From the NCBI GenBank assembly GCA_041393415.1, contig JAWKKE010000001.1, positions 327,608 through 391,607 on the forward strand: 64,000 bases of DNA. The letters are read 5' to 3'. The position numbers and the translations under genes are program-made. The notes under the pieces were generated by a model. It did no database searches and had not been told where the DNA came from. It saw nothing but the letters and a program-made list of their open reading frames with translations. The DNA is from Thermoleophilia bacterium (GTDB lineage Bacteria; Actinomycetota; Thermoleophilia; UBA2241). Positions 1-64,000 of this stretch are shown one piece after another (position 1 is the first letter of the stretch; each line of letters starts with the position of its first letter).

Positions 1-194
1 TCCCATTGCTTGGCGGGCTCCTTAAGGCTCGCCAAGTTGACCTCTACATCGAGAAGCTCCGGCTGGTTGGTCTCGTACTCTCCACGGTCGTAGCCCTTGA
101 TGGCCTCGATCTGAACTAGGTCGAAGAACGACTGTTCAAGCCGCAGCGGGGGGTGCTTGAGCATCTGCTTCGTATCCTGCTCCGCCTCGGACAT
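1..194 (-). CDS. Hypothetical protein, partial (N-terminal 64 aa in window; gene runs off the left edge)
   Basis: Minus-strand frame open from 194 to window edge, not in the ORF track because it is truncated. ATG at 194..192 is preceded by AAGGGAG 6 nt upstream. Reads MSEAEQDTKQMLKHPPLRLEQSFFDLVQIEAIKGYDRGEYETNQPELLDVEVNLASLKEPAKQWE. Overlaps the 3' end of the 136..633 ORF in another frame. Confidence 0.35.
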   Translation of the reverse strand, partial: MSEAEQDTKQMLKHPPLRLEQSFFDLVQIEAIKGYDRGEYETNQPELLDVEVNLASLKEPAKQW

Positions 195-633
195 CGAACT
201 CCCTTTCGTATTCGCGATCGCCGGCGCGGACGGCAAGGGGCTGGCAGACCTGACGCGCAGCTTGGTCGATGCTGACCTGGAGCGTAGGGCCCGCAACTCG
301 GCGTTGGCCGGTCACCGCCCAAGCGCGAAGCGTTGGAGCATCCTGCCAAGAGCTGATACTGCCGCTCGGCGCTATGTGCGTTCGCAATTCACCGCCGACG
401 GCGCTGGCAAGACGAACCATGGTTCCGAGCGTGAAGTTCGCATCGCCACGAAGGACCCGTGTCACGTAGGCTTTGGAAGTGCCTAGAGCGTCGGCAAGCT
501 GTTTCCGATTCATCTTGCGCTCGGACATCATGCGATGTAGTTCCTCGGTGAACTGCAGCATCGCCAACTCACGCCAGTAGGTCTGATGCGCGAGCGGATT
601 CTCTATGAAGCGCGCCAGTCCGTGTCCGGGCAT
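136..633 (-). CDS. XRE-family HTH DNA-binding protein, probable HigA-like antitoxin (3' end uncertain)
   Basis: HTH_XRE motif KQLADALGTSKAYVTRVLRGDANFTLGTMVRLASAVGGEL. Start ATG shares ATGA with the stop of the upstream Gp49-like gene. C-terminal ~65 aa are Ala/Arg/Gly-rich low-complexity and may not be real coding. Confidence 0.6.
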   Translation of the reverse strand: MPGHGLARFIENPLAHQTYWRELAMLQFTEELHRMMSERKMNRKQLADALGTSKAYVTRVLRGDANFTLGTMVRLASAVGGELRTHIAPSGSISSWQDAPTLRAWAVTGQRRVAGPTLQVSIDQAARQVCQPLAVRAGDREYEREFDVRGGAGYEADAQAPPAAA

Positions 634-1049
634 TACGTCCCCTCGTAGTCGATGATTTCCGTGCTCGAACTGGCCAAGTACCGGTCCTTCTCGGCCAGGA
701 CCTTCTGCTCTTCGGTCGCGTAGCTCTTGACCATGCCCTTCGTCAGGCCGTGAGTGCAGACGATGCGCTTCCCATCCCTGAAGCAGAAGATGCGAAGATG
801 CTTCGTCTTGAACTCGAACGCTCCACGCTTCTTGTGGATCGGCTTGAAGTGCTCGGCGTTCGTCGGCGGCCCGTGGTCAACAGTGAACCCGAAGCGAGCC
901 CACATCTTTTGACTCTCGGCATCGTCAACGCTCTCGAGAAACTGGGCCACCTGACAGCCGCCGCGATCGTCCATTACAGCAAGAACCGGCCACTCTCCAT
1001 TACCCAGTCGACAAAGACGGTAGTTAACATTAGCGTTAACCGCGCTCAT
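633..1049 (-). CDS. Type II toxin, RelE/ParE superfamily, Gp49/HigB-like (DUF891-like)
   Basis: 138-aa ORF with KHLRIFCFRDGKRIVCTHGLTKG, typical of Gp49-like killer proteins. Stop overlaps the antitoxin start (ATGA at 633). Confidence 0.55.
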   Translation of the reverse strand: MSAVNANVNYRLCRLGNGEWPVLAVMDDRGGCQVAQFLESVDDAESQKMWARFGFTVDHGPPTNAEHFKPIHKKRGAFEFKTKHLRIFCFRDGKRIVCTHGLTKGMVKSYATEEQKVLAEKDRYLASSSTEIIDYEGT

Positions 1050-1475
1050 CCTCCCCTAGACGGAGCCGAGTGTCAATCCGGTCTGGCCGTTGGCGGACCC
1101 GTCGGCATGGTATCACTCGACTCGAGATCTGACGCGGCCGACACCTTGAGACCACGGGGCACTGCCCATCCAGTCGGGCGAGCAGTGCTCCGGACCGCCA
1201 TGCGTCGCAACCCCTCCTGTTCGCGTCGTGCATGGAGGATGCAAGGGCCTGACACCGGTGCTGGGCAGGGCCGGCAGTTCTCACTCCCAGGGATCGCCCG
1301 GTCCCTCACTCGCCGAAGAGGCAGCCCCAGGAATAGCATTGGAGCGCCTTTGAAGATCGCCACGGCCTTGCCAGCATCGCCCACAGCTGGACGAGAAGCA
1401 TGGCGACGGAGATTCGACCCGACGACGCGTCGGTCGAGCAATCGCGTAGCCAAGCGCAGGTGGAGGGACCAGCGG

Positions 1476-3257
1476 ATGTCATTCCAGACCCCGATCACGA
1501 TCCACAAGGCGCTGCAGGGCATAACAGCGCACGAATACGTCTTGCCGGCAATCCAGCGGGAGTTCGTCTGGAAGCCCGACCAGATATGCGCCTTCTTCGA
1601 TAGCCTCATGCGCCGCTATCCAATCGGGTCGTTCTTGTTCTGGGAAATCCCGGCGAACGACCTCGGTGACTACGTCTTCTACGACTTCATCCGCAACTAT
1701 CATGAACGGCGCGCGGCCAATTGCGCGATCGTGCCCAAAGACGCGTTGCCGACCGGAAAGCCAGCGACCGCCATCCTCGACGGCCAGCAGCGCATGACGG
1801 CGCTCAACGTAGGGCTGCGCGGCAGTCACGCTAAGCGGCTCCCGCGCAAGTGGTGGAACAACCCGGACGCGTTTCCGAAGAAGAAGCTCTACCTGAACAT
1901 CGCTGGGCCGGCGAGCGACAATGACGACAAGCTCATGTACGACTTCCGTTTTCTCACGAAGGAAGAGGCTGTCGACGGCAAGGTCGATGGTGCGCACTGG
2001 TTCCCCGTCCCGAAGATCCGTGACCTCACCGACGGCACCGACAGCGTTGGCATCTTCAAGTACATCCAGAAGGCCGGCCTGGCGGCCGAGAATGAGTTCG
2101 CGTTTCAGACGCTGGACCGTCTACGTCAGCTGGTCTTTCAGGATGCTGCGATCAGCTACTACGCCGTCGATGAACGCGAGCTGGACAACGTCCTCGACAT
2201 CTTCATTCGCGTGAACAGCGGCGGCACGGTGCTGTCGTATTCCGACTTGCTTCTCAGCATCGCCACAGCCCAGTGGTCCGAGCGCGATGCGCGCCAAGAC
2301 ATCAATGACCTAGTCGAGAAGATCAATGCGACAGGTCAAGGATTCGGCTTCACAAAGGACGTCGTGCTCAAGGCCGGCCTGGTCCTCAGCGACATCGGCG
2401 ACATCAGGTTCAAGGTCACCAACTTCAATCAGCAGAACATGCAACGGCTGGAGCAGGACTGGGACGCGATCTCGGCCGGCTTGACCTTGGGCACCAAGCT
2501 GCTCGCCTCATTCGGCTTCAGCGAGCGCACGCTCGGCGCGGACTATGTACTCTTGCCGCTCGCCTACTACGTGAAGATGCGGGGGTTCGACGAGACGTAT
2601 GTCACCTCGGATTCCTGGCGTGACGATCGTGAGAAGGTCCGCGGGTGGGTGCTGCGCTCGCTTCTGAAGGCGGGCATCTGGGGTTCTGGGCAGGACAGCC
2701 TCTTGGGCCGGCTGCGCGATGCCATCAAGAAGAACGGCCAGTCCGGGTTCCCCAGCGAACAGATCGAGACGGCCTTGGCGCCAATTGGCAAGAGCCTCAA
2801 GTTCGGCGCCGAGGAGATCGACGACTTGCTGGACCTCCAGTACGGAAAGCCGAGAACCTTCGTCACGCTCGCGCTGCTCTATCCCAAGTTCAGCTTCGAG
2901 ACCGAGCTGCACGTCGATCATGTGTTTCCGCAGAAGCTCTTCTACAAGAAGGCTCTGGGGCAGGCCGGCGTCGCAGCCGACGCACGAGAGGACTACATCG
3001 CCCTTATGAATGGGCTGCCCAATCTCCAGCTGCTGCCCGGCGCCGTGAACATCAAGAAGCAGGGAACGCTGCCCAGGAAGTGGATCGACGGCCTCGCCGT
3101 CGGGTCAGACCAGGCTCAGGCGAAAGCGGCGCGTGAGTCCTACCTGGCGACGCACGATCTGCACGGCGTACCCGACGGCATGCTTGGGTTCCCTGAGTTC
3201 TACGAGGCGCGCAAGAAGCGCATGCGCGAACGACTCGAGATGCTGCTCGGCGTCTAG
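1476..3257 (+). CDS. DUF262/DUF1524 (GmrSD / BrxU / SspE-like) putative type IV modification-dependent restriction endonuclease
   Basis: ATG at 1476 with GGAGGGA 6 nt upstream. The 750..1475 part of the track ORF is antisense artefact. N-terminal DUF262 hallmarks: IHKALQGI, QREFVW, AILDGQQRMTAL (DGQQR motif). C-terminal DUF1524-like ELHVDHVFPQ (His-Me finger). Confidence 0.8.
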   Translation: MSFQTPITIHKALQGITAHEYVLPAIQREFVWKPDQICAFFDSLMRRYPIGSFLFWEIPANDLGDYVFYDFIRNYHERRAANCAIVPKDALPTGKPATAILDGQQRMTALNVGLRGSHAKRLPRKWWNNPDAFPKKKLYLNIAGPASDNDDKLMYDFRFLTKEEAVDGKVDGAHWFPVPKIRDLTDGTDSVGIFKYIQKAGLAAENEFAFQTLDRLRQLVFQDAAISYYAVDERELDNVLDIFIRVNSGGTVLSYSDLLLSIATAQWSERDARQDINDLVEKINATGQGFGFTKDVVLKAGLVLSDIGDIRFKVTNFNQQNMQRLEQDWDAISAGLTLGTKLLASFGFSERTLGADYVLLPLAYYVKMRGFDETYVTSDSWRDDREKVRGWVLRSLLKAGIWGSGQDSLLGRLRDAIKKNGQSGFPSEQIETALAPIGKSLKFGAEEIDDLLDLQYGKPRTFVTLALLYPKFSFETELHVDHVFPQKLFYKKALGQAGVAADAREDYIALMNGLPNLQLLPGAVNIKKQGTLPRKWIDGLAVGSDQAQAKAARESYLATHDLHGVPDGMLGFPEFYEARKKRMRERLEMLLGV

Positions 3258-3285
3258 TTTCCAATCTCTGTCTTGCGGGGGTCGC

Positions 3286-3771
3286 ATGGATGACTACTAC
3301 GAGGGGGTCGTCATCGAATACCTGCGTGCCGACCCAACAATGTTCGTCAGGCCGCAATGCTGCATCCAACTGCACCCAGGCTCGCTCAAGGCATGCGATG
3401 AGCACTGGTACTGCGATGCCGTGGCTGTTCGCTTCCGCGAGCCAATCACGGTCTTTCTGTGCAAAGTCACGTTCGCGAAGACCCCTGTAGCCCTCTTCAA
3501 TCGCCTTCGCGCCTGGCGTGAGCACTGGCCAGACGTCTGCGCCGCTCTGGCGAGCGAAAACGGCCTCGCGGAGGCGTGGCCTGTGCAGCCATGGGTGTTC
3601 GTGCGCGGTGACCGGAGGGCGTTCGTGGCACGGAAGCTTGACGAGATCCTCCACCCGCTAGGCGGACCAGGTCAGATGCCAGAGCCGCTAATTACCGGCC
3701 TTGAAGATGTGACGCCGTGGCGGTACAAGCTGCCGCTCCTGCTTCCCACCGCGAGCGACGGAAAGCAGTAA
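3286..3771 (+). CDS. Hypothetical protein (161 aa), translationally coupled to the next gene
   Basis: ATG 3286 in the same frame as track ORF 3133..3771. Stop TAA overlaps the next ATG (TAATG at 3769-3773). No recognisable domain; Cys/His-containing (CCIQLHPGSLKACDEHWYCD). Confidence 0.5.
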   Translation: MDDYYEGVVIEYLRADPTMFVRPQCCIQLHPGSLKACDEHWYCDAVAVRFREPITVFLCKVTFAKTPVALFNRLRAWREHWPDVCAALASENGLAEAWPVQPWVFVRGDRRAFVARKLDEILHPLGGPGQMPEPLITGLEDVTPWRYKLPLLLPTASDGKQ

Positions 3772-4976
3772 TGCCAGTCAGCCTACTCATCGGCCTTGAT
3801 GTGGGCTGGAGTGAAAGACGACGCACCTGCGGAGTTGCGGTACAGGGAGCTCGGCTTGAGGTGGCCGGCGCCGTGACCTACGGCGACGTCTGCGCGATTG
3901 CATTGTTCAAGCGAGACGTCGTGCGAGTGCTCACCCCTGTTGTGGAAAGAGCACTGTGTGATGGACGACGAGTCCTGGTTGTGGCGGACGCGATTGTTGG
4001 ACCTCACCCAATCCCGTCTTCTGTACGTCGCGTCGACACTGAATGTTCGAGAGCCGGCTTCTTCGGCCGCGCTCAGTCGTATCCGGCGACCCAGAACACC
4101 GGGCAGCTGCTGTCAATGACCCTGCACGAGATACTCGACGACCTCAGCGCCGGTGTGAACACCTGCTGGATCCCGTGGATAGGCGATGGCGCTCTGCCCT
4201 CCCAGGGACTGATCGTGATGGAGACAAATCCGACGACCTCCATGGCAGTGGCGTTCTCGATGGCCGATCATGGGTCGCTGCCGACACGGTCCGCCCCCCG
4301 GCGGCTCTCGGACGGCACTCTGGTACGCGCGAAGTCGGACTGGTACTGGCGGTCTGGAGCAGGAGAACTTTGCGCAGAGATGCTCGCGACGCCCGCCGTC
4401 CGCAACGAGTACGATCACGAGCGAGTCGCTGGCCTCTGGTGCCTGGCGCTTGCGCGTGAGGTTGAGGCGTCAGGTGGAGCGGCGCTCATCGGGGACGAGC
4501 ATGGCGCCTACCTTGTGGGCAGCGTGGACCCATCATGGGTCGCGGACGTTCAGCGGGTCGGCATCCGCTGGGGCGAAATCCAGCTCGTCCCGCGCAGTCT
4601 TGCCGCTCCAGACTCGACGCCAAAGCACCTCGTGCCCGTGCCTGCCCTCCACACCCCCCTCCCCGCAATGTCTGCCTTAACTGGCGAGGGTCCGGACGAT
4701 GATGCGCTTCGCGGCGATATGGTTCGTGTCCACTTCACGGACGTCGGTGGCCTAACTCGGAAAGCCAATGGCTGGCTCGACACGGTCGACATGCCCTGCA
4801 GACTTCGTCTCCGAGGCAAGACGACACTCGACGTCACGGTGACGCCATTTGCTCCACCGAACCACCGCAGCCAGTTCAGAGTGATTCCCTCAATCGGACA
4901 GGTGCTGCGCGCATGGGGCGGTCCTAAGACGCTCAGCATCAGCGAGGACTTGCTGGTGCTCGGGCAAGTGCTCTGA
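3771..4976 (+). CDS. Hypothetical protein with RNase-H-like (DUF429 / YqgF / RuvC-like) N-terminus, 402 aa
   Basis: Starts MPVSLLIGLDVGWSERRRTCGVAV (hhhGhDhG motif of RNase-H-fold nucleases). A later IVMETNPTTSMAV resembles the ExxP motif of DUF429. C-terminal ~150 aa have no match. ATG overlaps the stop of the upstream gene. Confidence 0.45.
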   Translation: MPVSLLIGLDVGWSERRRTCGVAVQGARLEVAGAVTYGDVCAIALFKRDVVRVLTPVVERALCDGRRVLVVADAIVGPHPIPSSVRRVDTECSRAGFFGRAQSYPATQNTGQLLSMTLHEILDDLSAGVNTCWIPWIGDGALPSQGLIVMETNPTTSMAVAFSMADHGSLPTRSAPRRLSDGTLVRAKSDWYWRSGAGELCAEMLATPAVRNEYDHERVAGLWCLALAREVEASGGAALIGDEHGAYLVGSVDPSWVADVQRVGIRWGEIQLVPRSLAAPDSTPKHLVPVPALHTPLPAMSALTGEGPDDDALRGDMVRVHFTDVGGLTRKANGWLDTVDMPCRLRLRGKTTLDVTVTPFAPPNHRSQFRVIPSIGQVLRAWGGPKTLSISEDLLVLGQVL

Positions 4977-5040
4977 CCGTCCTGACCCACGATAGAGGCG
5001 CCACCACACTGCTAGTGGAGCTCGTCCACCATTCGCGTGG

Positions 5041-7080
5041 CTAGCCCTCGAGCGACTTCAGAACCACCCGATCGAGATCGGCATAGAAGCCGATGTCCAG
5101 CTTGCCCACGACATCCTCGGGCAGGGCCGAGAACTGAGCCTTGTTAGCTATGGGCACGAGCACGTTGATCGCGCCGTTCCCGGCCGCGACCTGCAAAGGC
5201 TCCAGGATCGACTGTGCGGCCCGGATGTTCCCCTGGATAGTCAGGTCGCCCATCACGACAGTCCCACCTCGAACCCTCTTGCCACGGAGCGCGGAGACCA
5301 GTGCGACGTAGAACGCGACGCCGCAAGGGCATGCGACCTTGCTGCCGTTGAGGTCGACCGCCTCGGCGGAGACGTTCTGTGCATGAAGGGCTTGCGCCAA
5401 CCCGATGCGATCCTTGACGGAGTCGAGGTAGGTCATCGCCCGATTCAGGGACTCCTTGATCTCCTTGTCCAGGCCCGTCGGAGTCAGCGCCTTGCCGGTG
5501 CCCGGCGACGTCGTAACCTCGATGCGGTATAGCCCCACCCGGGCCTCGGCATCGGAGGCAAGCGTGTAGACAGTGCCAGGGGCCATCGGGTCCTGCGAGA
5601 TCTGAAGCCCGCCGCCCTGCTCGGGGACCCCAACGATGATTTCGTGGTCATCATCTATGTCGTAGTAGCTGAACGTCGTCTTGAAGAACTCGAACGAGCC
5701 GCGCTTCTTGAGCTGCTCCTTGACGCGCCGCCTGCCCTCGAGCGCGAGCTCGAGGTACTCGACGAGCTCCTCCTTTGTGTAGTCGCCATCGGGGTGCAGC
5801 AGCTTCAGATATCCCGACACCGTCTTCTTGACGGCGGTAGCATCGCGACCCTCCACATTGGAACCGAGGCGGAACTGCTTCTCTACGACGTCGAAGAGGT
5901 TCTGCTTCCGCAGCGTGCGGAACGCCTCGGCGAGGTAGTCAGTGACGAACCCGTACCTCTTCGTCTGGATGTCGCGCGAGATCTTGGGCACTTCCCAGCC
6001 CGGAAGGTAGAAGTGGAAGCGGTCCATGACGGCCAGGTCGAACTCCGCCGGTAGCGACTGGAAGAGGTCGGTCGTGCCACCGGCCACTAGCGCCTCGACA
6101 GACTGATTCAGGTTACCGAGAAAGACCAAGGATGCATCAGCAAGTACCTGGGTGACACCGCGACTGAAGCGCCCGTTGGCCATGTAGTCCTTCATGATCT
6201 GGATCGTGTCGGGGTCGTTGACCTTCATTCCACCGACCTCGTCGAAGGCGACGACGTCCCAGTGGCCGACCAGTCCAACGACGCGCCGCGCGTTGTTGTA
6301 GAAGAGGTTCGCGGAGCTCGCCTTGCCTCCCGAGATGAGGATGCAGTACGGCGACATCTCGCTGAATGCATAGGACTTGCCTGTGGCGCGCGGTCCAAGC
6401 TCGATGAAGTTGTAGTTCTTCTCGACGAAGCCGATCAGGCGCGAGAGCAGGAGCAGCTTCAGCCGGTGATCGAATCGTTGCGGCTCGAGTCCGATGCTGC
6501 GCACGAGGGCATCGATCCATTCGTCTGTCGTGAACTCCCGACGACCGTCGCAGTACTCCTCGAAGTCAAAGCGCGCGAGTTGAATCGGCTTGAGCTCAGC
6601 GATGTGGAAGGGACTGCCCTTCGTACCCTCTTCGGCAGGCTGAAACTCGACATCGACTAGAGCCCAAATACCGCCTTCGAGCAGTCGGTCGTAGCGACGA
6701 TAGAACTTGTCGGTGATGTGGATCTTGTTGAAGCCGAAGTTGTCGAGCGAGGCCCAGTACTTGTTCTCGCTGGGCAGGTACCGCACTTCAACTCGGTCGA
6801 TGAAGCGATGCGTACCCTGTTGCTCCACCATCGCCTGGGCCTTGTTGGCCTCGTCATGTCGGAAGAAGTTCTTGGAGAGCGTGTCTTTGACGGCCTGAAT
6901 GCCGACTCTGATCTCATCCGGATCGTCAGACGCGCAGTACCGCCCCAGAAGGTACTCGAGGACGTACGAGGGCACATTGGCGCCACCCTTGAGCTGATGA
7001 AGAAGGTCCTTACGCACGACCTTGCCGGCAAACACACTGCCAAGCTTGGCATCGAGCTCATCACGTGTGACTGGTTGCAC
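5041..7080 (-). CDS. brxL: BREX system Lon protease-like protein BrxL
   Basis: 679 aa. N-terminus MQPVTRDELDAKLGSVFAGKVVRKDLLHQLKGGANVPSYVLEYLLGRYCASDD, then ELGPRATGKS, WDVVAFDEVGG, TVSGYLKLLHPDGDY and C-terminal Lon-protease-like domain. Collinear with BrxL. Confidence 0.9.
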   Translation of the reverse strand: MQPVTRDELDAKLGSVFAGKVVRKDLLHQLKGGANVPSYVLEYLLGRYCASDDPDEIRVGIQAVKDTLSKNFFRHDEANKAQAMVEQQGTHRFIDRVEVRYLPSENKYWASLDNFGFNKIHITDKFYRRYDRLLEGGIWALVDVEFQPAEEGTKGSPFHIAELKPIQLARFDFEEYCDGRREFTTDEWIDALVRSIGLEPQRFDHRLKLLLLSRLIGFVEKNYNFIELGPRATGKSYAFSEMSPYCILISGGKASSANLFYNNARRVVGLVGHWDVVAFDEVGGMKVNDPDTIQIMKDYMANGRFSRGVTQVLADASLVFLGNLNQSVEALVAGGTTDLFQSLPAEFDLAVMDRFHFYLPGWEVPKISRDIQTKRYGFVTDYLAEAFRTLRKQNLFDVVEKQFRLGSNVEGRDATAVKKTVSGYLKLLHPDGDYTKEELVEYLELALEGRRRVKEQLKKRGSFEFFKTTFSYYDIDDDHEIIVGVPEQGGGLQISQDPMAPGTVYTLASDAEARVGLYRIEVTTSPGTGKALTPTGLDKEIKESLNRAMTYLDSVKDRIGLAQALHAQNVSAEAVDLNGSKVACPCGVAFYVALVSALRGKRVRGGTVVMGDLTIQGNIRAAQSILEPLQVAAGNGAINVLVPIANKAQFSALPEDVVGKLDIGFYADLDRVVLKSLEG

Positions 7081-7092
7081 CTGGATCTCCCG

Positions 7093-9624
7093 TCAGTCGA
7101 GCATCGCGTTCTTGAGAGACAACTTCGCGAACAGTAGTCCTGTAACAGGATCGACGACCCGCACTTCAATCTTGTCGCCTGAGAATCCTTCGCTGATGAG
7201 AATCGGAACCTGCGTCTCCGCTCCACTACGCAGCGTTACGAGCCCGGAGGTGGCGTCGCGAGCATCGCAGTCGGCAGCCTCGCCAACGACCGCTGCCTTC
7301 TGGCCGGCGCCGTCGTAAGCTTCGACCCACACCTGCCGACTGTCGGCAAGCATGGCGTTGAACCAGACCTTCACACCAACGACGCGGCTCGTGAACTTGT
7401 CGGCCTTGTAGGCCAGACGAACCTCGCCCTCGCCGGAATCAGCAGCCCGGCCACTGGCGTCCAGCACCACCACCGGCAGCACACACTCCTGCAGGGAGAT
7501 GCCCTCGTGGAAGTAGCCGCCGCCGGCCGAAAACACCTTTAGACCGGTCGGCACCACGAGCTCCGGCGCCGGCCCGTCGATTCCGAGATCCCGCGCCTTC
7601 ATGACCAGCGACCCCGGACTTGAGCCGTGACAGCTGCCCAAGCGACAGCGACGCTTCTCAAGCAGCCACTCACCTTGCGGAGCAGCAACCACGTCACCGG
7701 GGGGGATCTCTGGGAGCAGCACGTGGCCGTGATCTGCAGCGAATACGAAGTGCTCGAAGCCCAGGGCCACGAGCGCGTCGGTCGCCTTGCGCAGGTGGGT
7801 CAACACCTTGCTCATGAACTCGCGCGCCATCAGAAGGTTCGTGCCTTCACCAAACGCATCGATGTCCTGCGAGCGCACGACGAGAAGATCAGTGCTGCCA
7901 TACTTGGCGTTCAGCTGGACACTCCGGGACGACAACAGCTCCGACAGCGTGATCTCCTTGAACCGATCTCCAAGAGTCACTTTTAGAAGCGCCATGCGAT
8001 CCGAGGAGGCAGGTAGGGATCTCTCGCCGATGTTGGGCACTAGCTCGTCGCCCTTCTTCTCCAGCCGAAGAGCCCCATCGGCTCCTGGCATGAGGGCCGC
8101 CATGCCGACCGGAGTCGTCGTCGGCAGAGACGCCGCCGCCGGCGTCAGCTCGACGCGCCCCAACGGAGCGAGTCCTTCGACAAGGTCCCGCGCCAGTTCG
8201 TAGCGCAATGCGTCCACGAGGAAGTAGACGACGCGGGTACGCTCCGTCAGAGCCGGGGCCACGTGCCTTTCGTAAGTCTGAGTCGCACGCGCGAATCCGT
8301 CCGCCGGCCAACCATCGGCCTTCACGGCGCCGAGGAACTGCTCTTGAAGCGCCTCAGCCTGCTTCCGATAGGTCGCACGACAGCGGTCGACCACGCCGTC
8401 GAGCACCTCAGCATCGGGGCACTCAGCGTAGCCCTGCTCGAAGAGGCGCTGGTGACGATCGAGGCGCCAGAGTCCGTCGTCGGCGCTATACGCTTCGATC
8501 CATTCGTGAACGGCAGTGCCCTTCTGAGGCAACGTGTGTTGTAGACCGGAGGCGTACTCCGCGAAAGCCACGCACCGCTCGAGCGCCCGCCAACGAAGAC
8601 CCTGCTCCACCACCGAAGTCCAGACTGACTGACGCCTTGACTCAACCAGGGCGCGCGCTCGATCCTGAGCGTTGTCCAGGAGGAAGGTTGCGGCTGATCT
8701 CAGGGCAGCGTCATTCTGGAATCCAAAGGTGTCCTCTGACCAGGTGCACGACCCCGTGTCAACCAACGATTGGAGATTGAGCTCCCTGGCCACTCGGTCC
8801 GCCAGATCCATGTAGTGCTCGCGCAGTGAGGCATCGTTGCGCATCCGCTCGCAAACCGCAGAGACGCGGTCCCCGCAGACATCCGGTGCGACCGGAATCG
8901 ACGTGAGCGAATCCGAGAGCGAACGGCCGACACACGCGGCTAGTTCGGATACGAGCACGAAGCGCCCGAGAGGCGGCAGCAAATCGTCCACTGCCATCTG
9001 CCCATCTGGCGCCTCGAAGCCAAGCTCAGTCTGAAGCAGCCGCAGGAGCTCATCGCGCGCGCCCGGTACGAGCTCTATGCGCTCGGCAAATTCGTCATCG
9101 CACAGGAGCTTCGACACGATCTCCACGACCGACTCGGTCCCGCACGCCGTGCCGAGGGCTGCATAGCCAGTCGACTGCTCAAGCGCGTCCAACATCCTGA
9201 TTGCCGGCATGCCCTTCGCAAAGTAACCATCAATCTCGCTCGCAGCGTCAGGCATCGCCTGGCGGGCGAGAGACTGCAGTCGCTCCGACTCCTGGTCTCC
9301 AAATGCCGTGCCAACGACTGCGAAGCCTTCGAACAGGTCCTGGACCCGTTCCTTCTCATCGGTGAACCGACTCATAGGAACGTAGATAAGCAGACTTGGA
9401 GCAGCTCCCGTGCTCCCCTCGGCGACGCTGAGACGCTCAAATGCATCTTCAGCATCTCTGCGAGCCCTCAGCCGTGATTCCGTAGCCGTGATTCGGGTGC
9501 AATCTGGGATGTCTAGACTATCGAATACCTCCTCGAACGCACCCTCTCCGTCGTACCAGACGACCACTCGGTACTGCTCGAGATACTCTCGCATCCGATC
9601 CTGGACGAAGCTCGATACCTTCAC
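7093..9624 (-). CDS. pglZ: BREX alkaline-phosphatase-superfamily protein PglZ
   Basis: 843 aa. N-terminus RVVVWYDGEGAFEEVFD and PglZ-domain VVYFLVDALRYELARDL. Lies between pglX and brxL as in type 1 BREX. ATGA overlap with upstream pglX-C stop. Confidence 0.85.
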   Translation of the reverse strand: MKVSSFVQDRMREYLEQYRVVVWYDGEGAFEEVFDSLDIPDCTRITATESRLRARRDAEDAFERLSVAEGSTGAAPSLLIYVPMSRFTDEKERVQDLFEGFAVVGTAFGDQESERLQSLARQAMPDAASEIDGYFAKGMPAIRMLDALEQSTGYAALGTACGTESVVEIVSKLLCDDEFAERIELVPGARDELLRLLQTELGFEAPDGQMAVDDLLPPLGRFVLVSELAACVGRSLSDSLTSIPVAPDVCGDRVSAVCERMRNDASLREHYMDLADRVARELNLQSLVDTGSCTWSEDTFGFQNDAALRSAATFLLDNAQDRARALVESRRQSVWTSVVEQGLRWRALERCVAFAEYASGLQHTLPQKGTAVHEWIEAYSADDGLWRLDRHQRLFEQGYAECPDAEVLDGVVDRCRATYRKQAEALQEQFLGAVKADGWPADGFARATQTYERHVAPALTERTRVVYFLVDALRYELARDLVEGLAPLGRVELTPAAASLPTTTPVGMAALMPGADGALRLEKKGDELVPNIGERSLPASSDRMALLKVTLGDRFKEITLSELLSSRSVQLNAKYGSTDLLVVRSQDIDAFGEGTNLLMAREFMSKVLTHLRKATDALVALGFEHFVFAADHGHVLLPEIPPGDVVAAPQGEWLLEKRRCRLGSCHGSSPGSLVMKARDLGIDGPAPELVVPTGLKVFSAGGGYFHEGISLQECVLPVVVLDASGRAADSGEGEVRLAYKADKFTSRVVGVKVWFNAMLADSRQVWVEAYDGAGQKAAVVGEAADCDARDATSGLVTLRSGAETQVPILISEGFSGDKIEVRVVDPVTGLLFAKLSLKNAMLD

Positions 9625-11648
9625 TCCGCAGTCCCCTCCTCCACCCCATGCGCGATCGCGATCGAGCGGTCACGCCGGCAGGCTTCCAGCACACGCTCGG
9701 GCCAGACGGCGTAGGCCAGATGCGCCCAGTCGGAGTCACCGCGCTCGAGCTTCTTCCAGCAAGCTTCGAGGTCCTTGCGCCATTTGGTCAGGCGGAAGAG
9801 CCGAGCCAGCGGCGAGGCGCAGATCAGCACGCCGTCATCGAGATCGGGCTTGTAGGGCAGCGCGGCGACGCGCAGCAGCTCCTCGCGCAGCTCGGCGAAC
9901 TCGCCCTGCAGTGTGGTGAGCTCCTCGTGTTCCTTGCGCAGCTCGCCGGCCTGCTTGCCCGTCGCTGTCGGCAGCGCGACGGCAATCTCGTTCAAGCGCC
10001 GCTGGACCTCGCTGGCCTTGGGCTCGACGTAGCGATTGACGGCCGTGTAGAGCAGGTCATCGTTCAAGCGGTGGTAGTAGAGCCAGAGGGTGTAGGAGCC
10101 GGAAGTCGTGGAGAGCGGCCAGTAGATCGGCGCCTGGCGGCGGCTCTTGGAGTACCGCCTGAGGTGCTCGGCGAAGAACCCTGAGGGCTTGGCGAAGAAG
10201 TCGCGGAGGGTCTTCGCGCCGAGTAGCGCGCAAGCTTCGTGCTCGATCTCCTCGGCTTGAGGGCCGAAGAGCAACGCCAGCACCTCGCGCACGCGGGCGA
10301 CGATGTCTTCCTGGTGAGGGCGCCCGCTATTATCGCGGCCAGGGTCGTCCACCAGCACGCCGTCCCACGAGACGCGCAGCGGGTAGCCGGCGGGCTCTTC
10401 GCCCAGTGGAAGACCGTCGTCACCGGTCAGCATCCCGGGCGAGCAGGCCGGCAGCGGCGCGAAGGGGTCAGGCAGCCCCGGCGCTGCGAACTCGCCAGTC
10501 GCGTAGCGCACGTCGAAGCGGCCGACGGCGACGCCGACGCAGTAGGCGAGCAGGTCGACGACAAGGGTGCGGGCATCGACCGTCGTCTCTGCGACTTCTT
10601 CCTCATCTGCCTCGGCCTCGGCGCCAGGCTCGCCAATTGACTCGAGGATTGCCCTGCGGTCTTCCTCCTGCAGACTGTAGAGATCGAAGACGATGTCGTC
10701 GATCTGCCGCCGGAGGTTCTCGAGCTCGCGGTCGCACGCGTCAAGGCGAGTTCGCCAGGCTGTGGCGCGGGCGATGAGGGTGGGGGCACCGATCTGGAGG
10801 AGGGCTGGAAGGTGGAAGGCGTGTGAGGTCTCGACTGCGGAGTCGCGCTCAAACATGAGCTTCCAGCCGCGCCGGGCGAGAGGGCCAAGGCGTTGATCGG
10901 CAAGTGCGGGGCATGGGGCCCCGTTGACGTAGTTGTACGCCTTGTGCTGAGCACACACCTCATTGAGCCAGGCCGCGACAGGTGCCGAGTTCAAGAGGCC
11001 GAGAAGGGGCCAGGCGTCTCGTTCATCATCCCAGAAGATGGCAGTTCCCTCGAAAGAGAAGACATGCCCTTCCGGCATCACCTGCACCGAGAAGTGATTC
11101 GTGCGCTTCCCGTAACAGAATCCGGCCTTGAAGTAATGGTCTTCTGACTGGATCTTGAATCCGTAATTGCCGTTCAGATAGGGGTACCGCTGGTTCACGT
11201 CCGCCTTCGCTTCACATCCGTCATCGGCCCAGAGAAAGACGTGGTCCGTCGACTTGTAGAACGGGGCGTACTTGGACCCATGTGCCATCGGCTTCCATCG
11301 CTGGCTCGCGCCGGTTGAGTTCGGCCGAACCTCCCACACCAGCCTGTGGAACCTTGTCGATGCGCCTATGCCTTGGTGAGCAGTGACTCCATGGCTCGAT
11401 AGGGTAGAACCACGCCTTGCCAGCTCCAGCACTGGTCCCGGAACCCGAAACGCAAACGGGGAGCCCTCGATGGCTGCAAACCGCTCAATCCGCTGTAGGG
11501 TCGTCGTCCGGAGAGCGGCGCCCTCGGTCAGGCAGAGGATGGCGCTGGCCAAAGAGTCTTCCTTCTGCCCAATGCGGAACAGGTCAATGAAAGGAGTCAC
11601 CATGAGGCTACTCTTTGTGAACGGGCGTGAAGGTCTGGAGAGCGTCAT
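9621..11648 (-). CDS. pglX: BREX PglX, C-terminal segment (675 aa) as a separate ORF
   Basis: ATG 11648..11646 overlaps the stop of the N-terminal PglX ORF (ATGA). No MTase motifs in this half. Size and position match the C-terminal (target-recognition-like) half of ~1200-aa PglX proteins. Confidence 0.7.
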   Translation of the reverse strand: MTLSRPSRPFTKSSLMVTPFIDLFRIGQKEDSLASAILCLTEGAALRTTTLQRIERFAAIEGSPFAFRVPGPVLELARRGSTLSSHGVTAHQGIGASTRFHRLVWEVRPNSTGASQRWKPMAHGSKYAPFYKSTDHVFLWADDGCEAKADVNQRYPYLNGNYGFKIQSEDHYFKAGFCYGKRTNHFSVQVMPEGHVFSFEGTAIFWDDERDAWPLLGLLNSAPVAAWLNEVCAQHKAYNYVNGAPCPALADQRLGPLARRGWKLMFERDSAVETSHAFHLPALLQIGAPTLIARATAWRTRLDACDRELENLRRQIDDIVFDLYSLQEEDRRAILESIGEPGAEAEADEEEVAETTVDARTLVVDLLAYCVGVAVGRFDVRYATGEFAAPGLPDPFAPLPACSPGMLTGDDGLPLGEEPAGYPLRVSWDGVLVDDPGRDNSGRPHQEDIVARVREVLALLFGPQAEEIEHEACALLGAKTLRDFFAKPSGFFAEHLRRYSKSRRQAPIYWPLSTTSGSYTLWLYYHRLNDDLLYTAVNRYVEPKASEVQRRLNEIAVALPTATGKQAGELRKEHEELTTLQGEFAELREELLRVAALPYKPDLDDGVLICASPLARLFRLTKWRKDLEACWKKLERGDSDWAHLAYAVWPERVLEACRRDRSIAIAHGVEEGTAE

Positions 11649-13675
11649 GGCACTCTCCGTTCGAGGCAGTATGCGGCGGTCTCAACGTTGGCGTCGAGAA
11701 CGCCGTAGCCAAGATCGGCGAATACGCCAATCTCGGTCTCTCTCAACAGGATCTCCTCGCGCCACTTCTGGAAGGACGACAGGAAGAACCCCGTTCGCGA
11801 TGTGATAGCGCCAAGACGACCACGAGGAACGAGCATTTCGAGCCCCCTTTCAACAAAAGCCGCATAGAGGTCGTTCTTAGTGCGCAGATAGGTCTTGTCG
11901 ACGTATGCCTTCGAACCCTTCGCCGGCTCGCCGAACGGGGGATTCATCAGGACGACGTCAAACCGCTGACGGCAGAGGTCCACGAAAGCGAGGCCCTGGC
12001 CCGCATCGTCGCTGAAGAGTCGGCGCCGCATTCCGGACTCCACTTCGACCTGCGCAGCGTATGCCCTAAGGCCGTCGAGGATCCTGGTCTCCGCCGTGGC
12101 CCAGAACTGATCATCGGTGATTCCAGAGACGTCGAAAAGCTCGGGTTGACGAGCAGAGGGCATCTCTAGCTCGGGCGCCAGTACCATCTGCTTCTGCGCG
12201 TTCGCCGCTGCCCACTGATCTCTTGCCGTATCTATCAGTCTGCAGAGCTGTTCTTCCGCCTTGAGTAGGACACCGAGCTCTCCGGCCGGCCTAAGCAGAT
12301 CGGCAAATGCAACCGTCAGCTGTCGCAGAGCCTCGGGTTGCAGCGTGTGAGTGAAATCTGTCAGCAGCCGCGCATCGCCCGGCATGGGCTCCGCGCAGAC
12401 CACGTTTGTCTTCGTGATGGGCTGGAGCTCCACGTCTGCGTCCCGACCGAATCTCTGTGCACGCAGCCAAAGCGCGAGTGCAGCCACTTGAGCCGTCCGC
12501 GGATCGATGTCTACACCATAGAGGTTGCGCTCGATGACGAGACGAGGAATCGCCGAGCGCAAAGCTCCCAGCTCTGGGTAGTCGTCCCGCAGTGTCGCCC
12601 CTGTAGCCGCGCTGGAAGGCGAAGACTCGTCTTCCCACGCCTCCTCGTAGATTGAAGCAAGGACGTCGAACGCATAGAGCAGGAAGTGGCCCGAACCACA
12701 CGCAGGGTCGACGACCTGGAAGTCCCGAGGGTCCCTCTTGTCGCGCCACGAGATGTAGGCGGGGAGCTGCAGAAGATCCTCGCGGCTCAGGTCGATCCCG
12801 TCTGCTTCGTCGTCCGGCACAGGCTCGCCCAGAGTGAGGAAGACCTCTGTCGGACGATGGACTAGGTATCTACATTCCTCGGCAAGCCTCGTGCTGCCCT
12901 GGCGCATCTCGTACCAGATTCGACCGAGCGTGTTGTCCACCAAGAACTCCACCACATACCGCGGCGTGAAGAACTGATTTCGCACGGCAAGTTCACGCGA
13001 GTTCCGAGGCGCCGATGCAGCCTTGCGCATCGCTTTGCGCTCGTCATCTGAGTTGAAGTACTGGAAGACCCAGCCGATAGTCTCATCCTCGTCCCAGACG
13101 TCCGAGAGGTCCTCGCTGGTAAGCTCCGCGAGTACCTCTTGCAGACACGTCTCGTCGGGGAAGACGACGGACTGCGGCGCATCCGGGTCGAAAAGCACGC
13201 CGAGCTCAACTGCGAGCTCACGGAACACGGCCGTCAGGAAGCTGCGATAGGCGGCAGTGCGACCCCCAAGCGCCCCACCCGAGAGCTGCTCGAAGAGACG
13301 AAATCCCTCCGACTCCAGGCCACGCCTCACGCACTCCACCATGTAATCGCGCTCTTCGCACATGCGCAGCGCGACGAGTCGGTTGAGCGTCGTGAAGGAC
13401 GTCTCATAGGCCATCCGCGCAAACGCCAAGGCAAGACGATTTTGATCCGAGCCGGATTCCAGAGTCGCCAGATGGTCCTGCCACTGGCGGAGAATCTCGG
13501 CTCTCCGAAGGCCGCGTTCGTCGAGATGCTGCAGCTGGTCCATGTCGAGACGGTCGCCATCGGGCTGCAGACCATACTCCTGCTGCATCCTCCTCTCGAC
13601 GCTGGCGACGAGGAGGTCACGACTACGACCAACGGCTCGAGCCAGGATGTTTCGGGTGCCGGTGTCGAGAGCCAT
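11645..13675 (-). CDS. pglX: BREX N6-adenine DNA methyltransferase PglX, N-terminal methyltransferase segment (676 aa)
   Basis: AdoMet-binding motif I VVDPACGSGHFLLYAFD and catalytic motif IV LMNPPFGE. Follows brxC with a 6-nt gap. Confidence 0.85.
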   Translation of the reverse strand: MALDTGTRNILARAVGRSRDLLVASVERRMQQEYGLQPDGDRLDMDQLQHLDERGLRRAEILRQWQDHLATLESGSDQNRLALAFARMAYETSFTTLNRLVALRMCEERDYMVECVRRGLESEGFRLFEQLSGGALGGRTAAYRSFLTAVFRELAVELGVLFDPDAPQSVVFPDETCLQEVLAELTSEDLSDVWDEDETIGWVFQYFNSDDERKAMRKAASAPRNSRELAVRNQFFTPRYVVEFLVDNTLGRIWYEMRQGSTRLAEECRYLVHRPTEVFLTLGEPVPDDEADGIDLSREDLLQLPAYISWRDKRDPRDFQVVDPACGSGHFLLYAFDVLASIYEEAWEDESSPSSAATGATLRDDYPELGALRSAIPRLVIERNLYGVDIDPRTAQVAALALWLRAQRFGRDADVELQPITKTNVVCAEPMPGDARLLTDFTHTLQPEALRQLTVAFADLLRPAGELGVLLKAEEQLCRLIDTARDQWAAANAQKQMVLAPELEMPSARQPELFDVSGITDDQFWATAETRILDGLRAYAAQVEVESGMRRRLFSDDAGQGLAFVDLCRQRFDVVLMNPPFGEPAKGSKAYVDKTYLRTKNDLYAAFVERGLEMLVPRGRLGAITSRTGFFLSSFQKWREEILLRETEIGVFADLGYGVLDANVETAAYCLERRVP

Positions 13676-13681
13676 GAGCTG

Positions 13682-16600
13682 CTAGCTCCACGTGATTCTG
13701 ATCGACTTGCCGGCCTTGATGACGGCGTCGAATCGCGCGCGGAGGGCGTCAAGCCATTCCTTCAGGTCTTCAGCATTCTCAATCAGGCCCGGAGGCGCGA
13801 GCGTCGATGCAGCAACCAGTTCCTGAGAATCAGTCGGAGGAAGTTCGGCGGGCGCTTCAACCTGCACTGCCCGCATTGCCGCGTCTCTTTCGGCGAGCAA
13901 CTGAACGCCCGCGACGAGCAGGCGCTGGAGATCCTCGCATTCGTGTCCGTCGCGCGCCTTGGGAGGCAGGCCGCTCGCACCAACACTGGCGGCAATGGCC
14001 TCCCGTTCCGATTCGGAGAGACGCGTCCAGTCTGGCACAGCCTGCACTGCCGCCAGCGCACGTTCGACGCCCGCCAAGTACTCCGTCAAAGCCGACTCGT
14101 ACTGCCTGGCGAGCGACTTGACGATGCTAACCACGCCGTTGCGGATCTGCGGGAGTCGTTCATGGAATGCATTGGACGTCAAGTCATCTTCGAGCGTCAC
14201 AAGCGTGTCCTCGCTGACCGATTCCTTGAGCTGAGCCCCGAAAAGCACCTGAAGTGAACGCACCTCAGAGACCAGGGACCTGGCCCGAACCAGGTCAGCC
14301 TCGGCACCACCGTCAAAGGTCTTCTCCAAAGCCCGCGCCCATTTGGTGTCAGCAAGAAGACTCGACTGTTCGGCAGCGAGGATCGATACCTTACCCACCT
14401 CGTCCTGCTGTAGGAGACTCGTCAGGGTGTCCACAACGGCCCTGGCCCGCTCTTCTCCCGGAAGGCCCAGCAAGCGTAGGCGCTCCGGAAGATTCGCGAG
14501 ATCGTCGACCAACAGACTGACATGCTCCTTGACGGCCTTCGCAATCGAATCCTCGAGCGGCATGACCTTGATGCCGAACATGTCCCGCAATCGCTCTGCG
14601 GCGTGCGAGAGATCCTCGAATGAGACGGGCGTCTCGCGTCGTGACACCCCAAGCCGGTTGAACGCGACAGCCGACTTGACGGCATCGCGGGCCGCCGGTC
14701 CGGCGCCGCGAATCACACCGTCTGGCCCGTGGAACTCAACCTCCTTGCCGACCAGCAGTGCCGCGAAAAGGTACCGCGTCGCATCCTTCGACCACCCATA
14801 GGGAGCCGCAGCAAACATGTCCTGAATCGCACTCCCCTGTAGGCGACCCGCACTGCCGGCCTCTTCGAGCCGCTGATCAAGTGCCCGAAGAGTCTCAGCC
14901 AAAGCATCGCAGTCGGTATCGACCCGAGGAGAGCTGCCCTTCGTGAGCACCAGACCTAGCGGATCCAGCTCCTTGGTCATCTTCGCGAGCTCTTCGACTC
15001 CGAGGAACTTGGCAGCCAAGTCAGTCTGGGGCCGAATCGGCACGAGAGTGAAGCTCTTGAAGAGGTCTCCGGCCGCTTCGCCCAGGAGCTTCTTGGACGC
15101 AGCAAGAAGGGTCTCACCCGCTTCAGATACGGGGGTCGAACGGCCTCGAAAGACGAAGGTCCCTTCCAGCAGGGCCCGCTCGAGCAGGGCGCGCACTCTC
15201 CTCCGCGCCGCGTCTGACGCTTGACGCTCGGCGCGAAGGAACTGCGCGACGTCGCGGTCGGTTTCACTCTCTCGCGTAACGCTCAGCACCCAGTCGGACC
15301 GACACGCTCGGATGAGTTCGTCCTCAAGTTCCTCCGGCGTCGATACGAGCCAGACGATCTGATCCCTAAGCTCGGGGGAGGTGTTCGTCTCAACGAGGAG
15401 TTCTTTGCGGCGAACCTCCACGCTTCGCGCATCCACCATGTGGATCCTGAAGTCGACATCGGCACCGTCGCCGACGATGCGGACCTTCTCGAAGCGAACG
15501 CCGCCTTTGACTTCCTTCACGTTCTGAAGCCGGACCGACGGAGTCGGGTCGAAGACGCCCTCGAGTACCTTGTTGCGCAGCAGGCTGACCTCACCACCAG
15601 TCGGGATGTGTTCGTCGCGCTTCTTGATCAACGGACGGACACCGGCGCTGAGGAACAGGAAGCCGCCGGCTTGTGGATCGTCCACCACGCCACACTCTGA
15701 GTCCGCAGCCAGCCTACCGAGCGCGGCGCGCACTTCGTCAACGAGCGAAGGTGCCCCTAGTTCGGGACACAGAAGGGCCGCGATGTTCTCCGGAGTCCGC
15801 GGGAAATCCTCAAGTGCCTGGAGCGCCCCGATTGCTTTGGCAACACGCACGACGAACGCATCAGTAGCGAACGCCTTCTCCACGCGATCGACGCCCTCCG
15901 CGACAAACGGGAGCACCTTCTCGATGTCTCCACGAAGGGTGTTGTAGATGTCATCGATACAGGCGAGCGACCCTATCGGCCGGTCGGCTATCGGAATGGC
16001 GCCCGGCGGAAGCAGCCTACTCGCGTCCACAAGAAGGTCCTGAATAACCCGGATTGCAGAGCGCAGGCCTATGCCGCCGGTCGACCGAGCAAGGCTCCTG
16101 ATGAGCTCCAACAGCAGGTCGAAATGCTGCGGAAGGAACGGATACAGATGAGCAAAGGTGTCGGCATCGGGATCGCCCCTGAAGAGACGGGTGCCCGTCA
16201 GCCGTGTGTGCGTCGCGAGTGCCTGGCCGTGGCGAGAGAACAAATCCTTCAGGTCGGCCTCCGCTTGGTCGGACTTGGCCAGCAAGCGCCGATACGTGAT
16301 CTCCTTGATGTCTTGGGCTTCGAGATTGATGGCAATTGGGAAGCGGTCCTTGAGCTTGCTCAACTCGGCGGAGTTCAGCGCCGCCTTCTCGACGATTTCG
16401 GTGAGGGTCTGCTGACCCGTACACGCGATCCAGACCCTGCCCCGACCAAGCTCCTTGAAGTTCCGAGCCAGTCCGTCAAGGTTGAGAATCAGCTGGTTGC
16501 GGGGCGCAACATACTGGCCAGCCTCATCAACCAGGAAGAGGACGTTCTCCTTCCCTGACTTGCGACGGGCAAGTTCGATCATGCGCTCTGCAAGGCCGCG

Positions 16601-17317
16601 TAGGTCCTCGGCCTGCTCGAACCTGAGCTTGGAGAAGGACTCCGGAGTCGGGAACGTCTCGGGCAGCAGCTCCGGCACAATCTGAGCCGCATGCGCCACG
16701 CCGACCATGGGGTCGTTGTGGATGTCATCCCAGGCACCATCGAACTTCGCCGAGTACAGCTCTTTGAAACGCTCAAGCAGCTCACGACGCTCAAGTGTGA
16801 ACTCGAGATCGGCGAGCTTCGTTTCGGTCGAGTACCCACCCCACTGCAGGAGCTTGCGGTAAAGCACTTCTGAGACCGGCGCGGATGCGTCGGAAGCAAG
16901 CTGCTCTGCTCCAAGGTCGAGCATGATGACGGCTGTCGGATGAGCCCCCGTGAGGGACAGCATCATTGCCCGCGTGTCCTTCGACGGCAGTCGATCGCAC
17001 AACAGATCTGTGAAACGCCGATCCTCGACTGTCTTTGTGTCGTCGAGGGCGAAGCCGAGGTACTTGGTGAATGAGCTCTTGCCGGAGCCGTAGAAGCCGG
17101 CGACCCACACGCCAATCTCCGTGACCTGGCCCCTGTCTACCCCGTCCGAGAAGGTCTCGAGGAAATGGCGAAAGCAGGCTTCGATGTGCTCGGTAACCTC
17201 ATACTCGTCAATCTCGGCAGCCAGGCGCTTTTCGTCGACCGCGTAGTAGTCGATGACCTTCTCGATGGGCCGGTCAATCGGCCGGCGTGTCGAGAACAAC
17301 TCCCTGACTGTCTTCAC
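13682..17317 (-). CDS. brxC: BREX P-loop ATPase BrxC (PglY-like)
   Basis: 1211 aa. Walker A in VAGFYGSGKSSFTKYLG, Walker B-like VLFLVDEAGQY. ATGA overlap with brxB stop at 17314-17317. Confidence 0.88.
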   Translation of the reverse strand: MKTVRELFSTRRPIDRPIEKVIDYYAVDEKRLAAEIDEYEVTEHIEACFRHFLETFSDGVDRGQVTEIGVWVAGFYGSGKSSFTKYLGFALDDTKTVEDRRFTDLLCDRLPSKDTRAMMLSLTGAHPTAVIMLDLGAEQLASDASAPVSEVLYRKLLQWGGYSTETKLADLEFTLERRELLERFKELYSAKFDGAWDDIHNDPMVGVAHAAQIVPELLPETFPTPESFSKLRFEQAEDLRGLAERMIELARRKSGKENVLFLVDEAGQYVAPRNQLILNLDGLARNFKELGRGRVWIACTGQQTLTEIVEKAALNSAELSKLKDRFPIAINLEAQDIKEITYRRLLAKSDQAEADLKDLFSRHGQALATHTRLTGTRLFRGDPDADTFAHLYPFLPQHFDLLLELIRSLARSTGGIGLRSAIRVIQDLLVDASRLLPPGAIPIADRPIGSLACIDDIYNTLRGDIEKVLPFVAEGVDRVEKAFATDAFVVRVAKAIGALQALEDFPRTPENIAALLCPELGAPSLVDEVRAALGRLAADSECGVVDDPQAGGFLFLSAGVRPLIKKRDEHIPTGGEVSLLRNKVLEGVFDPTPSVRLQNVKEVKGGVRFEKVRIVGDGADVDFRIHMVDARSVEVRRKELLVETNTSPELRDQIVWLVSTPEELEDELIRACRSDWVLSVTRESETDRDVAQFLRAERQASDAARRRVRALLERALLEGTFVFRGRSTPVSEAGETLLAASKKLLGEAAGDLFKSFTLVPIRPQTDLAAKFLGVEELAKMTKELDPLGLVLTKGSSPRVDTDCDALAETLRALDQRLEEAGSAGRLQGSAIQDMFAAAPYGWSKDATRYLFAALLVGKEVEFHGPDGVIRGAGPAARDAVKSAVAFNRLGVSRRETPVSFEDLSHAAERLRDMFGIKVMPLEDSIAKAVKEHVSLLVDDLANLPERLRLLGLPGEERARAVVDTLTSLLQQDEVGKVSILAAEQSSLLADTKWARALEKTFDGGAEADLVRARSLVSEVRSLQVLFGAQLKESVSEDTLVTLEDDLTSNAFHERLPQIRNGVVSIVKSLARQYESALTEYLAGVERALAAVQAVPDWTRLSESEREAIAASVGASGLPPKARDGHECEDLQRLLVAGVQLLAERDAAMRAVQVEAPAELPPTDSQELVAASTLAPPGLIENAEDLKEWLDALRARFDAVIKAGKSIRITWS

Positions 17318-17883
17318 ATGCCACCCCCCACCATCGTCGCGCGGTAGTTGCCGTCGACGGGATAGAACCCCAAATAGTGCAGACCGTACTGGCCGGAACG
17401 CCGGCCGGGATAGAACAAGACTGTTGGCACTCTGACCCGATCATGAAGACCACTCTCGAGCGCGTGGACACGCCAGAACGGGTGGAGGAGCAACGCATCT
17501 GTAAGGAAGACAATTGTCTGTGGTCTCGCCTCCGAGACATGTGCTTCAACCGCCTTGATGAAGGCATTGTCCGTATTCGCCACGTTGCGGACCGCGCTGT
17601 TGACGTCCTCCGGATCCACGTCGCCTTCCAGCTCGAGCCACTGGTCCCATCGGCCGGATGCGTCCACAAGACCCCAGAGAATCTCGCGCAATGACACCAC
17701 CTCTACCGTCCACCCCTCGTTCGACAGCGCCGCCGACCACACTGGGATGCTCTGGGCTACCTCGTTCGTCTCGGTCGGATCATGCACAAAGTAGAAGAGG
17801 GGATCGCTCTTGGCCGGATTCAGCGCGCCGGGGCGATTCAGAAGCTCAAGGAACTGCTCGAAGGTCTCATTCAGCGAGGACAT
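17314..17883 (-). CDS. brxB: BREX protein BrxB (DUF1788)
   Basis: Chosen ATG 17883..17881 (MSSLNETFEQFLELL) is preceded by GAGGTGG. The track ORF extends to 17940. Size ~190 aa and position between brxA and brxC. Confidence 0.75.
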   Translation of the reverse strand: MSSLNETFEQFLELLNRPGALNPAKSDPLFYFVHDPTETNEVAQSIPVWSAALSNEGWTVEVVSLREILWGLVDASGRWDQWLELEGDVDPEDVNSAVRNVANTDNAFIKAVEAHVSEARPQTIVFLTDALLLHPFWRVHALESGLHDRVRVPTVLFYPGRRSGQYGLHYLGFYPVDGNYRATMVGGGM

Positions 17884-18664
17884 CAACCACCTCATCGACA
17901 GATTCTTGCTTCCAGCTGAAGCGGGCGACCGACCCGGCAATCTGCAGGAGCCACCACTGCCCGTAGTCGCTCGAGGCCAGCTCCGTGACCAAACGCGAGC
18001 GGTCGAATCCGTAGAGCATCCAGTCCCGGTGGTCGAGGATCGCTTGGTCGCTGAGTCCAGAAGAGCGGAGATCGTAGGCCAGATAGACCAGGGCCTCTGG
18101 TGCGGCCCTATAAGGGACAGTCTCGCGGCGCCCCTTGGCTGCTTCGCGGAGCAGCCCGTACTCGACTAGGGACTTCACCAGCGCGCGTGCGATCTTCTTG
18201 GCGACCTCGTCGGACCAGGGAACTGGTATCAGGCCCTCGGCGTCGGCCTGCCGAATGAAACGAACGAAATCGTCAACGGTCAAGCTGAGTCGTCCTTCAT
18301 TCAGCCCCGGCCAGTACACTTTGGTCACCGCGTCGCGCAGCAACAAGTCGTTTCGCGCCGAATACAGCATGCACAGGTCCGCGACGGCATGGGGCGACAA
18401 ATCCGCTTCGAGCAGAAGCCTGAGCCGACGGGCAGGTGCGTCAGTTGGTAGGAGAAAGCGATTCGCGAACACGCGTCTCGCGATGTCTTGGGAACGCCGG
18501 GCTGAGCTCTTGCCGAGGATGTCTTCGCTGATCACTCTGTCGCAGAACTCTCCGACCGGTTCACCGGGCTCCCACGCCCGCAACAGCCGCTTCATCTCGT
18601 CGATTAGCGCGCTGCCCTTGGAAATCGCAATCGTATAGCGACGAGCGGACTCGCGGTCGTTCAT
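17867..18664 (-). CDS. brxA: BREX protein BrxA (DUF1819-like)
   Basis: Start ATG 18664 (MNDRESARRYTIAISKG) shares ATGA with the stop of the upstream unknown ORF. Call is mainly positional (first gene of brxABC-pglXZ-brxL) plus size. Confidence 0.65.
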   Translation of the reverse strand: MNDRESARRYTIAISKGSALIDEMKRLLRAWEPGEPVGEFCDRVISEDILGKSSARRSQDIARRVFANRFLLPTDAPARRLRLLLEADLSPHAVADLCMLYSARNDLLLRDAVTKVYWPGLNEGRLSLTVDDFVRFIRQADAEGLIPVPWSDEVAKKIARALVKSLVEYGLLREAAKGRRETVPYRAAPEALVYLAYDLRSSGLSDQAILDHRDWMLYGFDRSRLVTELASSDYGQWWLLQIAGSVARFSWKQESVDEVVDVLAE

Positions 18665-19197
18665 CGACCCGCCTCGGCCGCTTCGAAGTACGGGTAACAG
18701 CGTGCTCCCGTGGCACATGCAGACGCGTAGGCAGAGGCGAGCTTCGGCAGAGCCCTGCCGGACGAGAGCTCCGACTCGCTCCCGAACGAGATCGGTCCAG
18801 CAACGCCATCGCTCTCGACCGAGCCGGCGGTCTCGCCAAGCCAGTCGATGAGGACGGCCGCGTTGCCCCCCAAGACCGTCCGTATCTGCTCCCGGAGAGA
18901 CTCATCGTTGAGGTGCTCGAAGAAGCGACACTCGAGCGCGACGGGCAGCCGGAAGAGGTGAAAACGGCCGCCGACGCCGACCTTGGAGTCATGGTCGTCA
19001 CGCGCAGCAGACGAGGTCGAACGCACAGCCGTGAGGAGTGCCGTCCGCGGGAAGATCATCTCAGTCGCCGAAAGACCCGCGGGCGTGAGGAACTGAGTGC
19101 GCCACCAAGGCGGCTTCGCGCGTTCCCCAAGTGCGGCGACCACGCATCGAAGCAGAGCCAATCGGTCGAGCGCACGCCCGCTACTGGCGTTCTCCAC
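18661..19197 (-). CDS. Hypothetical protein (up to 178 aa) immediately upstream of and translationally coupled to brxA
   Basis: Stop TGA overlaps brxA ATG (ATGA at 18661-18664). Protein-like segment HLNDESLREQIRTVLGGNAAVLIDWLGETAGSVE. No known domain. Start uncertain (19197 or internal M). Confidence 0.4.
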   Translation of the reverse strand: MENASSGRALDRLALLRCVVAALGERAKPPWWRTQFLTPAGLSATEMIFPRTALLTAVRSTSSAARDDHDSKVGVGGRFHLFRLPVALECRFFEHLNDESLREQIRTVLGGNAAVLIDWLGETAGSVESDGVAGPISFGSESELSSGRALPKLASAYASACATGARCYPYFEAAEAGR

Positions 19198-19427
19198 TTG
19201 CCCCTCCCCCCAACATACTCACGCCCTGCTGCGCGCCGCCCAGACGCCAGCCGCAGAGTCTTTCCAGGGAAGCCGCGAACAGGCGTTACTTCGAGTGTGA
19301 CGAGTCTACTCTAAGAGGTGGACGAACCCGAGCCTAGGTTCAGCGCGCTCCCGCGAATCCTCAGCTCGTTCCAGAAGCTCCACGCACCGTGGAAATGCCT
19401 CAAACACGACGCTACCTGGCGCCAGAC

Positions 19428-20702
19428 CTAGGCGTCGTGGCGAGTCGGCTTCCGTGCCAAATTCCTCAGTTCGTCCCGGAGGACTGTGCACGGGTCAATG
19501 GATCGGGCGTACCGCAAGGCCCAGCCGAGCTCCCACCTTGTCGCGAGATTCATCTCCGCCACGTCGCCGCGACCGATCACCAGCTGGGCCCTCTCGCTCA
19601 CATACGCGCGGATGTCGCGGGCCAGGCGCCATGCCTCAAGCTCCCGCAGAAGCTTCTTCTCGCGCTCGTCCTCCGCCCACACGTGCTGCTGACGCGCCCA
19701 ACGGCGGCGCTCCGCCTCAATGTCCGCAATCCGGCGCCGCTTGGCATCTTCCTCGGCCGCGATGCGAAGGCGCTCTATCTCTTCCCGATCCAACCGGACA
19801 GCGAGTGCGACGGCACCGAGGCGACTGATGAACTCGCCCACGCGCTCCTCCAGCCGTTCCTTCTTGCCGTCGCTCCAGGTCGCCCGAACACCTAGACGCT
19901 TCGCGTTCGTGATAGCGAGTGACAGTACGCCAGTCGGCCGATAGGTATAGGTTGTCGGAACGCGTTCCTCGTAGAACGTGCCGTCCCATGCAGTCCTGCG
20001 TCGAGGCGGGTCAGGCTTCGGGTTCTCATGGCGCTCCACTCGCTCGCTGATCGCAAACTCCAGCCACTCGTCCTCACACAGCACCCGGGTGACTCGCTCT
20101 TCCGGATCGCACGGCTGTTGGGCTTCCCAGATCGAGCGGCGCGGCGGCTTCTTGCCCTTTGGCTTCACGATCCGCTCTTCCACGCGAAGGCCGGCGCCCT
20201 CCATGCCTTTCACGAGGGCGTCAGCAATGCGAAGAGCGCGGTCGAGGGACGTCGGCGACACGTTGATGTCCAGGCACGGCTTGTTGGTCCACGGCAGCAG
20301 GCCGTCATAGCGTGGCTTTGCCTTAGTGAGGTGCTGCAGGGTGCGCACGACAAGCGGATGAGGGTCCGTGAGGTTGTCGGCGACGACAACGTCATGCTCC
20401 AGTCGAAGGGGCGCGACGTCGTCGAGCTCGGGGCGACGGGGCCGCGGCGCCGGCCGCGAGCGAGCGAAGGACACGAGCCGGTCGGGCTGACCCTTCTTGA
20501 GCCGCGGCAGTGCTGGCTTCTTGGGCGCGCTGCCAGCCTGCTTCTTCGCCCAGTAGCCACGTGGAGGCAATGGAACAGTCAGCTTGCGACAAGTCTTGGC
20601 CAGGGCCACGTCCGATACGCCGTACCTCTCGGCAACCTTGACGACTGGCTCGGCCCAGACTTCTTCGTACAGTCTGTCGCGCTCGTAGACCACGTAGTTC
20701 AT
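19428..20702 (-). CDS. Hypothetical protein (424 aa) with N-terminal HTH-like motif and C-terminal charged coiled-coil
   Basis: N-terminus YERDRLYEEVWAEPVVKVAERYGVSDVALAKTCRKLTVPLPPRGYWAKK looks like a conserved DNA-binding module. C-terminus is Arg/Glu-rich (EERRRWARQQHVWAEDEREKKLLRELEAWR). Same orientation as the BREX operon, 230 bp upstream of 18661..19197. Confidence 0.5.
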   Translation of the reverse strand: MNYVVYERDRLYEEVWAEPVVKVAERYGVSDVALAKTCRKLTVPLPPRGYWAKKQAGSAPKKPALPRLKKGQPDRLVSFARSRPAPRPRRPELDDVAPLRLEHDVVVADNLTDPHPLVVRTLQHLTKAKPRYDGLLPWTNKPCLDINVSPTSLDRALRIADALVKGMEGAGLRVEERIVKPKGKKPPRRSIWEAQQPCDPEERVTRVLCEDEWLEFAISERVERHENPKPDPPRRRTAWDGTFYEERVPTTYTYRPTGVLSLAITNAKRLGVRATWSDGKKERLEERVGEFISRLGAVALAVRLDREEIERLRIAAEEDAKRRRIADIEAERRRWARQQHVWAEDEREKKLLRELEAWRLARDIRAYVSERAQLVIGRGDVAEMNLATRWELGWALRYARSIDPCTVLRDELRNLARKPTRHDA

Positions 20703-20821
20703 CTGCCCACCCCGAGTCGCGTGTGGCTGACCTTCCGCAACGGGGTTCCACCCTGAGCCGCCTCGAAGGTCCAGACGGAATCAATATGATAGCCGCGGCG
20801 AGCGCATCGGGGGCGGACAGC

Positions 20822-21982
20822 ATGACAACGGAACTGGAGACGTTGCTAGCCGATCTCAACGGCAACGTCTTCTTGGGCGAGTACACGTTTGCAGCCAATC
20901 AGTTCCGATCCGCAACCAGGCAGGAGTATGAACTCGCTGACCACGTCGTTCTCCTTCCAGGAGCCGTCCTGGCATTCCAGGCGAAGGAGAGAAGTCCGAA
21001 TGCCGACACTTCCGAAGATGCAGTCGTCAAGTGGTTCAAGCGCGAGGTCGAGAAGAGCGCATGCCGGCAACTGGCGGACACGAAGCACTTCTTCGAAACG
21101 GAGCCCGATCTGTCCTTGCCCAATCGGCGAGGCCACGTCCACGACCTCTCGGGACCCGACGCAGGCATCATCCAGGTAGCCCTCTACTCGGTTGCCCAGG
21201 ACCCTCCCGCTTACGTGAAGCTCAAGACCCACAGGTTGAGTACCAAGGCGGGATTCGTGCACATCCTCAGCCTCGACGACTACCGCGAAGTCTGTCGGGT
21301 TCTCGCCCTACCCAGTGAGATCGCCGCGTATTTCGCATTCCGGCAGGACCTCCTTCTGAGACTCAAAGACTGGAATCACGGTGAGGCGGCTCTGGTGGCG
21401 GCCTTCATCAACGAGGACGCGTCTGGCAGATACGACTCCAATGAAATGCGAAGAACCATCGAAGACGCTCTACACGACAACGAGTCGTTCGATGTAGGCA
21501 AGATGCTCATCGAGTTTGGAGACCGCGTCTTCTACGTTGAGGGTCAAGGCCAAGGCACCGAGTACTACGCAATCCTGGATGAGTTCATGTGGATGAACCG
21601 AGTGCAGATGCGCAGCTTTCGCAAGCTACGCGACTGGGCTCTAGAGAAGGCCGGCGGCGAGGATCCCGAGATGCCCGCACGGATGCTGGTGCCGGCAAGA
21701 GGTACGGGATTCGTGGTCTTCCCAGTCCCGGATGGCCAGTTCGACAAGCGCATTACGGCGCTGAAGAACTACACCATGGCGGCGAAATACGACTGTAAGC
21801 TTGACCGCCAGATTGGCGTGGCGGTGTCTCGCATCGGGGATGAGATCGAAATCGATTGGATGATGGCCAACTACCCTTGGGAACCCGACGCAGAAATGGA
21901 CCGCAGACTGGAGGCCAACTACCCATTCCGCCCGAAGCCGGCCGAGAGGCTTGACTACCGATATCGCCGACGAAGCCCCTGA
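20822..21982 (+). CDS. Hypothetical protein (386 aa), possible PD-(D/E)xK-like nuclease
   Basis: ATG at 20822 (MTTELETLLADLNGNVF); earlier track residues are likely artefact. Motif EYELADHVVLLPGAVLAFQAKERS fits E...D-x13-QxK (restriction-endonuclease-like). No other recognisable domain. Confidence 0.45.
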   Translation: MTTELETLLADLNGNVFLGEYTFAANQFRSATRQEYELADHVVLLPGAVLAFQAKERSPNADTSEDAVVKWFKREVEKSACRQLADTKHFFETEPDLSLPNRRGHVHDLSGPDAGIIQVALYSVAQDPPAYVKLKTHRLSTKAGFVHILSLDDYREVCRVLALPSEIAAYFAFRQDLLLRLKDWNHGEAALVAAFINEDASGRYDSNEMRRTIEDALHDNESFDVGKMLIEFGDRVFYVEGQGQGTEYYAILDEFMWMNRVQMRSFRKLRDWALEKAGGEDPEMPARMLVPARGTGFVVFPVPDGQFDKRITALKNYTMAAKYDCKLDRQIGVAVSRIGDEIEIDWMMANYPWEPDAEMDRRLEANYPFRPKPAERLDYRYRRRSP

Positions 21983-22078
21983 GCATGCGTCTCGTTAGCC
22001 GGCTAACCGGGCCCGTGACCGTACTCCTAACACTATGCGATGACGGCGTGGGGACCAGTAGCCCTGATGGCCCTTCGT

Positions 22079-25000
22079 CTACGCCTCGGCGTTGCCGGTG
22101 GATACACCTGAAAGCACCTGCCAGACACGGCGATAGTCGTGGCCAGACATCGTTGCGCCGGTCGGGCGGGCTCTAGACCAACCGGAGTCATCCAGCCGCG
22201 CGAGGAATGCGCGAGCTGCTGCGACAGAGTGGACGTGCTCCTCGCCAGCCTGTCGAACGAACTCTGCACCCAGCGATCCAGCCACTGTTCGGGGGGCCGA
22301 GTTCATGCGCATGAGCACTCCTGCCTCCGTGTTCACTCCGTGATAGAGCATGGCGGCCGCGCTGTTGATGCGTCTGATCTCGTCCTCGGTCAGCTTGTCA
22401 ACGTCGAACCCGGCTGTGGGCATTTTGGACAGAGCGGCAAGTCCCCAAGTTCCACTGTTAGCTAGGACCTTGTAGATGGCCTTGCACGCGAGGCCAATCC
22501 GATCGGTCGATGTGTTCCCGGTGAAGTACCCATCGGCAATTGCCTGTATGGATTCACCGCCGACCCACGCTTGGGCAATATCCGCAATTCTCCGGTTCAA
22601 AGTCCCATGTGAGCCAATCGTCTCCAAGTCCTGCCCAATGCTCGGAAGGCGCATCATCACGCCGATCAGAGCTGGCAGCGAGGACCCGCTGGAGTCGAAG
22701 AGGCTCGTCGGTTCCCAATCGGCCTTTGTGAGCTTGCGATCCAGTCGCTGGAGCCCTAGGAGCGCCTTTGAGACGCCCTCAGGAGAGAAGCCTGTAGCAT
22801 CAGCAAGTACGGCGTTCTCGGGATGTTGGGAAAGCTTCCGCGCGTAGCCACGTGTCGCATCGAGCAGAAGCTTCGCCTTCGCTCGATCTTGTTCAGTCGA
22901 ACGCGAACGCAGGTACCCATATCCGAACGTGTTGCGGAGCAGCTGCTCTGTCTCCGCGAGCACGGCATCGAGGCTGCGCTTCTCGTTCCATAGATGAGCG
23001 ACGTAGCACCTGAAGTCGGACCATTGGTCCTCTTCGATCACAAGCTCCAAGTCGTTCAGGCGACCCGCCTGCTCGAGCTCATCAAGAAGACTCACCAGCC
23101 TGGACACCAGATTCTCGGTCGCTAGTCCGATGTACCTCTCCACTTCGACGGGGTTGGTGCCGGCGGCCAAGCCAACGACCCCGACGCTATCGTGCCCAAT
23201 CCTGCCTGCTCGTCCAGCAAGGTTCCAGAAAGCGCGATGCGACATCTCCTTGCCGTAGGGATACTTCCTCGACGCAAGGAAGACCGAGCTCACTGGGAAG
23301 TTGATACCTTGGGCGATCGTCGTGGTCGCGCAAAGGACCCGCAGCGAGCCATGCTCCGCGAGCCATTCGATCATCGTTCGGGCCTCGTCGGACAGGGCTG
23401 AATGATGAACGGCCACTCCGCATCCGAGCAGGTCGACAAGCTCGTAGTCTGGTCCTATTTCGTTCCTCAGGTACTGCTGGACAAGCTGGATGTCGTCAGG
23501 GACGTCATCGAATGGCCCGAAACGCGACGCCGCCAGCTTCGCCATGCTCCAGGTGTTCGGCACTGTCGAGCCCACCGCAATGCTCGTGCCTCTATCGGAG
23601 AAGGCCGCGGCCATACCGACCGCCTGCGCGGAAAGCGTCGCCCTGGCTTTGGCGAAGGAGATATCGAGGGGTCGCACGGCGCCCACTCGGTGTTCACCAG
23701 ACAGACAGGTTGTGCCGGGGTCGGTGATGACCGTCTTGTATCGCAGCTGCCAGTCGCCACGCCTCGCCGGCTCACTTGCCGCGTGGAACACGCCGACGAT
23801 ACGGTCATTCGGCTGCCAAGCACTCGTGCTGAGGCTGATGGTCTTGCCGCTGTCGGGGTCAAGCCACCGCGTAAGATCATCCGCGTTCGGGACATTGGGC
23901 ATTAGCAGCAGGAATGCCGCGCTCTGGCAGTCCCTCTTGACTGTCGCAATCAGCAACTCGATCCGGAGACCGCGGGCCTCGTCTTCGAGATTGTGAGCCT
24001 CATCAACGACCAGTAGCACAAGTGGTCGAGCGACCTTCTTGTTTCGGATTACGAACTGCAGCTTCTCGGGCGTCGAGACAAGAACGTCGAATGATTCCTT
24101 CGATGATCCTCCGCCTAGCAGCTCCTCTTCAAAGGCGTCCACTTCGACGGCCCCGCTCAGCTGCTCCACGCGGACGCCGAGAAGATCAAGGTGACTTCGC
24201 AGCCTCCTGGTAATCTGCGCGACGAGTGCGCGCGTCGGTGCGACATATGCGATCCACCCGCCGTCTGCGACGAACTGATTCAGCGCCTGGAGCATACGGA
24301 ACTCCGCGAGCACCGTCTTCCCGCCCGATGTGGGCAAGTCCACGACAACGGCACGCGCCGCCTGATCCAGCAGCCCCTGCTCGCGGATAGCGGCGCGCTG
24401 CGGAGGCAAGAGCTCGAACATACCCTGGGACTTCGTCATATGAGTTACGAACTGGGTGACTCGCGAGTTGACAGTGTGAGCCACCCACCAGACGGAGCCA
24501 GAAGTCATCTTCCTCGCCGCGATGTGCAGCCAACGCAAGACCATTTCGAGCTCAAAGTCGCCAGCCAACATTGCCGATTCCGCTGCTGCCTCGAAGTGCT
24601 TGTCCAATTCGGCGTCGATGGAGCGGGGCTGTCCCTGAATCATGTATTGACCAAGCAGCTCGGTAGCGCGGGCCCAGTGGTACAGGGCGAGCAATCGCAG
24701 TGCGAGCCCCTCCGCGGCAGCCGAATCAGTTCCCTCGAGAAGATGGGCCTCGTACTTGTCTTGCTCACTCCGAAGGATGGAGACTGCATCTGCTACTGAG
24801 TTCAAGTCGTTCCAGTCTCGCTTGCGTAGCAGCGACACCCAGGCAGAGTAGACGCCGGCGAGAACCCGCTTGTCCCAGTCTCCGGCTGCTAGCGGAGAGG
24901 TCGCCGCCAGAGATGGTTCCGCGAGGTACCGGCGCAAGTCCGTCCACCTATCACTGCAGTAAGCAAAGGCCCCAAGACGAAGCGTGCGCAGCATGGTGTC

Positions 25001-25342
25001 TTCTGGAGTCGAAGGCTCCGGGATCACGCGCAGGAGTCCATATGCCCGATGGGCGCCCGCCTGAGCCTGCGCCTGCAGCCTGAGACCCTCCTCATCGCTG
25101 CGCCCATCCAGGAGGGCGTCCAAGCCCTCAAGGGCGGCGATCTCATACGCTGCTGCTAGCATTTCTGTCCGCCGCTGGTCGTTCGAATCCAGCGTGCAAC
25201 CAAGATGCATTTGGCGCCCAACGGCGTCCTTCACGGCCAGGTCTTCCGCAAGGCTCAACAGGCGGTCGCGTTCTTCCTCACCGAAAGCGACTACCGCCCA
25301 ATGCGCGTCCACAGCGGTGAGATCACCAAGCTTGACTGTCAC
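22079..25342 (-). CDS. hamB: DExH-box superfamily 2 helicase (1087 aa), HamB-like (Hachiman) candidate
   Basis: Walker A VVDLPTSGGKTVLA, DEAH box LLVVDEAHNLED, motif VI-like region CATTTIAQGINFP...AGRAGR. ~330-aa N-terminal and ~350-aa C-terminal extensions without motifs. ATG overlaps the stop of the upstream small gene (ATGA at 25339-25342). Confidence 0.55.
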   Translation of the reverse strand: MTVKLGDLTAVDAHWAVVAFGEEERDRLLSLAEDLAVKDAVGRQMHLGCTLDSNDQRRTEMLAAAYEIAALEGLDALLDGRSDEEGLRLQAQAQAGAHRAYGLLRVIPEPSTPEDTMLRTLRLGAFAYCSDRWTDLRRYLAEPSLAATSPLAAGDWDKRVLAGVYSAWVSLLRKRDWNDLNSVADAVSILRSEQDKYEAHLLEGTDSAAAEGLALRLLALYHWARATELLGQYMIQGQPRSIDAELDKHFEAAAESAMLAGDFELEMVLRWLHIAARKMTSGSVWWVAHTVNSRVTQFVTHMTKSQGMFELLPPQRAAIREQGLLDQAARAVVVDLPTSGGKTVLAEFRMLQALNQFVADGGWIAYVAPTRALVAQITRRLRSHLDLLGVRVEQLSGAVEVDAFEEELLGGGSSKESFDVLVSTPEKLQFVIRNKKVARPLVLLVVDEAHNLEDEARGLRIELLIATVKRDCQSAAFLLLMPNVPNADDLTRWLDPDSGKTISLSTSAWQPNDRIVGVFHAASEPARRGDWQLRYKTVITDPGTTCLSGEHRVGAVRPLDISFAKARATLSAQAVGMAAAFSDRGTSIAVGSTVPNTWSMAKLAASRFGPFDDVPDDIQLVQQYLRNEIGPDYELVDLLGCGVAVHHSALSDEARTMIEWLAEHGSLRVLCATTTIAQGINFPVSSVFLASRKYPYGKEMSHRAFWNLAGRAGRIGHDSVGVVGLAAGTNPVEVERYIGLATENLVSRLVSLLDELEQAGRLNDLELVIEEDQWSDFRCYVAHLWNEKRSLDAVLAETEQLLRNTFGYGYLRSRSTEQDRAKAKLLLDATRGYARKLSQHPENAVLADATGFSPEGVSKALLGLQRLDRKLTKADWEPTSLFDSSGSSLPALIGVMMRLPSIGQDLETIGSHGTLNRRIADIAQAWVGGESIQAIADGYFTGNTSTDRIGLACKAIYKVLANSGTWGLAALSKMPTAGFDVDKLTEDEIRRINSAAAMLYHGVNTEAGVLMRMNSAPRTVAGSLGAEFVRQAGEEHVHSVAAARAFLARLDDSGWSRARPTGATMSGHDYRRVWQVLSGVSTGNAEA

Positions 25343-26160
25343 TGCGCACTTCCCAAGGCGGCAGCCACTAATGCGGGAAGAGCGTCAATCGAGTCTGGCG
25401 GCAGATAGATGGCGAGCAGCTCGATCGAGGTCCCCGCCGGGCACGCCCCGCCGATAGTGGTCGCTCTGCCTGCCAGGTCGCGCGCATCTGCGTCCACGTC
25501 ACGCACCAAGACACCAAAGAGCGAGACGTCGGTCTCGTCTGCGAAGTACCGGCGAGCCGCTCCAACATACCGAGCCTGCCAATCGGATTGAATCGAGTGG
25601 TGGCCAAGGTAGGTGACCAGGCTGTCCTTGAACACGGTCGACGTGCACAAGTCCTCAAGCTGCTTCCTCATGCCGTGTCGTCCGTCGACCACAGTTGGTG
25701 GCCACTGCTTCTGGCTCGAAGTCTTGACCTCCCCGAAAGCGAACCGGCATTCGTCGCCGGTGAGGGATGCAAAGCCCACCAAGTCGGTACCCGCTGCACT
25801 GGCACTGGGGTTCTTGAGGTCACGTCCTCCAGGCCAAGGGAACTCGCAGCTACGGTAATCGGTAAGAAGGGCTTCCGCGAGTGCCTCCCCGATTCGCCAA
25901 GACGGCGGGTCGGGAATGCGAGAAAGGAGACGATTGATACCGTCCACCGCAAACGCAGTGTCTGCGGCCATCGAGAGCAGAGCGGCAAGTCTCTCCCTGC
26001 CTTCATCATCTCGAAGCAGCGGCGGCAGACGCCGCGACAGGGCGGCGTCCAAGTCCGAAGTCGACAGAACGTAGCCATGGACAGCGACCCGCGGAGCGTC
26101 AGCAGTGTACGCCTCGGTACCGAGCGGCAGGGTCAATGCCGGCCCCCCGTGTTCTTCCAC
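25339..26160 (-). CDS. hamA: Small PD-(D/E)xK-like protein (273 aa), HamA/DUF1837-like candidate, coupled to the helicase
   Basis: Putative nuclease core GTDLVGFASLTGDECRFAFGEVKTS (D...ExK). GAGGGGTGG upstream of ATG 26160. Gene order small protein then helicase matches hamA-hamB. Confidence 0.45.
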   Translation of the reverse strand: MEEHGGPALTLPLGTEAYTADAPRVAVHGYVLSTSDLDAALSRRLPPLLRDDEGRERLAALLSMAADTAFAVDGINRLLSRIPDPPSWRIGEALAEALLTDYRSCEFPWPGGRDLKNPSASAAGTDLVGFASLTGDECRFAFGEVKTSSQKQWPPTVVDGRHGMRKQLEDLCTSTVFKDSLVTYLGHHSIQSDWQARYVGAARRYFADETDVSLFGVLVRDVDADARDLAGRATTIGGACPAGTSIELLAIYLPPDSIDALPALVAAALGSAQ

Positions 26161-26338
26161 GCCACCCCTCGTCGTCTAGTGTCGTCTGCTAGCCCACCGT
26201 TCGCGCAGCGTGCTAGCCCGGGCCGCTCCCCAGACCGGTTCTCTGCCGTCATCCTAGACCCTGCCCTAGACGAACGCGAGGGCGATCCCCGGTCGTCGAC
26301 CTTTGGAGCTGGAGTCTCGGGGACGTCGGACACTCCGT

Positions 26339-26745
26339 TCACATCATGACCTCACGGCGCCGGCGCCGGAGCTTCGAGCGCGCGGCCCAGAGCTCGCGCT
26401 GCCCCTCGAGTCTGGCGATCTCCTCCTCGTGGACCGCGACGAGGCCCTGGAAGTGGCAGCGGCCGCAGAGGCCGGTGCGCTTCACGCCGATGAGGCGCTT
26501 GCCACACGTCGGACAGAGCTCGGCCTCGGTGAGCTCGCGGATCCGCCTGAGCACCGTCGGCCCGGCCAAGGGTCTGAAGTCGGTCTGGCAACTTTTCGGG
26601 CGCCGGAGGGAGACGCCAAGCTCGGAGGCCTTCTGCTTGGTCGGCGAGTGGCTCCGCTCGAAGGCTTCGGCGCAGCCGCGGCCGCCGAGCACGGGTGCGA
26701 GGATCCGGAGCGCCTCGAGCTCTGCGGAGGTCCAGGGCCTCAAGC
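26339..26745 (-). CDS. Hypothetical zinc-ribbon protein (start uncertain, possibly TTG)
   Basis: C-terminal part TEAELCPTCGKRLIGVKRTGLCGRCHF (CxxC...CxxC) with a basic tail. The 5' part of the track ORF 26339..26920 overlaps the next small gene and is probably not coding. Confidence 0.3.
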
Positions 26746-26967
26746 GTGAGCCTTGCCGTAGCGCGCGACGCGGGCGGCGCGCTCCTTCATTGGCGCGCGC
26801 GGCGCCGTTCCCGGCTTCGGGCAGCGGCCGTGCACGAGGCTTCGCCCGAGCCTGTAGAAGGCGATGCTCGATCGCTCCTCGATCGTGATGGCCTGGTCGC
26901 ACCGGCAGCAGAACACCCACGAGCTCGGGTCCACGCCGTAGAGGCTACGCTCTTCATCGGTGACCAT
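26740..26967 (-). CDS. Small hypothetical Cys-rich protein (75 aa)
   Basis: ATG 26967..26965 preceded by CGAGGAGG at the right spacing. Reads MVTDEERSLYGVDPSSWVFCCRCDQAITIEERSSIAFYRLGRSLVHGRCPKPG. The N-terminal part of track ORF 26740..27237 covers the repeat region and is likely non-coding. Confidence 0.4.
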   Translation of the reverse strand: MVTDEERSLYGVDPSSWVFCCRCDQAITIEERSSIAFYRLGRSLVHGRCPKPGTAPRAPMKERAARVARYGKAHA

Positions 26968-27000
26968 GGGTGCCTCCTCGGAGTCGTTCGGTGAAACGGT

Positions 27001-27230
27001 GCCCAGCCCTCCCGCGCTGCCCAGTCGGGGGAGCCCCTTAAGGGGGCTCTCCCCCTGTGCAGCGGGTCGGATGAGGGCCGCAGGGCACGCTGCCCAAGCG
27101 CGCTGCCCGGTGGGCGGCGTAGCTTTGAAGCTGGAGAAGGGCACGGTGCCCGCGCTTCGCGCCCGCTGGGCGGCGTCCCAATCGCGCTGCCCAAGCCGTC
27201 CGGGCGCCGCGGGCAGCGTGAGGCGGACGC
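27001..27230. repeat. Iteron-like direct repeats plus an imperfect palindrome downstream of the DnaB-like helicase gene
   Basis: GCGCTGCCC(A/G) occurs 4 times (about 27014, 27087, 27100, 27184). TGGGCGGCGT occurs twice (27111, 27166). Imperfect palindrome GGGGAGCCCCTTAAGGGGGCTCTCCCCC at 27037-27068. Confidence 0.5.
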
Positions 27231-27233
27231 GCT

Positions 27234-28643
27234 TCACTCGGGGTCCCCCATCCAGAAGACCTCGCGCATGCCGCGGCCGTCCTCCCGACGGCGCTTCTCA
27301 GCCGCCAGGGCGCCGCCGGCGCGCAGCTCCGCGATGAGCCGCTGAGCCGTGGTACGGGCAACCCCGCTCAGCTCGACGATGGCGGCCAGGTCGAACGCCG
27401 CCGCGGAGCTTGTGGGCAGGCAGTCGATCACGGCTCGCTGCACCTGCAGGCGGCGCGCCTCGCCCACCTCGCCCACAATGACGTAGTGCCCGTCCACGAG
27501 GTCGAGCACAACCTCCTGCAGGTCGTCGTCGAGCCGCGTGACGCCGGCCAGGCGGCGACGATTCGGGCTGCGCTCGGCCTCGTCGCGGCGCAGTGCGAGC
27601 AGGGTGTCCACGGCGCCGCCGAAGCCGGTTGAACCGCGGGCGCTCTCGCCGATCTCGCCGCCGCCCTTGCGCTCGTGCTGGATGGCGAGCACGGCGCAGC
27701 CGGCCTCGGTCCAGGGGAGCATGCCCGCCACGGTCTCGCGGGCCGTCGCCTCGTCCTTCTCGGCGTCCTTAGGGAGCGCCGCCCAGTGGCTGAGCGTATC
27801 GACGATCACGAGCCCGATGTCGTGCTCCACGACGTAGGCGAGGACGAACTCGCAGATCTCTGGCCACTCGAGGCCCCGCACCTCACGGTGGAGGAGCACG
27901 TGCAGGTCCGGGGAGTCGAGCACGCCGGCGCGGCGCAGAGCGACGCGGAAGCTGACGACGCCTTGCTCGGTCAGGTACAGGACCGGGCAGCGTTCCGTTG
28001 CGTGCCCGACGAAGTCGGAGCCGTGCAGTAGCGCCGACACCATGTCGAGGGCGAAGTGCGTCTTGCCGCCCTTGATGATCGCAGCTAGCTGCGTGATGTT
28101 GCCGCGGGCGAGGTAGGGCTGGACCACGTAGCTGACGCGCTCGGCGCTCATCGCGGCGAGTACCGGCCCCGTGACGACCTGCAGGCTGCGCGCCGGCCGG
28201 CGCACGCCGCGCTCGAGCGCGGCGGTGAGGATCTCGCGGAATTTCGTCTCCCCTTCCCCATTGCGGTTCGCGAGCGCCTCCTGCGCCCTGACCGACTCGT
28301 GCTTCAGGTACCGGCATCGCGCGTTGTGGTTCACGACCGCCGCGTACTCAGCGATGGCGGCCGCGCTCGGCACGAACTCAGCGCACGTGTGCAGGTAAGC
28401 CTTCTCAGCGGCGTCGGCGCCGATCTCGGCGGCGACCGTCACGGCGTCAACCTTGCCCCCGCGCTGGTGCAGCGCGCGGATCGCCGCGGCGATCCCTTGG
28501 TCGCGGGGTTTGTAGAACGCCTCGGGCGCGAGCTCCCGTGCGTACACGGGGCAGGCGGAGTCATTCGCGAGGGCGGCTCCGTGGGCCGCCATCTCGGCGT
28601 GCTCGTCCCAGAAGAGGGCGATGCCCGAGGCCTTACTCGGCAC
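27234..28643 (-). CDS. DnaB-like replicative helicase / RepA-type ATPase of an integrated element (AAA_25, RecA-like)
   Basis: N-terminal DnaB_N-like region. Walker A ITQLAAIIKGGKTHFALDM, Walker B GLVIVDTLSHW. Common prophage/ICE replication module. Confidence 0.7.
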   Translation of the reverse strand: MPSKASGIALFWDEHAEMAAHGAALANDSACPVYARELAPEAFYKPRDQGIAAAIRALHQRGGKVDAVTVAAEIGADAAEKAYLHTCAEFVPSAAAIAEYAAVVNHNARCRYLKHESVRAQEALANRNGEGETKFREILTAALERGVRRPARSLQVVTGPVLAAMSAERVSYVVQPYLARGNITQLAAIIKGGKTHFALDMVSALLHGSDFVGHATERCPVLYLTEQGVVSFRVALRRAGVLDSPDLHVLLHREVRGLEWPEICEFVLAYVVEHDIGLVIVDTLSHWAALPKDAEKDEATARETVAGMLPWTEAGCAVLAIQHERKGGGEIGESARGSTGFGGAVDTLLALRRDEAERSPNRRRLAGVTRLDDDLQEVVLDLVDGHYVIVGEVGEARRLQVQRAVIDCLPTSSAAAFDLAAIVELSGVARTTAQRLIAELRAGGALAAEKRRREDGRGMREVFWMGDPE

Positions 28644-28863
28644 GCTCGCTCTCCGGCCCCGCCGCGAGCAGCCCGAGCGACTCGAGCACCGGCGCTGTCG
28701 GCACTATGACTCGGCGCCCGAGGTGGAGAACGCGCAGTTCGCCGCGGGCGGCGGCCTCGTAGGCGGTGTCCTTGCTCACGCCGACGAAGGCCGCGTACTC
28801 GCGGATCGTGATCGTCGGCCGCCGGCGCAGGTCGTCGACGCTGAGCAGCTCGGGCTCACTCAT
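28633..28863 (-). CDS. Excisionase/AlpA-family HTH DNA-binding protein
   Basis: 76 aa with ITIREYAAFVGVSKDTAYEAAARGELRVLHLGRRVIV (MerR/Xis-type HTH). Sits between the repressor-like gene and the helicase gene. Confidence 0.6.
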   Translation of the reverse strand: MSEPELLSVDDLRRRPTITIREYAAFVGVSKDTAYEAAARGELRVLHLGRRVIVPTAPVLESLGLLAAGPESERAE

Positions 28864-29051
28864 CGCCTACTCCCTCGAACAGCTCGTCCGTGCGCTCCTC
28901 CGGCCAGCCGAAGGCCCTTGCGAGCGAGGCGCGCTGACCGGGCCAGGGCTGAGGCGCCTGCGCTCGATGTTGAGATGGTGCTCACGTGCACGCCGCTCCG
29001 GTGCGAGAGCACGGACTGCGACCAGCCCTTCTCCTTGCGGAGCTTGGTCAT
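28860..29051 (-). CDS. XRE-family transcriptional regulator (phage repressor-like)
   Basis: Chosen start ATG 29051 (MTKLRKEKGWSQSVLSHRSGVHVSTIS = HTH_XRE). Divergent from the 29141 gene with an AT-richer intergenic region. Confidence 0.55.
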   Translation of the reverse strand: MTKLRKEKGWSQSVLSHRSGVHVSTISTSSAGASALARSARLARKGLRLAGGAHGRAVRGSRR

Positions 29052-29140
29052 TAGAAGCATGGAAGGCCCTCCTGTCGTTGACTCCTGGCAAATCCAAGAC
29101 GTAGTATCGCATCCGGTTATCGTCTTGTGCATCGGCTAGA

Positions 29141-30070
29141 ATGGACATATATGTGACAAGGAGAAGTGAGGTGGCCCCGGCGGACCTGGTCCGCTTCGAG
29201 TGGCCACGGATGGAGGAGATTGCCCTCTATGAGGCAGACGGGCGCAGGATCCTGGCGGGCTGGCCGAGCGATGACTCGTATCGGCCAATGCGCGACGAAG
29301 AGGGCCTCTTCGAGCGATTCGCCCGACTCGGCGACGAGGCCCAGGGCTTCATCGCCTTTGCGCGGGCTTACGGCGACCTCGATGAGGCACTCGTGCCCGT
29401 CGCGCCGCTCGCGGAGGGGTCGAACGTCGCCCTGGGACGGCCGCTCGAGGAGTGGCGAGCTCATCGCCGCATCCTGGGCTTCGCGGTCGACCTCTGGGAC
29501 GCCGTGAGGGAAGACCGCGCTGATGCCATGGTGGGCCGCGAGCTCGTGGTCTCGGATCTTCCGGAGGCGCAGGAGCGGTGGGCCTACGAGCAGGGGCCGG
29601 AGCACGTTGAGGCCGCGGTGCTCGCGCCGATCGGCCGTGAGGTGCATGAGCTCTGGCTCTCTCGGCCGCACCTGGCCGAAGCCGAGGAGTACCACGAGGC
29701 CGTCGGCGTCTCCTACCAGACGCCGATCGCTTACCTCGAGCGCCGCAACCTCTCGCCCAAGGCCGTGGCGCGCACCGCCCTGGCGCAGCTCGTGAGCACC
29801 TACTGCGCCGATCTCTCCGTGGCCATGGTGGTCGCGACCAGCCCCGGAGCGCCGCTGCGCATGACCTTCCAGGTGACCTCGCTGATCGCCGCCATGTGGC
29901 TGCAGCTGGCGCTGGCGATTGACGGCGAGCGGGAGTACCGGCCATGCCCGGTGTGCGGGCGCTGGTGGGATGCGACCAGGGCGCGCTCCGACAAGCTCAC
30001 CTGCAGCGACAGGTGCCGCAAGAGTCGGCAGCGAGACATGAGTAGGGAGTCCACCGAAGAGGCTGGATGA
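29141..30070 (+). CDS. Hypothetical protein of the integrated element (309 aa); start may be GTG 29171
   Basis: Track ORF. AAGGAG at 29158-29163 precedes in-frame GTG 29171. C-terminus Cys-rich (RPCPVCGRWWDATRARSDKLTCSDRCRKSRQ, zinc-ribbon-like). Stop overlaps the integrase N-terminal ORF start (ATGA). Confidence 0.5.
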   Translation: MDIYVTRRSEVAPADLVRFEWPRMEEIALYEADGRRILAGWPSDDSYRPMRDEEGLFERFARLGDEAQGFIAFARAYGDLDEALVPVAPLAEGSNVALGRPLEEWRAHRRILGFAVDLWDAVREDRADAMVGRELVVSDLPEAQERWAYEQGPEHVEAAVLAPIGREVHELWLSRPHLAEAEEYHEAVGVSYQTPIAYLERRNLSPKAVARTALAQLVSTYCADLSVAMVVATSPGAPLRMTFQVTSLIAAMWLQLALAIDGEREYRPCPVCGRWWDATRARSDKLTCSDRCRKSRQRDMSRESTEEAG

Positions 30071-30290
30071 ACGGACACGTGATCAAGCGGGCGGGGTACT
30101 GGCGGATCTCGCTCGAGCTCGGCGAGCAAGCGGCGCTTCGCTGCCCTACCTGCGTTGACCGGCGCGGCAAAGGACGTCGCTACTGGTCCAACGATGACCC
30201 GCCGGACGCCTGCCCCAGTTGCGGCGGCGAGCTGGAGGAGCTCCTAGCACGCCGGCAGGAGCTCCTCCCCGCGCCCACAAGTACACGAAG
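30067..30290 (+). other. int: Integrase N-terminal zinc-ribbon segment in a different frame from the catalytic part (frameshift)
   Basis: ATG 30067 gives MNGHVIKRAGYWRISLELGEQAALRCPTCVDRRGKGRRYWSNDDPPDACPSCGGELEELLARRQE, a typical actinobacterial integrase N-terminus. Frame then diverges from the 30219..31346 ORF near a C-run (ctcctccccgcgccc, about 30262-30276). Confidence 0.55.
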
Positions 30291-31346
30291 AAGAAGGTGG
30301 CCGAGAAGGCCCTCCACGACGAGCTCCGCGACCGCGAGCGCGGCGATTACGTCCCGCCGGTCGACCTGACCGTGCGGGCCTACCTCGAGGACCGCTGGCT
30401 GCCGGCGCTCGGCGCCGAGGACTTGCCCCCGAGCACCGTGGACTCTTACACGCTCCACGTGGAGAGGATCGTCCCCCACCTCGGGGACATACCGCTGCAG
30501 AGGCTCAATAGGAACGACGTGACGCGCATGGCCTCGCAGCTCGCGGAGGACGTGTCCAAGTCGAAGGGTAGGCCGCTGGCGGCCGAGACGAGGCGGGGCG
30601 TGCTCGTGGCCCTGCACCGGGCTTTGAACGACGCCGTTGAGGCTGGGCTGCTTCGCACGAACCCTGCGACCGGAGTGAAGCGTCCCAAGGTCCGCAGGCC
30701 CGAGATGCACACGTGGTCGAAACTGGAACTGTTGACGTTCCTGCGAGCCACGAATGATGACCGACTCGGCCCCCTATGGCACCTGCTGGCTCTCACCGGT
30801 CTGCGAAGGGGTGAGGCACTTGGCCTCAAGTGGCCCGACGTGGACCTCGAGGGAGGCCGACTGTCGATTCAGCGACAGCGAGTCCTTAGTGGCTACGAGG
30901 TCCAGGAACGAGCGCAAACGAAGTCACGCAAGGGTCGCCCCGTGAGCATCGACGCCGGGACCATCGCAATGTTGCGGCTTCAGAGCCAGCGGCAGCTCGC
31001 CGATGCCGACGACTGGGGCGACGCCTGGCAGGCCACAGGGCATGTGTTCACTCGCGAGAACGGCGAGCCCTGGCATCCAGACCGCGTGAAGAAGCTGTTT
31101 GAGCAGGCCGTGAAGAAGATTGACGTGCCGCGGATCCGCATGCACGATCTGCGCCACACCTGGGCGACGCTTGCGCTGCGCGCCGGCGTCAACCCCAAGG
31201 TTGTCCAGGAGCGGCTCGGACACGCCAACATCAGCATCACCATGGACACCTACAGTCACGTGCTGCCTGACCTGCAGGAGTCCGCGGCTGAGTTGGTCGC
31301 GTCCCTGGTGGCGCTGGCCAGCGAAGAGGACGACGAGCCCTCGTGA
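30219..31346 (+). CDS. int: Tyrosine recombinase / phage integrase, core-binding and catalytic domains (frameshifted relative to its N-terminus)
   Basis: HKYTKKKVAEKALHDEL (arm/SAM-like), LTGLRRGEALGLKWPDVDL (catalytic Arg), HDLRHTWATLALRAGVNPKVVQERLGHANISITMDTYSHV (HxxR...Y). Track start is TTG 30219; no in-frame ATG. Confidence 0.85.
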   Translation: MRRRAGGAPSTPAGAPPRAHKYTKKKVAEKALHDELRDRERGDYVPPVDLTVRAYLEDRWLPALGAEDLPPSTVDSYTLHVERIVPHLGDIPLQRLNRNDVTRMASQLAEDVSKSKGRPLAAETRRGVLVALHRALNDAVEAGLLRTNPATGVKRPKVRRPEMHTWSKLELLTFLRATNDDRLGPLWHLLALTGLRRGEALGLKWPDVDLEGGRLSIQRQRVLSGYEVQERAQTKSRKGRPVSIDAGTIAMLRLQSQRQLADADDWGDAWQATGHVFTRENGEPWHPDRVKKLFEQAVKKIDVPRIRMHDLRHTWATLALRAGVNPKVVQERLGHANISITMDTYSHVLPDLQESAAELVASLVALASEEDDEPS

Positions 31347-31415
31347 AAAGGGGGAGTCCGGATGGAGTACGCTTCGCCGCTTCTGGGCCAGTCTCCGCGG
31401 CGAATGTGAGGCTAA

Positions 31416-31492
31416 TGGTGCCCCCGGAAGGATTCGAACCTTCGACCTCGCGCTCCGGAGGCGCGCGCTCTCATCCTCTGAGCTACGAGGGC
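31416..31492 (-). tRNA. tRNA-Arg (anticodon CCG)
   Basis: Reverse complement GCCCTCGTAGCTCAGAGGATGAGAGCGCGCGCCTCCGGAGCGCGAGGTCGAAGGTTCGAATCCTTCCGGGGGCACCA folds as a cloverleaf: 7-bp acceptor with one G-U, D-arm GCTC/GAGC, anticodon stem CGCGC/GCGCG with loop CTCCGGA (anticodon CCG), T-arm GAAGG-TTCGAAT-CCTTC, encoded CCA. Confidence 0.85.
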
Positions 31493-31586
31493 ATCGGTAC
31501 CCTGAGTGTACCACAGGCTAAGCCTGCCCCGACCGGCGACCGATACCCCCGTTATGATCCCCAGGGCAGATCAAAAGGAGAAAGCC

Positions 31587-32336
31587 ATGACGGAGATGGT
31601 GCAGGACAACACCGCGCAGACCCTCGCCGAGTTCGTGCAGCAGAACGCGCAGCAAGACAGAGGCGGCCTCTGGCAACTGGAGAACGATCGCACACTCGAG
31701 GTTAACCTGGCCAACAGTCTCGTCTTCACCAAGGCGGGAGCGATGATCGCCTACTACGGCGACATCAAGTTCGAGCGCACCGGCATGAAGGAGGCCGGCG
31801 GTCTCGGCAAGTACGTGAAACAGAAGATGACCGGTGAGGGCGCGACCATGATGAAGTGCATGGGGAGCGGAATCCTCTACCTTGCCGATCAAGGCAAGAC
31901 GGTGCGCATTCTCGAGATGCGCGGCGAGACCATCTTCGTCAACGGCGCCAACTGCCTCGCCTACTCAGACACGCTCGAATGGGATGTTGTGCGCACCAAG
32001 GGCGGCAGCATCATGGCCGGTGGCTTGTTCGCGGTCCAACTCGCCGGGCAAGGCTACTGCGCCATCTCGACGATGGGTAGGCCGGTAGTCCTCGGCGTCG
32101 ACGCCGCCCACCCGCTGTGCACCGATCCGCACGCGACCGTTGCCTGGTCTTCCGGACTGACGACATCGATCAAGAGCGATGTCTCCCTGAAGGCGCTGAC
32201 CGGCCGTTCGTCAGGCGAGACGTTCCAGCTCGTCTTCCAGGGCCAGGGGTTCGTCTGTGTGCAGCCGTTTGAGGAGGGTGGCTCCGGACCGTCAGACGCC
32301 AGCGGAGGCTCCAAGGGCGGCATCAACTTCGGTTGA
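31587..32336 (+). CDS. AIM24 family protein (DUF124)
   Basis: ATG 31587 preceded by AAAGGAG. Reads GAMIAYYGDIKFERTG ... GEGATMMKCMGSGILYLADQGKTVRILEMRGETIFVNGANCLAYSDTLEWDV, typical of the AIM24/TIGR00266 family. Confidence 0.7.
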   Translation: MTEMVQDNTAQTLAEFVQQNAQQDRGGLWQLENDRTLEVNLANSLVFTKAGAMIAYYGDIKFERTGMKEAGGLGKYVKQKMTGEGATMMKCMGSGILYLADQGKTVRILEMRGETIFVNGANCLAYSDTLEWDVVRTKGGSIMAGGLFAVQLAGQGYCAISTMGRPVVLGVDAAHPLCTDPHATVAWSSGLTTSIKSDVSLKALTGRSSGETFQLVFQGQGFVCVQPFEEGGSGPSDASGGSKGGINFG

Positions 32337-32508
32337 GGCGAACATACGAAGAGCTGTGAGCGACGCCCTCCCCGGCCACCGACAGGCCCACCCGGGGAGG
32401 GCGTCGGCGTCTCAACGGCTCCGCCGCCACCAGCGGCATTCAGCGAGCAGCGTCGGCGATGTACTATGCGCACATCACGCCCTTGAGTGACCATTGAAAG
32501 GAGTTCCC

Positions 32509-33501
32509 TTGGGCTGGTTGAGTCATGTGATCGACGCCGGTTCCGAATATCGCTATTCGCTCGCCGAGCTCCGCGGCAGCCTGTTTGTGAGCGAGGGCAA
32601 CAAGGCCGCCAAGCACACGCAGTTCTGGATGCTGCTAGCGCTCTCAAGCTTCATTGCCGCCGGTGGTGTGGTGGGCGACTCCACACCGGCGGTCATCGGC
32701 GCGATGATCATCGCGCCGCTGGCGACGCCGATCTACGGCGTCGCTCTGGCGACAACGATCGGCGACACCAAAGCTCTCCGCACCAGCGTATTGCTCCTCC
32801 TCGGCGGCATCGCTCTGAATATCCTGATCGGTGTGCTCGTCGCCGCGCTCACCCTCCAACGCATGCCGATCGACGCCAATCCACAGATCGCCGGCCGCAC
32901 CGCGCCGACGCTCCTCGATCTCGGAGTCGCCATCGCCGTCGGCCTGGCCGGCTCCTTTGCCATGGCACGCCGTGACGTCTCCAGCATCGTCGCCGGCGTG
33001 GCGATTGCGATCTCGCTCGTCCCGGTGCTGGCGGTGGTAGGGATCACCATCGGCGCCGGCCGGTTCGATCTGGCCACAGGCGCCCTGATCCTCTTTCTCA
33101 CCAACGCCGCCGCGATCGTCGTTGCCGGCGTGCTCGTCTTCGGCGGCGCGCACTACTTCCGCGAGGCAGCCGAGATCTCTCCACGCCTCGGCCGCCGCGC
33201 CCGCGCCACCATCATCATCGCGCTGATCGTCTTACTCATTCCGCTGAGCGGAGCTTCGGTGCGCACCTACCTCTACCAGCGTTACCTCGGCGCCACGCGG
33301 ACCGCCGTGGACAACTGGACAAACGGCACGCCGTGGCGCGTCGAAGGAGTGAACTTAATCAACGACGACATCGTCGTCACCGTAGTAGGTCCGAGCGCAA
33401 CGCGTGACACGACGACACTCAGCAATGAGATCCGCGACACGGTGCCGGACACCGTGAGCGTACGCCTCATATCCATTGACGGCACCGAGACGCCGCTCTA
33501 G
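32509..33501 (+). CDS. DUF389 domain-containing membrane protein
   Basis: Multi-pass hydrophobic protein with IIAPLATPIYGVALA typical of DUF389/TIGR00341. The track ORF begins at TTG 32494, which lies inside the AAAGGAG RBS, so TTG 32509 (or GTG 32526) is the more likely start. Confidence 0.6.
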   Translation: MGWLSHVIDAGSEYRYSLAELRGSLFVSEGNKAAKHTQFWMLLALSSFIAAGGVVGDSTPAVIGAMIIAPLATPIYGVALATTIGDTKALRTSVLLLLGGIALNILIGVLVAALTLQRMPIDANPQIAGRTAPTLLDLGVAIAVGLAGSFAMARRDVSSIVAGVAIAISLVPVLAVVGITIGAGRFDLATGALILFLTNAAAIVVAGVLVFGGAHYFREAAEISPRLGRRARATIIIALIVLLIPLSGASVRTYLYQRYLGATRTAVDNWTNGTPWRVEGVNLINDDIVVTVVGPSATRDTTTLSNEIRDTVPDTVSVRLISIDGTETPL

Positions 33502-33645
33502 AGGCATCAGGCACGGCTGCAACGGCATGATTTGCCATGGGAGAATCTGCGACGGCAGGACTTGCCTCGGCAAGCGCGGTGGGGTAGACTGCCGATACCC
33601 TACGGGGTATCTTGAACCGCAAGACACGAGGGAGGGTCCCAGCGC

Positions 33646-33822
33646 ATGATCGTCATCCGCGAGGAGCACTGCCCCAGGAACCACCGCTGCCCGGCCGTCT
33701 CCTTCTGCCCACAGCAGGCGATAAGCCAGGATTCCGTCACCTCAGCTCCACGCATCGATCCCGATCTCTGCACCGAATGCGGCGTATGCGCAGGCGTGTG
33801 CCCCACGTTCTCGCTCTCTTGA
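33646..33822 (+). CDS. Small ferredoxin-like / Cys-rich protein (58 aa, below the ORF-track cutoff)
   Basis: ATG 33646 preceded by GAGGGAGGG. Reads MIVIREEHCPRNHRCPAVSFCPQQAISQDSVTSAPRIDPDLCTECGVCAGVCPTFSLS. The CxxCxxCxxxCP motif is typical of 4Fe-4S ferredoxin-type domains. Confidence 0.45.
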   Translation: MIVIREEHCPRNHRCPAVSFCPQQAISQDSVTSAPRIDPDLCTECGVCAGVCPTFSLS

Positions 33823-33875
33823 AACGCCCCGTGACGACGGCGTAAGCTGGCTTCACGCGAGAAAGGAACTGGCCG

Positions 33876-34082
33876 ATGGCTACGTACGACTTGAACTGCT
33901 GCGCCTGCGGCGCCGAATTTGAGGTGTTCTCGACTGGCTTCCTCAAGGATGACCAGCGCGTCTGTCCGGAGTGCGGCTCTACAGACGTCGAACAGAAGTT
34001 CACTGGCTTCAACTTCGGGACGTCGAGCAGCAGCTCGTCCAGCCCCTCTTGCGGCGCGCCGGCGGGTTGCGGCTTCACCTGA
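33876..34082 (+). CDS. FmdB-family zinc-ribbon protein
   Basis: MATYDLNCCACGAEFEVF...RVCPECGSTDVEQKF plus Ser-rich tail and C-terminal CGAPAGCG. Canonical FmdB putative regulatory zinc ribbon. Confidence 0.75.
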   Translation: MATYDLNCCACGAEFEVFSTGFLKDDQRVCPECGSTDVEQKFTGFNFGTSSSSSSSPSCGAPAGCGFT

Positions 34083-34128
34083 GGCGGCTGACCTGGCGCC
34101 GCGGTCGCGGCGCACTCAAAGACCAAGT

Positions 34129-34174
34129 CAAAGCAACGGCCCGCCCGGCGTAGCGCCGGCGGGCCGTTGCTTTG
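34129..34174. terminator. Near-perfect 21/22-bp palindrome; probable bidirectional terminator between convergent FmdB and smpB
   Basis: caaagcaacggcccgcccggcg-tag-cgccggcgggccgttgctttg (one-base bulge). No U-tract, common in high-GC genomes. Confidence 0.5.
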
Positions 34175-34195
34175 ACGCGACAGGTTCCGCCCGCC

Positions 34196-34681
34196 CTATC
34201 TCTCGTCACCGCGCCCGCGAAGCACGCGTTCCACATCGCGCTTGGCGTCGCGCGCGGCGAGATCCTGACGTTTGTCGTAGAGCTTCTTGCCGCGCGCCAA
34301 GCCAATCTCAACCTTGGCCCGCCCGTCCTTGAAGTACACCTTCGTCGGCACAACCGTGTAGCCGCGCTCGCGAACACGCTGTGCGATGCGCTCTATCTCC
34401 TGCCTGTGCAGGAGCAATTTACGCGGACGCAATGGTTCGTGATTCCAGATGTTGCCCTGCTCGAACGGGCTGATGTGAGCATTGACGAGGTACAGCTCCG
34501 GCGAGTACACAGGCCCCTTGACCTCGACAAAGCTGTCGCGCAGGTTGATGCGCCCGTCGCGCAGCGACTTGACCTCCGTGCCGACGAGCGCGATGCCCGC
34601 CTCGTAGGTCTCGTCGATGAAGTAGTCGTGAAAGGCCTTGCGGTTGTCCGCGACCTTCTTGATGCCCGTCTCTCTTGCCAT
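34196..34681 (-). CDS. smpB: SsrA-binding protein SmpB
   Basis: 161 aa with [34 protein letters not shown] and a C-terminal basic tail. Canonical SmpB. Confidence 0.9.
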
Positions 34682-34741
34682 GTACCAAGCGTACCGTACC
34701 CGGCCGGCCGCCGCCGCCCTAGCCGGCCGGTGCGCAGAGGA

Positions 34742-36664
34742 TCAGTGGCGACGACCGCTCGAGGGCCGGCGACCACGGTGCACCGGCTGCGATCGACGCG
34801 CACCGCGGGCGGAGCCGCCTTCCTTGCCACCGCGCGCCGGCCGTGGTCGCGGCTCCGGCGCGTCGGCAAGCACCAGATCGACGCGCCCCCGCAGACGATC
34901 GATACGCTCGACTCTCACGGCGATGGGATCGCCGAGTCGGTAGCGGCGGCCACTCGTCTCGCCGACGAGCGCCGTCTCGTGCGGACTCACCTCGAAGCGT
35001 TCGCCACCCAACCGCCGCGACGACACGAAGCCCTCGAACACCTCGCCGAAGCGCACAAAGAGACCGGCGCCGATAAGACCGATGACCTCACCGCCAAACG
35101 CCTGCTCCCATCCCTCATGCTGTAGACGGCGCTCCAGAAGAGAGCTGAGGACGACATCGTCGGCGGCAAGCTCGAGCCGAGAGATATCGCGCTCGAGCGT
35201 CGAGCACGACTCGGCAGCAGCGACGAGCTCAGCGTCGCCCAGCTCACCGCCGCCCTCCCCCAAGTGCTGAAGGAGGCTGCGATGTACGACGAGGTCCGGA
35301 TAGCGGCGTATCGGTGAAGTGAAGTGCAGATAGGCAGCGCTGGCGAGACCGAAGTGCCCGAGATTGACCGGGCTGTAGCGAGCCTGCTTGAGCGCTTTGA
35401 GCAACAAGACCGACCACGCCTGCCGGCCACGACCCTCGCGCACACTCGTCTCCGCAACCATCCGGCTCACGCGGCCGTAGGCCTCCGCGAGATCGGCGGC
35501 AGGCACACCCTCGCCGGCGGGGAACGACGGCGTGGGGACCTCGAGCTCCTCGAGCGCGTTGAGGAGCTCGCGCACACTCGCCACGTCCGGCGGCTCGTGC
35601 ACGCGAAAGAGCGCGTGTGCCTTCTTGCGCAAGAGGAACTCGGCGACTGCCTCGTTGGCGGCCAGCATGAACTCTTCCACGAGCGCATGCGATGGCGTCT
35701 CCGGCCGCATCACAGCCCCCGTGACCTCACCGATGGAGTCGAAGGTGTACTCCGGCTCGAACGAGCTCAGCGTCAGCGCGCCGCGGGCCTGTCGGCGGCG
35801 GCGCAGTACGGCAGCCAGCTCCGCGGCGAGGAGCAGCTGCTCTTTGAGCGCCTCGTCGGCGCTCGTCGTCGCACCGGGCACCCCTGCCACGTCAGACACC
35901 CCGGCCGCCGCCTCGCCGGTCGTCGCACGGACCGCCACTTCGGCGTCGTGCGGCCCAATGATCGTGTCGACGAAGCCGTACGTGAGCCGATGGTCACTGC
36001 GAATCGACGAGCGGTAGAACTGCGCCCCAGTACGACGACCGTCGGCATCGAAGGTGAACTCGACGGTGACACACTTGCGCAGCTCACGCGGGACGAGACT
36101 GCAGAGATCGCTACTCAACGCCGAGGGCAGCATCGGCTCGGCGAACAACGGCAGATACACGCTCGACGTTCGCTGTCGCGCCTCTTCTTCGATGGCGCCG
36201 TCGCCGTCGACGAAGTACGACACATCGGCGATGTGCACGTGAGCCCGGTATCCGCCCTCCTCGCGACGCACGCTAATGGCGTCGTCGAAGTCGCGTGCCG
36301 TGTCGGGGTCGATCGTGAAGGTCGGCACATCGCTGACGTCGCGGCGGCCGGCATCGGGTCGCGTGGCGCGACCCTGGACCGCGGCCGCCTCCTCCAGCAC
36401 GGCATCGGAGAATCCCTGCGGCAGCCCGGCCGCATACATCATGCCGTGCAGGACGGCGTTGAGGTCGTCCACATCACCGAGTACGCGGACGACGAGCCGG
36501 CGGTCGCCGCGTGTCGGCTCGGCCAAGACGATCTGGTCGATCTGCACCGGTCTGCCGCCCTTGGCGATGAGGTAGATACGCTCGTCGGCGAAGAGCGGCT
36601 CGAGCGCAGGGAACTTGCCCCAGCGCGTCACTCGATACGGCATCGGCTTGCCAGATGCGACCAT
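34742..36664 (-). CDS. rnr: Ribonuclease R (RNB family exoribonuclease)
   Basis: RNB-domain motif HFGLASAAYLHFTSPIRRYPDLVVHRSL, S1-like region and Arg/Gly-rich basic C-terminus. Chosen start ATG 36664 (MVASGKPMPYRV). The track ORF runs to 36820 with an Arg-rich N-terminal extension that may be spurious. Confidence 0.8.
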   Translation of the reverse strand: MVASGKPMPYRVTRWGKFPALEPLFADERIYLIAKGGRPVQIDQIVLAEPTRGDRRLVVRVLGDVDDLNAVLHGMMYAAGLPQGFSDAVLEEAAAVQGRATRPDAGRRDVSDVPTFTIDPDTARDFDDAISVRREEGGYRAHVHIADVSYFVDGDGAIEEEARQRTSSVYLPLFAEPMLPSALSSDLCSLVPRELRKCVTVEFTFDADGRRTGAQFYRSSIRSDHRLTYGFVDTIIGPHDAEVAVRATTGEAAAGVSDVAGVPGATTSADEALKEQLLLAAELAAVLRRRRQARGALTLSSFEPEYTFDSIGEVTGAVMRPETPSHALVEEFMLAANEAVAEFLLRKKAHALFRVHEPPDVASVRELLNALEELEVPTPSFPAGEGVPAADLAEAYGRVSRMVAETSVREGRGRQAWSVLLLKALKQARYSPVNLGHFGLASAAYLHFTSPIRRYPDLVVHRSLLQHLGEGGGELGDAELVAAAESCSTLERDISRLELAADDVVLSSLLERRLQHEGWEQAFGGEVIGLIGAGLFVRFGEVFEGFVSSRRLGGERFEVSPHETALVGETSGRRYRLGDPIAVRVERIDRLRGRVDLVLADAPEPRPRPARGGKEGGSARGARRSQPVHRGRRPSSGRRH

Positions 36665-36830
36665 GCGTGCGGCGCGCGCCTCCGCCGTCTCGCGCGCGCC
36701 CTCGTCCGTCCCCGGCTCACCTCGCCTCTTGCCCGTCACGGTGCGACTGCGACCACCCGGAGCGGACCGCGCAGAGCGATCACGGGCGCCGTGTCCTGGT
36801 CGTTGGCGACGCGCCGTCATACGGCTCAGA

Positions 36831-38009
36831 TCAGTCTACCGACGCGAGGAACTCGAGCGCCCGCTGGACCTGCTCGTCCTTCTTCGTCGCCTCATCGTCG
36901 ACGACGCGGATATCCGGCGTGATGCCCTTCTTGTTGATATTCGTGCCGTCGGGCGTGAGGTAGTAGGCCGTCGTGAGCTTCAGTGCAGCACCGTCGTCCA
37001 ATGGAATGATGCTCTGCACGAGGCCCTTGCCGAAGGTTCGCGTGCCGATGATCTCGGCCCGCTCATGGTCTTTGAGTGCGCCGGTAACGATCTCCGAGGC
37101 GCTCGCCGAGTAGTTGTTGACGAGAACGACGAGGGGCTTGTCGGTGGCTACAGGCCCCTGCGTCTCCAGAACCTCGAGCGGCGAGTTCTCACCCTTAGTC
37201 GAAGTGACGACGCCTGTCTGGAAGATGCCGGTCACGTCTACGGCCTGAGTCAGCAAGCCACCGCCGTTGTAGCGCAGATCGAGAATGAACGACTGCGCAC
37301 CCTTAGCCGTGAGCGACTCAACGTCGTCGCGCACATCGCGCGCGGCGTTTCCGCCGAATTCGTAGAGCTGGATGTAACCGACCTTCTCGCCCTCGGTCTT
37401 CATCATCTCGGTGCTCGTCTCGGGGATCTCGATGGTACGTCGCGTCACCGTCACCTTACGCACCGAATCCTTGCCCTTCGGCTTGACGCCGAGTTCGACG
37501 TCCGTGCCCTCTTCGCCCTTGATGCGAGCGATGCTCGTCTCGACGGCGACATCGACGGTGGTCTCTCCGTCCACAGTGACGATCGTATCGCCGGGAGCGA
37601 GCCCCGCCTCCTCCGCCGGCGACCCCTCGAAGACGCTTGTGATTACGAGGCCTTTGTCCGTCGCTTGCAGAGCTGCCCCAATGCCCGAGTACTCGCCCTT
37701 CTGCTTCTCCTCGAAGGCCTGCGTCTCCTCGGGGGTCAAGTACACGGTGTAGGGATCGTTCAACGATTCGAGCGTTCCACTCACCCCCGCCTGCGACAGC
37801 TCATCGGCGTCGAGGGGCTTGTAGTAACGGTCGAGTAGTTCCTGGATGATGCGTTCCTGCAACGCGCCGGCCTCCTCCGCTGCAGTCTTGTTGTCGCGGA
37901 GAGAGCCGAGCGAAAGATTGTCGCCGTGCAGGAACCAGCCGGCGAAATACCCCCCGAGGAATCCCAGGGCGACGAGTAGGACGATGACGATGGCGCGCAG
38001 GGCGCGCAT
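36831..38009 (-). CDS. S41 family carboxyl-terminal processing peptidase (CtpA-like) with N-terminal membrane anchor
   Basis: PDZ region then S41 catalytic motifs GFILDLRYNGGGLL and TFGKGLVQS. N-terminal TM helix. ATG overlaps the stop of the upstream M23 gene. Confidence 0.8.
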   Translation of the reverse strand: MRALRAIVIVLLVALGFLGGYFAGWFLHGDNLSLGSLRDNKTAAEEAGALQERIIQELLDRYYKPLDADELSQAGVSGTLESLNDPYTVYLTPEETQAFEEKQKGEYSGIGAALQATDKGLVITSVFEGSPAEEAGLAPGDTIVTVDGETTVDVAVETSIARIKGEEGTDVELGVKPKGKDSVRKVTVTRRTIEIPETSTEMMKTEGEKVGYIQLYEFGGNAARDVRDDVESLTAKGAQSFILDLRYNGGGLLTQAVDVTGIFQTGVVTSTKGENSPLEVLETQGPVATDKPLVVLVNNYSASASEIVTGALKDHERAEIIGTRTFGKGLVQSIIPLDDGAALKLTTAYYLTPDGTNINKKGITPDIRVVDDEATKKDEQVQRALEFLASVD

Positions 38010-39208
38010 CAGTTTATGTAACCCATCGGGTCGACCGGATTACCGTTGACGCGGACCTCAAAGTGCAGGTGGGGCCCGGTGGAGTAGCCGGTAGACCCAA
38101 CGTAGCCGATCACCTGTCCGCGCGTTACAGAAGCACCGTTGCTGACCGCGAACGACGACTGGTGAGCGTAGAGCGTCGAGATGCCGCCGCCATGATTCAC
38201 GATGATCACGTTGCCGTAGCCGCCCATCCACGTGGCGTAGATCACCGTGCCGGAGTCGGCGGCATGGATCGGCGTGCCGTAACCCACTCCGAAGTCGACA
38301 CCGGTGTGGAACTTACGGTAGCCGAAGATGGGGTGAATACGCCATCCGAAGGGCGACGTTATGGGGCCGCTCACCGGCCTCATCATGTCGCCGGTGCCGC
38401 CGCCGCCACTCGAGTTGTTGATGACACCCGAGAGTTGCTGGCTCTCGGCCAGGAGTTCAGCCTCCTGCTTCTTGAGCACGGCGATATCGTCTTCGACGGC
38501 CGACAGCGCACCCTTCTTCTCGAGCCGCGCCGCCTTCGAGTCAGCCTTCTGCTGCGTCTGGGCCGCTTCCAGCGCCGCCAGATCGTCGCTCTGCTGCTGC
38601 AAGTCCACGACCGTGCTGTGGACGTCCTGCTCCTTGGTGGCGATCTCCTTCTTCTCGCGCTGAACGCGATCGCGCGCCTGCTCCAACTGCCCAACCAGGT
38701 CGTTGGTGCCGTTAATCAAGTCGCCGACCATACGCGTGCGCGAGACGAGGTCCTCGAAACTCGTCGAGGCGAGCACCACGTCCATGTAGGTGAGATCCGA
38801 CGTCTTATACGCCGCCACGGCGCGCATAGCGAGGTTGTCTTCCTCGGACTGAAGGTCCTTCTCGGCCTGAACCAACTCGAGACGCTTGAGACGCAGTTGC
38901 TCGCGCAGCGCCTCGAGCTTCTCGCGCGTGGTCGAGAGCTTGCCCTCGACCGAGGCGATCTGGGTGTCCAGCCGATGCAACTCGGCGTCGATTTGCGTCA
39001 GGCGCTTGTCGATCGCGGCGATCTGATTGCTCAGCGTCTTCTTGCGGTCGTTGGCGTCGGCGATCTTCGCACGCGCGCTCTTGAGCTTGCTGTTGATCTC
39101 CGACTGCGTGGCGGCATGGCTTGAGGTCGCGAATGCGCCGAGGCAGGCAACGAACGCCAGCACCATTAGTGCGACGATGAAGATGCGTCTACGAAGGTCA
39201 GTCACCAT
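38009..39208 (-). CDS. M23 family metallopeptidase with N-terminal coiled-coil (EnvC-like)
   Basis: Signal/TM, long coiled-coil region, C-terminal LytM/M23 motifs HTGVDFGVGYGTPIHAADSG and GSTGYSTGPHLHFEV. Directly downstream of ftsEX. Confidence 0.8.
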   Translation of the reverse strand: MVTDLRRRIFIVALMVLAFVACLGAFATSSHAATQSEINSKLKSARAKIADANDRKKTLSNQIAAIDKRLTQIDAELHRLDTQIASVEGKLSTTREKLEALREQLRLKRLELVQAEKDLQSEEDNLAMRAVAAYKTSDLTYMDVVLASTSFEDLVSRTRMVGDLINGTNDLVGQLEQARDRVQREKKEIATKEQDVHSTVVDLQQQSDDLAALEAAQTQQKADSKAARLEKKGALSAVEDDIAVLKKQEAELLAESQQLSGVINNSSGGGGTGDMMRPVSGPITSPFGWRIHPIFGYRKFHTGVDFGVGYGTPIHAADSGTVIYATWMGGYGNVIIVNHGGGISTLYAHQSSFAVSNGASVTRGQVIGYVGSTGYSTGPHLHFEVRVNGNPVDPMGYIN

Positions 39209-39255
39209 AGCGATTCATACCAGTTCTTCGGTCGGAGGGCAGATTCCTGTAGGCC

Positions 39256-40173
39256 TCACGTCTTCAAGTAGCGACGCAGAGCGACGAGACTGCCGACTGC
39301 GCCGAGCACGGCGCCGATGAGCGCCAGCGTCGGCAGCAGTCCGAGCGGCCATGTCCCCGAACGCAGGAGGATCGGATAGATCCGCAGACGCAGGAAGTTG
39401 ATCTCCGAGCCCTGAATCCAACTCGACAGCGCATAGTTGCAGACATACACGAAGGCCGAGGCCAAGAGCGCCCCGATCAGGCCAGTGATGAAGCCCTCGA
39501 GCACGAACGGCCAGCGAATGAACCAGTTCGTGGCGCCGACCAGGCGCATGATCTCGACTTCGCGACGCCGGGCGAAGATGGAGAGCCGCACCGTCGTGCT
39601 GATGAGTAGAACGGCAGCGATGGCGAAGATGCCGGTGAGAACCCACATGCCCTTCTCGATGAGGCTCAGCGTGCCGAGCATCTTGCGGACCGTGTCTTGA
39701 GCGTACTTGACGCCGTTATGCGTTCCCGGAGCGTGATCCACGGTGGCGTCGTCGAAGAACTGCTCGGCGATCTTGTCGACGTCGTTCGCGTCCTTGGCTT
39801 GAATCTCAAACGAAGCCGGCAAGGGGTTGTCGGTGAGATTGTCGACGATGCGGTCGCCGTAGCGCTTCTTGAAGATCTCGAGCGCCTCTTCTTTGGAGAT
39901 GTAGCGGAAGGTCTTGACCTCGGGCATCTGCTCGATCTTGCGCTGCAGCGCCTGCACTTCCTCGGCCGTCGCATCGTCCCTGATGAAGACCTCGACGGTT
40001 ACCCGATTCTTGAGGCTGGTCGCCCCCTGGTTGAGGTTGTCTCGGGCCACGAGCACGCCGCCCAGGATCGCCGTGCTGATGAACACGGTGATGATGGCCG
40101 CCATGGCCATCACCCAGTTGCGCCGCATCGAGCCGAGCGCTTCACCAAGGAAGAAGCTAGTCCTCATCGGCAA
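39256..40173 (-). CDS. ftsX: Cell division permease-like protein FtsX
   Basis: 305 aa, 4 predicted TM segments, extracellular-domain region, directly after ftsE with 17-nt overlap. Confidence 0.85.
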   Translation of the reverse strand: MPMRTSFFLGEALGSMRRNWVMAMAAIITVFISTAILGGVLVARDNLNQGATSLKNRVTVEVFIRDDATAEEVQALQRKIEQMPEVKTFRYISKEEALEIFKKRYGDRIVDNLTDNPLPASFEIQAKDANDVDKIAEQFFDDATVDHAPGTHNGVKYAQDTVRKMLGTLSLIEKGMWVLTGIFAIAAVLLISTTVRLSIFARRREVEIMRLVGATNWFIRWPFVLEGFITGLIGALLASAFVYVCNYALSSWIQGSEINFLRLRIYPILLRSGTWPLGLLPTLALIGAVLGAVGSLVALRRYLKT

Positions 40174-40873
40174 CCTCGTCGCTCGCTTCGTTCACTTGGT
40201 CGTAGGCGCCGCGACGCTCATCGCGCACCAGTTCGCCGTGATCGAGTTGCAGCACGCGTCGCCGCATGCGATTGACCATGTCGCGGTCGTGGGTGGCGAT
40301 CACAACCGTGGTGCCGGTGCGCTGGATGCGCACCAGAAGCTGCATGATGCCGACCGCCGTATCCGGGTCGATATTGCCGGTCGGCTCGTCGGCGAGCAAC
40401 AGCGGCGGGTGATTGACGAAGGCGCGCGCCACGGAGACGCGTTGCTGCTCGCCACCGGAGATCTCGTGCGGGTAGTTGTTCATCTTCTCCGAGAGACCCA
40501 CGAGGTTCAGGATCTCGGGCACCTTGCGACGAATGGACCGTTTGGGCTCGCCGACGACCTCGAGCGCGTAAGCGACGTTGTCGTGCACGGTCTTGTTGGG
40601 CAGCAGCTTGAAGTCTTGAAAGACGCAGCCGATGTTGCGCCGCAAGAGAGGCACCTTGCTGCGCTTGAGTGTATTGAGGTTGCGGCCAGCGACGAGGATG
40701 CGACCCTCATCCGGCATCAGCTCACGCAGCACCAACTTGATGAGCGTGGACTTGCCGGATCCGGATGGCCCCACGAGGAAAACGAACTCGCCCTTGCCGA
40801 TGTGGCAGTTGAAGTTCTTGAGGCCGACAGTACTGGCGTCGTACGTCTTCGTGACGCCTTCAAACAAGATCAT
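40157..40873 (-). CDS. ftsE: Cell division ATP-binding protein FtsE (ABC ATPase)
   Basis: Walker A LVGPSGSGKSTL, ABC signature ISGGEQQRVSVARA, Walker B LLLADEPTGNIDPD. Confidence 0.9.
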   Translation of the reverse strand: MILFEGVTKTYDASTVGLKNFNCHIGKGEFVFLVGPSGSGKSTLIKLVLRELMPDEGRILVAGRNLNTLKRSKVPLLRRNIGCVFQDFKLLPNKTVHDNVAYALEVVGEPKRSIRRKVPEILNLVGLSEKMNNYPHEISGGEQQRVSVARAFVNHPPLLLADEPTGNIDPDTAVGIMQLLVRIQRTGTTVVIATHDRDMVNRMRRRVLQLDHGELVRDERRGAYDQVNEASDEVADED

Positions 40874-41059
40874 TCGGGCGCTCTCCCTTGTCAGCCGTCA
40901 GGATGCCCCGTCAGGCATTATGGCGGGCCGAGGGAGGGACCTCAACCCGGAGGGCCGCGGGCAGACTGATATGGCGCCTGCCGGCGACGTACGAGCGAGC
41001 TTCGCCAGCGCGCCCGACTCTCCTTCCGCGACGCGCTTTCAGGTGTCCCCCTGACGCAG

Positions 41060-43468
41060 CTACGAGAGCGCCTCCGCGGCAGGCAGAGGGAGATCGAGCA
41101 CTGCGCCGCCGGCGAGTTCGTGGGCGGCGCCGGCAACGCTGACGCGGATCGCCGGCGCCGCCCCCGGAGCCAGCTCGAGAAGCAGCCGTGTGGGCGTGCA
41201 GCGCACGACGATGAGATGGCCGCGGAACACCATGCGATAGGCGACCTCGCTGACCTCATCCGGCAGCGATGGGTCGAAGTGCAGGCCGTCCGCGTCGCAG
41301 GCGAGGCCAAGCGCGCCGCGCTGCAGCATGTCGACCGTGCTGGCCATCACGCCGAGATGGACGCCCTCGCGGGTCGTGCCGCCTTGAATGTCGTTCACGT
41401 CGCTGCCGAGGGCGGCTCTGAAGTGGCGCCCGGCCGTGACCGGGTCGTGGCGCGCCATCACCCACGCGTAGACCGCACGACTGAGCGTGGAGCCGTGCGA
41501 GCTGCGGCGCTCGTGATACTCGATCGTCCGCCGCGCAGCAGCGGCGGAGAAGTCGACCCCGAGACGCTCCAACACGGCACCGACCTCGGACTCCGACAGC
41601 AAGTAGAAGAGCATCACCGTGTCAGCCTGCTTGGAGAGCTTGTAGCGATTGGCCGTGTCGCCCTCCGCCTCGAGGATCCGGTCGAGACGATGAATGTCGC
41701 CGTACTTGGCGCGATAGCCCTCCCAATCGAACTCAGCGAGTTCAGCGTACCCCTCGAACTGGCTGAGAACGCCTCCCTCGTCGACGACAACCGTGAGACG
41801 GCGTGAGAGATCGTCCCAGAGCGAGCGCTCGGCGTCGTCGATACCGAGTTGCTGGCAGAGCTCGTCCCGGCGCCACGCGGGCAGATGCGCGAGGATCTCG
41901 TCGGCCTTGGTCGCCATCCAAGCGACCATCACATTCGTGTACACGTTGTTGTCGATACCCGGCTGCTCGGCATCCGGGTAACCGTCGTGGTACTCGTCCG
42001 GACCCATGACGCCACGAATGTCGTAGCGCCCGGTCGCTTCGTTGAAGGTCGCAAGCCCGGCGAGGAAGCGCAGCAACTCCAGGAAGAGTTCGGCTCCGTA
42101 TTCGCTCATGAACGCATCGTCGAGCGTCCATTCGTAGTACTTCCATACATTGTGAGCGATAGCGATGGCGACGTGGCGCTGCAGGTGCGAGTTGTCCTCA
42201 AGCCAACGTCCCGAGTTGGGGTTGAGGTGCATGGTCTGCGTCTCTTCGCTGCCGTCGCTGCCGCTCTGCCAGGGGAACATGGCGCCGGCCTTGCCCGCGG
42301 CCCGCGCCGCGGCGCGGGCCGCGGGGAGCCGGCGATAGCGATAGAGCAGCAGAGCGCGGGCCACCTGCGGCAGAGCCCGCGTCACGAACGGCAGAATGTA
42401 CAGCTCATCCCAGAAGATGTGCCCGCGATAAGCCTCCCCATGGAGGCCCCGCGCGGGCACTCCCACATCCAGGCCGGCGGCGTTCGGCGAGGCAACCTGC
42501 AGCGTGTGAAACGCATGCAGCCGGGCGATGCGCGTCGTCTCGGGATCGCTGGGCACGTCGACCGCGGCACGTCGCCACAGACGCCGCCAGGCCTCTTCGT
42601 GTGAGCTGAGAAGCTCCGCGAACGACTCGCCGCCGGCGAGACTGGCGCGGGCGGCGACTTCCGGCGCCGAGATCGCCGCGTCACGCGACGTGTGCAGCGC
42701 AACGATCTTCTCGATCGTCACCGGCACACCGGGCTCCAGCTCAACGCGACAACGTCCTCCCACGTAACCGGCGAGCTCGTCCAGCTCGCAGAGTTCTCTG
42801 GTGCGCACCGGTGTACCGTCCTGAGCGTGCCGAGCGGCCAGCGCCAGACGAACGTGCGATTGACTCGTCTCGACGACGAGAACGGCCGTCCCGTCGTCGT
42901 CGACCGCGCTCACCACCGGCACCAGATGGTGATGCGCAAGCTCCCGGTAGCGCGGCACCCCGATGTTTGTGACGGTGCCGTCGAGCGCCGACAGAATCTC
43001 AATGGGACCCGCCCAATCCTCGGCGGTCAGCGTCGTCTCGAGCCCGGCGAGATGCGGTCGCCCCATGTGCACAAAGCGCCGTTGACGAAGCTCCGTCGTG
43101 CGCCCACCGGCGTCGCGAAAACGCGAGAAGCGGCTGAGAATGCCGCGCTGCATGTCGAGCTCGAGGCGATGCTCGAGCACGCGTGCGTCGCGCAGATCGA
43201 GCCACGATTCGCCGGGCACACGAAACGTGAACGCAAGCCAGTTGGGAACGTTGACCATGTCCTCGTTGACGACGTCGCGTCCCGCAATCTGCGTCGTGAG
43301 CCGATTGAAGCACCCCGCCACATACGTGCCGGGATACGAGACTTCGCCGCTGGCCTCGGGCAACGCGCCACGCGTCGCGAAATACCCGTTGCCGAGCGTG
43401 CTCAGAGCCTCACGCAGGCCCTCACCGTCGGGATCGAAACCCTCCCAGGCGAAGACCCAAGGATTCAT
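41060..43468 (-). CDS. Glycoside hydrolase family 65 disaccharide phosphorylase (trehalose/maltose/kojibiose phosphorylase-like)
   Basis: 802 aa with GH65 N-terminal, central catalytic (alpha/alpha)6 and C-terminal domains, e.g. region YRGHIFWDELYILPF. ATGA overlap with the upstream HAD gene. Confidence 0.75.
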   Translation of the reverse strand: MNPWVFAWEGFDPDGEGLREALSTLGNGYFATRGALPEASGEVSYPGTYVAGCFNRLTTQIAGRDVVNEDMVNVPNWLAFTFRVPGESWLDLRDARVLEHRLELDMQRGILSRFSRFRDAGGRTTELRQRRFVHMGRPHLAGLETTLTAEDWAGPIEILSALDGTVTNIGVPRYRELAHHHLVPVVSAVDDDGTAVLVVETSQSHVRLALAARHAQDGTPVRTRELCELDELAGYVGGRCRVELEPGVPVTIEKIVALHTSRDAAISAPEVAARASLAGGESFAELLSSHEEAWRRLWRRAAVDVPSDPETTRIARLHAFHTLQVASPNAAGLDVGVPARGLHGEAYRGHIFWDELYILPFVTRALPQVARALLLYRYRRLPAARAAARAAGKAGAMFPWQSGSDGSEETQTMHLNPNSGRWLEDNSHLQRHVAIAIAHNVWKYYEWTLDDAFMSEYGAELFLELLRFLAGLATFNEATGRYDIRGVMGPDEYHDGYPDAEQPGIDNNVYTNVMVAWMATKADEILAHLPAWRRDELCQQLGIDDAERSLWDDLSRRLTVVVDEGGVLSQFEGYAELAEFDWEGYRAKYGDIHRLDRILEAEGDTANRYKLSKQADTVMLFYLLSESEVGAVLERLGVDFSAAAARRTIEYHERRSSHGSTLSRAVYAWVMARHDPVTAGRHFRAALGSDVNDIQGGTTREGVHLGVMASTVDMLQRGALGLACDADGLHFDPSLPDEVSEVAYRMVFRGHLIVVRCTPTRLLLELAPGAAPAIRVSVAGAAHELAGGAVLDLPLPAAEALS

Positions 43469-45054
43469 GAGCTCCTCCTCCCAATCGCGACGACGAGCTC
43501 CCCGAGGAAGAGGCGCGCCGCCTCTGTATCGGCGAGCACGTAGTGCGCCGCAGTGGGCTCGTGGCGTTCACCCACGCGCACACCGATGCCATCGGCGGCG
43601 ATGGCCCTGAAGGCGTCTTCGTCGGTCACGTCGTCGCCGATGTAGAGCGGGGTGAGCGGTGTGGCGTTGGCGGCTGAGAGCTGCTCGAGCAACCAGAGAA
43701 CCAGACTGCCCTTGTCCCACGCCATCCCCGGTCGCAGCTCGAATACCTTCTTGCCGCCGGTTCGACGGAGCTTCGGAAAGCGCGGCGCCACCAAGCCAAC
43801 GCCTGCGTCAACACGCGCTTCGTTGGCTGGGTCGACGTTGCGATAGTGGATGGCGATCGCGAAGCGCTTGCGCTCGATGAACACCCCCGGCACCTCGTCG
43901 AGCGCGTCGTGGAGCGCCTGCTCGGCCGCATCGAGATCGGCGAGATACTCGTCACCTACCTGTCGCTGGCCGCCGAGGTTCATCGGCGCGTCCAGGTCGT
44001 AGCCGTGGCTGCCGGAGTAGACGAGGCCATCGATACCGACGAGTTGCTTCACGTCGGCGAGATCGCGCCCGCTCACGATCGCCACGGGGCACACCTTGGC
44101 CAGCCGCTCAACAACGTCCTTCGTCGCCGCCGGCAGAAAGGCCGCGGCAGGATCGTTGACGATCGGTGTGAGCGTGCCGTCGTAGTCGAGAAAGACGGCC
44201 AGCGGCGCCTGCAGCCGGTCGACGATCTCGTCTGCGCTCATCAGCGGAGCGGCCAGCGGCGGCTCGGCCGCGACGACCTCGACTTCACCGAGATCGCCGA
44301 CGACGACGTCGGCGCCGCCGGCGAGCAACCCCGGAGCGTCGCTGCCGCTGCGATCGACGCCGATGACGAGCTTGAAGGCGCCGCTACGGCCGGCCGCGAC
44401 CCCGGCGATCGCATCCTCCACGATCGCTGTGCGCGCCGGCTCGGCACCGACGCGGCGCGCGGCCTCGATGAACACCGCAGGGTCCGGCTTTCCGGGCAGA
44501 CCAAGCTGCTCGGCAACGAGCCCATCGACGCGGACGGGAAAGAGATCGCCGACGCCGGCCGCGCCGAGCACCGCCTCGGCGTTGCGACTGGCCGAGATAA
44601 TTGCCGTGCCGAAGCCGTTGGCCTGCAGCGTGCGCACCAGCTCGACTGTGGTCTCGAAGGGGCGCACGCCATGTTCTTCGATCTCGCTGCGGAAGTACTC
44701 GTTCTTCGAGTTCCCGAGGCCGCAGACCGTCTCCGCCTCGGGCGGGTCGGATGTCTCGCCCCAGGGGAGCTCGATGCCGCGGGAGCGAAGGAAGCAATCG
44801 ACGCCATCGTAGCGCGGCTTACCGTCGACGAACGTCCGGTAGTCGGCGTCTGGATCGAAGGGCACGAACGGTGTGCCCTCCGCGGCCGCATGGCGCTCCA
44901 GGTAGACATCGAAAAGGCGCTTCCAGGCCGCGGCGTGGACGACCGCCGTCCGTGTGACGACCCCGTCCATATCGAAGACGACGGCGTCGAGATCCTTGCG
45001 CGACAGTCGCACCTGATCCATGGCCCCCTCCGTTGATTCACTTGGTTGTGCCAC
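43465..45054 (-). CDS. Bifunctional HAD protein: N-terminal beta-phosphoglucomutase-like, C-terminal trehalose-6-phosphate phosphatase (OtsB)-like
   Basis: First HAD motif I VVFDMDGVV (beta-PGM-like, with GKPDPAVF). Second HAD motif I VFLDYDGTLTPIV and later GDDVTDEDAF (TPP/OtsB-like). 529 aa. Confidence 0.7.
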   Translation of the reverse strand: MAQPSESTEGAMDQVRLSRKDLDAVVFDMDGVVTRTAVVHAAAWKRLFDVYLERHAAAEGTPFVPFDPDADYRTFVDGKPRYDGVDCFLRSRGIELPWGETSDPPEAETVCGLGNSKNEYFRSEIEEHGVRPFETTVELVRTLQANGFGTAIISASRNAEAVLGAAGVGDLFPVRVDGLVAEQLGLPGKPDPAVFIEAARRVGAEPARTAIVEDAIAGVAAGRSGAFKLVIGVDRSGSDAPGLLAGGADVVVGDLGEVEVVAAEPPLAAPLMSADEIVDRLQAPLAVFLDYDGTLTPIVNDPAAAFLPAATKDVVERLAKVCPVAIVSGRDLADVKQLVGIDGLVYSGSHGYDLDAPMNLGGQRQVGDEYLADLDAAEQALHDALDEVPGVFIERKRFAIAIHYRNVDPANEARVDAGVGLVAPRFPKLRRTGGKKVFELRPGMAWDKGSLVLWLLEQLSAANATPLTPLYIGDDVTDEDAFRAIAADGIGVRVGERHEPTAAHYVLADTEAARLFLGELVVAIGRRSS

Positions 45055-45111
45055 GTGGGCTTGTGCCCCTCTAGCGTACCGTAACCCTAACGAGAGACGG
45101 CAGTGTTTCCC

Positions 45112-46371
45112 CTAGAACCAGGCTGCGAAGTACACCGTGCCCACGATGAGCAGGAACGAGAAACAAGCGGCAACCGCCCAGCGTGCCAACGGACGAGGGA
45201 CGAGCACTGCCGCGAGGCCGATGAAGAGCGGGAAGTCGACAAGCACGAAGCGCGGCAAGCTCGACAGAGGTCGCCCTGCGGCAGGATAGAAGAGCGGAAA
45301 GAGGAGCGCGGCGAGGGCGTAGAGCGTGTACGGGGCGGGCAGCGTGCGCCAGCAGACGACGACCAGCACAATCCCCGCCGCCAGACCCGCGAACTCAAGG
45401 ACATTCGCGAGTTCCTGTATGGGCATGCCGCCAGAATCGTTGCGCGTCCCCGCGAGCGCACCAAGACCCTCGCCGGCCAGCCAAGCCACGCCGTCGTACG
45501 CACTGCGAACGCCCTCCACAATCGCCGTCCACGGCGCGGCCAACCCGCGACCCCAATTCCCTTGTACGGCGCCGAACAACAGCGGATCGCCGAACGCCTG
45601 CCAGAGGTAGACCATGTACACGGCGAGGCCGACCGGCACGAGCGCCAAGGCGACGACCGTCCACGGTTTGGGACGCTTCCCGGGACGCTTCGGCGCCGCC
45701 GGCCCCCCAGGCAGACGCAGTCCCGCACCCCGCCACTGCTCCCACCACATGAAGGCGAGAGGCACGAGGAGCGCGAGCCCGGTGCTTCGCGTCGCGGTTG
45801 CCAGCAGGCCGGCCACACCGGCGGCCAGCCACTGCCCGCGGCGCGCCGCACTGAAGCAGAGCAGCGTCAGCATGAGAAACAGCGACTCGCTGTACACGGC
45901 CTGAAAGACGAGCGCCGTCGGAAACACAGAGATGAAGACGACGCTCCAGAGCGCCACTGGAGCACCGAGCTCGTCGCGCACGAGACGGAAGAGCAGGGCC
46001 ATGGCAGCGCCGTAGCAGACGACCGACACCACAACGCCGGCGACGACCAGATCGCCGCCGAGCACGTACGCGGCGGCACGGACGAGCAGCGGGTACAGAG
46101 GGAAGAAGGCCTGACTGTTCTCGTGGGCGGCGTAGCCGTCGGCGGCGATGCGCACATACCACACACCGTCCCAGTGCGCCCACGGCCCGAAGAGGCGCCC
46201 GGCGAAGCCGCTCAGCGCCTCCGCACGAGGATCGCGGAGAAAGGCGGCACGCTCGCGCACGCCGATCGTCGCCACCGTCGCCAGAGCAACGACGAAGAGC
46301 AGGATGCGACTCCCGAGCGACGCGACGACGGCCCAGCGAACAGCGTTGACGGCACGTCGCGCCATCACCAC
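45112..46371 (-). CDS. Polytopic membrane glycosyltransferase (mannosyltransferase-like, GT87/DUF2029/PMT_2-type)
   Basis: 419 aa, ~10 TM helices, conserved early loop FFPLYPLL and WDGVWY region typical of membrane mannosyltransferases. Family assignment approximate. Confidence 0.5.
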   Translation of the reverse strand: MVMARRAVNAVRWAVVASLGSRILLFVVALATVATIGVRERAAFLRDPRAEALSGFAGRLFGPWAHWDGVWYVRIAADGYAAHENSQAFFPLYPLLVRAAAYVLGGDLVVAGVVVSVVCYGAAMALLFRLVRDELGAPVALWSVVFISVFPTALVFQAVYSESLFLMLTLLCFSAARRGQWLAAGVAGLLATATRSTGLALLVPLAFMWWEQWRGAGLRLPGGPAAPKRPGKRPKPWTVVALALVPVGLAVYMVYLWQAFGDPLLFGAVQGNWGRGLAAPWTAIVEGVRSAYDGVAWLAGEGLGALAGTRNDSGGMPIQELANVLEFAGLAAGIVLVVVCWRTLPAPYTLYALAALLFPLFYPAAGRPLSSLPRFVLVDFPLFIGLAAVLVPRPLARWAVAACFSFLLIVGTVYFAAWF

Positions 46372-46492
46372 ACGCCGCCGCGCTCGCCCACCGCCGCCTC
46401 CTCAGCCGATCGCTCCTCGTAGAATAGTATCCATGACCACCGACCCATTGCGCGCCCGCCGGCGGATCCCCGGCGGGCGCTGAGCCGATCCA

Positions 46493-47368
46493 GTGTCGCG
46501 CCGCGGCTGGCTTCTCTTCATTGCCCTCTGCATCGCTTGGGGCATCCCCTACATGTTCACGGCCATCGCCGTGCGCGAAGTGCACCCCGCCACGCTGGTC
46601 TTCTTGCGCACGGTGCCGGCCGTTCTTCTCGTGGCGCCGCTCGGGTTGCGCCGCCGTGAGCTCCAGCCGCTGCGGCAATACTGGCGCTGGATCGTGATCT
46701 ACACCCTCATTCAACTGATCGTTCCGGGGCTTCTGTTGGCGCACGCCCAGCAACGCATCACCAGTTCGCTTGCGGGCTTGCTCGTCGCCTCAGTGCCGCT
46801 CATCGCGGCCGTGCTCTTTCGCAAGGCCGGCGGCGAGGAGATCTACGATTGGCGCCGCAGTGTCGGACTCATCCTTGGATTCGCCGGCGTCGCCGCATTG
46901 GTGGGTCTGGACCTGGGAGCCAGCGATCCCCTGGCCACTGCCGAGGTCGGTGTCGTCGCCCTCTGCTGGGCGACCGGCCCCTACCTCGTAAGCCACCAGC
47001 TTCGCACAGCGCCAACCATGGGCGTTACCCTGGCCTCTCTGGCGCTCGCCACCGTGCTCCTCGCACCTGCCGCGGCCCTCTGGCCACCGTACCCCATCTC
47101 GAGTTCGACCATCGTGGCCGTGCTCGTGCTCGGAGTCGTCAGCACGGGATTGGCGCTCCTGTTGTTCTTCAGTCTGGTGCGCGAGGCCGGTCCCTCGCGC
47201 ACCACGATCGTGCAGTATGTGAATCCGCTGGTCGCAGTGCTGCTCGGGGTCGCAGTTCTCGACGAACCGTTCACAGCAGGCATCGCTCTCGGCATGCCTC
47301 TCGTGCTCGTCGGCTCGATCCTGGCGACGGCGCGTCCCCGGCAGTCGGCCGCCGGCCCGGGGGCCTAG
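46493..47368 (+). CDS. EamA/DMT-family transporter
   Basis: GTG start. 10 TM helices in two EamA-like halves ([22 protein letters not shown]... / [28 protein letters not shown]). Confidence 0.7.
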
Positions 47369-48477
47369 TCGATGAAGCCGCGCAGCGACTGCGCGGCGCG
47401 ATACGCCTTGAGTTTGGCGAGCGTCTTCGCCTCGATCTGACGAATGCGCTCGCGCGTGACGCCGAACTCGACGCCGACCTCCTCGAGCGTCTTGGGGTGA
47501 CCGCCGGCCAACCCGTAGCGCAGCTCGATGACCTTGCGTTCACGTTGCGTAAGCAGGTCGAGGACGCGTTCCAACTCTTCGCGTTGGACGATCTCGTCGA
47601 CCTCTTCGACCGGCGACGGAGCTTCCTTGTCCTCGATGAAGTCGCCGAGCATAGTGTCGCCCTCGTCACCGATAGGCGTGTGAAGGCTCGTCGGTTCTTG
47701 GCTGATCTTGAGCATTTCGCGCACTTTGTCTGGAGTCATGCCCATCTCGGCCGCGATCTCTTCCGGCGTCGGCTCGCGGCCGATGTCTTGCAGCAACTGA
47801 CGCTGCACGCGAATCAACTTGTTGATGTTCTCGACCATGTGCACCGGGATGCGGATGGTACGCGCCTGGTCGGCCAGAGCACGTGTGATCGCCTGGCGGA
47901 TCCACCAGGTTGCGTACGTCGAGAACTTGAAGCCGCGCTTGTAGTCGAACTTCTCAACCGCGCGGATGAGACCGAGATTACCCTCCTGGATCAGGTCCAG
48001 AAGCGACATGCCACGGCCGGTGTGTCGCCGAGCGATCGAGACCACGAGACGCAGGTTCGCCTCGATGAGCTGCCGCTTGGCCTCCATGTCCTTGCGCTCG
48101 ATGCGCCGCGCCAGCGAGACCTCCTGTTCGGCAGTCAGCAGCGGCACCTTGCCCATCTCGCTGAAGTACATGCGTACTGGGTCGCTGGACGGCGACTTAA
48201 CAGAGAGGTCGAGTTTGAGTGAACCTTCATCTTCGCCCACGGTCTCGGTCTCAGCTGCGTGCCCCTCACTATCGATGATGTCGATTCCGAGGTCAGCAAA
48301 CACGGCGTGAATCTCTTCGATCTGCTCCACCGTGAGTTCAAGATCACCGAGTGCTGCGGCGATTTGGGGCGCCTTCAGGTACCCTTGTTCGCGACCCTCG
48401 TCGAGCAGCGCCTGGACCTCGTCCAGAGCGAGCACGCCGAGTTCTCCCTGTGGGGTGCGGTCTTCAGATTCGGTCAC
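47365..48477 (-). CDS. sigA: Principal-type RNA polymerase sigma-70 factor (SigA/HrdB-like)
   Basis: Region 2 [16 protein letters not shown], region 3, region 4 [27 protein letters not shown], and region 1.2 present. 370 aa. Confidence 0.85.
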
Positions 48478-48615
48478 GCGTCGTCACCTGCCACGAAGTG
48501 ATTGAGGAGTAAACAAGTTATGCTAGCAAAGTAGATTGTGCCCACGCAAGCACGGTAGAGAAACAACACCCCCCGTGCTGCGTACACTGTGACGCACCGC
48601 AAGAAGGAGGGCAAG

Positions 48616-48990
48616 ATGGGGAACTGGCAGCTTCTCGATTACCCGAACGGTCGCACCGCGCAAGAGGCTCCCTCAGCGGCCATGCGGCGCCTCCTCGCGG
48701 GGCAGCCGGCCTACCTACTTCACGATCAAGTCGTGTTCGCCCTGAGCATGGAGACGCGTGAGGAAGACGGAGTTCGCGAGCGCACACTCGTCCTCGACGC
48801 GGTTGCCGCGCTGGGTGATCTCGGACACAGCGACCTGACCCGGATGCGCGAACGCGGGCCGTTTCGCAGCAACGCTCTGCGCCTGCCCGTATTCGCCGAC
48901 GCCGGCGCAACCACTCAAGTTGCCGGCCTGCTAACCGAACGAGCCGGCCAAGCCTTCCTCGATCAGGTCCACGACGACCTTCACAAGTAG
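48616..48990 (+). CDS. Hypothetical protein (124 aa)
   Basis: ATG 48616 preceded by AAGGAGG. No recognised domain. Divergent from sigA. Confidence 0.5.
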   Translation: MGNWQLLDYPNGRTAQEAPSAAMRRLLAGQPAYLLHDQVVFALSMETREEDGVRERTLVLDAVAALGDLGHSDLTRMRERGPFRSNALRLPVFADAGATTQVAGLLTERAGQAFLDQVHDDLHK

Positions 48991-49083
48991 CGCCAGCGCA
49001 CTCGCCGTTTGCCTCACTCCCCGCCCGGGAAGCTCACGACTACCACCCGGGCGGGCGGCAAAGTCAACTGCGAGGAGGCGCTC

Positions 49084-49938
49084 ATGCCCCGGCCCATATG
49101 GAAAGGCGCCATCAGCTTCGGACTCGTCAATGTTCCCGTGGCGCTCTTCCCCGCCGAGAGCCGCGACACGCTGCGCTTTCGCCAACTAGACCGCAGCACC
49201 CTCTCGCCGGTTCGCGAGCAGCGCGTCAACGAACAGACCGGGCGAGAAGTCGCGTGGGCCGACATCGTCAAGGGATACGAGTACGAGCCAACGCATTTCG
49301 TCGTCGTCAGCGACGAGGAACTGGAGACTCTGGATCCCCGGGCGTCGCACACCATCGCCATCGAGACATTCGTCGCCGCCGCCGAGATCGACCCGCAGTA
49401 CTACGATCGCCCCTACTACGTGGCCCCTACCCGCGGCGGTGAGAAGGGTTACGCCTTACTGCGCGAAGCCCTCAAGCGCAGCGACCGAGTCGCTATCGCC
49501 AAGGTTGTGATTCGCACCAAGGAGTATCTCGCCGCCGTGGTCCCAGTTGGCAAGCTGCTCCTGCTCGAACTCCTGCGCTACGCACACGAGTTGCGCGACA
49601 GCGCCGACCTCGAGATCCCCGACACAGACTTGGAGGCACTCGGCGTCAAAGACAAGGAACTCGTGCTCGCCGAGCAACTCATTGCAGCCATGGTCGAACC
49701 GTGGCGGCCTGAGCAATACCGAGACGGGTATCGTGACGACATCCTCGACCTCGTGCGACGCAAGGTCGAAGCCGCGCCGCCGCCCACTCCCCCTCCCGAG
49801 TCGGACGAGACAGCCCCGGCGCAGGTCATCGACATCATGAGTCTCCTGAAAGAGAGCGTCCGGCGCTGGCAAGACGAGCGCACGGCGGCCGCCCCACCCA
49901 CGTTTGGATCGACCGCCGCTCGGCTACACGAAGAGTGA
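49084..49938 (+). CDS. ku: Non-homologous end-joining protein Ku
   Basis: Starts MPRPIWKGAISFGLVNVPVALFPAESRDTLRFRQL (canonical bacterial Ku N-terminus). 284 aa. Confidence 0.9.
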   Translation: MPRPIWKGAISFGLVNVPVALFPAESRDTLRFRQLDRSTLSPVREQRVNEQTGREVAWADIVKGYEYEPTHFVVVSDEELETLDPRASHTIAIETFVAAAEIDPQYYDRPYYVAPTRGGEKGYALLREALKRSDRVAIAKVVIRTKEYLAAVVPVGKLLLLELLRYAHELRDSADLEIPDTDLEALGVKDKELVLAEQLIAAMVEPWRPEQYRDGYRDDILDLVRRKVEAAPPPTPPPESDETAPAQVIDIMSLLKESVRRWQDERTAAAPPTFGSTAARLHEE

Positions 49939-49970
49939 GTGAGGAAGGTGGTCCGCCGCAGGAGGCGGTC

Positions 49971-50270
49971 ATGATAGGCACTACAAAACGAACGACAGAT
50001 CACGCCACCATCAGGCGATGGGCCGAAGAACGCGGCGCCAGCCCGGCGGCGGTCAAGGGCTACGGGCCAGGACGCGAGGCCAGCGGCCTGCGACTGGACT
50101 TCCCGGACGTGCACGGCATCTGGCTCGAGGAGATCACCTGGGACGAATTCTTCCGGCGCTTCGAGGACCAGGCGCTCGAGTTCTTCTATCAAGACGTCGA
50201 TCGCGAGGGTGAGCGCAGTAACTTCTTCAGGCTCATCAATCGCGGCAACGGCCAGCAGAGAGCCGCGTAG
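49971..50270 (+). CDS. Conserved hypothetical protein (99 aa)
   Basis: ATG 49971 preceded by GGAGG. Reads MIGTTKRTTDHATIRRWAEERGASPAAVKG. A small conserved actinobacterial family, name not recalled. Confidence 0.5.
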   Translation: MIGTTKRTTDHATIRRWAEERGASPAAVKGYGPGREASGLRLDFPDVHGIWLEEITWDEFFRRFEDQALEFFYQDVDREGERSNFFRLINRGNGQQRAA

Positions 50271-50466
50271 AGACCGTTGCCGCGCGCGTCCGACATGTCT
50301 CATCGCGCGCGACAAGACGCGGACGCGGGCCGCCGATAGCCAACTGCGAGCCCCGTGCGCGACGAACGAGCGACCGGCGACCAACGCCGGTCTGCTGTCA
50401 TCCGCGCAGACTCGAGCGTACGATACGCATCGTAAACTGACCAACGTGCACCCAGGAGGTTCGCCC

Positions 50467-51027
50467 GTGCGCCGCATCGTCGCTCTCGCCGCCCTGCTTC
50501 TCGCCATCGTCGCGCTCGCCGCCGGAGGCTGCTCGTCCGCTTCCGACACATCGAGCGACGACGCAACGTCCGCCGGCGAGAGTGCAACGACACCGGCACA
50601 GATCACGCTGCCCGACGGCTGGACGATGACCGACGCCATCTCGGCCGAAGAGGTCGGCGCTATCACAGGCGAGACGATGGAAGTCTTCCCGGAGGCCTCG
50701 TCGGCGGCGCAATCGGGCAGGCCGGCGGGCGGCTTCGTCATCGCCGGCACGGCCGACTCCAAGATCTACTTCGGCGTCGACGTACAGGGCGGCGAATCCG
50801 GCTTCGAGTTGCAGAAGAGCTATGCCACCTCGGACTCAGTCGAGGAAGTCAGCGGCCTCGGCGACAAGGCATTCGTGTGCACGTTCTCCGATGGTCGCGC
50901 CGGAATCGTCGTTCTCAGCGGCGAAGCTGTGGTGCGCGTCGACTGGAACCCCGCCGTGTACACCGAGGATCCAAGCACATTTGGCAGCCAGCTCGCCGGC
51001 AAGCTGCTCGAGAACATGTACAAGTAG
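50467..51027 (+). CDS. Putative lipoprotein
   Basis: GTG 50467. Signal peptide plus lipobox LAAGGC, Ser/Thr/Asp-rich linker. Confidence 0.55.
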   Translation: MRRIVALAALLLAIVALAAGGCSSASDTSSDDATSAGESATTPAQITLPDGWTMTDAISAEEVGAITGETMEVFPEASSAAQSGRPAGGFVIAGTADSKIYFGVDVQGGESGFELQKSYATSDSVEEVSGLGDKAFVCTFSDGRAGIVVLSGEAVVRVDWNPAVYTEDPSTFGSQLAGKLLENMYK

Positions 51028-51083
51028 GCAGCCGCGCTGCGAGGGGGCGGGGGCGCCACGTGGCGCCCCCGCCCCCTCGCTGT

Positions 51084-51881
51084 TCATGAAGCCGGAGCGG
51101 CCTGCGCCAGAAAGCTCGTCACTTCGGTCGTGAAGACCTCCGGTGCGCGCATCGGGATGTAGTGATCGGTCTCCGGCAGTACCATCGCGATCGCATGACG
51201 CACACGCGTCGCCACACGCTGGGCCGCCGCCTGGGCCGCCCGTTCGTCACGATCACCCCAGATCACCAGCGCCGGCGTGTCGATCTCGCGCACACGCGGG
51301 TCCACGGACACATCGCCGATCTCCAGGCGACGGTTGGGAATCTGCGTGAGCATGGTGATGTTGTCGTGCACCATGGCACAGATCTCAGCATCGATCTCCG
51401 CCTCGGTGCGCAAAGGGCACCAGATGTCGAGGTAGAGATCGGCGGCCCGCGACGGGCGACCGGCGACCAGTAGCGTGAAGACCTCGGCAGCACGCAGATC
51501 GAGCAGTCCGTCGCTGTGATCGTAGACGGACAGCGACGCGGCGACGACCGCCCACACACGATCGGGACGCTCGAGGACGAAGTCGAGAGCGAGCGTCCCG
51601 CCAAGCGCGCAGCCCACAACCGCGACACGCTCGATACCGAGCGCGTTGAGCAAGCACTCGATGACTGCACTGGGCTGCCACGAACCCGACGGGTAGGGAG
51701 TACGCCCGGATCCCGGGAGCTCGAGGCGAATCGTGTGAAAACGGTCGGTGAAAGCCGTCCACTGGGCATCCCACATACGACTGTCGGCGGCCTCCCCGTG
51801 GAGCAGCAGAATCGAGGGACCCTCCCCGGCCTCCTCATACCACAGACGCCCGCCGCCGACGTCGACGTAGCCAACACTCAC
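51084..51881 (-). CDS. Alpha/beta hydrolase fold protein
   Basis: HG-motif ILLLHGEAADS, nucleophile elbow VVGCALGG, C-terminal His region. Start set at GTG 51881 to avoid a 127-nt overlap with the upstream gene; the track ORF extends to 52061. Confidence 0.6.
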   Translation of the reverse strand: MSVGYVDVGGGRLWYEEAGEGPSILLLHGEAADSRMWDAQWTAFTDRFHTIRLELPGSGRTPYPSGSWQPSAVIECLLNALGIERVAVVGCALGGTLALDFVLERPDRVWAVVAASLSVYDHSDGLLDLRAAEVFTLLVAGRPSRAADLYLDIWCPLRTEAEIDAEICAMVHDNITMLTQIPNRRLEIGDVSVDPRVREIDTPALVIWGDRDERAAQAAAQRVATRVRHAIAMVLPETDHYIPMRAPEVFTTEVTSFLAQAAPAS

Positions 51882-51934
51882 GACGCGACTCCCTCCATGA
51901 TTGCGTGCAGGGAGTCTATCCCACGTCCGGCGCT

Positions 51935-52345
51935 CTACGCCGTGAGCCGTTTCCCCATACGCACGCGCGAACCCGTCGCATACGTGCTCACCTCTAGCAC
52001 GTCCATGAGCGCCCGCATGAGAAACAGACCGCGTCCGTTGGTCGACTCCAGCGGCGGGCACTCGATGCGCTCCACACGTGCGGGCGCCGGACCGCGACCG
52101 GCGTCGGACACATCCACCCAGACGTACTCGTCATCCACGTGCATGTACACGTTGACCGGACGTGCCGCCGCGTCGCTCGACCGCAGGGAGTTGGCAACCG
52201 CCTCCTGTGTGGCGACGACAACGTCCGCCAGAACGCGGTTGTCGGCGCGAGAGGAGAGTGCCGCGCGCAGCGACACACGCATGGCGTGCAACTCCGCGGT
52301 ATCACGAAGCTCGCGCGTCACCAGCGTCCTGCTGCCCATCTGCAC
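51935..52345 (-). CDS. Anti-sigma regulatory factor, RsbW-like Ser kinase (HATPase_c_2)
   Basis: 136 aa with ATQEAVANSL...VDVSDAGRGPAP...NGRGLFLMRALMDVLEV (GHKL ATPase N/G-box-like motifs). Confidence 0.65.
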   Translation of the reverse strand: MQMGSRTLVTRELRDTAELHAMRVSLRAALSSRADNRVLADVVVATQEAVANSLRSSDAAARPVNVYMHVDDEYVWVDVSDAGRGPAPARVERIECPPLESTNGRGLFLMRALMDVLEVSTYATGSRVRMGKRLTA

Positions 52346-52492
52346 GAACCTCCTGTACTCATCCCCCAGATCGACGACGGCACGAAGAGTCTTGAGCGTT
52401 TCTGCGACGCCTCTCCGCGATCTTCTCGCCTTCTGTGCGCCTTCCTACCCGCATGCGTCGGATCCACACGTCCGGACGCGGACGCGCTGCGG

Positions 52493-55400
52493 TCACACGT
52501 CTGCCACAGCAGAACGCGCGACGGCGAGGAGTGCCAGGTCGTCGGTGAGCAAACCGTCGGTGAAATCGACCACTGCGGCGGCGACGCGTTGCACCGCAGT
52601 CACAGGGTCGAGCATGGCGGCTTCGTTGAACAGCGCCCTCAGCCGCGGCTCACCGAACAGCACCCCCATCGCCCGCGCCTCGATGAGACCGTCGGTGTAG
52701 AGAAAGAGAAGCTCGTCGGGAGCGAGCGTTGTCTCCGCTCCAGCGAAGGCCATGTCGGGAAACGCACCGACCACCGGGCCCGTGGGATCGAGTTCGTCAA
52801 CCGTCCCGTCGCGACGCATGACGAAGGCCGGCGTGTGTCCGGCGTTGCAGTACGCAAGACGCCCGCCACGATCATCGATTACGCCGAAGAACACGGAGGA
52901 GAAGACCTCGGGCGCAGAGGCGCGCAGGAGCACTTCGTTGACCGCGCGCATCACCTCGGCGGGCGACTTCTCGCGCTCCACTGCCTGCGCGCGCAGAGCG
53001 TTCTTCACCACCGAGGTGGTTACCGCGGCCTCGAGCCCCTTGCCGGACACGTCGCCGACGACAACGCCGACGACCCCCTTGGTCAACTCGAAGAGATCGT
53101 AGAAGTCGCCGCCTACCCGCGCCGCGACGGTGGCCGAGTGGTAGGCATGAGCGAAGTGGAAGCCCGGGATGCTCTCGGGCATAGCCAGTAACGCCCCCTG
53201 CAGAGTCTCGGCAATCGTATGCTCGTTGGCGAACAAGCGTGCATTCTGGAGCGCCAGCGAGACCGAGAGCGCGAGGCGAGTGGCAAACGTCACCTCGCGC
53301 TCCGAGAAGCTGGCCACCTCTCCTTTGTTATACACGAGAACGCCGACCACTTCGTCGCCGATCGCGAGCGGCACCGTCAAGACAGCACGTACCCCCGGTG
53401 GACGCGAAGATCCGGCCATGGCGCGGTGATCACCGAGGATATCGTCGAGTACGACCGGACCGCGACGGCGGCGCGCCTCTACCATGAACGGCACTTCCTC
53501 GTCTGGCCAGGCGCGTCCCACAAGGTCGATCGCGTAGCCGTGCTGGTAGCGCACGACCCAACGTGATCGCTCGGCGAGCGCAATCACACCAGAGGTCGCG
53601 TGCACCGCCCGGCCGCCGGACTCGAGCGCACCGGCGAGAATCGCGTCGCTGTCGAGGGTTGAGTGCAGCAGTCTGCCGGCCTCGTCGAGCGCCTCACCGA
53701 ACTGCGCCTCTTCACGTTCCTTCTCGAAGAGCGCCGTATTGTAGATGGCGATCGCCGCCTGGTCGGCAATCCCTTGCGCCAAGCTCACATCACGACGTGT
53801 GAACCCCCACCGCTGATTGGCGTGATCGATCGTCAGGAGGCCGATCGTCCGTCCGCGCGTCACCAACGGCGCGACGACGCTGATCCGCATCCCCCAACTC
53901 AACGAGACGGATCCTTCCGAGAGAGGTATGGCTTCGTAGTCCACCAGCGCAGCTCGGCCGCTCTCCAGCGAGCGCCGCGCAGGACCGGAGAAGTCGTCGA
54001 GCGCAAAGATGGTGCCGACGGAGAAGGGATGCTCGCCGGCCGCAGCGACGATCGTCATCTCTTCGGCGTCGCTCAACAACGAGATCGTCACGCGAGCGTC
54101 ACCGAAGCTCCGCGTGAGCGTCCGTGCCACGGTATCGAGCAACTGGCGCGAGTCTGTCTGCGAGGCGAAGGCGCCGGCGATCGTCAGGAGCATCTGCGAG
54201 ATCTCGAGTTCGCGCGCGGCGCGCCGCTGAGCATCCACCTCAGCGTCGAACAGCCGCGCGTTCTCGATCGCCGTGGCGGCCTGGTCGGCGATCGCCTCAA
54301 CAGCCTGGATCTCGTCTGGGCGAAAGCCGGCGCGCGCCGCCGGCGCCTCGAGAATCAGAAGGCCGACGAGCTTGCCTCGCGACGCGATCGGAACGTAGAG
54401 GCCATACCGCGGCGCGAAGCAATCGCCGAGGAAGTAGAGACGATCGTCTGGTCGCGCCTCGTAGTCGACGACCAGGGTGCTCGGAGCAGAGAAGATCCCG
54501 AGCACGTCACCAGACAGACTATCGAGCGGCGCATCGCCGCGCGCCAGGGGCGCGATTCCAGTCGAGGCGGCGATGTGCAGCATCGTGTTCGCCGCCTCGA
54601 AGAGAGCAATACTGACACGGGAGCCGGGAGCCGAGAGCAAGAGCACCTCGGAGAGCCGGTCGAGCATAGGAGCGAGATCCGTCCACTCGGTGAGCACCTT
54701 CGAGGCGCGCAGGAGCAGATCCGCGAGCTCAAGTTGTGTGTTCAGGGCGTCATAGAGACGCGCATTCTGCAGCGCGCCGCCCAAGACCGAACCCAGCTTG
54801 TCGAGAAAGTCCAACTCCGGCTCGCTGAACTCGCGCCGCGATGCGGTTACGAACACCACGGCCCCGAGGCCTACGCCTCCGGCGACAAGCGACGTTCCCA
54901 CTGTACACAGCGGTCTGTCCGCTGAGTCGACGAAACCGTGCGAGAGCGCGCTGCAGACGGCGCGCGCGCCCCCGACCGTTCGCAGGAGAGTCGCACACGA
55001 CAGAGTGCGCTGCCGTGTCGGTTCGTCGCACTCCTCGTCGATGAGCAGCGACCAGTGCTCGTCGCTGCAGAGCCACACTGCCGCGAACGTCACATCCAAG
55101 GCTTCGGCGGCTCGCTGCGCCGCGTGAGCGATGGCGTCCGCAGGCTCCCTCACCTCGCGAACGGTGTCGTTGACGACATCGAGCACGAGACTGAGCTCGC
55201 CGGCGCGCTGCAGCAGACGTCTCTGCCGCCTGCGCTCCTCGGCAAGCCGCGATCGCTGCAGAGCGAGGCCGAGCAGATCGGCCAGAGTATGAAAGAACGC
55301 CACATCCTCGGCGTTGACGTCGCGGGGGCGGCAGAAGGCAAGCGTAAGAACACCGAGTCGCGTCTCGCCCACGGCAACAGGCACAGCGATCTGACGATCC

Positions 55401-56782
55401 GCGACGCTCTGTTCCGATGCTGTACCGTGAGTCGCCATGCAGAGCAACTCATCGCTGCCCTCCACAAAGCAGTCGACGCTGCCGGATTCCAGCCCCAAAT
55501 GCGTCGCGAGAGCGTCGAGCACAGCCGCAGCCGCCTGCTCCGGAACGTCTGCCCCGGCGGCGGCTACGTCGGCAAGAACACGAGCGCGCGCCCACGAGAG
55601 CTCGAGCTGGGCCGAAGCTCGGGCTCGCTCGAGTTCCTCGCTGACAACCGTCGCCAGCATTGCCAGTGCCCTGGACTCGTCGCCAGAGTAGTCGCGATCA
55701 CTGCGACCGACGGCAATCTCGCGATAGGGTCCGCCGGACACGGCCAGCGGCGCGCGAAGCGCGAACGCGTACGGCCAGTCGCGCCGCTCCATCCCGCCAT
55801 CCGTCACGTATCCGGCGGTGCTGGTCAGCGCCCGTGCGACGACGCTCCCGCACGCACGCGCCGATTCAGCAATGTCCTGGCGCGCACGCATGACCGCACG
55901 GATCTCGGTCATCGCCATCAGCGTCGCCCTCAATACCGCGTTGCCGGCACGTTCGCGCTCGTGCTCCGCCTCGGAGATCTTGCGCTGACTGACCTCGACC
56001 AGCACGACAGCGATACCCACGCTGACGGGGAGCACTCGGACCTCGAACCAGGCATGCCACCTCTCCACGTAGAGCTCGATGGACGTCTTGTTGCCCTCGT
56101 CCATGGCGGCACGCAAGGACGACTCGTAGTCGGCGTCAGAGAGCTCCGGGAGCAGTTCGAATAGCGTGCGTCCTTGCAGAGGCTCGCCGGTAGACCTCAG
56201 GTACGCCAGCAGCGCCTCGTTGACGCTGAGCAGCCGCCAGTCCCAGTCCAGCAGCGCAAACCCGTCATCGCACGTCTCCAGAACGTCGGCCAGACTCGTT
56301 CTCAGGTCATTCCGCGCGGTCTGTACCGCCGACTGGACACCATCGGAAGTTCCGCCCGCGAGGAGACGTTTGCGCATCAGCACCTCAGTGCCGCCATCAA
56401 AGCGAAAATCGACGTGGTCGACGAGGCGCCCGATAAGAAAGAGACCACGACCGCCAAGACTCGCCAGATCCGGCGTCTCGTCGAGTGGGAAGAGAGACGG
56501 ATCGAAGCCCTGACCGTCGTCGCGCACCGAGATGACGAGTTCTTTGGCGTCGCAGTGCAGGCCGACTTCGATGGCTCCGGCACCCAGACTGTGGCTGAGA
56601 GCGTTAGTTGCCGCTTCCATCACGGCGAGGACAACTGCGTCACTCGCCTCTTCGTCCATCGGCAACTGCCGCAAGAAATCACGGATGCGGTCACGGGCGC
56701 GCGGCAGACGTGCGGCATCGCGCGCCAGAGTGAACTCAAGACGAATGTGGGGACCGTCCGCGCTCGTGTCTGAAGGACTCAC
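52493..56782 (-). CDS. Multidomain partner-switching sensor protein: N-terminal HATPase (RsbW-like), PAS, several GAF domains, C-terminal PP2C/SpoIIE phosphatase (1429 aa)
   Basis: N-terminus ASDAVVLAVMEAATNALSHS...SVRDDGQGFDP...GGRGLFLIGRLVDHV (HATPase). Middle has repeated GAF-like segments. C-terminal PP2C motifs GGDFYDLF and VVGDVSGKGLEAAV. Confidence 0.7.
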   Translation of the reverse strand: MSPSDTSADGPHIRLEFTLARDAARLPRARDRIRDFLRQLPMDEEASDAVVLAVMEAATNALSHSLGAGAIEVGLHCDAKELVISVRDDGQGFDPSLFPLDETPDLASLGGRGLFLIGRLVDHVDFRFDGGTEVLMRKRLLAGGTSDGVQSAVQTARNDLRTSLADVLETCDDGFALLDWDWRLLSVNEALLAYLRSTGEPLQGRTLFELLPELSDADYESSLRAAMDEGNKTSIELYVERWHAWFEVRVLPVSVGIAVVLVEVSQRKISEAEHERERAGNAVLRATLMAMTEIRAVMRARQDIAESARACGSVVARALTSTAGYVTDGGMERRDWPYAFALRAPLAVSGGPYREIAVGRSDRDYSGDESRALAMLATVVSEELERARASAQLELSWARARVLADVAAAGADVPEQAAAAVLDALATHLGLESGSVDCFVEGSDELLCMATHGTASEQSVADRQIAVPVAVGETRLGVLTLAFCRPRDVNAEDVAFFHTLADLLGLALQRSRLAEERRRQRRLLQRAGELSLVLDVVNDTVREVREPADAIAHAAQRAAEALDVTFAAVWLCSDEHWSLLIDEECDEPTRQRTLSCATLLRTVGGARAVCSALSHGFVDSADRPLCTVGTSLVAGGVGLGAVVFVTASRREFSEPELDFLDKLGSVLGGALQNARLYDALNTQLELADLLLRASKVLTEWTDLAPMLDRLSEVLLLSAPGSRVSIALFEAANTMLHIAASTGIAPLARGDAPLDSLSGDVLGIFSAPSTLVVDYEARPDDRLYFLGDCFAPRYGLYVPIASRGKLVGLLILEAPAARAGFRPDEIQAVEAIADQAATAIENARLFDAEVDAQRRAARELEISQMLLTIAGAFASQTDSRQLLDTVARTLTRSFGDARVTISLLSDAEEMTIVAAAGEHPFSVGTIFALDDFSGPARRSLESGRAALVDYEAIPLSEGSVSLSWGMRISVVAPLVTRGRTIGLLTIDHANQRWGFTRRDVSLAQGIADQAAIAIYNTALFEKEREEAQFGEALDEAGRLLHSTLDSDAILAGALESGGRAVHATSGVIALAERSRWVVRYQHGYAIDLVGRAWPDEEVPFMVEARRRRGPVVLDDILGDHRAMAGSSRPPGVRAVLTVPLAIGDEVVGVLVYNKGEVASFSEREVTFATRLALSVSLALQNARLFANEHTIAETLQGALLAMPESIPGFHFAHAYHSATVAARVGGDFYDLFELTKGVVGVVVGDVSGKGLEAAVTTSVVKNALRAQAVEREKSPAEVMRAVNEVLLRASAPEVFSSVFFGVIDDRGGRLAYCNAGHTPAFVMRRDGTVDELDPTGPVVGAFPDMAFAGAETTLAPDELLFLYTDGLIEARAMGVLFGEPRLRALFNEAAMLDPVTAVQRVAAAVVDFTDGLLTDDLALLAVARSAVADV

Positions 56783-56863
56783 CGTTCGCTGAAACCGTTC
56801 CTGGGGGGCCGCTGCAGGCCTAGTCTAACGCCGCCGCCTCCACGCTACGGCAACGCGCGACGG

Positions 56864-57283
56864 CTAGTCGAAGCAGCGGTAGCGGAACACCTCCGCGCCC
56901 GACTCGCTCGAAAGGTCAACACCCTTCGGCGTCAGCAGGAGGATGCTCTCGCCAATGCGATACATGTTCCCGTCCAGCGCGTACGCGAGGCCGGCACAGA
57001 AATCCACGACGCGCTCGATCAACGCTCGATCGCGAGCGTGGACGTCGACGATCACGGGGACACTCGACTTGAGACGGTTGCCGATACTCTCCACATCGTC
57101 GAAGGCGTGCGGCACCGCAAGAAAGAAATCGCGCGAGGTCTGACGCACGAGCACGAGCGTGTGCGCCCCGTCGTGTTCCTCGGCGTGGTCCTCGTAGTGC
57201 TCGTAGCGTTCGTCGTCGTACTCATCCTGATCGCCGCCGCCGAAGTAACCGACGGCCTTGCGCAACGATTGACCCACACCCAT
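56864..57283 (-). CDS. sepF: Cell division protein SepF (DUF552)
   Basis: 139 aa. Acidic N-terminal linker then conserved C-terminal domain PVIVDVHARDRALIERVVDFCAGLAYALDGNMYRIGESILLLTPKGV. Confidence 0.75.
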   Translation of the reverse strand: MGVGQSLRKAVGYFGGGDQDEYDDERYEHYEDHAEEHDGAHTLVLVRQTSRDFFLAVPHAFDDVESIGNRLKSSVPVIVDVHARDRALIERVVDFCAGLAYALDGNMYRIGESILLLTPKGVDLSSESGAEVFRYRCFD

Positions 57284-57469
57284 GATCCCTCCACGTTCAA
57301 GTCACACACGAGCGCGTCGCAGTTGTCCAGTCTTCGTCGACGCGCGAGATCCTCTGTCGTCACCACAGCTTCGCCACGCGCGCGCGTATGCCTCCCCGGC
57401 CCGGGTATAGTGCGCGTAGCACCGAATCATGTACGCCGCCACTGCGTAGCCGCGACCGAGGAGCACATA

Positions 57470-58447
57470 ATGGGCACACGACGCCTCGCCATCATCGTCT
57501 TCGCCAGCCTGGCCCTCGCGCTCCTCGCGACTGGCTGTGGACTATCGCGCAGCGAGACCGGCAGCCCCAGCCCTTCGGCCAGCGGCGTCACGACGGAGCC
57601 AACGTCCACCTCGAGCGTCGCACCCAGCAGCTCAGTGAGCCCCTCACCATCAACCTCAACCTCAGCTTCACCCTCCACCACTAGGACCGTCTCGGTGTAC
57701 TTCCTCCGCGGCAACTACGTGGGCGTGACCCATCGCCAGGTGAACGTCGCCGCGACCATCGCAGACGCGGCCCTCGAAGCGCTCCTGGCCGGCCCGACGG
57801 CGGAAGAGCAGGCCGCTGGGCTCCACACACAGATTCCACCAGGTACTGAGTTCCTCGGCCTCACCGTCGCCGACGGCGTCGCGACAGTCGACCTGAGCGG
57901 GGAGTTCGGCGCGGGCGTCGACCCGATCGAAGACCGCGGCCGACTCGGTGAAGTCGTCTACACGCTGACGCAGTTCCCCTCCATCGAGAGCGTCAACTTC
58001 CGCCTCGACGGTAAGCCTTTGGTGTTCCGTCGCGAAAACGGCAGCGCCATAGGCCGGCCGCAGTCACGTCTCACCTTCGAAGACGTGACGCCGGCGATTC
58101 TCGTGGAGCGGCCGGCGGTCAACGACACCGTGGAGAGCCCCCTCGTCGTGTCGGGCACGGCGAACACGTTCGAGGCTCAACTGATGGTCCGGGTGCGCGA
58201 CGGAGAGGGCAACACTCTTGTCAGCGAGAGCGCCATGGCGACGTCTGGTTCGGGCACGCGCGGCACATTCAACGAGACACTGCGCTTCTCCGCAACAACG
58301 CCCACGATCACGCTTGAGGTCTATGAGATCTCGGCCGCCAGCGGACGGCCTATCCACGTCGTCAGTATCCCCCTGAACATGGTGAGCGCCAGCGCCAGTC
58401 CGTCATCTTCTCTGGCGCCTTCGCCGTCTGCGTCGGCGACGCAGTGA
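57470..58447 (+). CDS. GerMN-domain lipoprotein with C-terminal Ig-like (Gmad2-like) domain
   Basis: ATG 57470 preceded by GAGGAG. Lipobox LLATGCG, Ser/Pro-rich linker. GerMN-like VSVYFLRGNYVGVTHRQV...ALEALLAGPTAEE. C-terminal beta-rich domain. Confidence 0.6.
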   Translation: MGTRRLAIIVFASLALALLATGCGLSRSETGSPSPSASGVTTEPTSTSSVAPSSSVSPSPSTSTSASPSTTRTVSVYFLRGNYVGVTHRQVNVAATIADAALEALLAGPTAEEQAAGLHTQIPPGTEFLGLTVADGVATVDLSGEFGAGVDPIEDRGRLGEVVYTLTQFPSIESVNFRLDGKPLVFRRENGSAIGRPQSRLTFEDVTPAILVERPAVNDTVESPLVVSGTANTFEAQLMVRVRDGEGNTLVSESAMATSGSGTRGTFNETLRFSATTPTITLEVYEISAASGRPIHVVSIPLNMVSASASPSSSLAPSPSASATQ

Positions 58448-58517
58448 GAGCACCGACACACCACAGCGGTCGAGGCTCAGCGCTTGACACGAGAGTTCGC
58501 CGGCGACTGGAGCCCGC

Positions 58518-59273
58518 GTGAACAGCGACGATCTGCGCCGTCTCCTTGACGAAGTGTCGAGCGGCAAACTGGCAGTCGAGGCGGCGTTCGACCGACTCGC
58601 GCGACTGCCCTACGACGACCTCGGCTTTGCGCACATCGACAACCATCGCGCTCTGCGCCGCGGCAGCCCCGAAGCCATCTTCTGCGCCGGCAAGACAGCG
58701 GCCCAGGTCGTCGCCATCGCCGAGCGCATGGTCGACTACGGCCATCGCAACATCCTCGCGACCCGCGCGGACCGCGATACGCTGGAAGCGCTGCGCCAGC
58801 GCGTACCGGTCCGCGTTCACGAGGAGGTCAGACTGGCGGTAGTGAACCCGGTCGAGATTCATCTCACAGGCAGCGTTTGCGTGTGCACCGGCGGCACATC
58901 AGACATCGCAGTAGCCGAAGAGGCGGCGATCACCGCCGAGTGCTCGGGCAGCAGGGTTGAGCGCCTCTACGACGTCGGGGTCGCCGGCATCCACCGCCTG
59001 CTCGACAAACAGGAGGTACTTACCGGCGCAAACGCAGTGGTCGCCGTCGCCGGCATGGAAGGCGCCCTGGCGAGCGTCATCGGCGGCCTGGTGCGCTGCC
59101 CGGTCATTGCCGTCCCGACAAGCATCGGCTACGGCGCCTCGTTTGGGGGAGTCGCGGCACTGCTGTCGATGTTGAACTCGTGCTCGCCGGGCGTCTCTGT
59201 CGTCAACATTGACAACGGTTTCGGCGCCGGTTACCAGGCCGCCACGATCAATCGGATGGCGGCCGGCGCTTGA
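58518..59273 (+). CDS. larB: LarB-like nickel-pincer cofactor biosynthesis protein (PurE/NCAIR-mutase fold)
   Basis: GTG start. PurE-like C-terminal half VCVCTGGTSDIAVAEEA...AVVAVAGMEGALASVIGGLVRCPVIAVPTSIGYGASFGG with the LarB-type N-terminal extension. Confidence 0.6.
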   Translation: MNSDDLRRLLDEVSSGKLAVEAAFDRLARLPYDDLGFAHIDNHRALRRGSPEAIFCAGKTAAQVVAIAERMVDYGHRNILATRADRDTLEALRQRVPVRVHEEVRLAVVNPVEIHLTGSVCVCTGGTSDIAVAEEAAITAECSGSRVERLYDVGVAGIHRLLDKQEVLTGANAVVAVAGMEGALASVIGGLVRCPVIAVPTSIGYGASFGGVAALLSMLNSCSPGVSVVNIDNGFGAGYQAATINRMAAGA

Positions 59274-61197
59274 GGTAGCGCTCGAACCACTCGAGCACAA
59301 TCTCGAACCGCTGCACACGGTGAACCGGACTGCCCGAACGAGTGAGCTCGTGCGACTCCTTCGGAAAACGTACGAGCTCAACCGGCTTGCGCAGAAGACG
59401 CAAGGTGACAAACAGTTGTTCGGCTTGCTCCACGGGACAGCGGAGATCGTCTTCGGAGTGAAGAATGAGGAGTGGCGTCTCGATGGCGGCGGCGTAAGTT
59501 GCCGGTGAGAGGCGCAGGTACGTCTGTGGGTCCTCGTAGAGGAACGCGCCGGTGTAGCCCTTGAGGTCCCAGCCCATGTCGCTCGAGCCCCACTGTGACA
59601 CGAATTGATTCACGGCGCGCTCCGAAACAGCCGCTTGAAAACGCGTCGTGTGCGCGACGATCCACGAAGTCATGAAGCCGCCGTAGGAGCCACCCATGAC
59701 ACCGAGCCGCTCGGGGTCGATGAACTCGAAACGGCGGAGCGCCTCGTCGACCACCGCCATGCAGTCGTCGTAGTCGACCGAACCCCACCCCGTGCCCTCG
59801 GAGCCGTCGCCACGGATGGCGCGGCCCCACGCTTCGCTGTAGCCCGACGACCCGCGCGGATTGGCGTAGACGACGACGTAGCCGGCGCCTGCGTACACCT
59901 GGAACTCGTCGAAGAAGGCCGAGTCGTACTGGGAAAACGGTCCGCCGTGGATGTTGAGGAGCATCGGATAGCGACGGCCCGGAACGAAGTCTGCCGGCCG
60001 CATCACCCACGCCTCGACCTCGGCTCCGCCGGTCGAGACGGCCGTGAAGCGCTCCGGAGCGACCAACTCGCGCTGCGCGACGAACTCATGGGCAACGTCG
60101 CTCAGCCGGCGTGCCCCGTTGTACACCTCCGAGGGCCGCGTAGGCGACGAGGCCGTGTGTACGATGCTGCCGGCACGAACGTCGAACCCCGTGACCGTGG
60201 GCACGCCACCGACGACCAGACGCGGTTGCTCGGTGCGCGTGGCACGGTAGAGGTGCGTGACGCCCGCGTCCTCCACCGCAAAGACCACGCCGTCGCCGTC
60301 CCAGACGGGCTCCCGGAGCGGCGGGTAGGGAGCACAATTGCGATCGAGCGACGCCGTCACGGTATGCATGACGCCACTCTGCGCGTCGACGAGCGCGATC
60401 TGGCCGTGTCGGGGATCGTCGAAGACACCCGGGAAGTACTGAGCCGCCAGCCAGGAGCCGTCGGCAGACCAAGAGACGAGATCGATAGCGCCGCGGCCAT
60501 CGGTTAGCCGGTGCGGCTCTCCACCAGTTGCGGCGACAACGTAGATATCGCGCACGATCTCGGTGTCCCAGAACGGGTGACGCGCGGAGACGAAGGCGAT
60601 GCGCGCGCCGTCTGGCGACCACGCCGGGCAAGCATCCTCGAAGTCTCCGCTCGTGAGCTGTCGCGGCGGCGCACTGCCCTCGGCGGACACGATGAAGACG
60701 TGCGCCGGACGGTCGGCCGTCCACCCCACGTGCTCCAGCTTGTACTGCAGACGCGTGAAGCGCCGCGGACGGCGGCGACGCTCATCGCTCTCATCGTAGT
60801 CCGCATCGCGCACGCGAGAGACGAACGCCAGGGCCGCGCCGTCCGGCGACCACACGGCGTCCGTGACGTCTTCTGTAAGGTCGGTGAGCCGCTTCGGTTC
60901 GCCGCCGGTCGCGTCGACGACGTAGAGCTGGCGAACCTTTGCGTCGCGATGGGAGGTGAAGGCGATCCGCGCACCGTTTGGCGACCAGCGCGGAGCGACA
61001 GCGTCCCCGGCGCCGGTCTCGAGCCGCCGCGGCGCGGCCGACCCGTCGGTCACCGCGATCCAGATAGACCCCACGTAGTCGTTCGTCGCACGATCGATCC
61101 GTGTCGCAACGTAAGCGACATGCGTCCCATCGGGCGAGAGCCTCGGATCGGTCGCTGCAGACAAGGCGAAGACGTCGTCAGGGATCATTCCGCTCAT
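59248..61197 (-). CDS. S9 family serine peptidase (prolyl oligopeptidase/acylaminoacyl peptidase-like) with N-terminal beta-propeller
   Basis: Chosen ATG 61197 (MSGMIPDDVFAL). Propeller repeats (SPDG...AF motifs), catalytic GGSYGGFMT (GxSxGG) and C-terminal LILHSEDDLRCP...SHEL. Confidence 0.75.
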   Translation of the reverse strand: MSGMIPDDVFALSAATDPRLSPDGTHVAYVATRIDRATNDYVGSIWIAVTDGSAAPRRLETGAGDAVAPRWSPNGARIAFTSHRDAKVRQLYVVDATGGEPKRLTDLTEDVTDAVWSPDGAALAFVSRVRDADYDESDERRRRPRRFTRLQYKLEHVGWTADRPAHVFIVSAEGSAPPRQLTSGDFEDACPAWSPDGARIAFVSARHPFWDTEIVRDIYVVAATGGEPHRLTDGRGAIDLVSWSADGSWLAAQYFPGVFDDPRHGQIALVDAQSGVMHTVTASLDRNCAPYPPLREPVWDGDGVVFAVEDAGVTHLYRATRTEQPRLVVGGVPTVTGFDVRAGSIVHTASSPTRPSEVYNGARRLSDVAHEFVAQRELVAPERFTAVSTGGAEVEAWVMRPADFVPGRRYPMLLNIHGGPFSQYDSAFFDEFQVYAGAGYVVVYANPRGSSGYSEAWGRAIRGDGSEGTGWGSVDYDDCMAVVDEALRRFEFIDPERLGVMGGSYGGFMTSWIVAHTTRFQAAVSERAVNQFVSQWGSSDMGWDLKGYTGAFLYEDPQTYLRLSPATYAAAIETPLLILHSEDDLRCPVEQAEQLFVTLRLLRKPVELVRFPKESHELTRSGSPVHRVQRFEIVLEWFERYLKRRPPSD

Positions 61198-61471
61198 GCG
61201 GTGCCTCTCTCTCGGCTTCCGTTCCGCGCTCACTCTACCGTCTGGCGAAGCGCGCGACGAGACGAGACGCGGTTGACGTTCGCGTCGCGGAGTCCAGGAG
61301 AGTGTTGTCAGCGACGACGGCGCGGCACCAACGCGCCAAGTCCTCGGCGCTCGCCACGAAATCGAGCCAGCATGGCGACGAGACCGATGGCGACGGCGCC
61401 TATTCCCAGCAGAATGGCGTAGCCGGCCCACGCCGGCAACGGCGTCTGACCCACGAGGAGAAGCACGTCCG

Positions 61472-61984
61472 TCACGAGTTCACTGTCGCAGCGTAGGCAC
61501 GTGCCAGATCCTCACCCCACACTCGTGCACGGTCGAGCTCACCCTCTTTGAGTGGTCCGTACTTGCCACCGACGATGAAGCCGGTCGGCTTGCCGAGCGA
61601 GCGATAGCCGGCGTGCTCGAGCGACTTTCGAATCGAGGAGGCCGCGCTGCCGAACGGACCGCGGACTTGTGTATCGAATGCCGCCGCATAGCCGCGTCCG
61701 GCCGGCAGCGCCTCGAGCCAGACCTTCATCGGCGGCTGCGAGAGATCAGGCGGCGCCGGGGCATCCGCCGGAGCCACCGAAAGACTCTTGAGCGTACGCT
61801 CGCTCGGCATCTTGAACGCCAGCACCGGCGCCCCCACGACGAGCAAGTCGACACCGCTGAGCGAGGTACTCGACGCCTCCGCGGTGGAGAGTGCGCGCGT
61901 GCCCGCGCCGAGTCCTTCCGCGATCGCGTGTGCGATCGCCGCGGTGTTGCCCCAGAGAGACTCGTAGACGACGACTGCATTCAT
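61472..61984 (-). CDS. Flavodoxin-like fold protein
   Basis: Chosen ATG 61984 (MNAVVVYESLWGNTAAIAHAIAEGLG, flavodoxin FMN-binding loop) then DLLVVGAP. Confidence 0.6.
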   Translation of the reverse strand: MNAVVVYESLWGNTAAIAHAIAEGLGAGTRALSTAEASSTSLSGVDLLVVGAPVLAFKMPSERTLKSLSVAPADAPAPPDLSQPPMKVWLEALPAGRGYAAAFDTQVRGPFGSAASSIRKSLEHAGYRSLGKPTGFIVGGKYGPLKEGELDRARVWGEDLARAYAATVNS

Positions 61985-62174
61985 GACACCGCCACCCCTT
62001 TCGCTGTCCATCGGCAATCTTCAGCGTACACCCCCGACGGACCGTTGCGAGGCCATGCTCCACGGCTCGTCGCCCGGCACGCACGAGAGGCAACGAGGGC
62101 AGAGCTTGCCGCATGCAACGCCGGGTATATCTCCTTCAGAACAACTCATCACCCACCCTCACGGAGGTGACACC

Positions 62175-62480
62175 ATGATCGTCGCATGGGATCAGGCTTT
62201 CAACGCGAAATGGACGCGCAAGGGCGAGACCAAACCCGCCACGTACGATGTCCACGTCGAGTTCGAAGGGCCGGCGCGCCCGTTCATGACGGACGCCGGC
62301 CCCATCATCGCCGCGATCGGCGAACTTGAGGGCAAGGACCTCAAGGAAGCCGCCGGACGGTCGTCGCTCGAGTCCGTCGTGCTCCACATCAAGGGCCTCG
62401 TTGAGCCGCGCCTGGAGCCACAAGACAAGCTTCGCCGCGTCTCCGTGGTCGAAAACGGGGCCTTCCGCGTCGAGGTCTAG
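62175..62480 (+). CDS. Hypothetical protein (101 aa)
   Basis: ATG 62175 preceded by GGAGGTGA. Track ORF upstream part is likely non-coding. No domain recognised. Confidence 0.5.
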   Translation: MIVAWDQAFNAKWTRKGETKPATYDVHVEFEGPARPFMTDAGPIIAAIGELEGKDLKEAAGRSSLESVVLHIKGLVEPRLEPQDKLRRVSVVENGAFRVEV

Positions 62481-62503
62481 CGTCGCACGCGGGTGCGCGA
62501 AAT

Positions 62504-62546
62504 GAGACGGGCCCGGGTGGACACCGCATCCACCCGGGCCCGTCTC
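62504..62546. terminator. Perfect 18-bp inverted repeat with 7-nt loop; bidirectional terminator between convergent genes
   Basis: gagacgggcccgggtgga-caccgca-tccacccgggcccgtctc, located between the 62480 (+) and 62564 (-) stops. Confidence 0.6.
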
Positions 62547-62563
62547 ACAACGGTGCGGCGGAC

Positions 62564-63979
62564 CTACTTGACGATCAGCTTGGCCGCGCCACGCGTAGTC
62601 TGCGCGTTGCCCGCCAGATCGACGGCATCGACGCGTATGAGATAGGTACCCTTCGGCAAATTGACTCTGAACGAGCGCGCAGCCCACTTATTGGTCCCGA
62701 CCCCACTGTACCGCTTCAGCAGGTACGTTTGGCCCTTCTTGCGCACCAGGATGTTGACGCTCGCTCGCGGCGTGACCGCGGTCACGTTGAACTTGATCTT
62801 CGCCTTGTGGCCCCGCTTGACGGTCGCGTTCTTAGCCGCGACGGTCGGCTTTGTCGTTGCAACGAGCACAGTCGTCGTCTTGATCTCAGAGCGAATGCCG
62901 ACATTGTCGACACCGCGATAGCGCACCGTGAACGGCCCATCACCACTGAAACGCGCCGTCTCGCCCTGCGTCCAGTTCACGTCATCCGTGCTCCACTCCG
63001 TAAAGGCATAGCCGGAGCCCACGTCCGTGCCGGAGAAGTTGACGCTCACCGGTCCCGCCTGCCACGCGCCGACGAAGTCGCTGGCGGTAACGACCGGAGC
63101 CGTGACGTCGAGCTGCACTGTTCGCGTCTTGTAGCCGGTGAGGACTCTGACGGCGCTCTGCTGCTGGTCCCAAACCCAAGTCTGTCCCTCGAAGTTGCCC
63201 CACATGTAGCTCGGTGTTCCGGCGAACACGGTCGACGTGGGATCGTAGTCGGCGGGAAGCGCCGCGTCGACGGACCCGAAATCGATGGTATGGAACGCGC
63301 CCTGGACCGCCGGCCAGACCGGCAACGAGGTCACGAGCGTCGTCGCAGGACTCAATGTGGCGTTGATCGTCCAGGGGGTCGCCATGTCGACGCGATACGC
63401 GGTAGCGGCGACGCCAGCGCCCAGCGCCTGATCGGTCGCCGTGAGTTGGTACGGAACGAGTCCGTTGATCCAGCCCGACGGGCCGTCCGTCGTCGGCGGC
63501 CGCGTGTCGATCATGACCGGCGTAGACTTCGACGCCTCGTTGCCGGCCTTGTCCGCCACCTTCTCCTCGAGCGTGTACACGCCGTCGTCGACGGCACCGC
63601 CGCGCACGTCGAACCACACCGTGTCACCGGAGTGGACGGCGTGCCACTCGCTGAACCACGCGTCTCCGTGCCAATCGGGTAGCCGCCACGACATGAGGCT
63701 CGGGCTCAGGCCGCTGTTGTGGTCGCTGGCGGCAAATGTGATCGGGAACGAGAAGACGACGGGCAGCACGGCGTTGGACGGCGCGTCGCTGGTGAACTTG
63801 GCGCTCGTGCCCAGGTAGTCGTTGATCCACCAAGACGGCGCGCTGTTGCCAAGCAAAGCGCCCGGCGCGTTGCTCGCCGTAGGCGTGGCCGCAAGCGCCG
63901 AGGTCGCGAAGACGGCGACGAACACAACGATCACGGCCTGAGTGACGGCGAGTCTGCGACTTGTTCTCGGAATACTCAA
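62564..63979 (-). CDS. Secreted/cell-surface protein with Ig-like (beta-sandwich) repeats
   Basis: Signal peptide LAVTQAVIVVFVAVFATSALA. Repeated beta-rich segments (TVRYRGVDNVGIRSE, KAGNEASKSTPVMIDTRPP). Basic C-terminal tail. Confidence 0.55.
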   Translation of the reverse strand: MSIPRTSRRLAVTQAVIVVFVAVFATSALAATPTASNAPGALLGNSAPSWWINDYLGTSAKFTSDAPSNAVLPVVFSFPITFAASDHNSGLSPSLMSWRLPDWHGDAWFSEWHAVHSGDTVWFDVRGGAVDDGVYTLEEKVADKAGNEASKSTPVMIDTRPPTTDGPSGWINGLVPYQLTATDQALGAGVAATAYRVDMATPWTINATLSPATTLVTSLPVWPAVQGAFHTIDFGSVDAALPADYDPTSTVFAGTPSYMWGNFEGQTWVWDQQQSAVRVLTGYKTRTVQLDVTAPVVTASDFVGAWQAGPVSVNFSGTDVGSGYAFTEWSTDDVNWTQGETARFSGDGPFTVRYRGVDNVGIRSEIKTTTVLVATTKPTVAAKNATVKRGHKAKIKFNVTAVTPRASVNILVRKKGQTYLLKRYSGVGTNKWAARSFRVNLPKGTYLIRVDAVDLAGNAQTTRGAAKLIVK

Positions 63980-64000
63980 TGCGGCCCTCCTCCTGCCACG

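What the first reader, a model, noticed from the sequence alone, without database searches (positions are those of the whole stretch)
1476..4976. GmrSD/BrxU-like type IV restriction gene followed by two translationally coupled unknown genes, one RNase-H-like: candidate undescribed three-gene module
The DUF262/DUF1524 protein carries the DGQQR hallmark and a C-terminal His-Me-finger HxxH...P motif, so it looks like a complete GmrSD-family modification-dependent nuclease. Two further genes follow with a 28-nt gap and a TAATG overlap: a 161-aa Cys/His-containing unknown and a 402-aa protein whose N-terminus LLIGLDVGWS plus METNPTTS resembles the RuvC/YqgF/DUF429 RNase-H-fold catalytic signature. 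GmrSD-like enzymes normally act alone (BrxU, SspE, Eco94GmrSD). A coupled operon with an extra predicted nuclease is not an arrangement I can place in any described system. The operon is convergent with brxL, which echoes the known BrxU-next-to-BREX association.
Basis: partly seen in the sequence, partly recalled or inferred. Interest (0 to 1): 0.7.

Follow-up and report, generated by a model that had tools for sequence, protein, structure and literature searches.

The report
BrxU restriction operon with extra nucleases
Next to a BREX phage-defence system sits an ordinary BrxU-type enzyme that cuts modified DNA, followed in one operon by two undescribed predicted nuclease genes that recur behind BrxU in other uncultured bacteria, but as optional add-ons rather than a fixed three-part machine.

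Summary
The three genes are real and lie at the stated coordinates: A 1476-3257, B 3286-3771 and C 3771-4976.

- **A** is a full-length orthologue of BrxU (PDB 7p9k, E 6.6e-159; PADLOC HEC-05). It is a known stand-alone GmrSD type IV restriction enzyme, here convergent with a complete type 1 BREX.
- **B** (161 aa) has a confident PD-(D/E)xK restriction-endonuclease fold.
- **C** (401 aa) has a RuvC-like RNase H fold, linked transitively to Pfam DUF429, plus a separate C-terminal domain.

Neither B nor C matches any Pfam, NCBIfam, PADLOC or PHROG model.

In related metagenome contigs the order is always BrxU, B, C, ankyrin protein. The B-to-ankyrin junctions are start/stop overlaps. Each of B, C and the ankyrin gene can be missing. 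B-C-ankyrin also follows other lead genes. Most B homologues and the distant C homologues stand alone.

So this is a recurrent but variable operon, not an obligate triad. The window lacks the ankyrin gene. Its B copy alone, among 128 homologues, carries Lys in place of the putative catalytic Glu.

The best reading is BrxU plus co-expressed, facultative auxiliary nucleases of unknown role. It is a new variant of a known kind, of moderate interest.

The parts
1303..1475 (+). Upstream leader and probable promoter region of the A-B-C operon. It ends with a GGAGGG ribosome-binding site 9 nt before the ATG.
   Evidence: Nucleotide synteny with the related contig L102 starts at window 1303 and runs through A-B-C at 85% identity. 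The sequence was read. No sigma-70 consensus was found, which is uninformative for this high-GC organism.
1476..3257 (+). Gene A: a BrxU orthologue. It is a GmrSD-family type IV (modification-dependent) restriction enzyme with an N-terminal DUF262 NTPase/sensor domain, a helical linker and a C-terminal DUF1524 His-Me finger nuclease.
   Evidence: PADLOC HEC-05 model PDLC04151, E 9.5e-208, full length. phmmer against the PDB hits 7p9k (BrxU), E 6.6e-159, residues 3-588 aligned to 2-575. Pfam GmrSD_N E 3.2e-27. The DGQQR, AFFDS, HVDHVFP and NLPNLQLL motifs are aligned with those of BrxU. HEC-05 equals BrxU according to Payne et al. 2024.
3258..3285 (+). The 28-nt A-B spacer, carrying a G-rich Shine-Dalgarno sequence (gcggggg). 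No convincing terminator lies here.
   Evidence: Sequence read. In relatives the spacer is 22-25 nt and carries GGAGG. Terminator-like hits in the region are no more frequent than in shuffled sequence.
3286..3771 (+). Gene B: a 161-aa single-domain protein with a PD-(D/E)xK (restriction-endonuclease-like) fold, from an undescribed family. This copy has Lys (AAA, 3463-3465) where 127 of 128 homologues have the putative catalytic Glu.
3771..4976 (+). Gene C: a 401-aa protein, translationally coupled to B by a TAATG overlap. It has three parts: a RuvC-like / DUF429-related RNase H-fold domain (about aa 1-285), a disordered linker (288-312), and a beta-rich C-terminal domain (about 315-401) with an NDNGG...NPWL motif.
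5041..18718 (-). Context: a complete type 1 BREX system, convergent with the operon. Genes are brxL 5041-7080, pglZ 7093-9624, pglX in two ORFs (9621-11648 and 11645-13675), brxC 13682-17317, brxB 17314-17940 and brxA 17867-18718.
   Evidence: Pfam hits to BrxL_ATPase/BrxL_N/Lon_C, PglZ, Eco57I/MmeI_Mtase, BrxB and BrxA. brxC is assigned by size and position, with only a weak DUF6079 hit. The block is 90.6% identical in nucleotides to L102.

Best explanation
The locus is a BrxU-led defence operon.

**Gene A.** A is an intact BrxU-type GmrSD enzyme. By family knowledge it binds NTP through its DUF262/DGQQR domain. It then cleaves DNA carrying modified cytosines with its His-Me finger. It does not need partners for this, and it complements the neighbouring BREX, which targets unmodified DNA.

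**Genes B and C.** They are co-transcribed behind A and translationally coupled to each other. Both are predicted metal-dependent DNases from two undescribed families:
- B has a minimal PD-(D/E)xK core.
- C has a RuvC/DUF429-type RNase H-fold endonuclease domain. Its putative active site is D10, E151 and H216/E217. A flexible linker joins this domain to a portable C-terminal domain that probably docks it to a partner or substrate.

**Their role.** B and C are facultative add-ons of a recurrent, variable operon ordered BrxU, B, C, ankyrin protein. They are not obligate subunits of BrxU. Most likely they are auxiliary effectors that are co-regulated with BrxU but functionally separable. They would add a second layer of DNA attack, or back up BrxU when phages inhibit it.

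**This copy.** The ankyrin gene is absent here. B carries E60K, so B is probably catalytically impaired or acts only structurally.

**Shown versus inferred.**
- Shown: gene structures, folds, family links, operon architectures and purifying selection.
- Inferred: all enzymatic activities, the defence role of B and C, and their independence from BrxU.
For: **A is BrxU with all motifs.** BrxU/HEC-05 works as a single gene and is a frequent BREX partner.

**Folds.** B. C.

**Operon architecture**:
- The gene order is the same in every locus.
- The A|B gap is 22-28 nt with a GGAGG ribosome-binding site.
- The B|C, C|Ank, B|Ank and A|C junctions are all ATGA or GTGA overlaps.

**Each part is optional:**
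- A-B-C: window, L102, L017
- A-B-C-Ank: L099
- A-B-Ank: L105/L019, L018
- A-C-Ank: L001
- X286-B-C-Ank: L097
- TAC-like pair, then B-C: L002
- C alone: L107, L100, L103, L104, L003-L016
- B alone: 77 loci with unrelated neighbours

**Neighbours are defence genes:** HEC-01, SIR2-HerA, DruE-like helicase, AbiE, KAP NTPase, Mrr, TIR, HEPN.

**Other support:**
- All four genes are under purifying selection, dN/dS 0.12-0.43.
- B and C are absent from the plasmid, phage and viral-contig collections.
- The E60K substitution is unique among 128 B homologues.
Against: - No experiment exists for B or C, and no homologue of either has been characterised.
- The strictly conserved gene order and the translational coupling would also fit a true multi-subunit system with optional subunits.
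- Sampling started from B and C, not from BrxU. I therefore could not measure what fraction of this BrxU clade carries them.
- The B family lacks the canonical Lys of the (D/E)xK motif (it reads E-x-T/S), so even the family's nuclease activity is not assured.
- Physical interactions between A, B and C were not modelled.
- E60K could be a consensus error in the assembled genome.
Confidence: 0.5

Rival explanations
1. Obligate or semi-obligate multi-component type IV system. B, C and (elsewhere) the ankyrin protein would be accessory subunits of this BrxU clade. They might process BrxU-cut DNA, or sense or neutralise phage inhibitors such as IPI*-like proteins. This would resemble TgvA, which is required alongside the GmrSD protein TgvB.
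For: - The gene order is fixed and the junctions are tight or overlapping in every architecture.
- A is directly followed by B in 6 of 7 distinct A-containing loci, and by C in the seventh.
- The A-B-C plus BREX block is conserved between two genomes.
- TgvAB shows that GmrSD enzymes can need a partner.
- Repeat proteins (TPR_15) are enriched next to GmrSD genes (Machnicka 2015).
- A mosaic, fast-diverging patch lies inside B, between otherwise near-identical contigs. That is the pattern expected for a surface involved in an arms race.
Against: - Each of B, C and Ank is dispensable in some locus.
- B-C-Ank follows the unrelated lead gene X286, and B-C follows a TAC-like pair.
- Most B homologues and the distant C homologues have no GmrSD neighbour: 0 of 30 upstream neighbours scanned.
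- A keeps every BrxU motif, and BrxU is self-sufficient.
- The window's B has lost its conserved Glu.
Confidence: 0.27
2. B-C (with or without Ank) is a self-contained new nuclease defence system. It happens to be inserted downstream of BrxU and is mechanistically unrelated to it. B and C would form a heteromeric nuclease. The small PD-(D/E)xK subunit would supply a second cleavage site, as the small subunit of R.BspD6I does for its nickase.
For: - The B|C junction is a start/stop overlap in all 7 distinct loci that have both genes.
- B-C occurs without A in L097 and L002.
- All contexts are defence islands.
Against: - B and C also occur without each other inside the same close clade: A-B-Ank, A-C-Ank, and C alone at 61% identity in L107.
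- The wider B and C families do not co-occur at all.
- The window's B lacks the conserved Glu.
Confidence: 0.15
3. B and C are not defence genes. They would be DNA repair or recombination enzymes, or remnants of a mobile element. Possible models are a TnsA/TnsB-like pair (PD-(D/E)xK plus RNase H fold) or an IS110-like RuvC-fold recombinase.
For: - RuvC-fold and PD-(D/E)xK proteins include resolvases and transposases.
- One C homologue lies next to IS66 genes (L104).
Against: - No transposase, IS110 or TnsA/B model matches.
- The families are low-copy: 1-8 contigs per cluster in the C-query and B-query lists.
- The genes hold fixed operon positions with overlapping stop and start codons.
- They are absent from plasmid and phage collections.
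- Genomic context varies between close relatives, unlike housekeeping repair genes.
- The C family is tiny: 234 representatives among 1.84 billion.
Confidence: 0.08

Closest known systems
BrxU (Escherichia fergusonii pEFER; PDB 7p9k/7p9m; the same as PADLOC HEC-05)
   Same: Gene A aligns over its full length (E 6.6e-159) and keeps the DGQQR, xxFDS, DH(V/I)(F/Y)P and NLPNLQLL motifs. Like BrxU, it sits beside a type 1 BREX.
   Different: BrxU in pEFER is embedded between pglX and pglZ, is co-oriented with BREX, and has no dedicated downstream genes. Here the gene is outside BREX, convergent with brxL, and heads its own operon with B and C.
TgvAB (Vibrio cholerae VPI-2), a two-protein GmrSD-family type IV system
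   Same: It is a GmrSD nuclease encoded in an operon with a second gene, and it sits inside or next to another restriction system. It sets the precedent that GmrSD enzymes may need or use partners (PMC11411939).
   Different: TgvA is itself a DUF262 protein and is required for function. B and C have unrelated nuclease folds, and comparative genomics shows them to be optional.
Pfam DUF429 (PF04250), in the RuvC/YqgF clade D of the RNase H-like superfamily (Majorek et al. 2014)
   Same: C's N-terminal domain has the RuvC-like fold. It has acidic residues at the ends of strand 1 (D10) and strand 4 (E151), and an H-E pair at the start of the C-terminal helix. Its weakest profile relatives are bona fide DUF429 members.
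   Different: C itself gives no DUF429 hit at E<=1. It carries large insertions and an extra C-terminal domain. DUF429 proteins are mostly single-domain, sit in conserved non-mobile contexts, and have no known function.
Isolated PD-(D/E)xK cleavage modules: FokI cleavage domain, N.BspD6I and the R.BspD6I small subunit, Can2/Card1 nuclease domains, Upx C-terminal domain
   Different: Sequence identity is only 6-15%. The B family has E...D...E-x-T/S rather than (D/E)xK. It has no CARF or DNA-recognition domain, and it occurs mostly as a solo gene.
Defence genes 'embedded' in or appended to larger systems (Payne et al. 2024, 'guilt by embedding')
   Same: These are small, co-oriented, co-regulated nuclease genes riding with BREX, Hma or type I R-M loci. 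One relative, L099, carries HEC-01 directly upstream of the BrxU-B-C-Ank operon.
   Different: B and C are not among the HEC or PDC models of PADLOC v2. They ride on BrxU, which is itself an embedded-type gene.

Membership tests
GmrSD / BrxU type IV restriction enzymes (gene A) | N-terminal DUF262 (ParB/Srx-like) domain with the DGQQR nucleotide-hydrolysis motif | tested here: met
   Pfam GmrSD_N E 3.2e-27, above the cut-off. ILDGQQR aligns with BrxU VLDGQQR.
GmrSD / BrxU type IV restriction enzymes (gene A) | C-terminal DUF1524 His-Me finger (D/E-H-x-x-P ... N ... N/H) | tested here: met
   HVDHVFP, NLPNLQLL and N-I-K-K align column for column with BrxU HVDHIYP, NLPNLQLL and N-N-Q-K. The Pfam GmrSD_C hit alone is below the cut-off (16.6 against 23 bits).
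GmrSD / BrxU type IV restriction enzymes (gene A) | Full-length collinearity with a characterised member | tested here: met
   Residues 3-588 align with residues 2-575 of 7p9k, 533 bits. The PADLOC HEC-05 model is covered 20-593 of 600.
GmrSD / BrxU type IV restriction enzymes (gene A) | NTP-dependent cleavage of DNA that carries modified cytosine | not testable with these tools
   This is a biochemical property. It is inferred from orthology only.
PD-(D/E)xK nuclease superfamily (gene B) | Alpha-beta-beta-beta-alpha-beta core fold | tested here: met
PD-(D/E)xK nuclease superfamily (gene B) | Catalytic D ... (D/E)-x-K signature on strands 2 and 3 | tested here: not met
   The family has D44 (127 of 128) and E60 (127 of 128), followed by x-T/S instead of x-K. 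The window copy has K60 in place of E60. The fold fits the superfamily, but activity of this copy is doubtful.
RNase H-like superfamily, RuvC/YqgF/DUF429 clade (gene C) | RNase H-like fold with RuvC-type topology | tested here: met
RNase H-like superfamily, RuvC/YqgF/DUF429 clade (gene C) | Conserved acidic residues at the ends of strand 1 and strand 4 and in the C-terminal helix | tested here: met
   D10 (strand 5-10), E151 (strand 147-151) and H216/E217 (start of helix 216-232) are invariant in 24 sequences that go down to 26% identity. The 3-D geometry of the site was not measured.
Pfam DUF429 (PF04250) (gene C) | Match to the family HMM above the gathering score | tested here: not met
   C gives no hit at E<=1. 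The link is only transitive: the C-family profile hits P0195 (E 2.3e-14) and P0223 (E 5e-09), and these score 27.4 and 24.4 bits on DUF429, whose cut-off is 23.
RuvC Holliday-junction resolvase proper (gene C) | A protein of about 160-170 aa, detectable RuvC sequence family membership, and ruvAB context | tested here: not met
   Identity is 12% over 130 aligned residues. There is no Pfam or NCBIfam RuvC hit. C is 401 aa with insertions and an extra domain, and it sits in a defence-island context.
   Architectures lacking A, B or C exist within the close clade. The wider B and C families never co-occur with each other or with GmrSD in the loci examined.
Type 1 BREX (context) | [quoted passage not shown] | tested here: met
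   Pfam hits for BrxA, BrxB, PglX-type methyltransferase, PglZ and BrxL. brxC is assigned by position and size. pglX is split into two ORFs.

The most novel reading that the evidence does not exclude
BrxU, B, C and Ank form a new modular, multi-nuclease type IV defence. The appended cassette would be a PD-(D/E)xK protein, a DUF429/RuvC-like nuclease with a portable docking domain, and an ankyrin sensor. It would guard BrxU against phage inhibitors or carry out a second, modification-independent attack. This would define two new defence protein families and a new logic for type IV restriction: a core enzyme plus swappable ancillary nucleases, analogous to the ancillary nucleases of type III CRISPR.
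Probability: 0.25. Interest if true: 0.7.

Novelty: new variant of a known kind. Interest (0 to 1): 0.5.

Why it matters
BrxU and GmrSD enzymes are treated as single-protein systems. BREX plus GmrSD is one of the commonest defence pairings.

A lineage in which BrxU heads a conserved-order, translationally coupled operon of optional nuclease-fold and ankyrin genes points to one of two things:
- type IV enzymes can recruit ancillary effectors, or
- BrxU operons are landing pads for new single-gene defences.

Either way, two protein families with confident nuclease folds and no entry in Pfam, NCBIfam or PADLOC become concrete candidates for testing. B has at least 711 clusters. C has about 234 representatives in 1.84 billion proteins.

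The domain-swap evidence for C's C-terminal domain, and the mosaic patch in B, mark the parts likely to determine specificity.

Tried and rejected
1. **Curated libraries.** Direct family assignment of B and C with Pfam, PADLOC, NCBIfam and PHROGs gave no hits at E<=1 or 0.1. Profile searches of PDB sequences found nothing meaningful.
3. **Conserved partners for solo B or C.** All-against-all clustering of neighbouring ORFs gave only antisense or alternative-frame shadow ORFs. Pfam scans of 30 upstream and 28 downstream neighbours of B showed no recurrent family.
4. **A hidden B-like gene upstream of distant C homologues.** The upstream ORFs are unrelated or spurious.
5. **Mobile-element origin.** There are no matches in plasmids, phages or IMG/VR and no transposase models. 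The TnsA/TnsB and IS110 analogies were rejected.
6. **Promoter and terminator scan, and folding of the C-brxL intergenic region.** Nothing exceeded shuffled sequence.
7. **Identity of three further proteins.** These were X286 (the alternative lead gene), the N-terminal half of the ankyrin protein, and the alternative N-domain fused to C's C-terminal domain. No hits were found.
8. **A degenerate A that needs helpers.** This idea was rejected because every BrxU motif is intact.


Full report
**Observation**

- A runs from 1476 to 3257 (593 aa).
- After a 28-nt spacer with a G-rich ribosome-binding site comes B, 3286-3771 (161 aa).
- C ends 64 nt from the stop of a convergent brxL.

The minus strand from 5041 to 18718 encodes a complete type 1 BREX: brxL, pglZ, pglX, brxC, brxB and brxA. 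Protein look-ups identify the source as a Thermoleophilia genome assembled from a metagenome (locus tags R2826_01485 and R2826_01490).

**Gene A is BrxU**

- A matches the PADLOC HEC-05 model over its full length (E 9.5e-208).
- It matches the crystal-structure sequence of E. fergusonii BrxU (7p9k) over residues 3-588 (E 6.6e-159).
- The DGQQR NTPase motif is in register with BrxU. So are the xxFDS motif and the His-Me finger elements HVDHVFP, NLPNLQLL and N..K.
- Payne et al. state that HEC-05 is BrxU and that it defends as a single gene.
- BREX plus GmrSD is a well-known pairing.

This part of the finding is already known biology.

**Gene B**

- B matches no model in Pfam, PADLOC, NCBIfam or PHROGs.
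- A 35-sequence alignment gave a confident model (pLDDT 89.8). Its topology is the classic alpha-beta-beta-beta-alpha-beta restriction-endonuclease core.
- The family conserves E11, D44 and E60, followed by T/S rather than Lys.
- Across 128 unique homologues, position 60 is Glu in 127. It is Lys only in this window (codon AAA at 3463-3465).
- The family is moderately large: at least 711 clusters at 90% identity. All members are single-domain proteins of about 160 aa, and none is named.

**Gene C**

- C also matches no curated model.
- The AlphaFold model is confident (pLDDT 87.8, pTM 0.86). It shows an N-terminal alpha/beta domain, a disordered linker at 288-312 and a small beta-rich C-terminal domain.
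- The invariant residues sit where RuvC-type catalytic residues sit: D10 at the end of strand 1, E151 at the end of a central strand, and H216/E217 at the start of a helix.
- An exhaustive profile search found only 234 representatives among 1.84 billion proteins. The weakest N-domain hits (P0195, P0223) pass the gathering score of Pfam DUF429.
- Majorek et al. place DUF429 in the RuvC/YqgF clade of RNase H-like endonucleases.
- C's C-terminal domain (motif NDNGG...NPWL) also occurs fused to a different, unannotated N-terminal domain of about 250 aa (P0197, P0201, P0208). It behaves as a portable module.

**Is there a three-gene module?**

I collected 108 related loci and mapped A, B, C and further genes onto them. 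Within the close clade (B at 64% identity or more, C at 51% or more) the architectures are:

| Architecture | Loci |
|---|---|
| A-B-C, convergent with brxL | window; L102 (syntenic over A-B-C and BREX, 85-91% nucleotide identity) |
| A-B-C, then contig end | L017 |
| A-B-C-Ank-DUF1848 | L099 |
| A-B-Ank | L105/L019, L018 |
| A-C-Ank | L001 |
| X286-B-C-Ank-DUF1848, X286 being an unrelated 286-aa protein | L097/L098 |
| ...B-C-Ank | L108 |
| MqsA-like HTH, SecB-like protein, B, C | L002 |
| C alone | L107 (61% identical), L100, L103, L104 |

- The order A, B, C, Ank is never violated.
- The A|B spacer is 22-28 nt with GGAGG.
- Every B|C, C|Ank, B|Ank and A|C junction is an ATGA or GTGA overlap; in the window it is TAATG.
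- All four genes are under purifying selection. dN/dS is 0.12-0.15 for A, 0.18-0.32 for B, 0.23-0.43 for C and 0.20-0.31 for Ank.
- Outside this clade the families part company. Twelve genomic C loci, from Planctomycetota and Myxococcota, have neither B nor A. Seventy-seven metagenomic B loci have neither C nor A.
- B's neighbours are heterogeneous defence-island and mobile genes: HerA, Mrr, SNase, TIR, DACNV, NA-iREase1, HEPN, HNH, integrase and transposases.
- The contexts of the close clade are also defence islands. They include HEC-01, SIR2-HerA, a DruE-like helicase, AbiE and a KAP NTPase.
- Neither B nor C occurs in plasmid, phage or IMG/VR collections.

**Interpretation**

The data show a recurrent, order-conserved but compositionally variable operon led by BrxU. 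The window holds a three-gene version that lacks the ankyrin gene and has a probably crippled B.

Several facts argue against an obligate complex:
- each appended gene can be absent;
- B-C-Ank can follow other lead genes;
- both families exist alone;
- BrxU is intact and is known to be autonomous.

I therefore favour facultative auxiliary effectors that are co-regulated with BrxU (confidence about 0.5). Accessory subunits or guards of BrxU come second (about 0.27). An autonomous B-C system comes third (about 0.15), and a non-defence role is unlikely (about 0.08).

Some evidence keeps the accessory reading alive:
- The gene order is invariant and the genes are translationally coupled.
- TgvAB is a precedent.
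- A mosaic patch lies inside B. L018 and L105 are about 99.6% identical through the 3' end of A. They then drop to 65-88% over about 360 nt of B and return to 93-97%.

Enzymatic activities are inferred from fold and residue conservation only.

**Novelty and score**

A is already known. B and C are undescribed families with confident nuclease folds. The BrxU-B-C-Ank operon is not in PADLOC v2, and I did not find it in the literature searched.

I rate it a new variant of a known kind, with interest 0.5. It is not astonishing to a specialist, because defence islands are full of unknown nucleases. It is, however, a clean and directly testable case of a single-protein type IV enzyme carrying a swappable nuclease cassette.

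Noticed in passing
window 3463-3465: Codon 60 of B is AAA (Lys). All 127 other unique homologues have Glu at this putative catalytic position. The closest relative (L102, 87% identical) has Glu. This is either an inactivating mutation or a consensus error in the assembled genome.
   Followed up: partly
window 9621-11648 and 11645-13675 (minus strand): The BREX methyltransferase pglX is encoded as two ORFs of 676 and 675 aa that overlap by 4 nt. The methyltransferase motifs are in the upstream piece, and the downstream piece has no Pfam hit. This is either a natural split or a frameshift.
   Followed up: no
window 136-1049 (minus strand): A Gp49/HigB-like toxin (633-1049) and a Cro/C1-type HTH antitoxin (136-633) share a 1-nt overlap immediately upstream of the BrxU operon. 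They are not conserved in the syntenic contig L102, whose synteny starts at window 1303.
   Followed up: partly
window 1-26000 versus 26000-31000: The BrxU-BREX region and the genes up to about 26 kb have a GC content of 0.59-0.67. The next 5 kb rises to 0.67-0.73. This is consistent with a horizontally acquired island. The region 18.7-26.2 kb holds several unannotated ORFs and a 1087-aa DEAD/ResIII helicase (22079-25342), possibly a further defence system.
   Followed up: no
L099 7268-8671; L097 8453-9850; L001 11236-12618; L105 1765-3141; L108 1437-2705: An ankyrin-repeat protein of 420-467 aa, with an unannotated N-terminal half of about 215 aa, is translationally coupled after C, or after B when C is missing. 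In L099 and L097 it is followed by a DUF1848 protein (PADLOC model RTasDUF1848). The window has none of these.
   Followed up: partly
L018 1-1218 versus L105 757-1980: A mosaic pattern is seen. The 3' end of A is about 99.6% identical. A stretch of about 360 nt inside B is only 65-88% identical. Identity then returns to 93-97% into the ankyrin gene. This suggests recombinational replacement or diversifying change localised to B.
   Followed up: partly
L097 7200-7240 and 8435-8475; L105 1747-1790: The B|C, C|Ank and B|Ank junctions share a near-identical motif, GGA(N)YCCCAATGA. This microhomology could mediate precise loss or gain of the C cassette.
   Followed up: no
proteins P0197, P0201, P0202, P0208: The C-terminal domain of C (VVLNDNGGLNxxANPWL...) is fused in these proteins to a different conserved N-terminal domain with the motifs FCDPDNGV, VVYHH and RGSSRVFFVL. 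That domain has no Pfam, PADLOC, NCBIfam or PDB match, so it is an uncharacterised sister architecture.
   Followed up: partly
L003, L007, L009, L011, L013, L103 (solo C loci, mostly Planctomycetota): Solo C genes repeatedly lie near small nucleotide-metabolism-type genes. These include MazG-like PRA-PH, a HAD/5'-nucleotidase-like protein, cpYpsA (SLOG) and NADAR. DUF2779 nuclease genes are near C in L002, L006 and L100.
   Followed up: no
L097 5845-6705 and L001 1365-2214: An unannotated 286-aa protein (X286) takes the place of BrxU in front of B-C-Ank in L097. It also occurs elsewhere in the L001 island. It has no hits in any library.
   Followed up: partly

Follow-up and report, generated by a model that had tools for sequence, protein, structure and literature searches.

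A BrxE-bearing BREX operon and an adjacent, probably independent, HTH-like gene in a Thermoleophilia genome

The window (the whole 64,000-nt stretch of contig JAWKKE010000001.1 that was analysed) carries a BREX operon on its minus strand. Two genes directly upstream of brxA had been put forward, in a sequence-only reading, as candidate novel BREX accessory or regulatory components. The features of the locus are given below; loci compared with the window are numbered (L082 and so on).

19428..20702, minus strand: 424-aa gene, ATG start; NCBI hypothetical protein R2826_01535 of a Thermoleophilia MAG
20538..20681, minus strand: HTH-like module at the N-terminus of the 424-aa protein (residues 8-55, modelled as three short helices)
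19572..19820, minus strand: Arg/Glu-rich single long helix of the 424-aa protein (residues 295-377; DSSP on the AlphaFold model, pLDDT 94-98)
19198-19427, minus strand: intergenic gap between the 424-aa gene and brxE, 230 bp
19352..19427, minus strand: window-specific stretch at the junction of the 424-aa gene and the BREX leader, a 76-bp indel relative to L081-L083
19198..19351, minus strand: conserved brxE leader, 154 bp, candidate BREX promoter/5'UTR (putative promoter role)
18661..19197, minus strand: brxE, 178 aa, GTG start, opening the BREX operon
18661..18664, minus strand: ATGA stop/start overlap of brxE and brxA, read from the sequence (TGA 18661-18663, ATG 18662-18664)
17867..18664, minus strand: brxA (Pfam BrxA 7.5e-21; PADLOC BrxA 1.2e-71)
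17314..17940, minus strand: brxB (Pfam BrxB 1.3e-16; PADLOC BrxB 1.2e-39)
13682..17317, minus strand: brxC/pglY (PADLOC BrxC, 1246 bits)
9621..13675, minus strand: pglX, two overlapping ORFs (11645-13675 and 9621-11648)
7093..9624, minus strand: pglZ (PADLOC PglZ 1.1e-207)
5041..7080, minus strand: brxL (TIGR02653, 837.5 bits vs a cutoff of 628; PADLOC BrxL 3.2e-272)

The ORF list and the sequence itself confirmed both upstream ORFs as described earlier: their coordinates, the minus strand, the 230-bp gap and the ATGA overlap with brxA. For the 424-aa gene, identity to the related locus L082 at the three codon positions was 0.86/0.88/0.64; for the 178-aa gene it was 0.95/0.98/0.89. Because of this codon-position conservation, the existence of homologues and the high AlphaFold confidence, both ORFs are genuine genes. 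The possibility that the 178-aa ORF is a high-GC artefact is contradicted by its conservation pattern, by a family with 1017 representatives of 50%-identity clusters (E<=0.001) and by a model with pLDDT 92.9. Direct reading of the sequence places GGGGGAGGGG at 19201-19210, ahead of the brxE GTG, with the Shine-Dalgarno motif GGAGG at 19203-19207. The 4-nt brxE/brxA overlap recurs in L081-L083, L089, L090 and L098. The 419-aa ORFs on either side of the locus, at 3717-4976 and 20723-21982, were considered as a related pair and rejected, as they show no mutual relationship.

The gene order of the operon is brxE-brxA-brxB-brxC-pglX(N)-pglX(C)-pglZ-brxL. The core set of BREX type 1 (BrxA, BrxB, BrxC, PglX, PglZ and BrxL) is complete by PADLOC, Pfam or NCBIfam. 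The two pglX ORFs cover positions 1-658 and 668-1289 of the PADLOC PglX model and score 423 and 270 bits, respectively, with NCBIfam BREX_1_MTaseX. For pglZ, the top NCBIfam model is a type-6 one (BREX_PglZ_6), with a score under its cutoff. No BrxD or BrxHI was found in the operon, and no gene separates brxC from pglX. A nearby helicase was tried as BrxHI and discarded (1379 bits with PDC-M23B vs 64 bits with BrxHI).

By sequence family, the 178-aa ORF is brxE, an already catalogued BREX component. The protein matches NCBIfam NF033447 (BrxE_fam) with 121.1 bits against a cutoff of 40 (E 5.8e-35), and the match spans profile positions 1-169 of 169. An identical NCBI protein (P0121) already bears the name ‘BrxE family protein’ together with a precomputed PF26412 assignment; PF26412 is present on all 78 BrxE homologues. 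Two RefSeq plasmids annotate the same arrangement, from BrxE to BrxL. With these matches the suggested novelty of the ORF falls away. The earlier view that both genes are unlike the known BREX components thus fails for the 178-aa ORF.

An alignment of 39 BrxE sequences, the window protein included, shows invariant residues G24, E25, W31, W32, R33, P50, H69, H80-LFRLP85, E89, G134, Y157 and P169; the invariant motifs are WWR, HD, HLFRLP and PY. The AlphaFold model (pTM 0.90) is a compact single-domain α/β structure, for which no PDB relatives were found by sequence profile or by fold. In 9 of the 9 other loci (L081-83, L087-90, L097 and L098) BrxE lies immediately 5' of BrxA-B-C-PglX-PglZ, and in two of them (L097 and L098) the BREX operon terminates in BrxL. 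This fixed position and the ATGA overlap bear out the view of the 178-aa gene as a BREX-linked, co-oriented and translationally coupled component. The overlap would couple translation of BrxE to that of BrxA. Because the compact α/β fold carries invariant E25, W31-W32-R33, H69(D70), H80-LFRLP, E89 and Y157, we infer that BrxE is most likely a stoichiometric partner of BrxA and the BrxB/C core, acting at a DNA-recognition or assembly step.

BrxE was first described in type 6 BREX, and the window protein agrees with it in passing the same family threshold, in the invariant motifs and in the position 5' of brxA. Unlike type 6 BREX, the window operon ends in BrxL and lacks BrxD and BrxHI, and its BrxE does not reach the BREX-6 equivalog NF033448 (23.6 bits vs a cutoff of 80). 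Since the operon ends in BrxL, with no BrxD or BrxHI, it is made up of a type-1 gene set plus BrxE. It is a BrxE-bearing BREX of the type-1/type-6 clade. A 2025 preprint (10.1101/2025.10.09.681413), with reference to the founding BREX study, still treats BrxE as a component of type 6 alone whose function is unknown. The combination of BrxE with a type-1 set ending in BrxL is already present in RefSeq annotation, while the published six-type scheme keeps BrxE specific to type 6.

The 424-aa protein (a 100% match to P0001 in the homologue search) belongs to a large family: 272 homologues were scored, and species-representative genomes yielded at least 485 matches. Members occur in Actinomycetota, Myxococcota, Planctomycetota, Nitrospirota, Pseudomonadota, Acidobacteriota and Bacillota, and on plasmids (44 PLSDB records). 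Searches of Pfam, NCBIfam, PADLOC and PHROGs gave no significant match to the protein; the sole Pfam return at E<=0.1, ISG65-75, is spurious. A full-text literature search for the RGYWAK-type motif of the family found no paper.

The HTH-like N-terminus and the Arg/Glu-rich helical tail noticed earlier are both borne out by the AlphaFold model (pLDDT 90.4), in which a three-helix N-terminal module and an α/β middle domain are followed by the single 83-residue helix 295-377. In the model this helix is likely a coiled-coil oligomerisation element. No fold match was found for the protein, and no PDB relatives by sequence profile for the family or its N-terminal module. The segment VAERYGVSDVALAKTCRKLTVPLPPRGYWAKK (residues 22-53) lies within the predicted three-helix module, whose invariants in the family alignment are R8, L11, W16, P19, S30, K36, C38, P44, P46, G49 and W51. 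Similarity of the module to RWP-RK is sub-threshold in 22 of 24 members (best E 7.1e-5, below the cutoff), and there are sub-threshold matches to HTH_6 and HTH_Tnp families as well. In BFVD the same module turns up in phage proteins and in GcrA and HNH entries, every match having E>0.001; the module is also found as stand-alone proteins of 60-100 aa.

Phage HNH homing endonucleases (of Salmonella, Stenotrophomonas, Vibrio and Erwinia phages) share the module, with 40-61% identity over residues 8-57; Foldseek aligned 48 columns at 48% identity and rmsd 1.0. The C-terminus of phrog_15471, a family of HNH homing endonucleases, gave a weak match (E 0.0022). Unlike these enzymes, the 424-aa protein contains neither an HNH nor any other nuclease domain, and the common part is limited to ∼50 residues.

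We surveyed the neighbourhood of 80 family loci out of the 485 matches, using crude ORF calls. A tblastn search with all BREX proteins found no BrxA, BrxB, BrxE, PglZ or BrxL within 10 kb in these 80 loci, no PglX either, and one BrxC-like match. Relatives with 64-66% identity to the 424-aa protein lie beside HigB/M78 and Fic genes, a 53% relative in a helicase/DUF island, and a 43% relative beside type I RM and OLD-like ATPases, all of them with no BREX. A 73% relative (L084) was considered as a second BREX-adjacent case and rejected: the locus has no BrxE, BrxA, BrxB or BrxC, and a PglX/PglZ-like system of a different kind is situated ∼6 kb from the 424-aa homologue.

Pfam assignments for 139 immediate neighbours include ankyrin (6), HTH_3 (6), integrase (5), helicases (5), AbiEi (4) and HipA (3); no brx family is among the 25 commonest neighbour families listed. 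All-against-all clustering of ORFs from the 80 loci found no neighbour present in more than 7 loci, antisense shadow ORFs excepted. What had looked like tandem family members proved to be ankyrin-repeat proteins with no relation to the family, joined only via two run-on ORFs. Viewed from the BREX side, seven other BrxE-BREX loci have no 424-aa gene, and the gene 5' of brxE is a different one in every other BrxE locus examined.

BREX lies directly beside a 424-aa homologue in one near-identical element only. In this sister element the 424-aa protein is 79% identical to that of the window and BrxE/A/B/C are 90-96% identical, with the 76-bp indel in between. The two elements have in common an integrase and a DnaB/AAA_25 backbone. 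The cargo upstream of the 424-aa gene is PDC-M23 in the window and CBASS in the sister element. The pair of the 424-aa gene and BREX was retained although the cargo beyond it was exchanged, an observation that fits a functional link as well as mere co-inheritance.

Because adjacency to BREX is confined to this one lineage of mobile elements, the 424-aa protein, as judged from gene neighbourhoods, is probably not a BREX part. The proposal of a BREX accessory finds no brx synteny in the 80 loci or at 64-66%, 53% and 43% identity; the position next to brx genes is not kept beyond the 79% element. For this gene, that is the outcome which the sequence-only reading itself had named as refuting its proposal.

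The 230-bp gap had been thought to hold the BREX promoter, and one part of it could do so. The brxE-proximal 154 bp are 92% identical to L082, vs 79% for the coding sequence of the 424-aa gene, and include TAnnnT hexamers read from the sequence at 19308-19313 and 19303-19308. The 76 bp beside the 424-aa gene are an unrelated insertion, with 9% identity in the global alignment and a break of the blastn blocks. The BREX operon probably has its own promoter in the conserved leader. Scans for sigma-70 sites and terminators found no sigma-70 consensus site in the leader and no terminator between the 424-aa gene and BREX, and an Rfam search of 18600-21100 gave no match. The RNA fold of the leader is not more stable than that of shuffled sequences (z +1.9). 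No motif common to the leader and the DNA that precedes the 424-aa gene was found, nor inverted repeats with arms >=7 bp in either. As no terminator was detected and the 424-aa gene is co-oriented with BREX, read-through transcription may therefore occur.

In our judgement it is likely that, while the 178-aa ORF is brxE of the BREX operon, the 424-aa gene is a separate autonomous cassette. The 424-aa protein would bind DNA as a dimer or oligomer, independently of BREX, with the 83-residue helix probably driving oligomerisation, and would act as a regulator or DNA organiser of its carrier element. The gene would have come to lie between two interchangeable defence cargos by chance. Its family is typical of mobile elements and defence islands.

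KfrA-like plasmid proteins combine an N-terminal HTH with a long α-helical coiled-coil tail. The 424-aa protein resembles them in its predicted DNA-binding head and long charged helix and in its occurrence on plasmids or mobile elements; it differs in having no KfrA_N match and in possessing an additional central α/β domain and, at the C-terminus, a helical hairpin, so that the analogy is a functional one only. By this analogy the gene might serve a KfrA-like backbone function of an integrative element or plasmid (maintenance, partition or excision control), a possible though doubtful reading. It would agree with the PLSDB records, with 12-kb Burkholderia plasmids where the gene shares an operon with genes for a nucleotide-binding protein and for a tyrosine recombinase, with the rank of integrases among the most frequent immediate neighbours and with the backbone shared by the window and the sister element. 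However, in the window the backbone genes are ∼6.5 kb away from the 424-aa gene, with cargo in between; no KfrA_N or partition-protein domain was found by Pfam at E<=0.1, and around many chromosomal loci no trace of a mobile element is seen within 10 kb.

It is rather unlikely that the family represents a new promiscuous defence-island factor, either a regulator upstream of many immune cassettes or a stand-alone immune sensor. The cassettes would be BREX here and HigB, Cap4 nuclease, SNF2 helicase and ankyrin partners elsewhere.

Still less probable, in our view, is that the gene acts by itself in defence or abortive infection, or that it supplies the DNA-sensing part of a two-gene module, for example with an ankyrin-repeat partner. 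Such a role would suit a gene flanked here by PDC-M23 and BREX and elsewhere found beside CBASS, Hachiman, type I RM, OLD-like ATPases, AbiE, HigB and Fic, with, in 8 of 80 loci, an ankyrin-repeat partner coupled to it in translation, and with an N-terminal module in common with phage homing endonucleases. The protein nevertheless lacks a PADLOC match, a recognisable effector or enzymatic domain and a fold match, and in many loci its neighbours are ordinary (histidine kinases, response regulators, housekeeping genes).

Regulators of the BrxR/CapW type, with a WYL domain, occur upstream of BREX and other defence operons. Like them, the 424-aa gene encodes an HTH-bearing protein and is located 5' of, and co-oriented with, a defence operon, and its relatives lie beside varied defence cassettes; unlike them, the protein lacks a WYL domain and any match in Pfam or PADLOC, is much larger, has an α/β domain and the 83-residue helix, and its gene shows no conserved adjacency to any single system. 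The least probable reading, a lineage-specific BREX transcriptional regulator binding the 230-bp gap in a BrxR-like role, could appeal to the HTH-like N-terminus, to the co-oriented position immediately 5' of brxE with no terminator found, to the pair kept in the sister element despite the exchanged upstream cargo, and to ∼21 of 70 family loci whose following gene has the same orientation and lies no more than 150 bp away (several such genes being of defence type: Cap4 nuclease, SNF2 helicase, HNH, HsdR, nucleotidyltransferase), but BREX synteny is limited to one element, other BrxE-BREX loci have no such gene, the leaders share no motif and hold no inverted repeat of the length sought, a non-conserved insertion abuts the stop codon of the 424-aa gene, and Pfam detects no WYL or other known regulator domain.

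For BREX biology the gain is small, as brxE is already catalogued. The useful outcome is a negative one: the large HTH gene is not to be counted among BREX components. Two leads follow. BrxE, with more than 1000 clusters at 50% identity and a confident model, is without structural or functional precedent. The family of the 424-aa protein, for which the libraries searched hold no model, is large, unnamed and tied to mobile elements.

The two genes ahead of brxA are laid out as the sequence-only reading had described: read from the sequence, the 424-aa gene lies 230 bp from the 178-aa gene, whose stop codon overlaps the brxA ATG (ATGA).

19428-20702, minus strand: 424-aa gene, ATG start
18661-19197, minus strand: 178-aa ORF (brxE), GTG start

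Just ahead of the brxE start, GGGGGAGGGG is located at 19201-19210. Next after brxE comes brxA (Pfam BrxA, 7.5e-21; PADLOC BrxA, 1.2e-71), followed by brxB, brxC, pglX (two overlapping ORFs), pglZ and brxL, every one strongly matched by Pfam, PADLOC or NCBIfam; the gene set of this BREX operon is that of type 1. The pglX gene (whole span 9621-13675) is split into 11645-13675 and 9621-11648 on the minus strand, with a 4-nt overlap. Its N half is 81% identical to that of the sister element (loci L081-L083, close relatives of this locus); the C half has 63% identity to L081 and 31% to L082/83, low in comparison with the N half and with BrxA-C (90-96%), which suggests a swappable specificity half. 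The Thioflavicoccus plasmid among the compared loci also has a split pglX, with additional genes between the halves.

Both ORFs are real genes. By codon position, identity to L082 was 0.86/0.88/0.64 in the 424-aa gene, and brxE reached 0.95/0.98/0.89. For the 424-aa protein 272 homologues were scored, and the 178-aa family profile matched 1017 cluster representatives (E<=0.001) among 1.84 billion. AlphaFold models computed from the family alignments were confident, that of the 424-aa protein with pLDDT 90.4 (pTM 0.68) and that of the 178-aa protein with pLDDT 92.9 (pTM 0.90). The idea that the 178-aa ORF is a non-coding artefact is contradicted by its codon-position identity, its cluster representatives and its confident model.

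The 178-aa gene had been proposed as novel; it is already known as brxE. The protein matches NCBIfam NF033447 (BrxE_fam) end to end (121.1 bits; curated cutoff 40), an identical NCBI protein from a Thermoleophilia MAG is named 'BrxE family protein', and Pfam PF26412 is carried by that protein and by all 78 word-search homologues. Strongly conserved motifs in the alignment are AALGE…PPWWRTQF, HD, HLFRLP…E, GP…G and PYF. Synteny was sampled in L081-83, around four more distant homologues at 38-48% identity, and on two RefSeq plasmids (Bacteroidota and Gammaproteobacteria). The suggested BREX linkage of this gene was borne out: BrxE lies directly 5′ of BrxA-BrxB-BrxC-PglX-PglZ in every locus sampled, often with the 4-nt overlap kept, and both plasmid operons are annotated, with BrxL at the end. 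This BREX subtype thus opens with a conserved gene that is already known and is coupled in translation to the next.

According to a 2025 preprint (10.1101/2025.10.09.681413), which here cites the founding BREX study, BrxE occurs in type 6 alone and its function is unknown; the preprint itself argues for counting types 5 and 6 among the subtypes of type 1. Unlike type 6, the operon has BrxL and no BrxD or BrxHI (PADLOC/NCBIfam), and its BrxE scored 23.6 bits with the BREX-6 equivalog model, below the cutoff of 80. From the failed model, the absent genes and the subtype argument, the operon is therefore placed as a BrxE-plus-BrxL member of the type-1/6 clade, an arrangement that genome annotation pipelines recognise already. 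Searches by sequence and by fold found no solved structure related to BrxE. We propose, from its fixed adjacency to brxA and translational coupling, that BrxE would partner BrxA.

Of the two proposed BREX components, then, one stands, as a gene already known, whereas the 424-aa gene is not tied to BREX. Its direct placement upstream of BrxE-BREX was seen in one sister element only (homologue P0002, 79% identity; L081-83). The 73% relative has Hachiman upstream; BrxE, BrxA, BrxB and BrxC are missing there, and all it has is a different PglX/PglZ-like system ∼6 kb off. In the 64-66% relatives HigB and an M78 peptidase come next, with Fic flanking; the 53% relative is surrounded by helicase and DUF genes, and the 43% relative borders a type I restriction system with OLD-like ATPases and, in the other direction, housekeeping genes. 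When all the window's BREX proteins were run by tblastn on 80 genome loci, with 10 kb to either side, no BrxA, BrxB, BrxE, PglX, PglZ or BrxL turned up, and there was a single BrxC-like match. At every other BrxE locus examined a different gene stands 5′ of brxE (AbiEi/DUF6088, RNase-H-like helicase, MFS transporter, UPF0489).

Unbiased clustering of ORFs flanking 424-aa-family genes gave no partner exceeding 7 loci, and a Pfam census of 139 immediate neighbours counted ankyrin repeats (6), HTH_3 (6), integrases (5), helicases (5), AbiEi (4), HipA (3) and HsdM/R (2). Among family neighbours PADLOC found SNF2-type helicases, AbiEi and type I enzymes, all at comparably low counts. The most frequent neighbour, an ankyrin-repeat protein of ∼400 aa with no homology to the 424-aa family, is paired with the family gene in 8 of the 80 loci, downstream in L015, L016, L026, L037, L054 and L075 and upstream or fused in L048 and L051. 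At the six downstream junctions the two genes overlap by up to 50 bp or stand up to 30 bp apart, so that such pairs may be translationally coupled.

Pfam, PADLOC and NCBIfam gave no match to the 424-aa protein, and its named homologues are all 'hypothetical'. The family is large and spreads widely over the phylogeny: scanning one genome for each species gave 485 matches that were confirmed, and 44 PLSDB records show it on plasmids. The alignment and AlphaFold model delimit these parts:

residues 8-55: conserved N-terminal module, R-x2-LY-x2-VW-x-P…VSDVALAK-x-C…P-x-P-x-RGYW
between module and α/β domain: linker
residues ∼116-280: α/β domain with conserved PH-x-LV, LDRALRI, TRV…E and W-x-DGK…LE
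residues 295-377: Arg/Glu-rich helix of 83 residues, then a C-terminal helical hairpin

The N-terminal module matched HTH families below threshold only (RWP-RK in 22 of 24 members, plus HTH_6 and transposase HTH). The same module is carried by annotated phage HNH endonucleases (40-61% identity) and makes up stand-alone proteins of 60-100 aa; outside it, no fold match was found in the PDB. We take the whole as a probable DNA-binding protein that would form dimers or oligomers.

Protein identity to the sister element is 79% for the 424-aa protein, 92% for BrxE, 96% for BrxA, 94% for BrxB and 90% for BrxC. DNA identity is 0.71-0.89 over the 424-aa gene, collapses in a window-specific 76-bp stretch (19352-19427), and rises to 0.91-0.98 over 18400-19351, which takes in the 154-bp leader, brxE and the 5′ end of brxA. 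Because of this collapse and rise, the leader goes with brxE, not with the 424-aa gene. The tract 18400-19351 (minus strand) points to recent recombination or extra nucleotide-level constraint; third-codon identity is 0.89 in brxE and 0.64-0.76 in brxA-C. An intergenic BREX promoter had been suggested, and the conserved leader, with TAnnnT hexamers read from the sequence at 19303-19313, would be its natural place, but a sigma-70 consensus scan found nothing. A search for a terminator past the 424-aa gene found none, so read-through into BREX is possible. Rfam had no match at the junction, RNA stability of the leader was not unusual, the leader and the 424-aa upstream region had no motif in common, and neither contained inverted repeats with arms of at least 7 bp.

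Other genes of the window include:

136-633, minus strand: HTH_3 protein
750-3257, plus strand: 835-aa protein with GmrSD_N (DUF262-type) domain, PADLOC candidate system HEC-05 (692 bits), downstream of brxL
3133-4976, plus strand: 212-aa and 419-aa ORFs between brxL and the HEC-05 gene
20723-21982, plus strand: divergent 419-aa ORF, GTG start as listed
22079-25342, minus strand: PDC-M23B, 1087 aa, DEAD-box helicase related to Hachiman HamB (1379 bits)
25339-26160, minus strand: PDC-M23A, 273 aa (290 bits)
27234-28643, minus strand: DnaB_N/AAA_25 protein of the integrative-element backbone (26355-31346)
30219-31346, plus strand: tyrosine integrase of the same backbone

The integrase and DnaB/AAA_25 backbone is shared with the sister element at 90.5% DNA identity over 2.5 kb (26355-28888 compared with L081). 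Between backbone and 424-aa gene, the sister element has a type II CBASS and the window has PDC-M23, a two-gene candidate defence system (22079-26160, minus strand), and the divergent 419-aa ORF. Searches of Pfam, PADLOC, NCBIfam and PHROGs gave no match to this ORF. The GTG given as its start is just 20 bp from the 424-aa ATG, so its true start is probably further in. The sister element has no more of it than the first 64 codons (69%), with CBASS in place of the remainder, and this marks a cargo-exchange breakpoint. The ORFs at 3133-4976 had no Pfam or PADLOC match; the 212-aa one, which overlaps the last part of the HEC-05 ORF, is possibly spurious. G+C climbs from 0.59-0.67 over 1-26 kb, where most values fall within 0.60-0.65, to 0.69-0.73 at 26-29 kb; this fits a defence island gained by horizontal transfer.

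We favour the reading in which the 424-aa gene would be a self-contained cassette from the pool of genes that mobile elements and defence islands draw on. An element-maintenance function, which overlaps with this reading, is a tentative alternative. It draws on 12-kb Burkholderia plasmids in which a full-length family member is in operon with a tyrosine recombinase: on the 12.4-kb B. pseudomallei plasmid (L099), small and without an annotated replication gene, the member at 2466-3662 (hhalign probability 99.85%) appears to share an operon with the recombinase and a nucleotide-binding protein. A stand-alone or two-gene immune function is unlikely, and a lineage-specific BREX regulator is about as improbable. 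The 424-aa gene belongs to a family that is still unnamed, and this family is the one lead that the analysis leaves.
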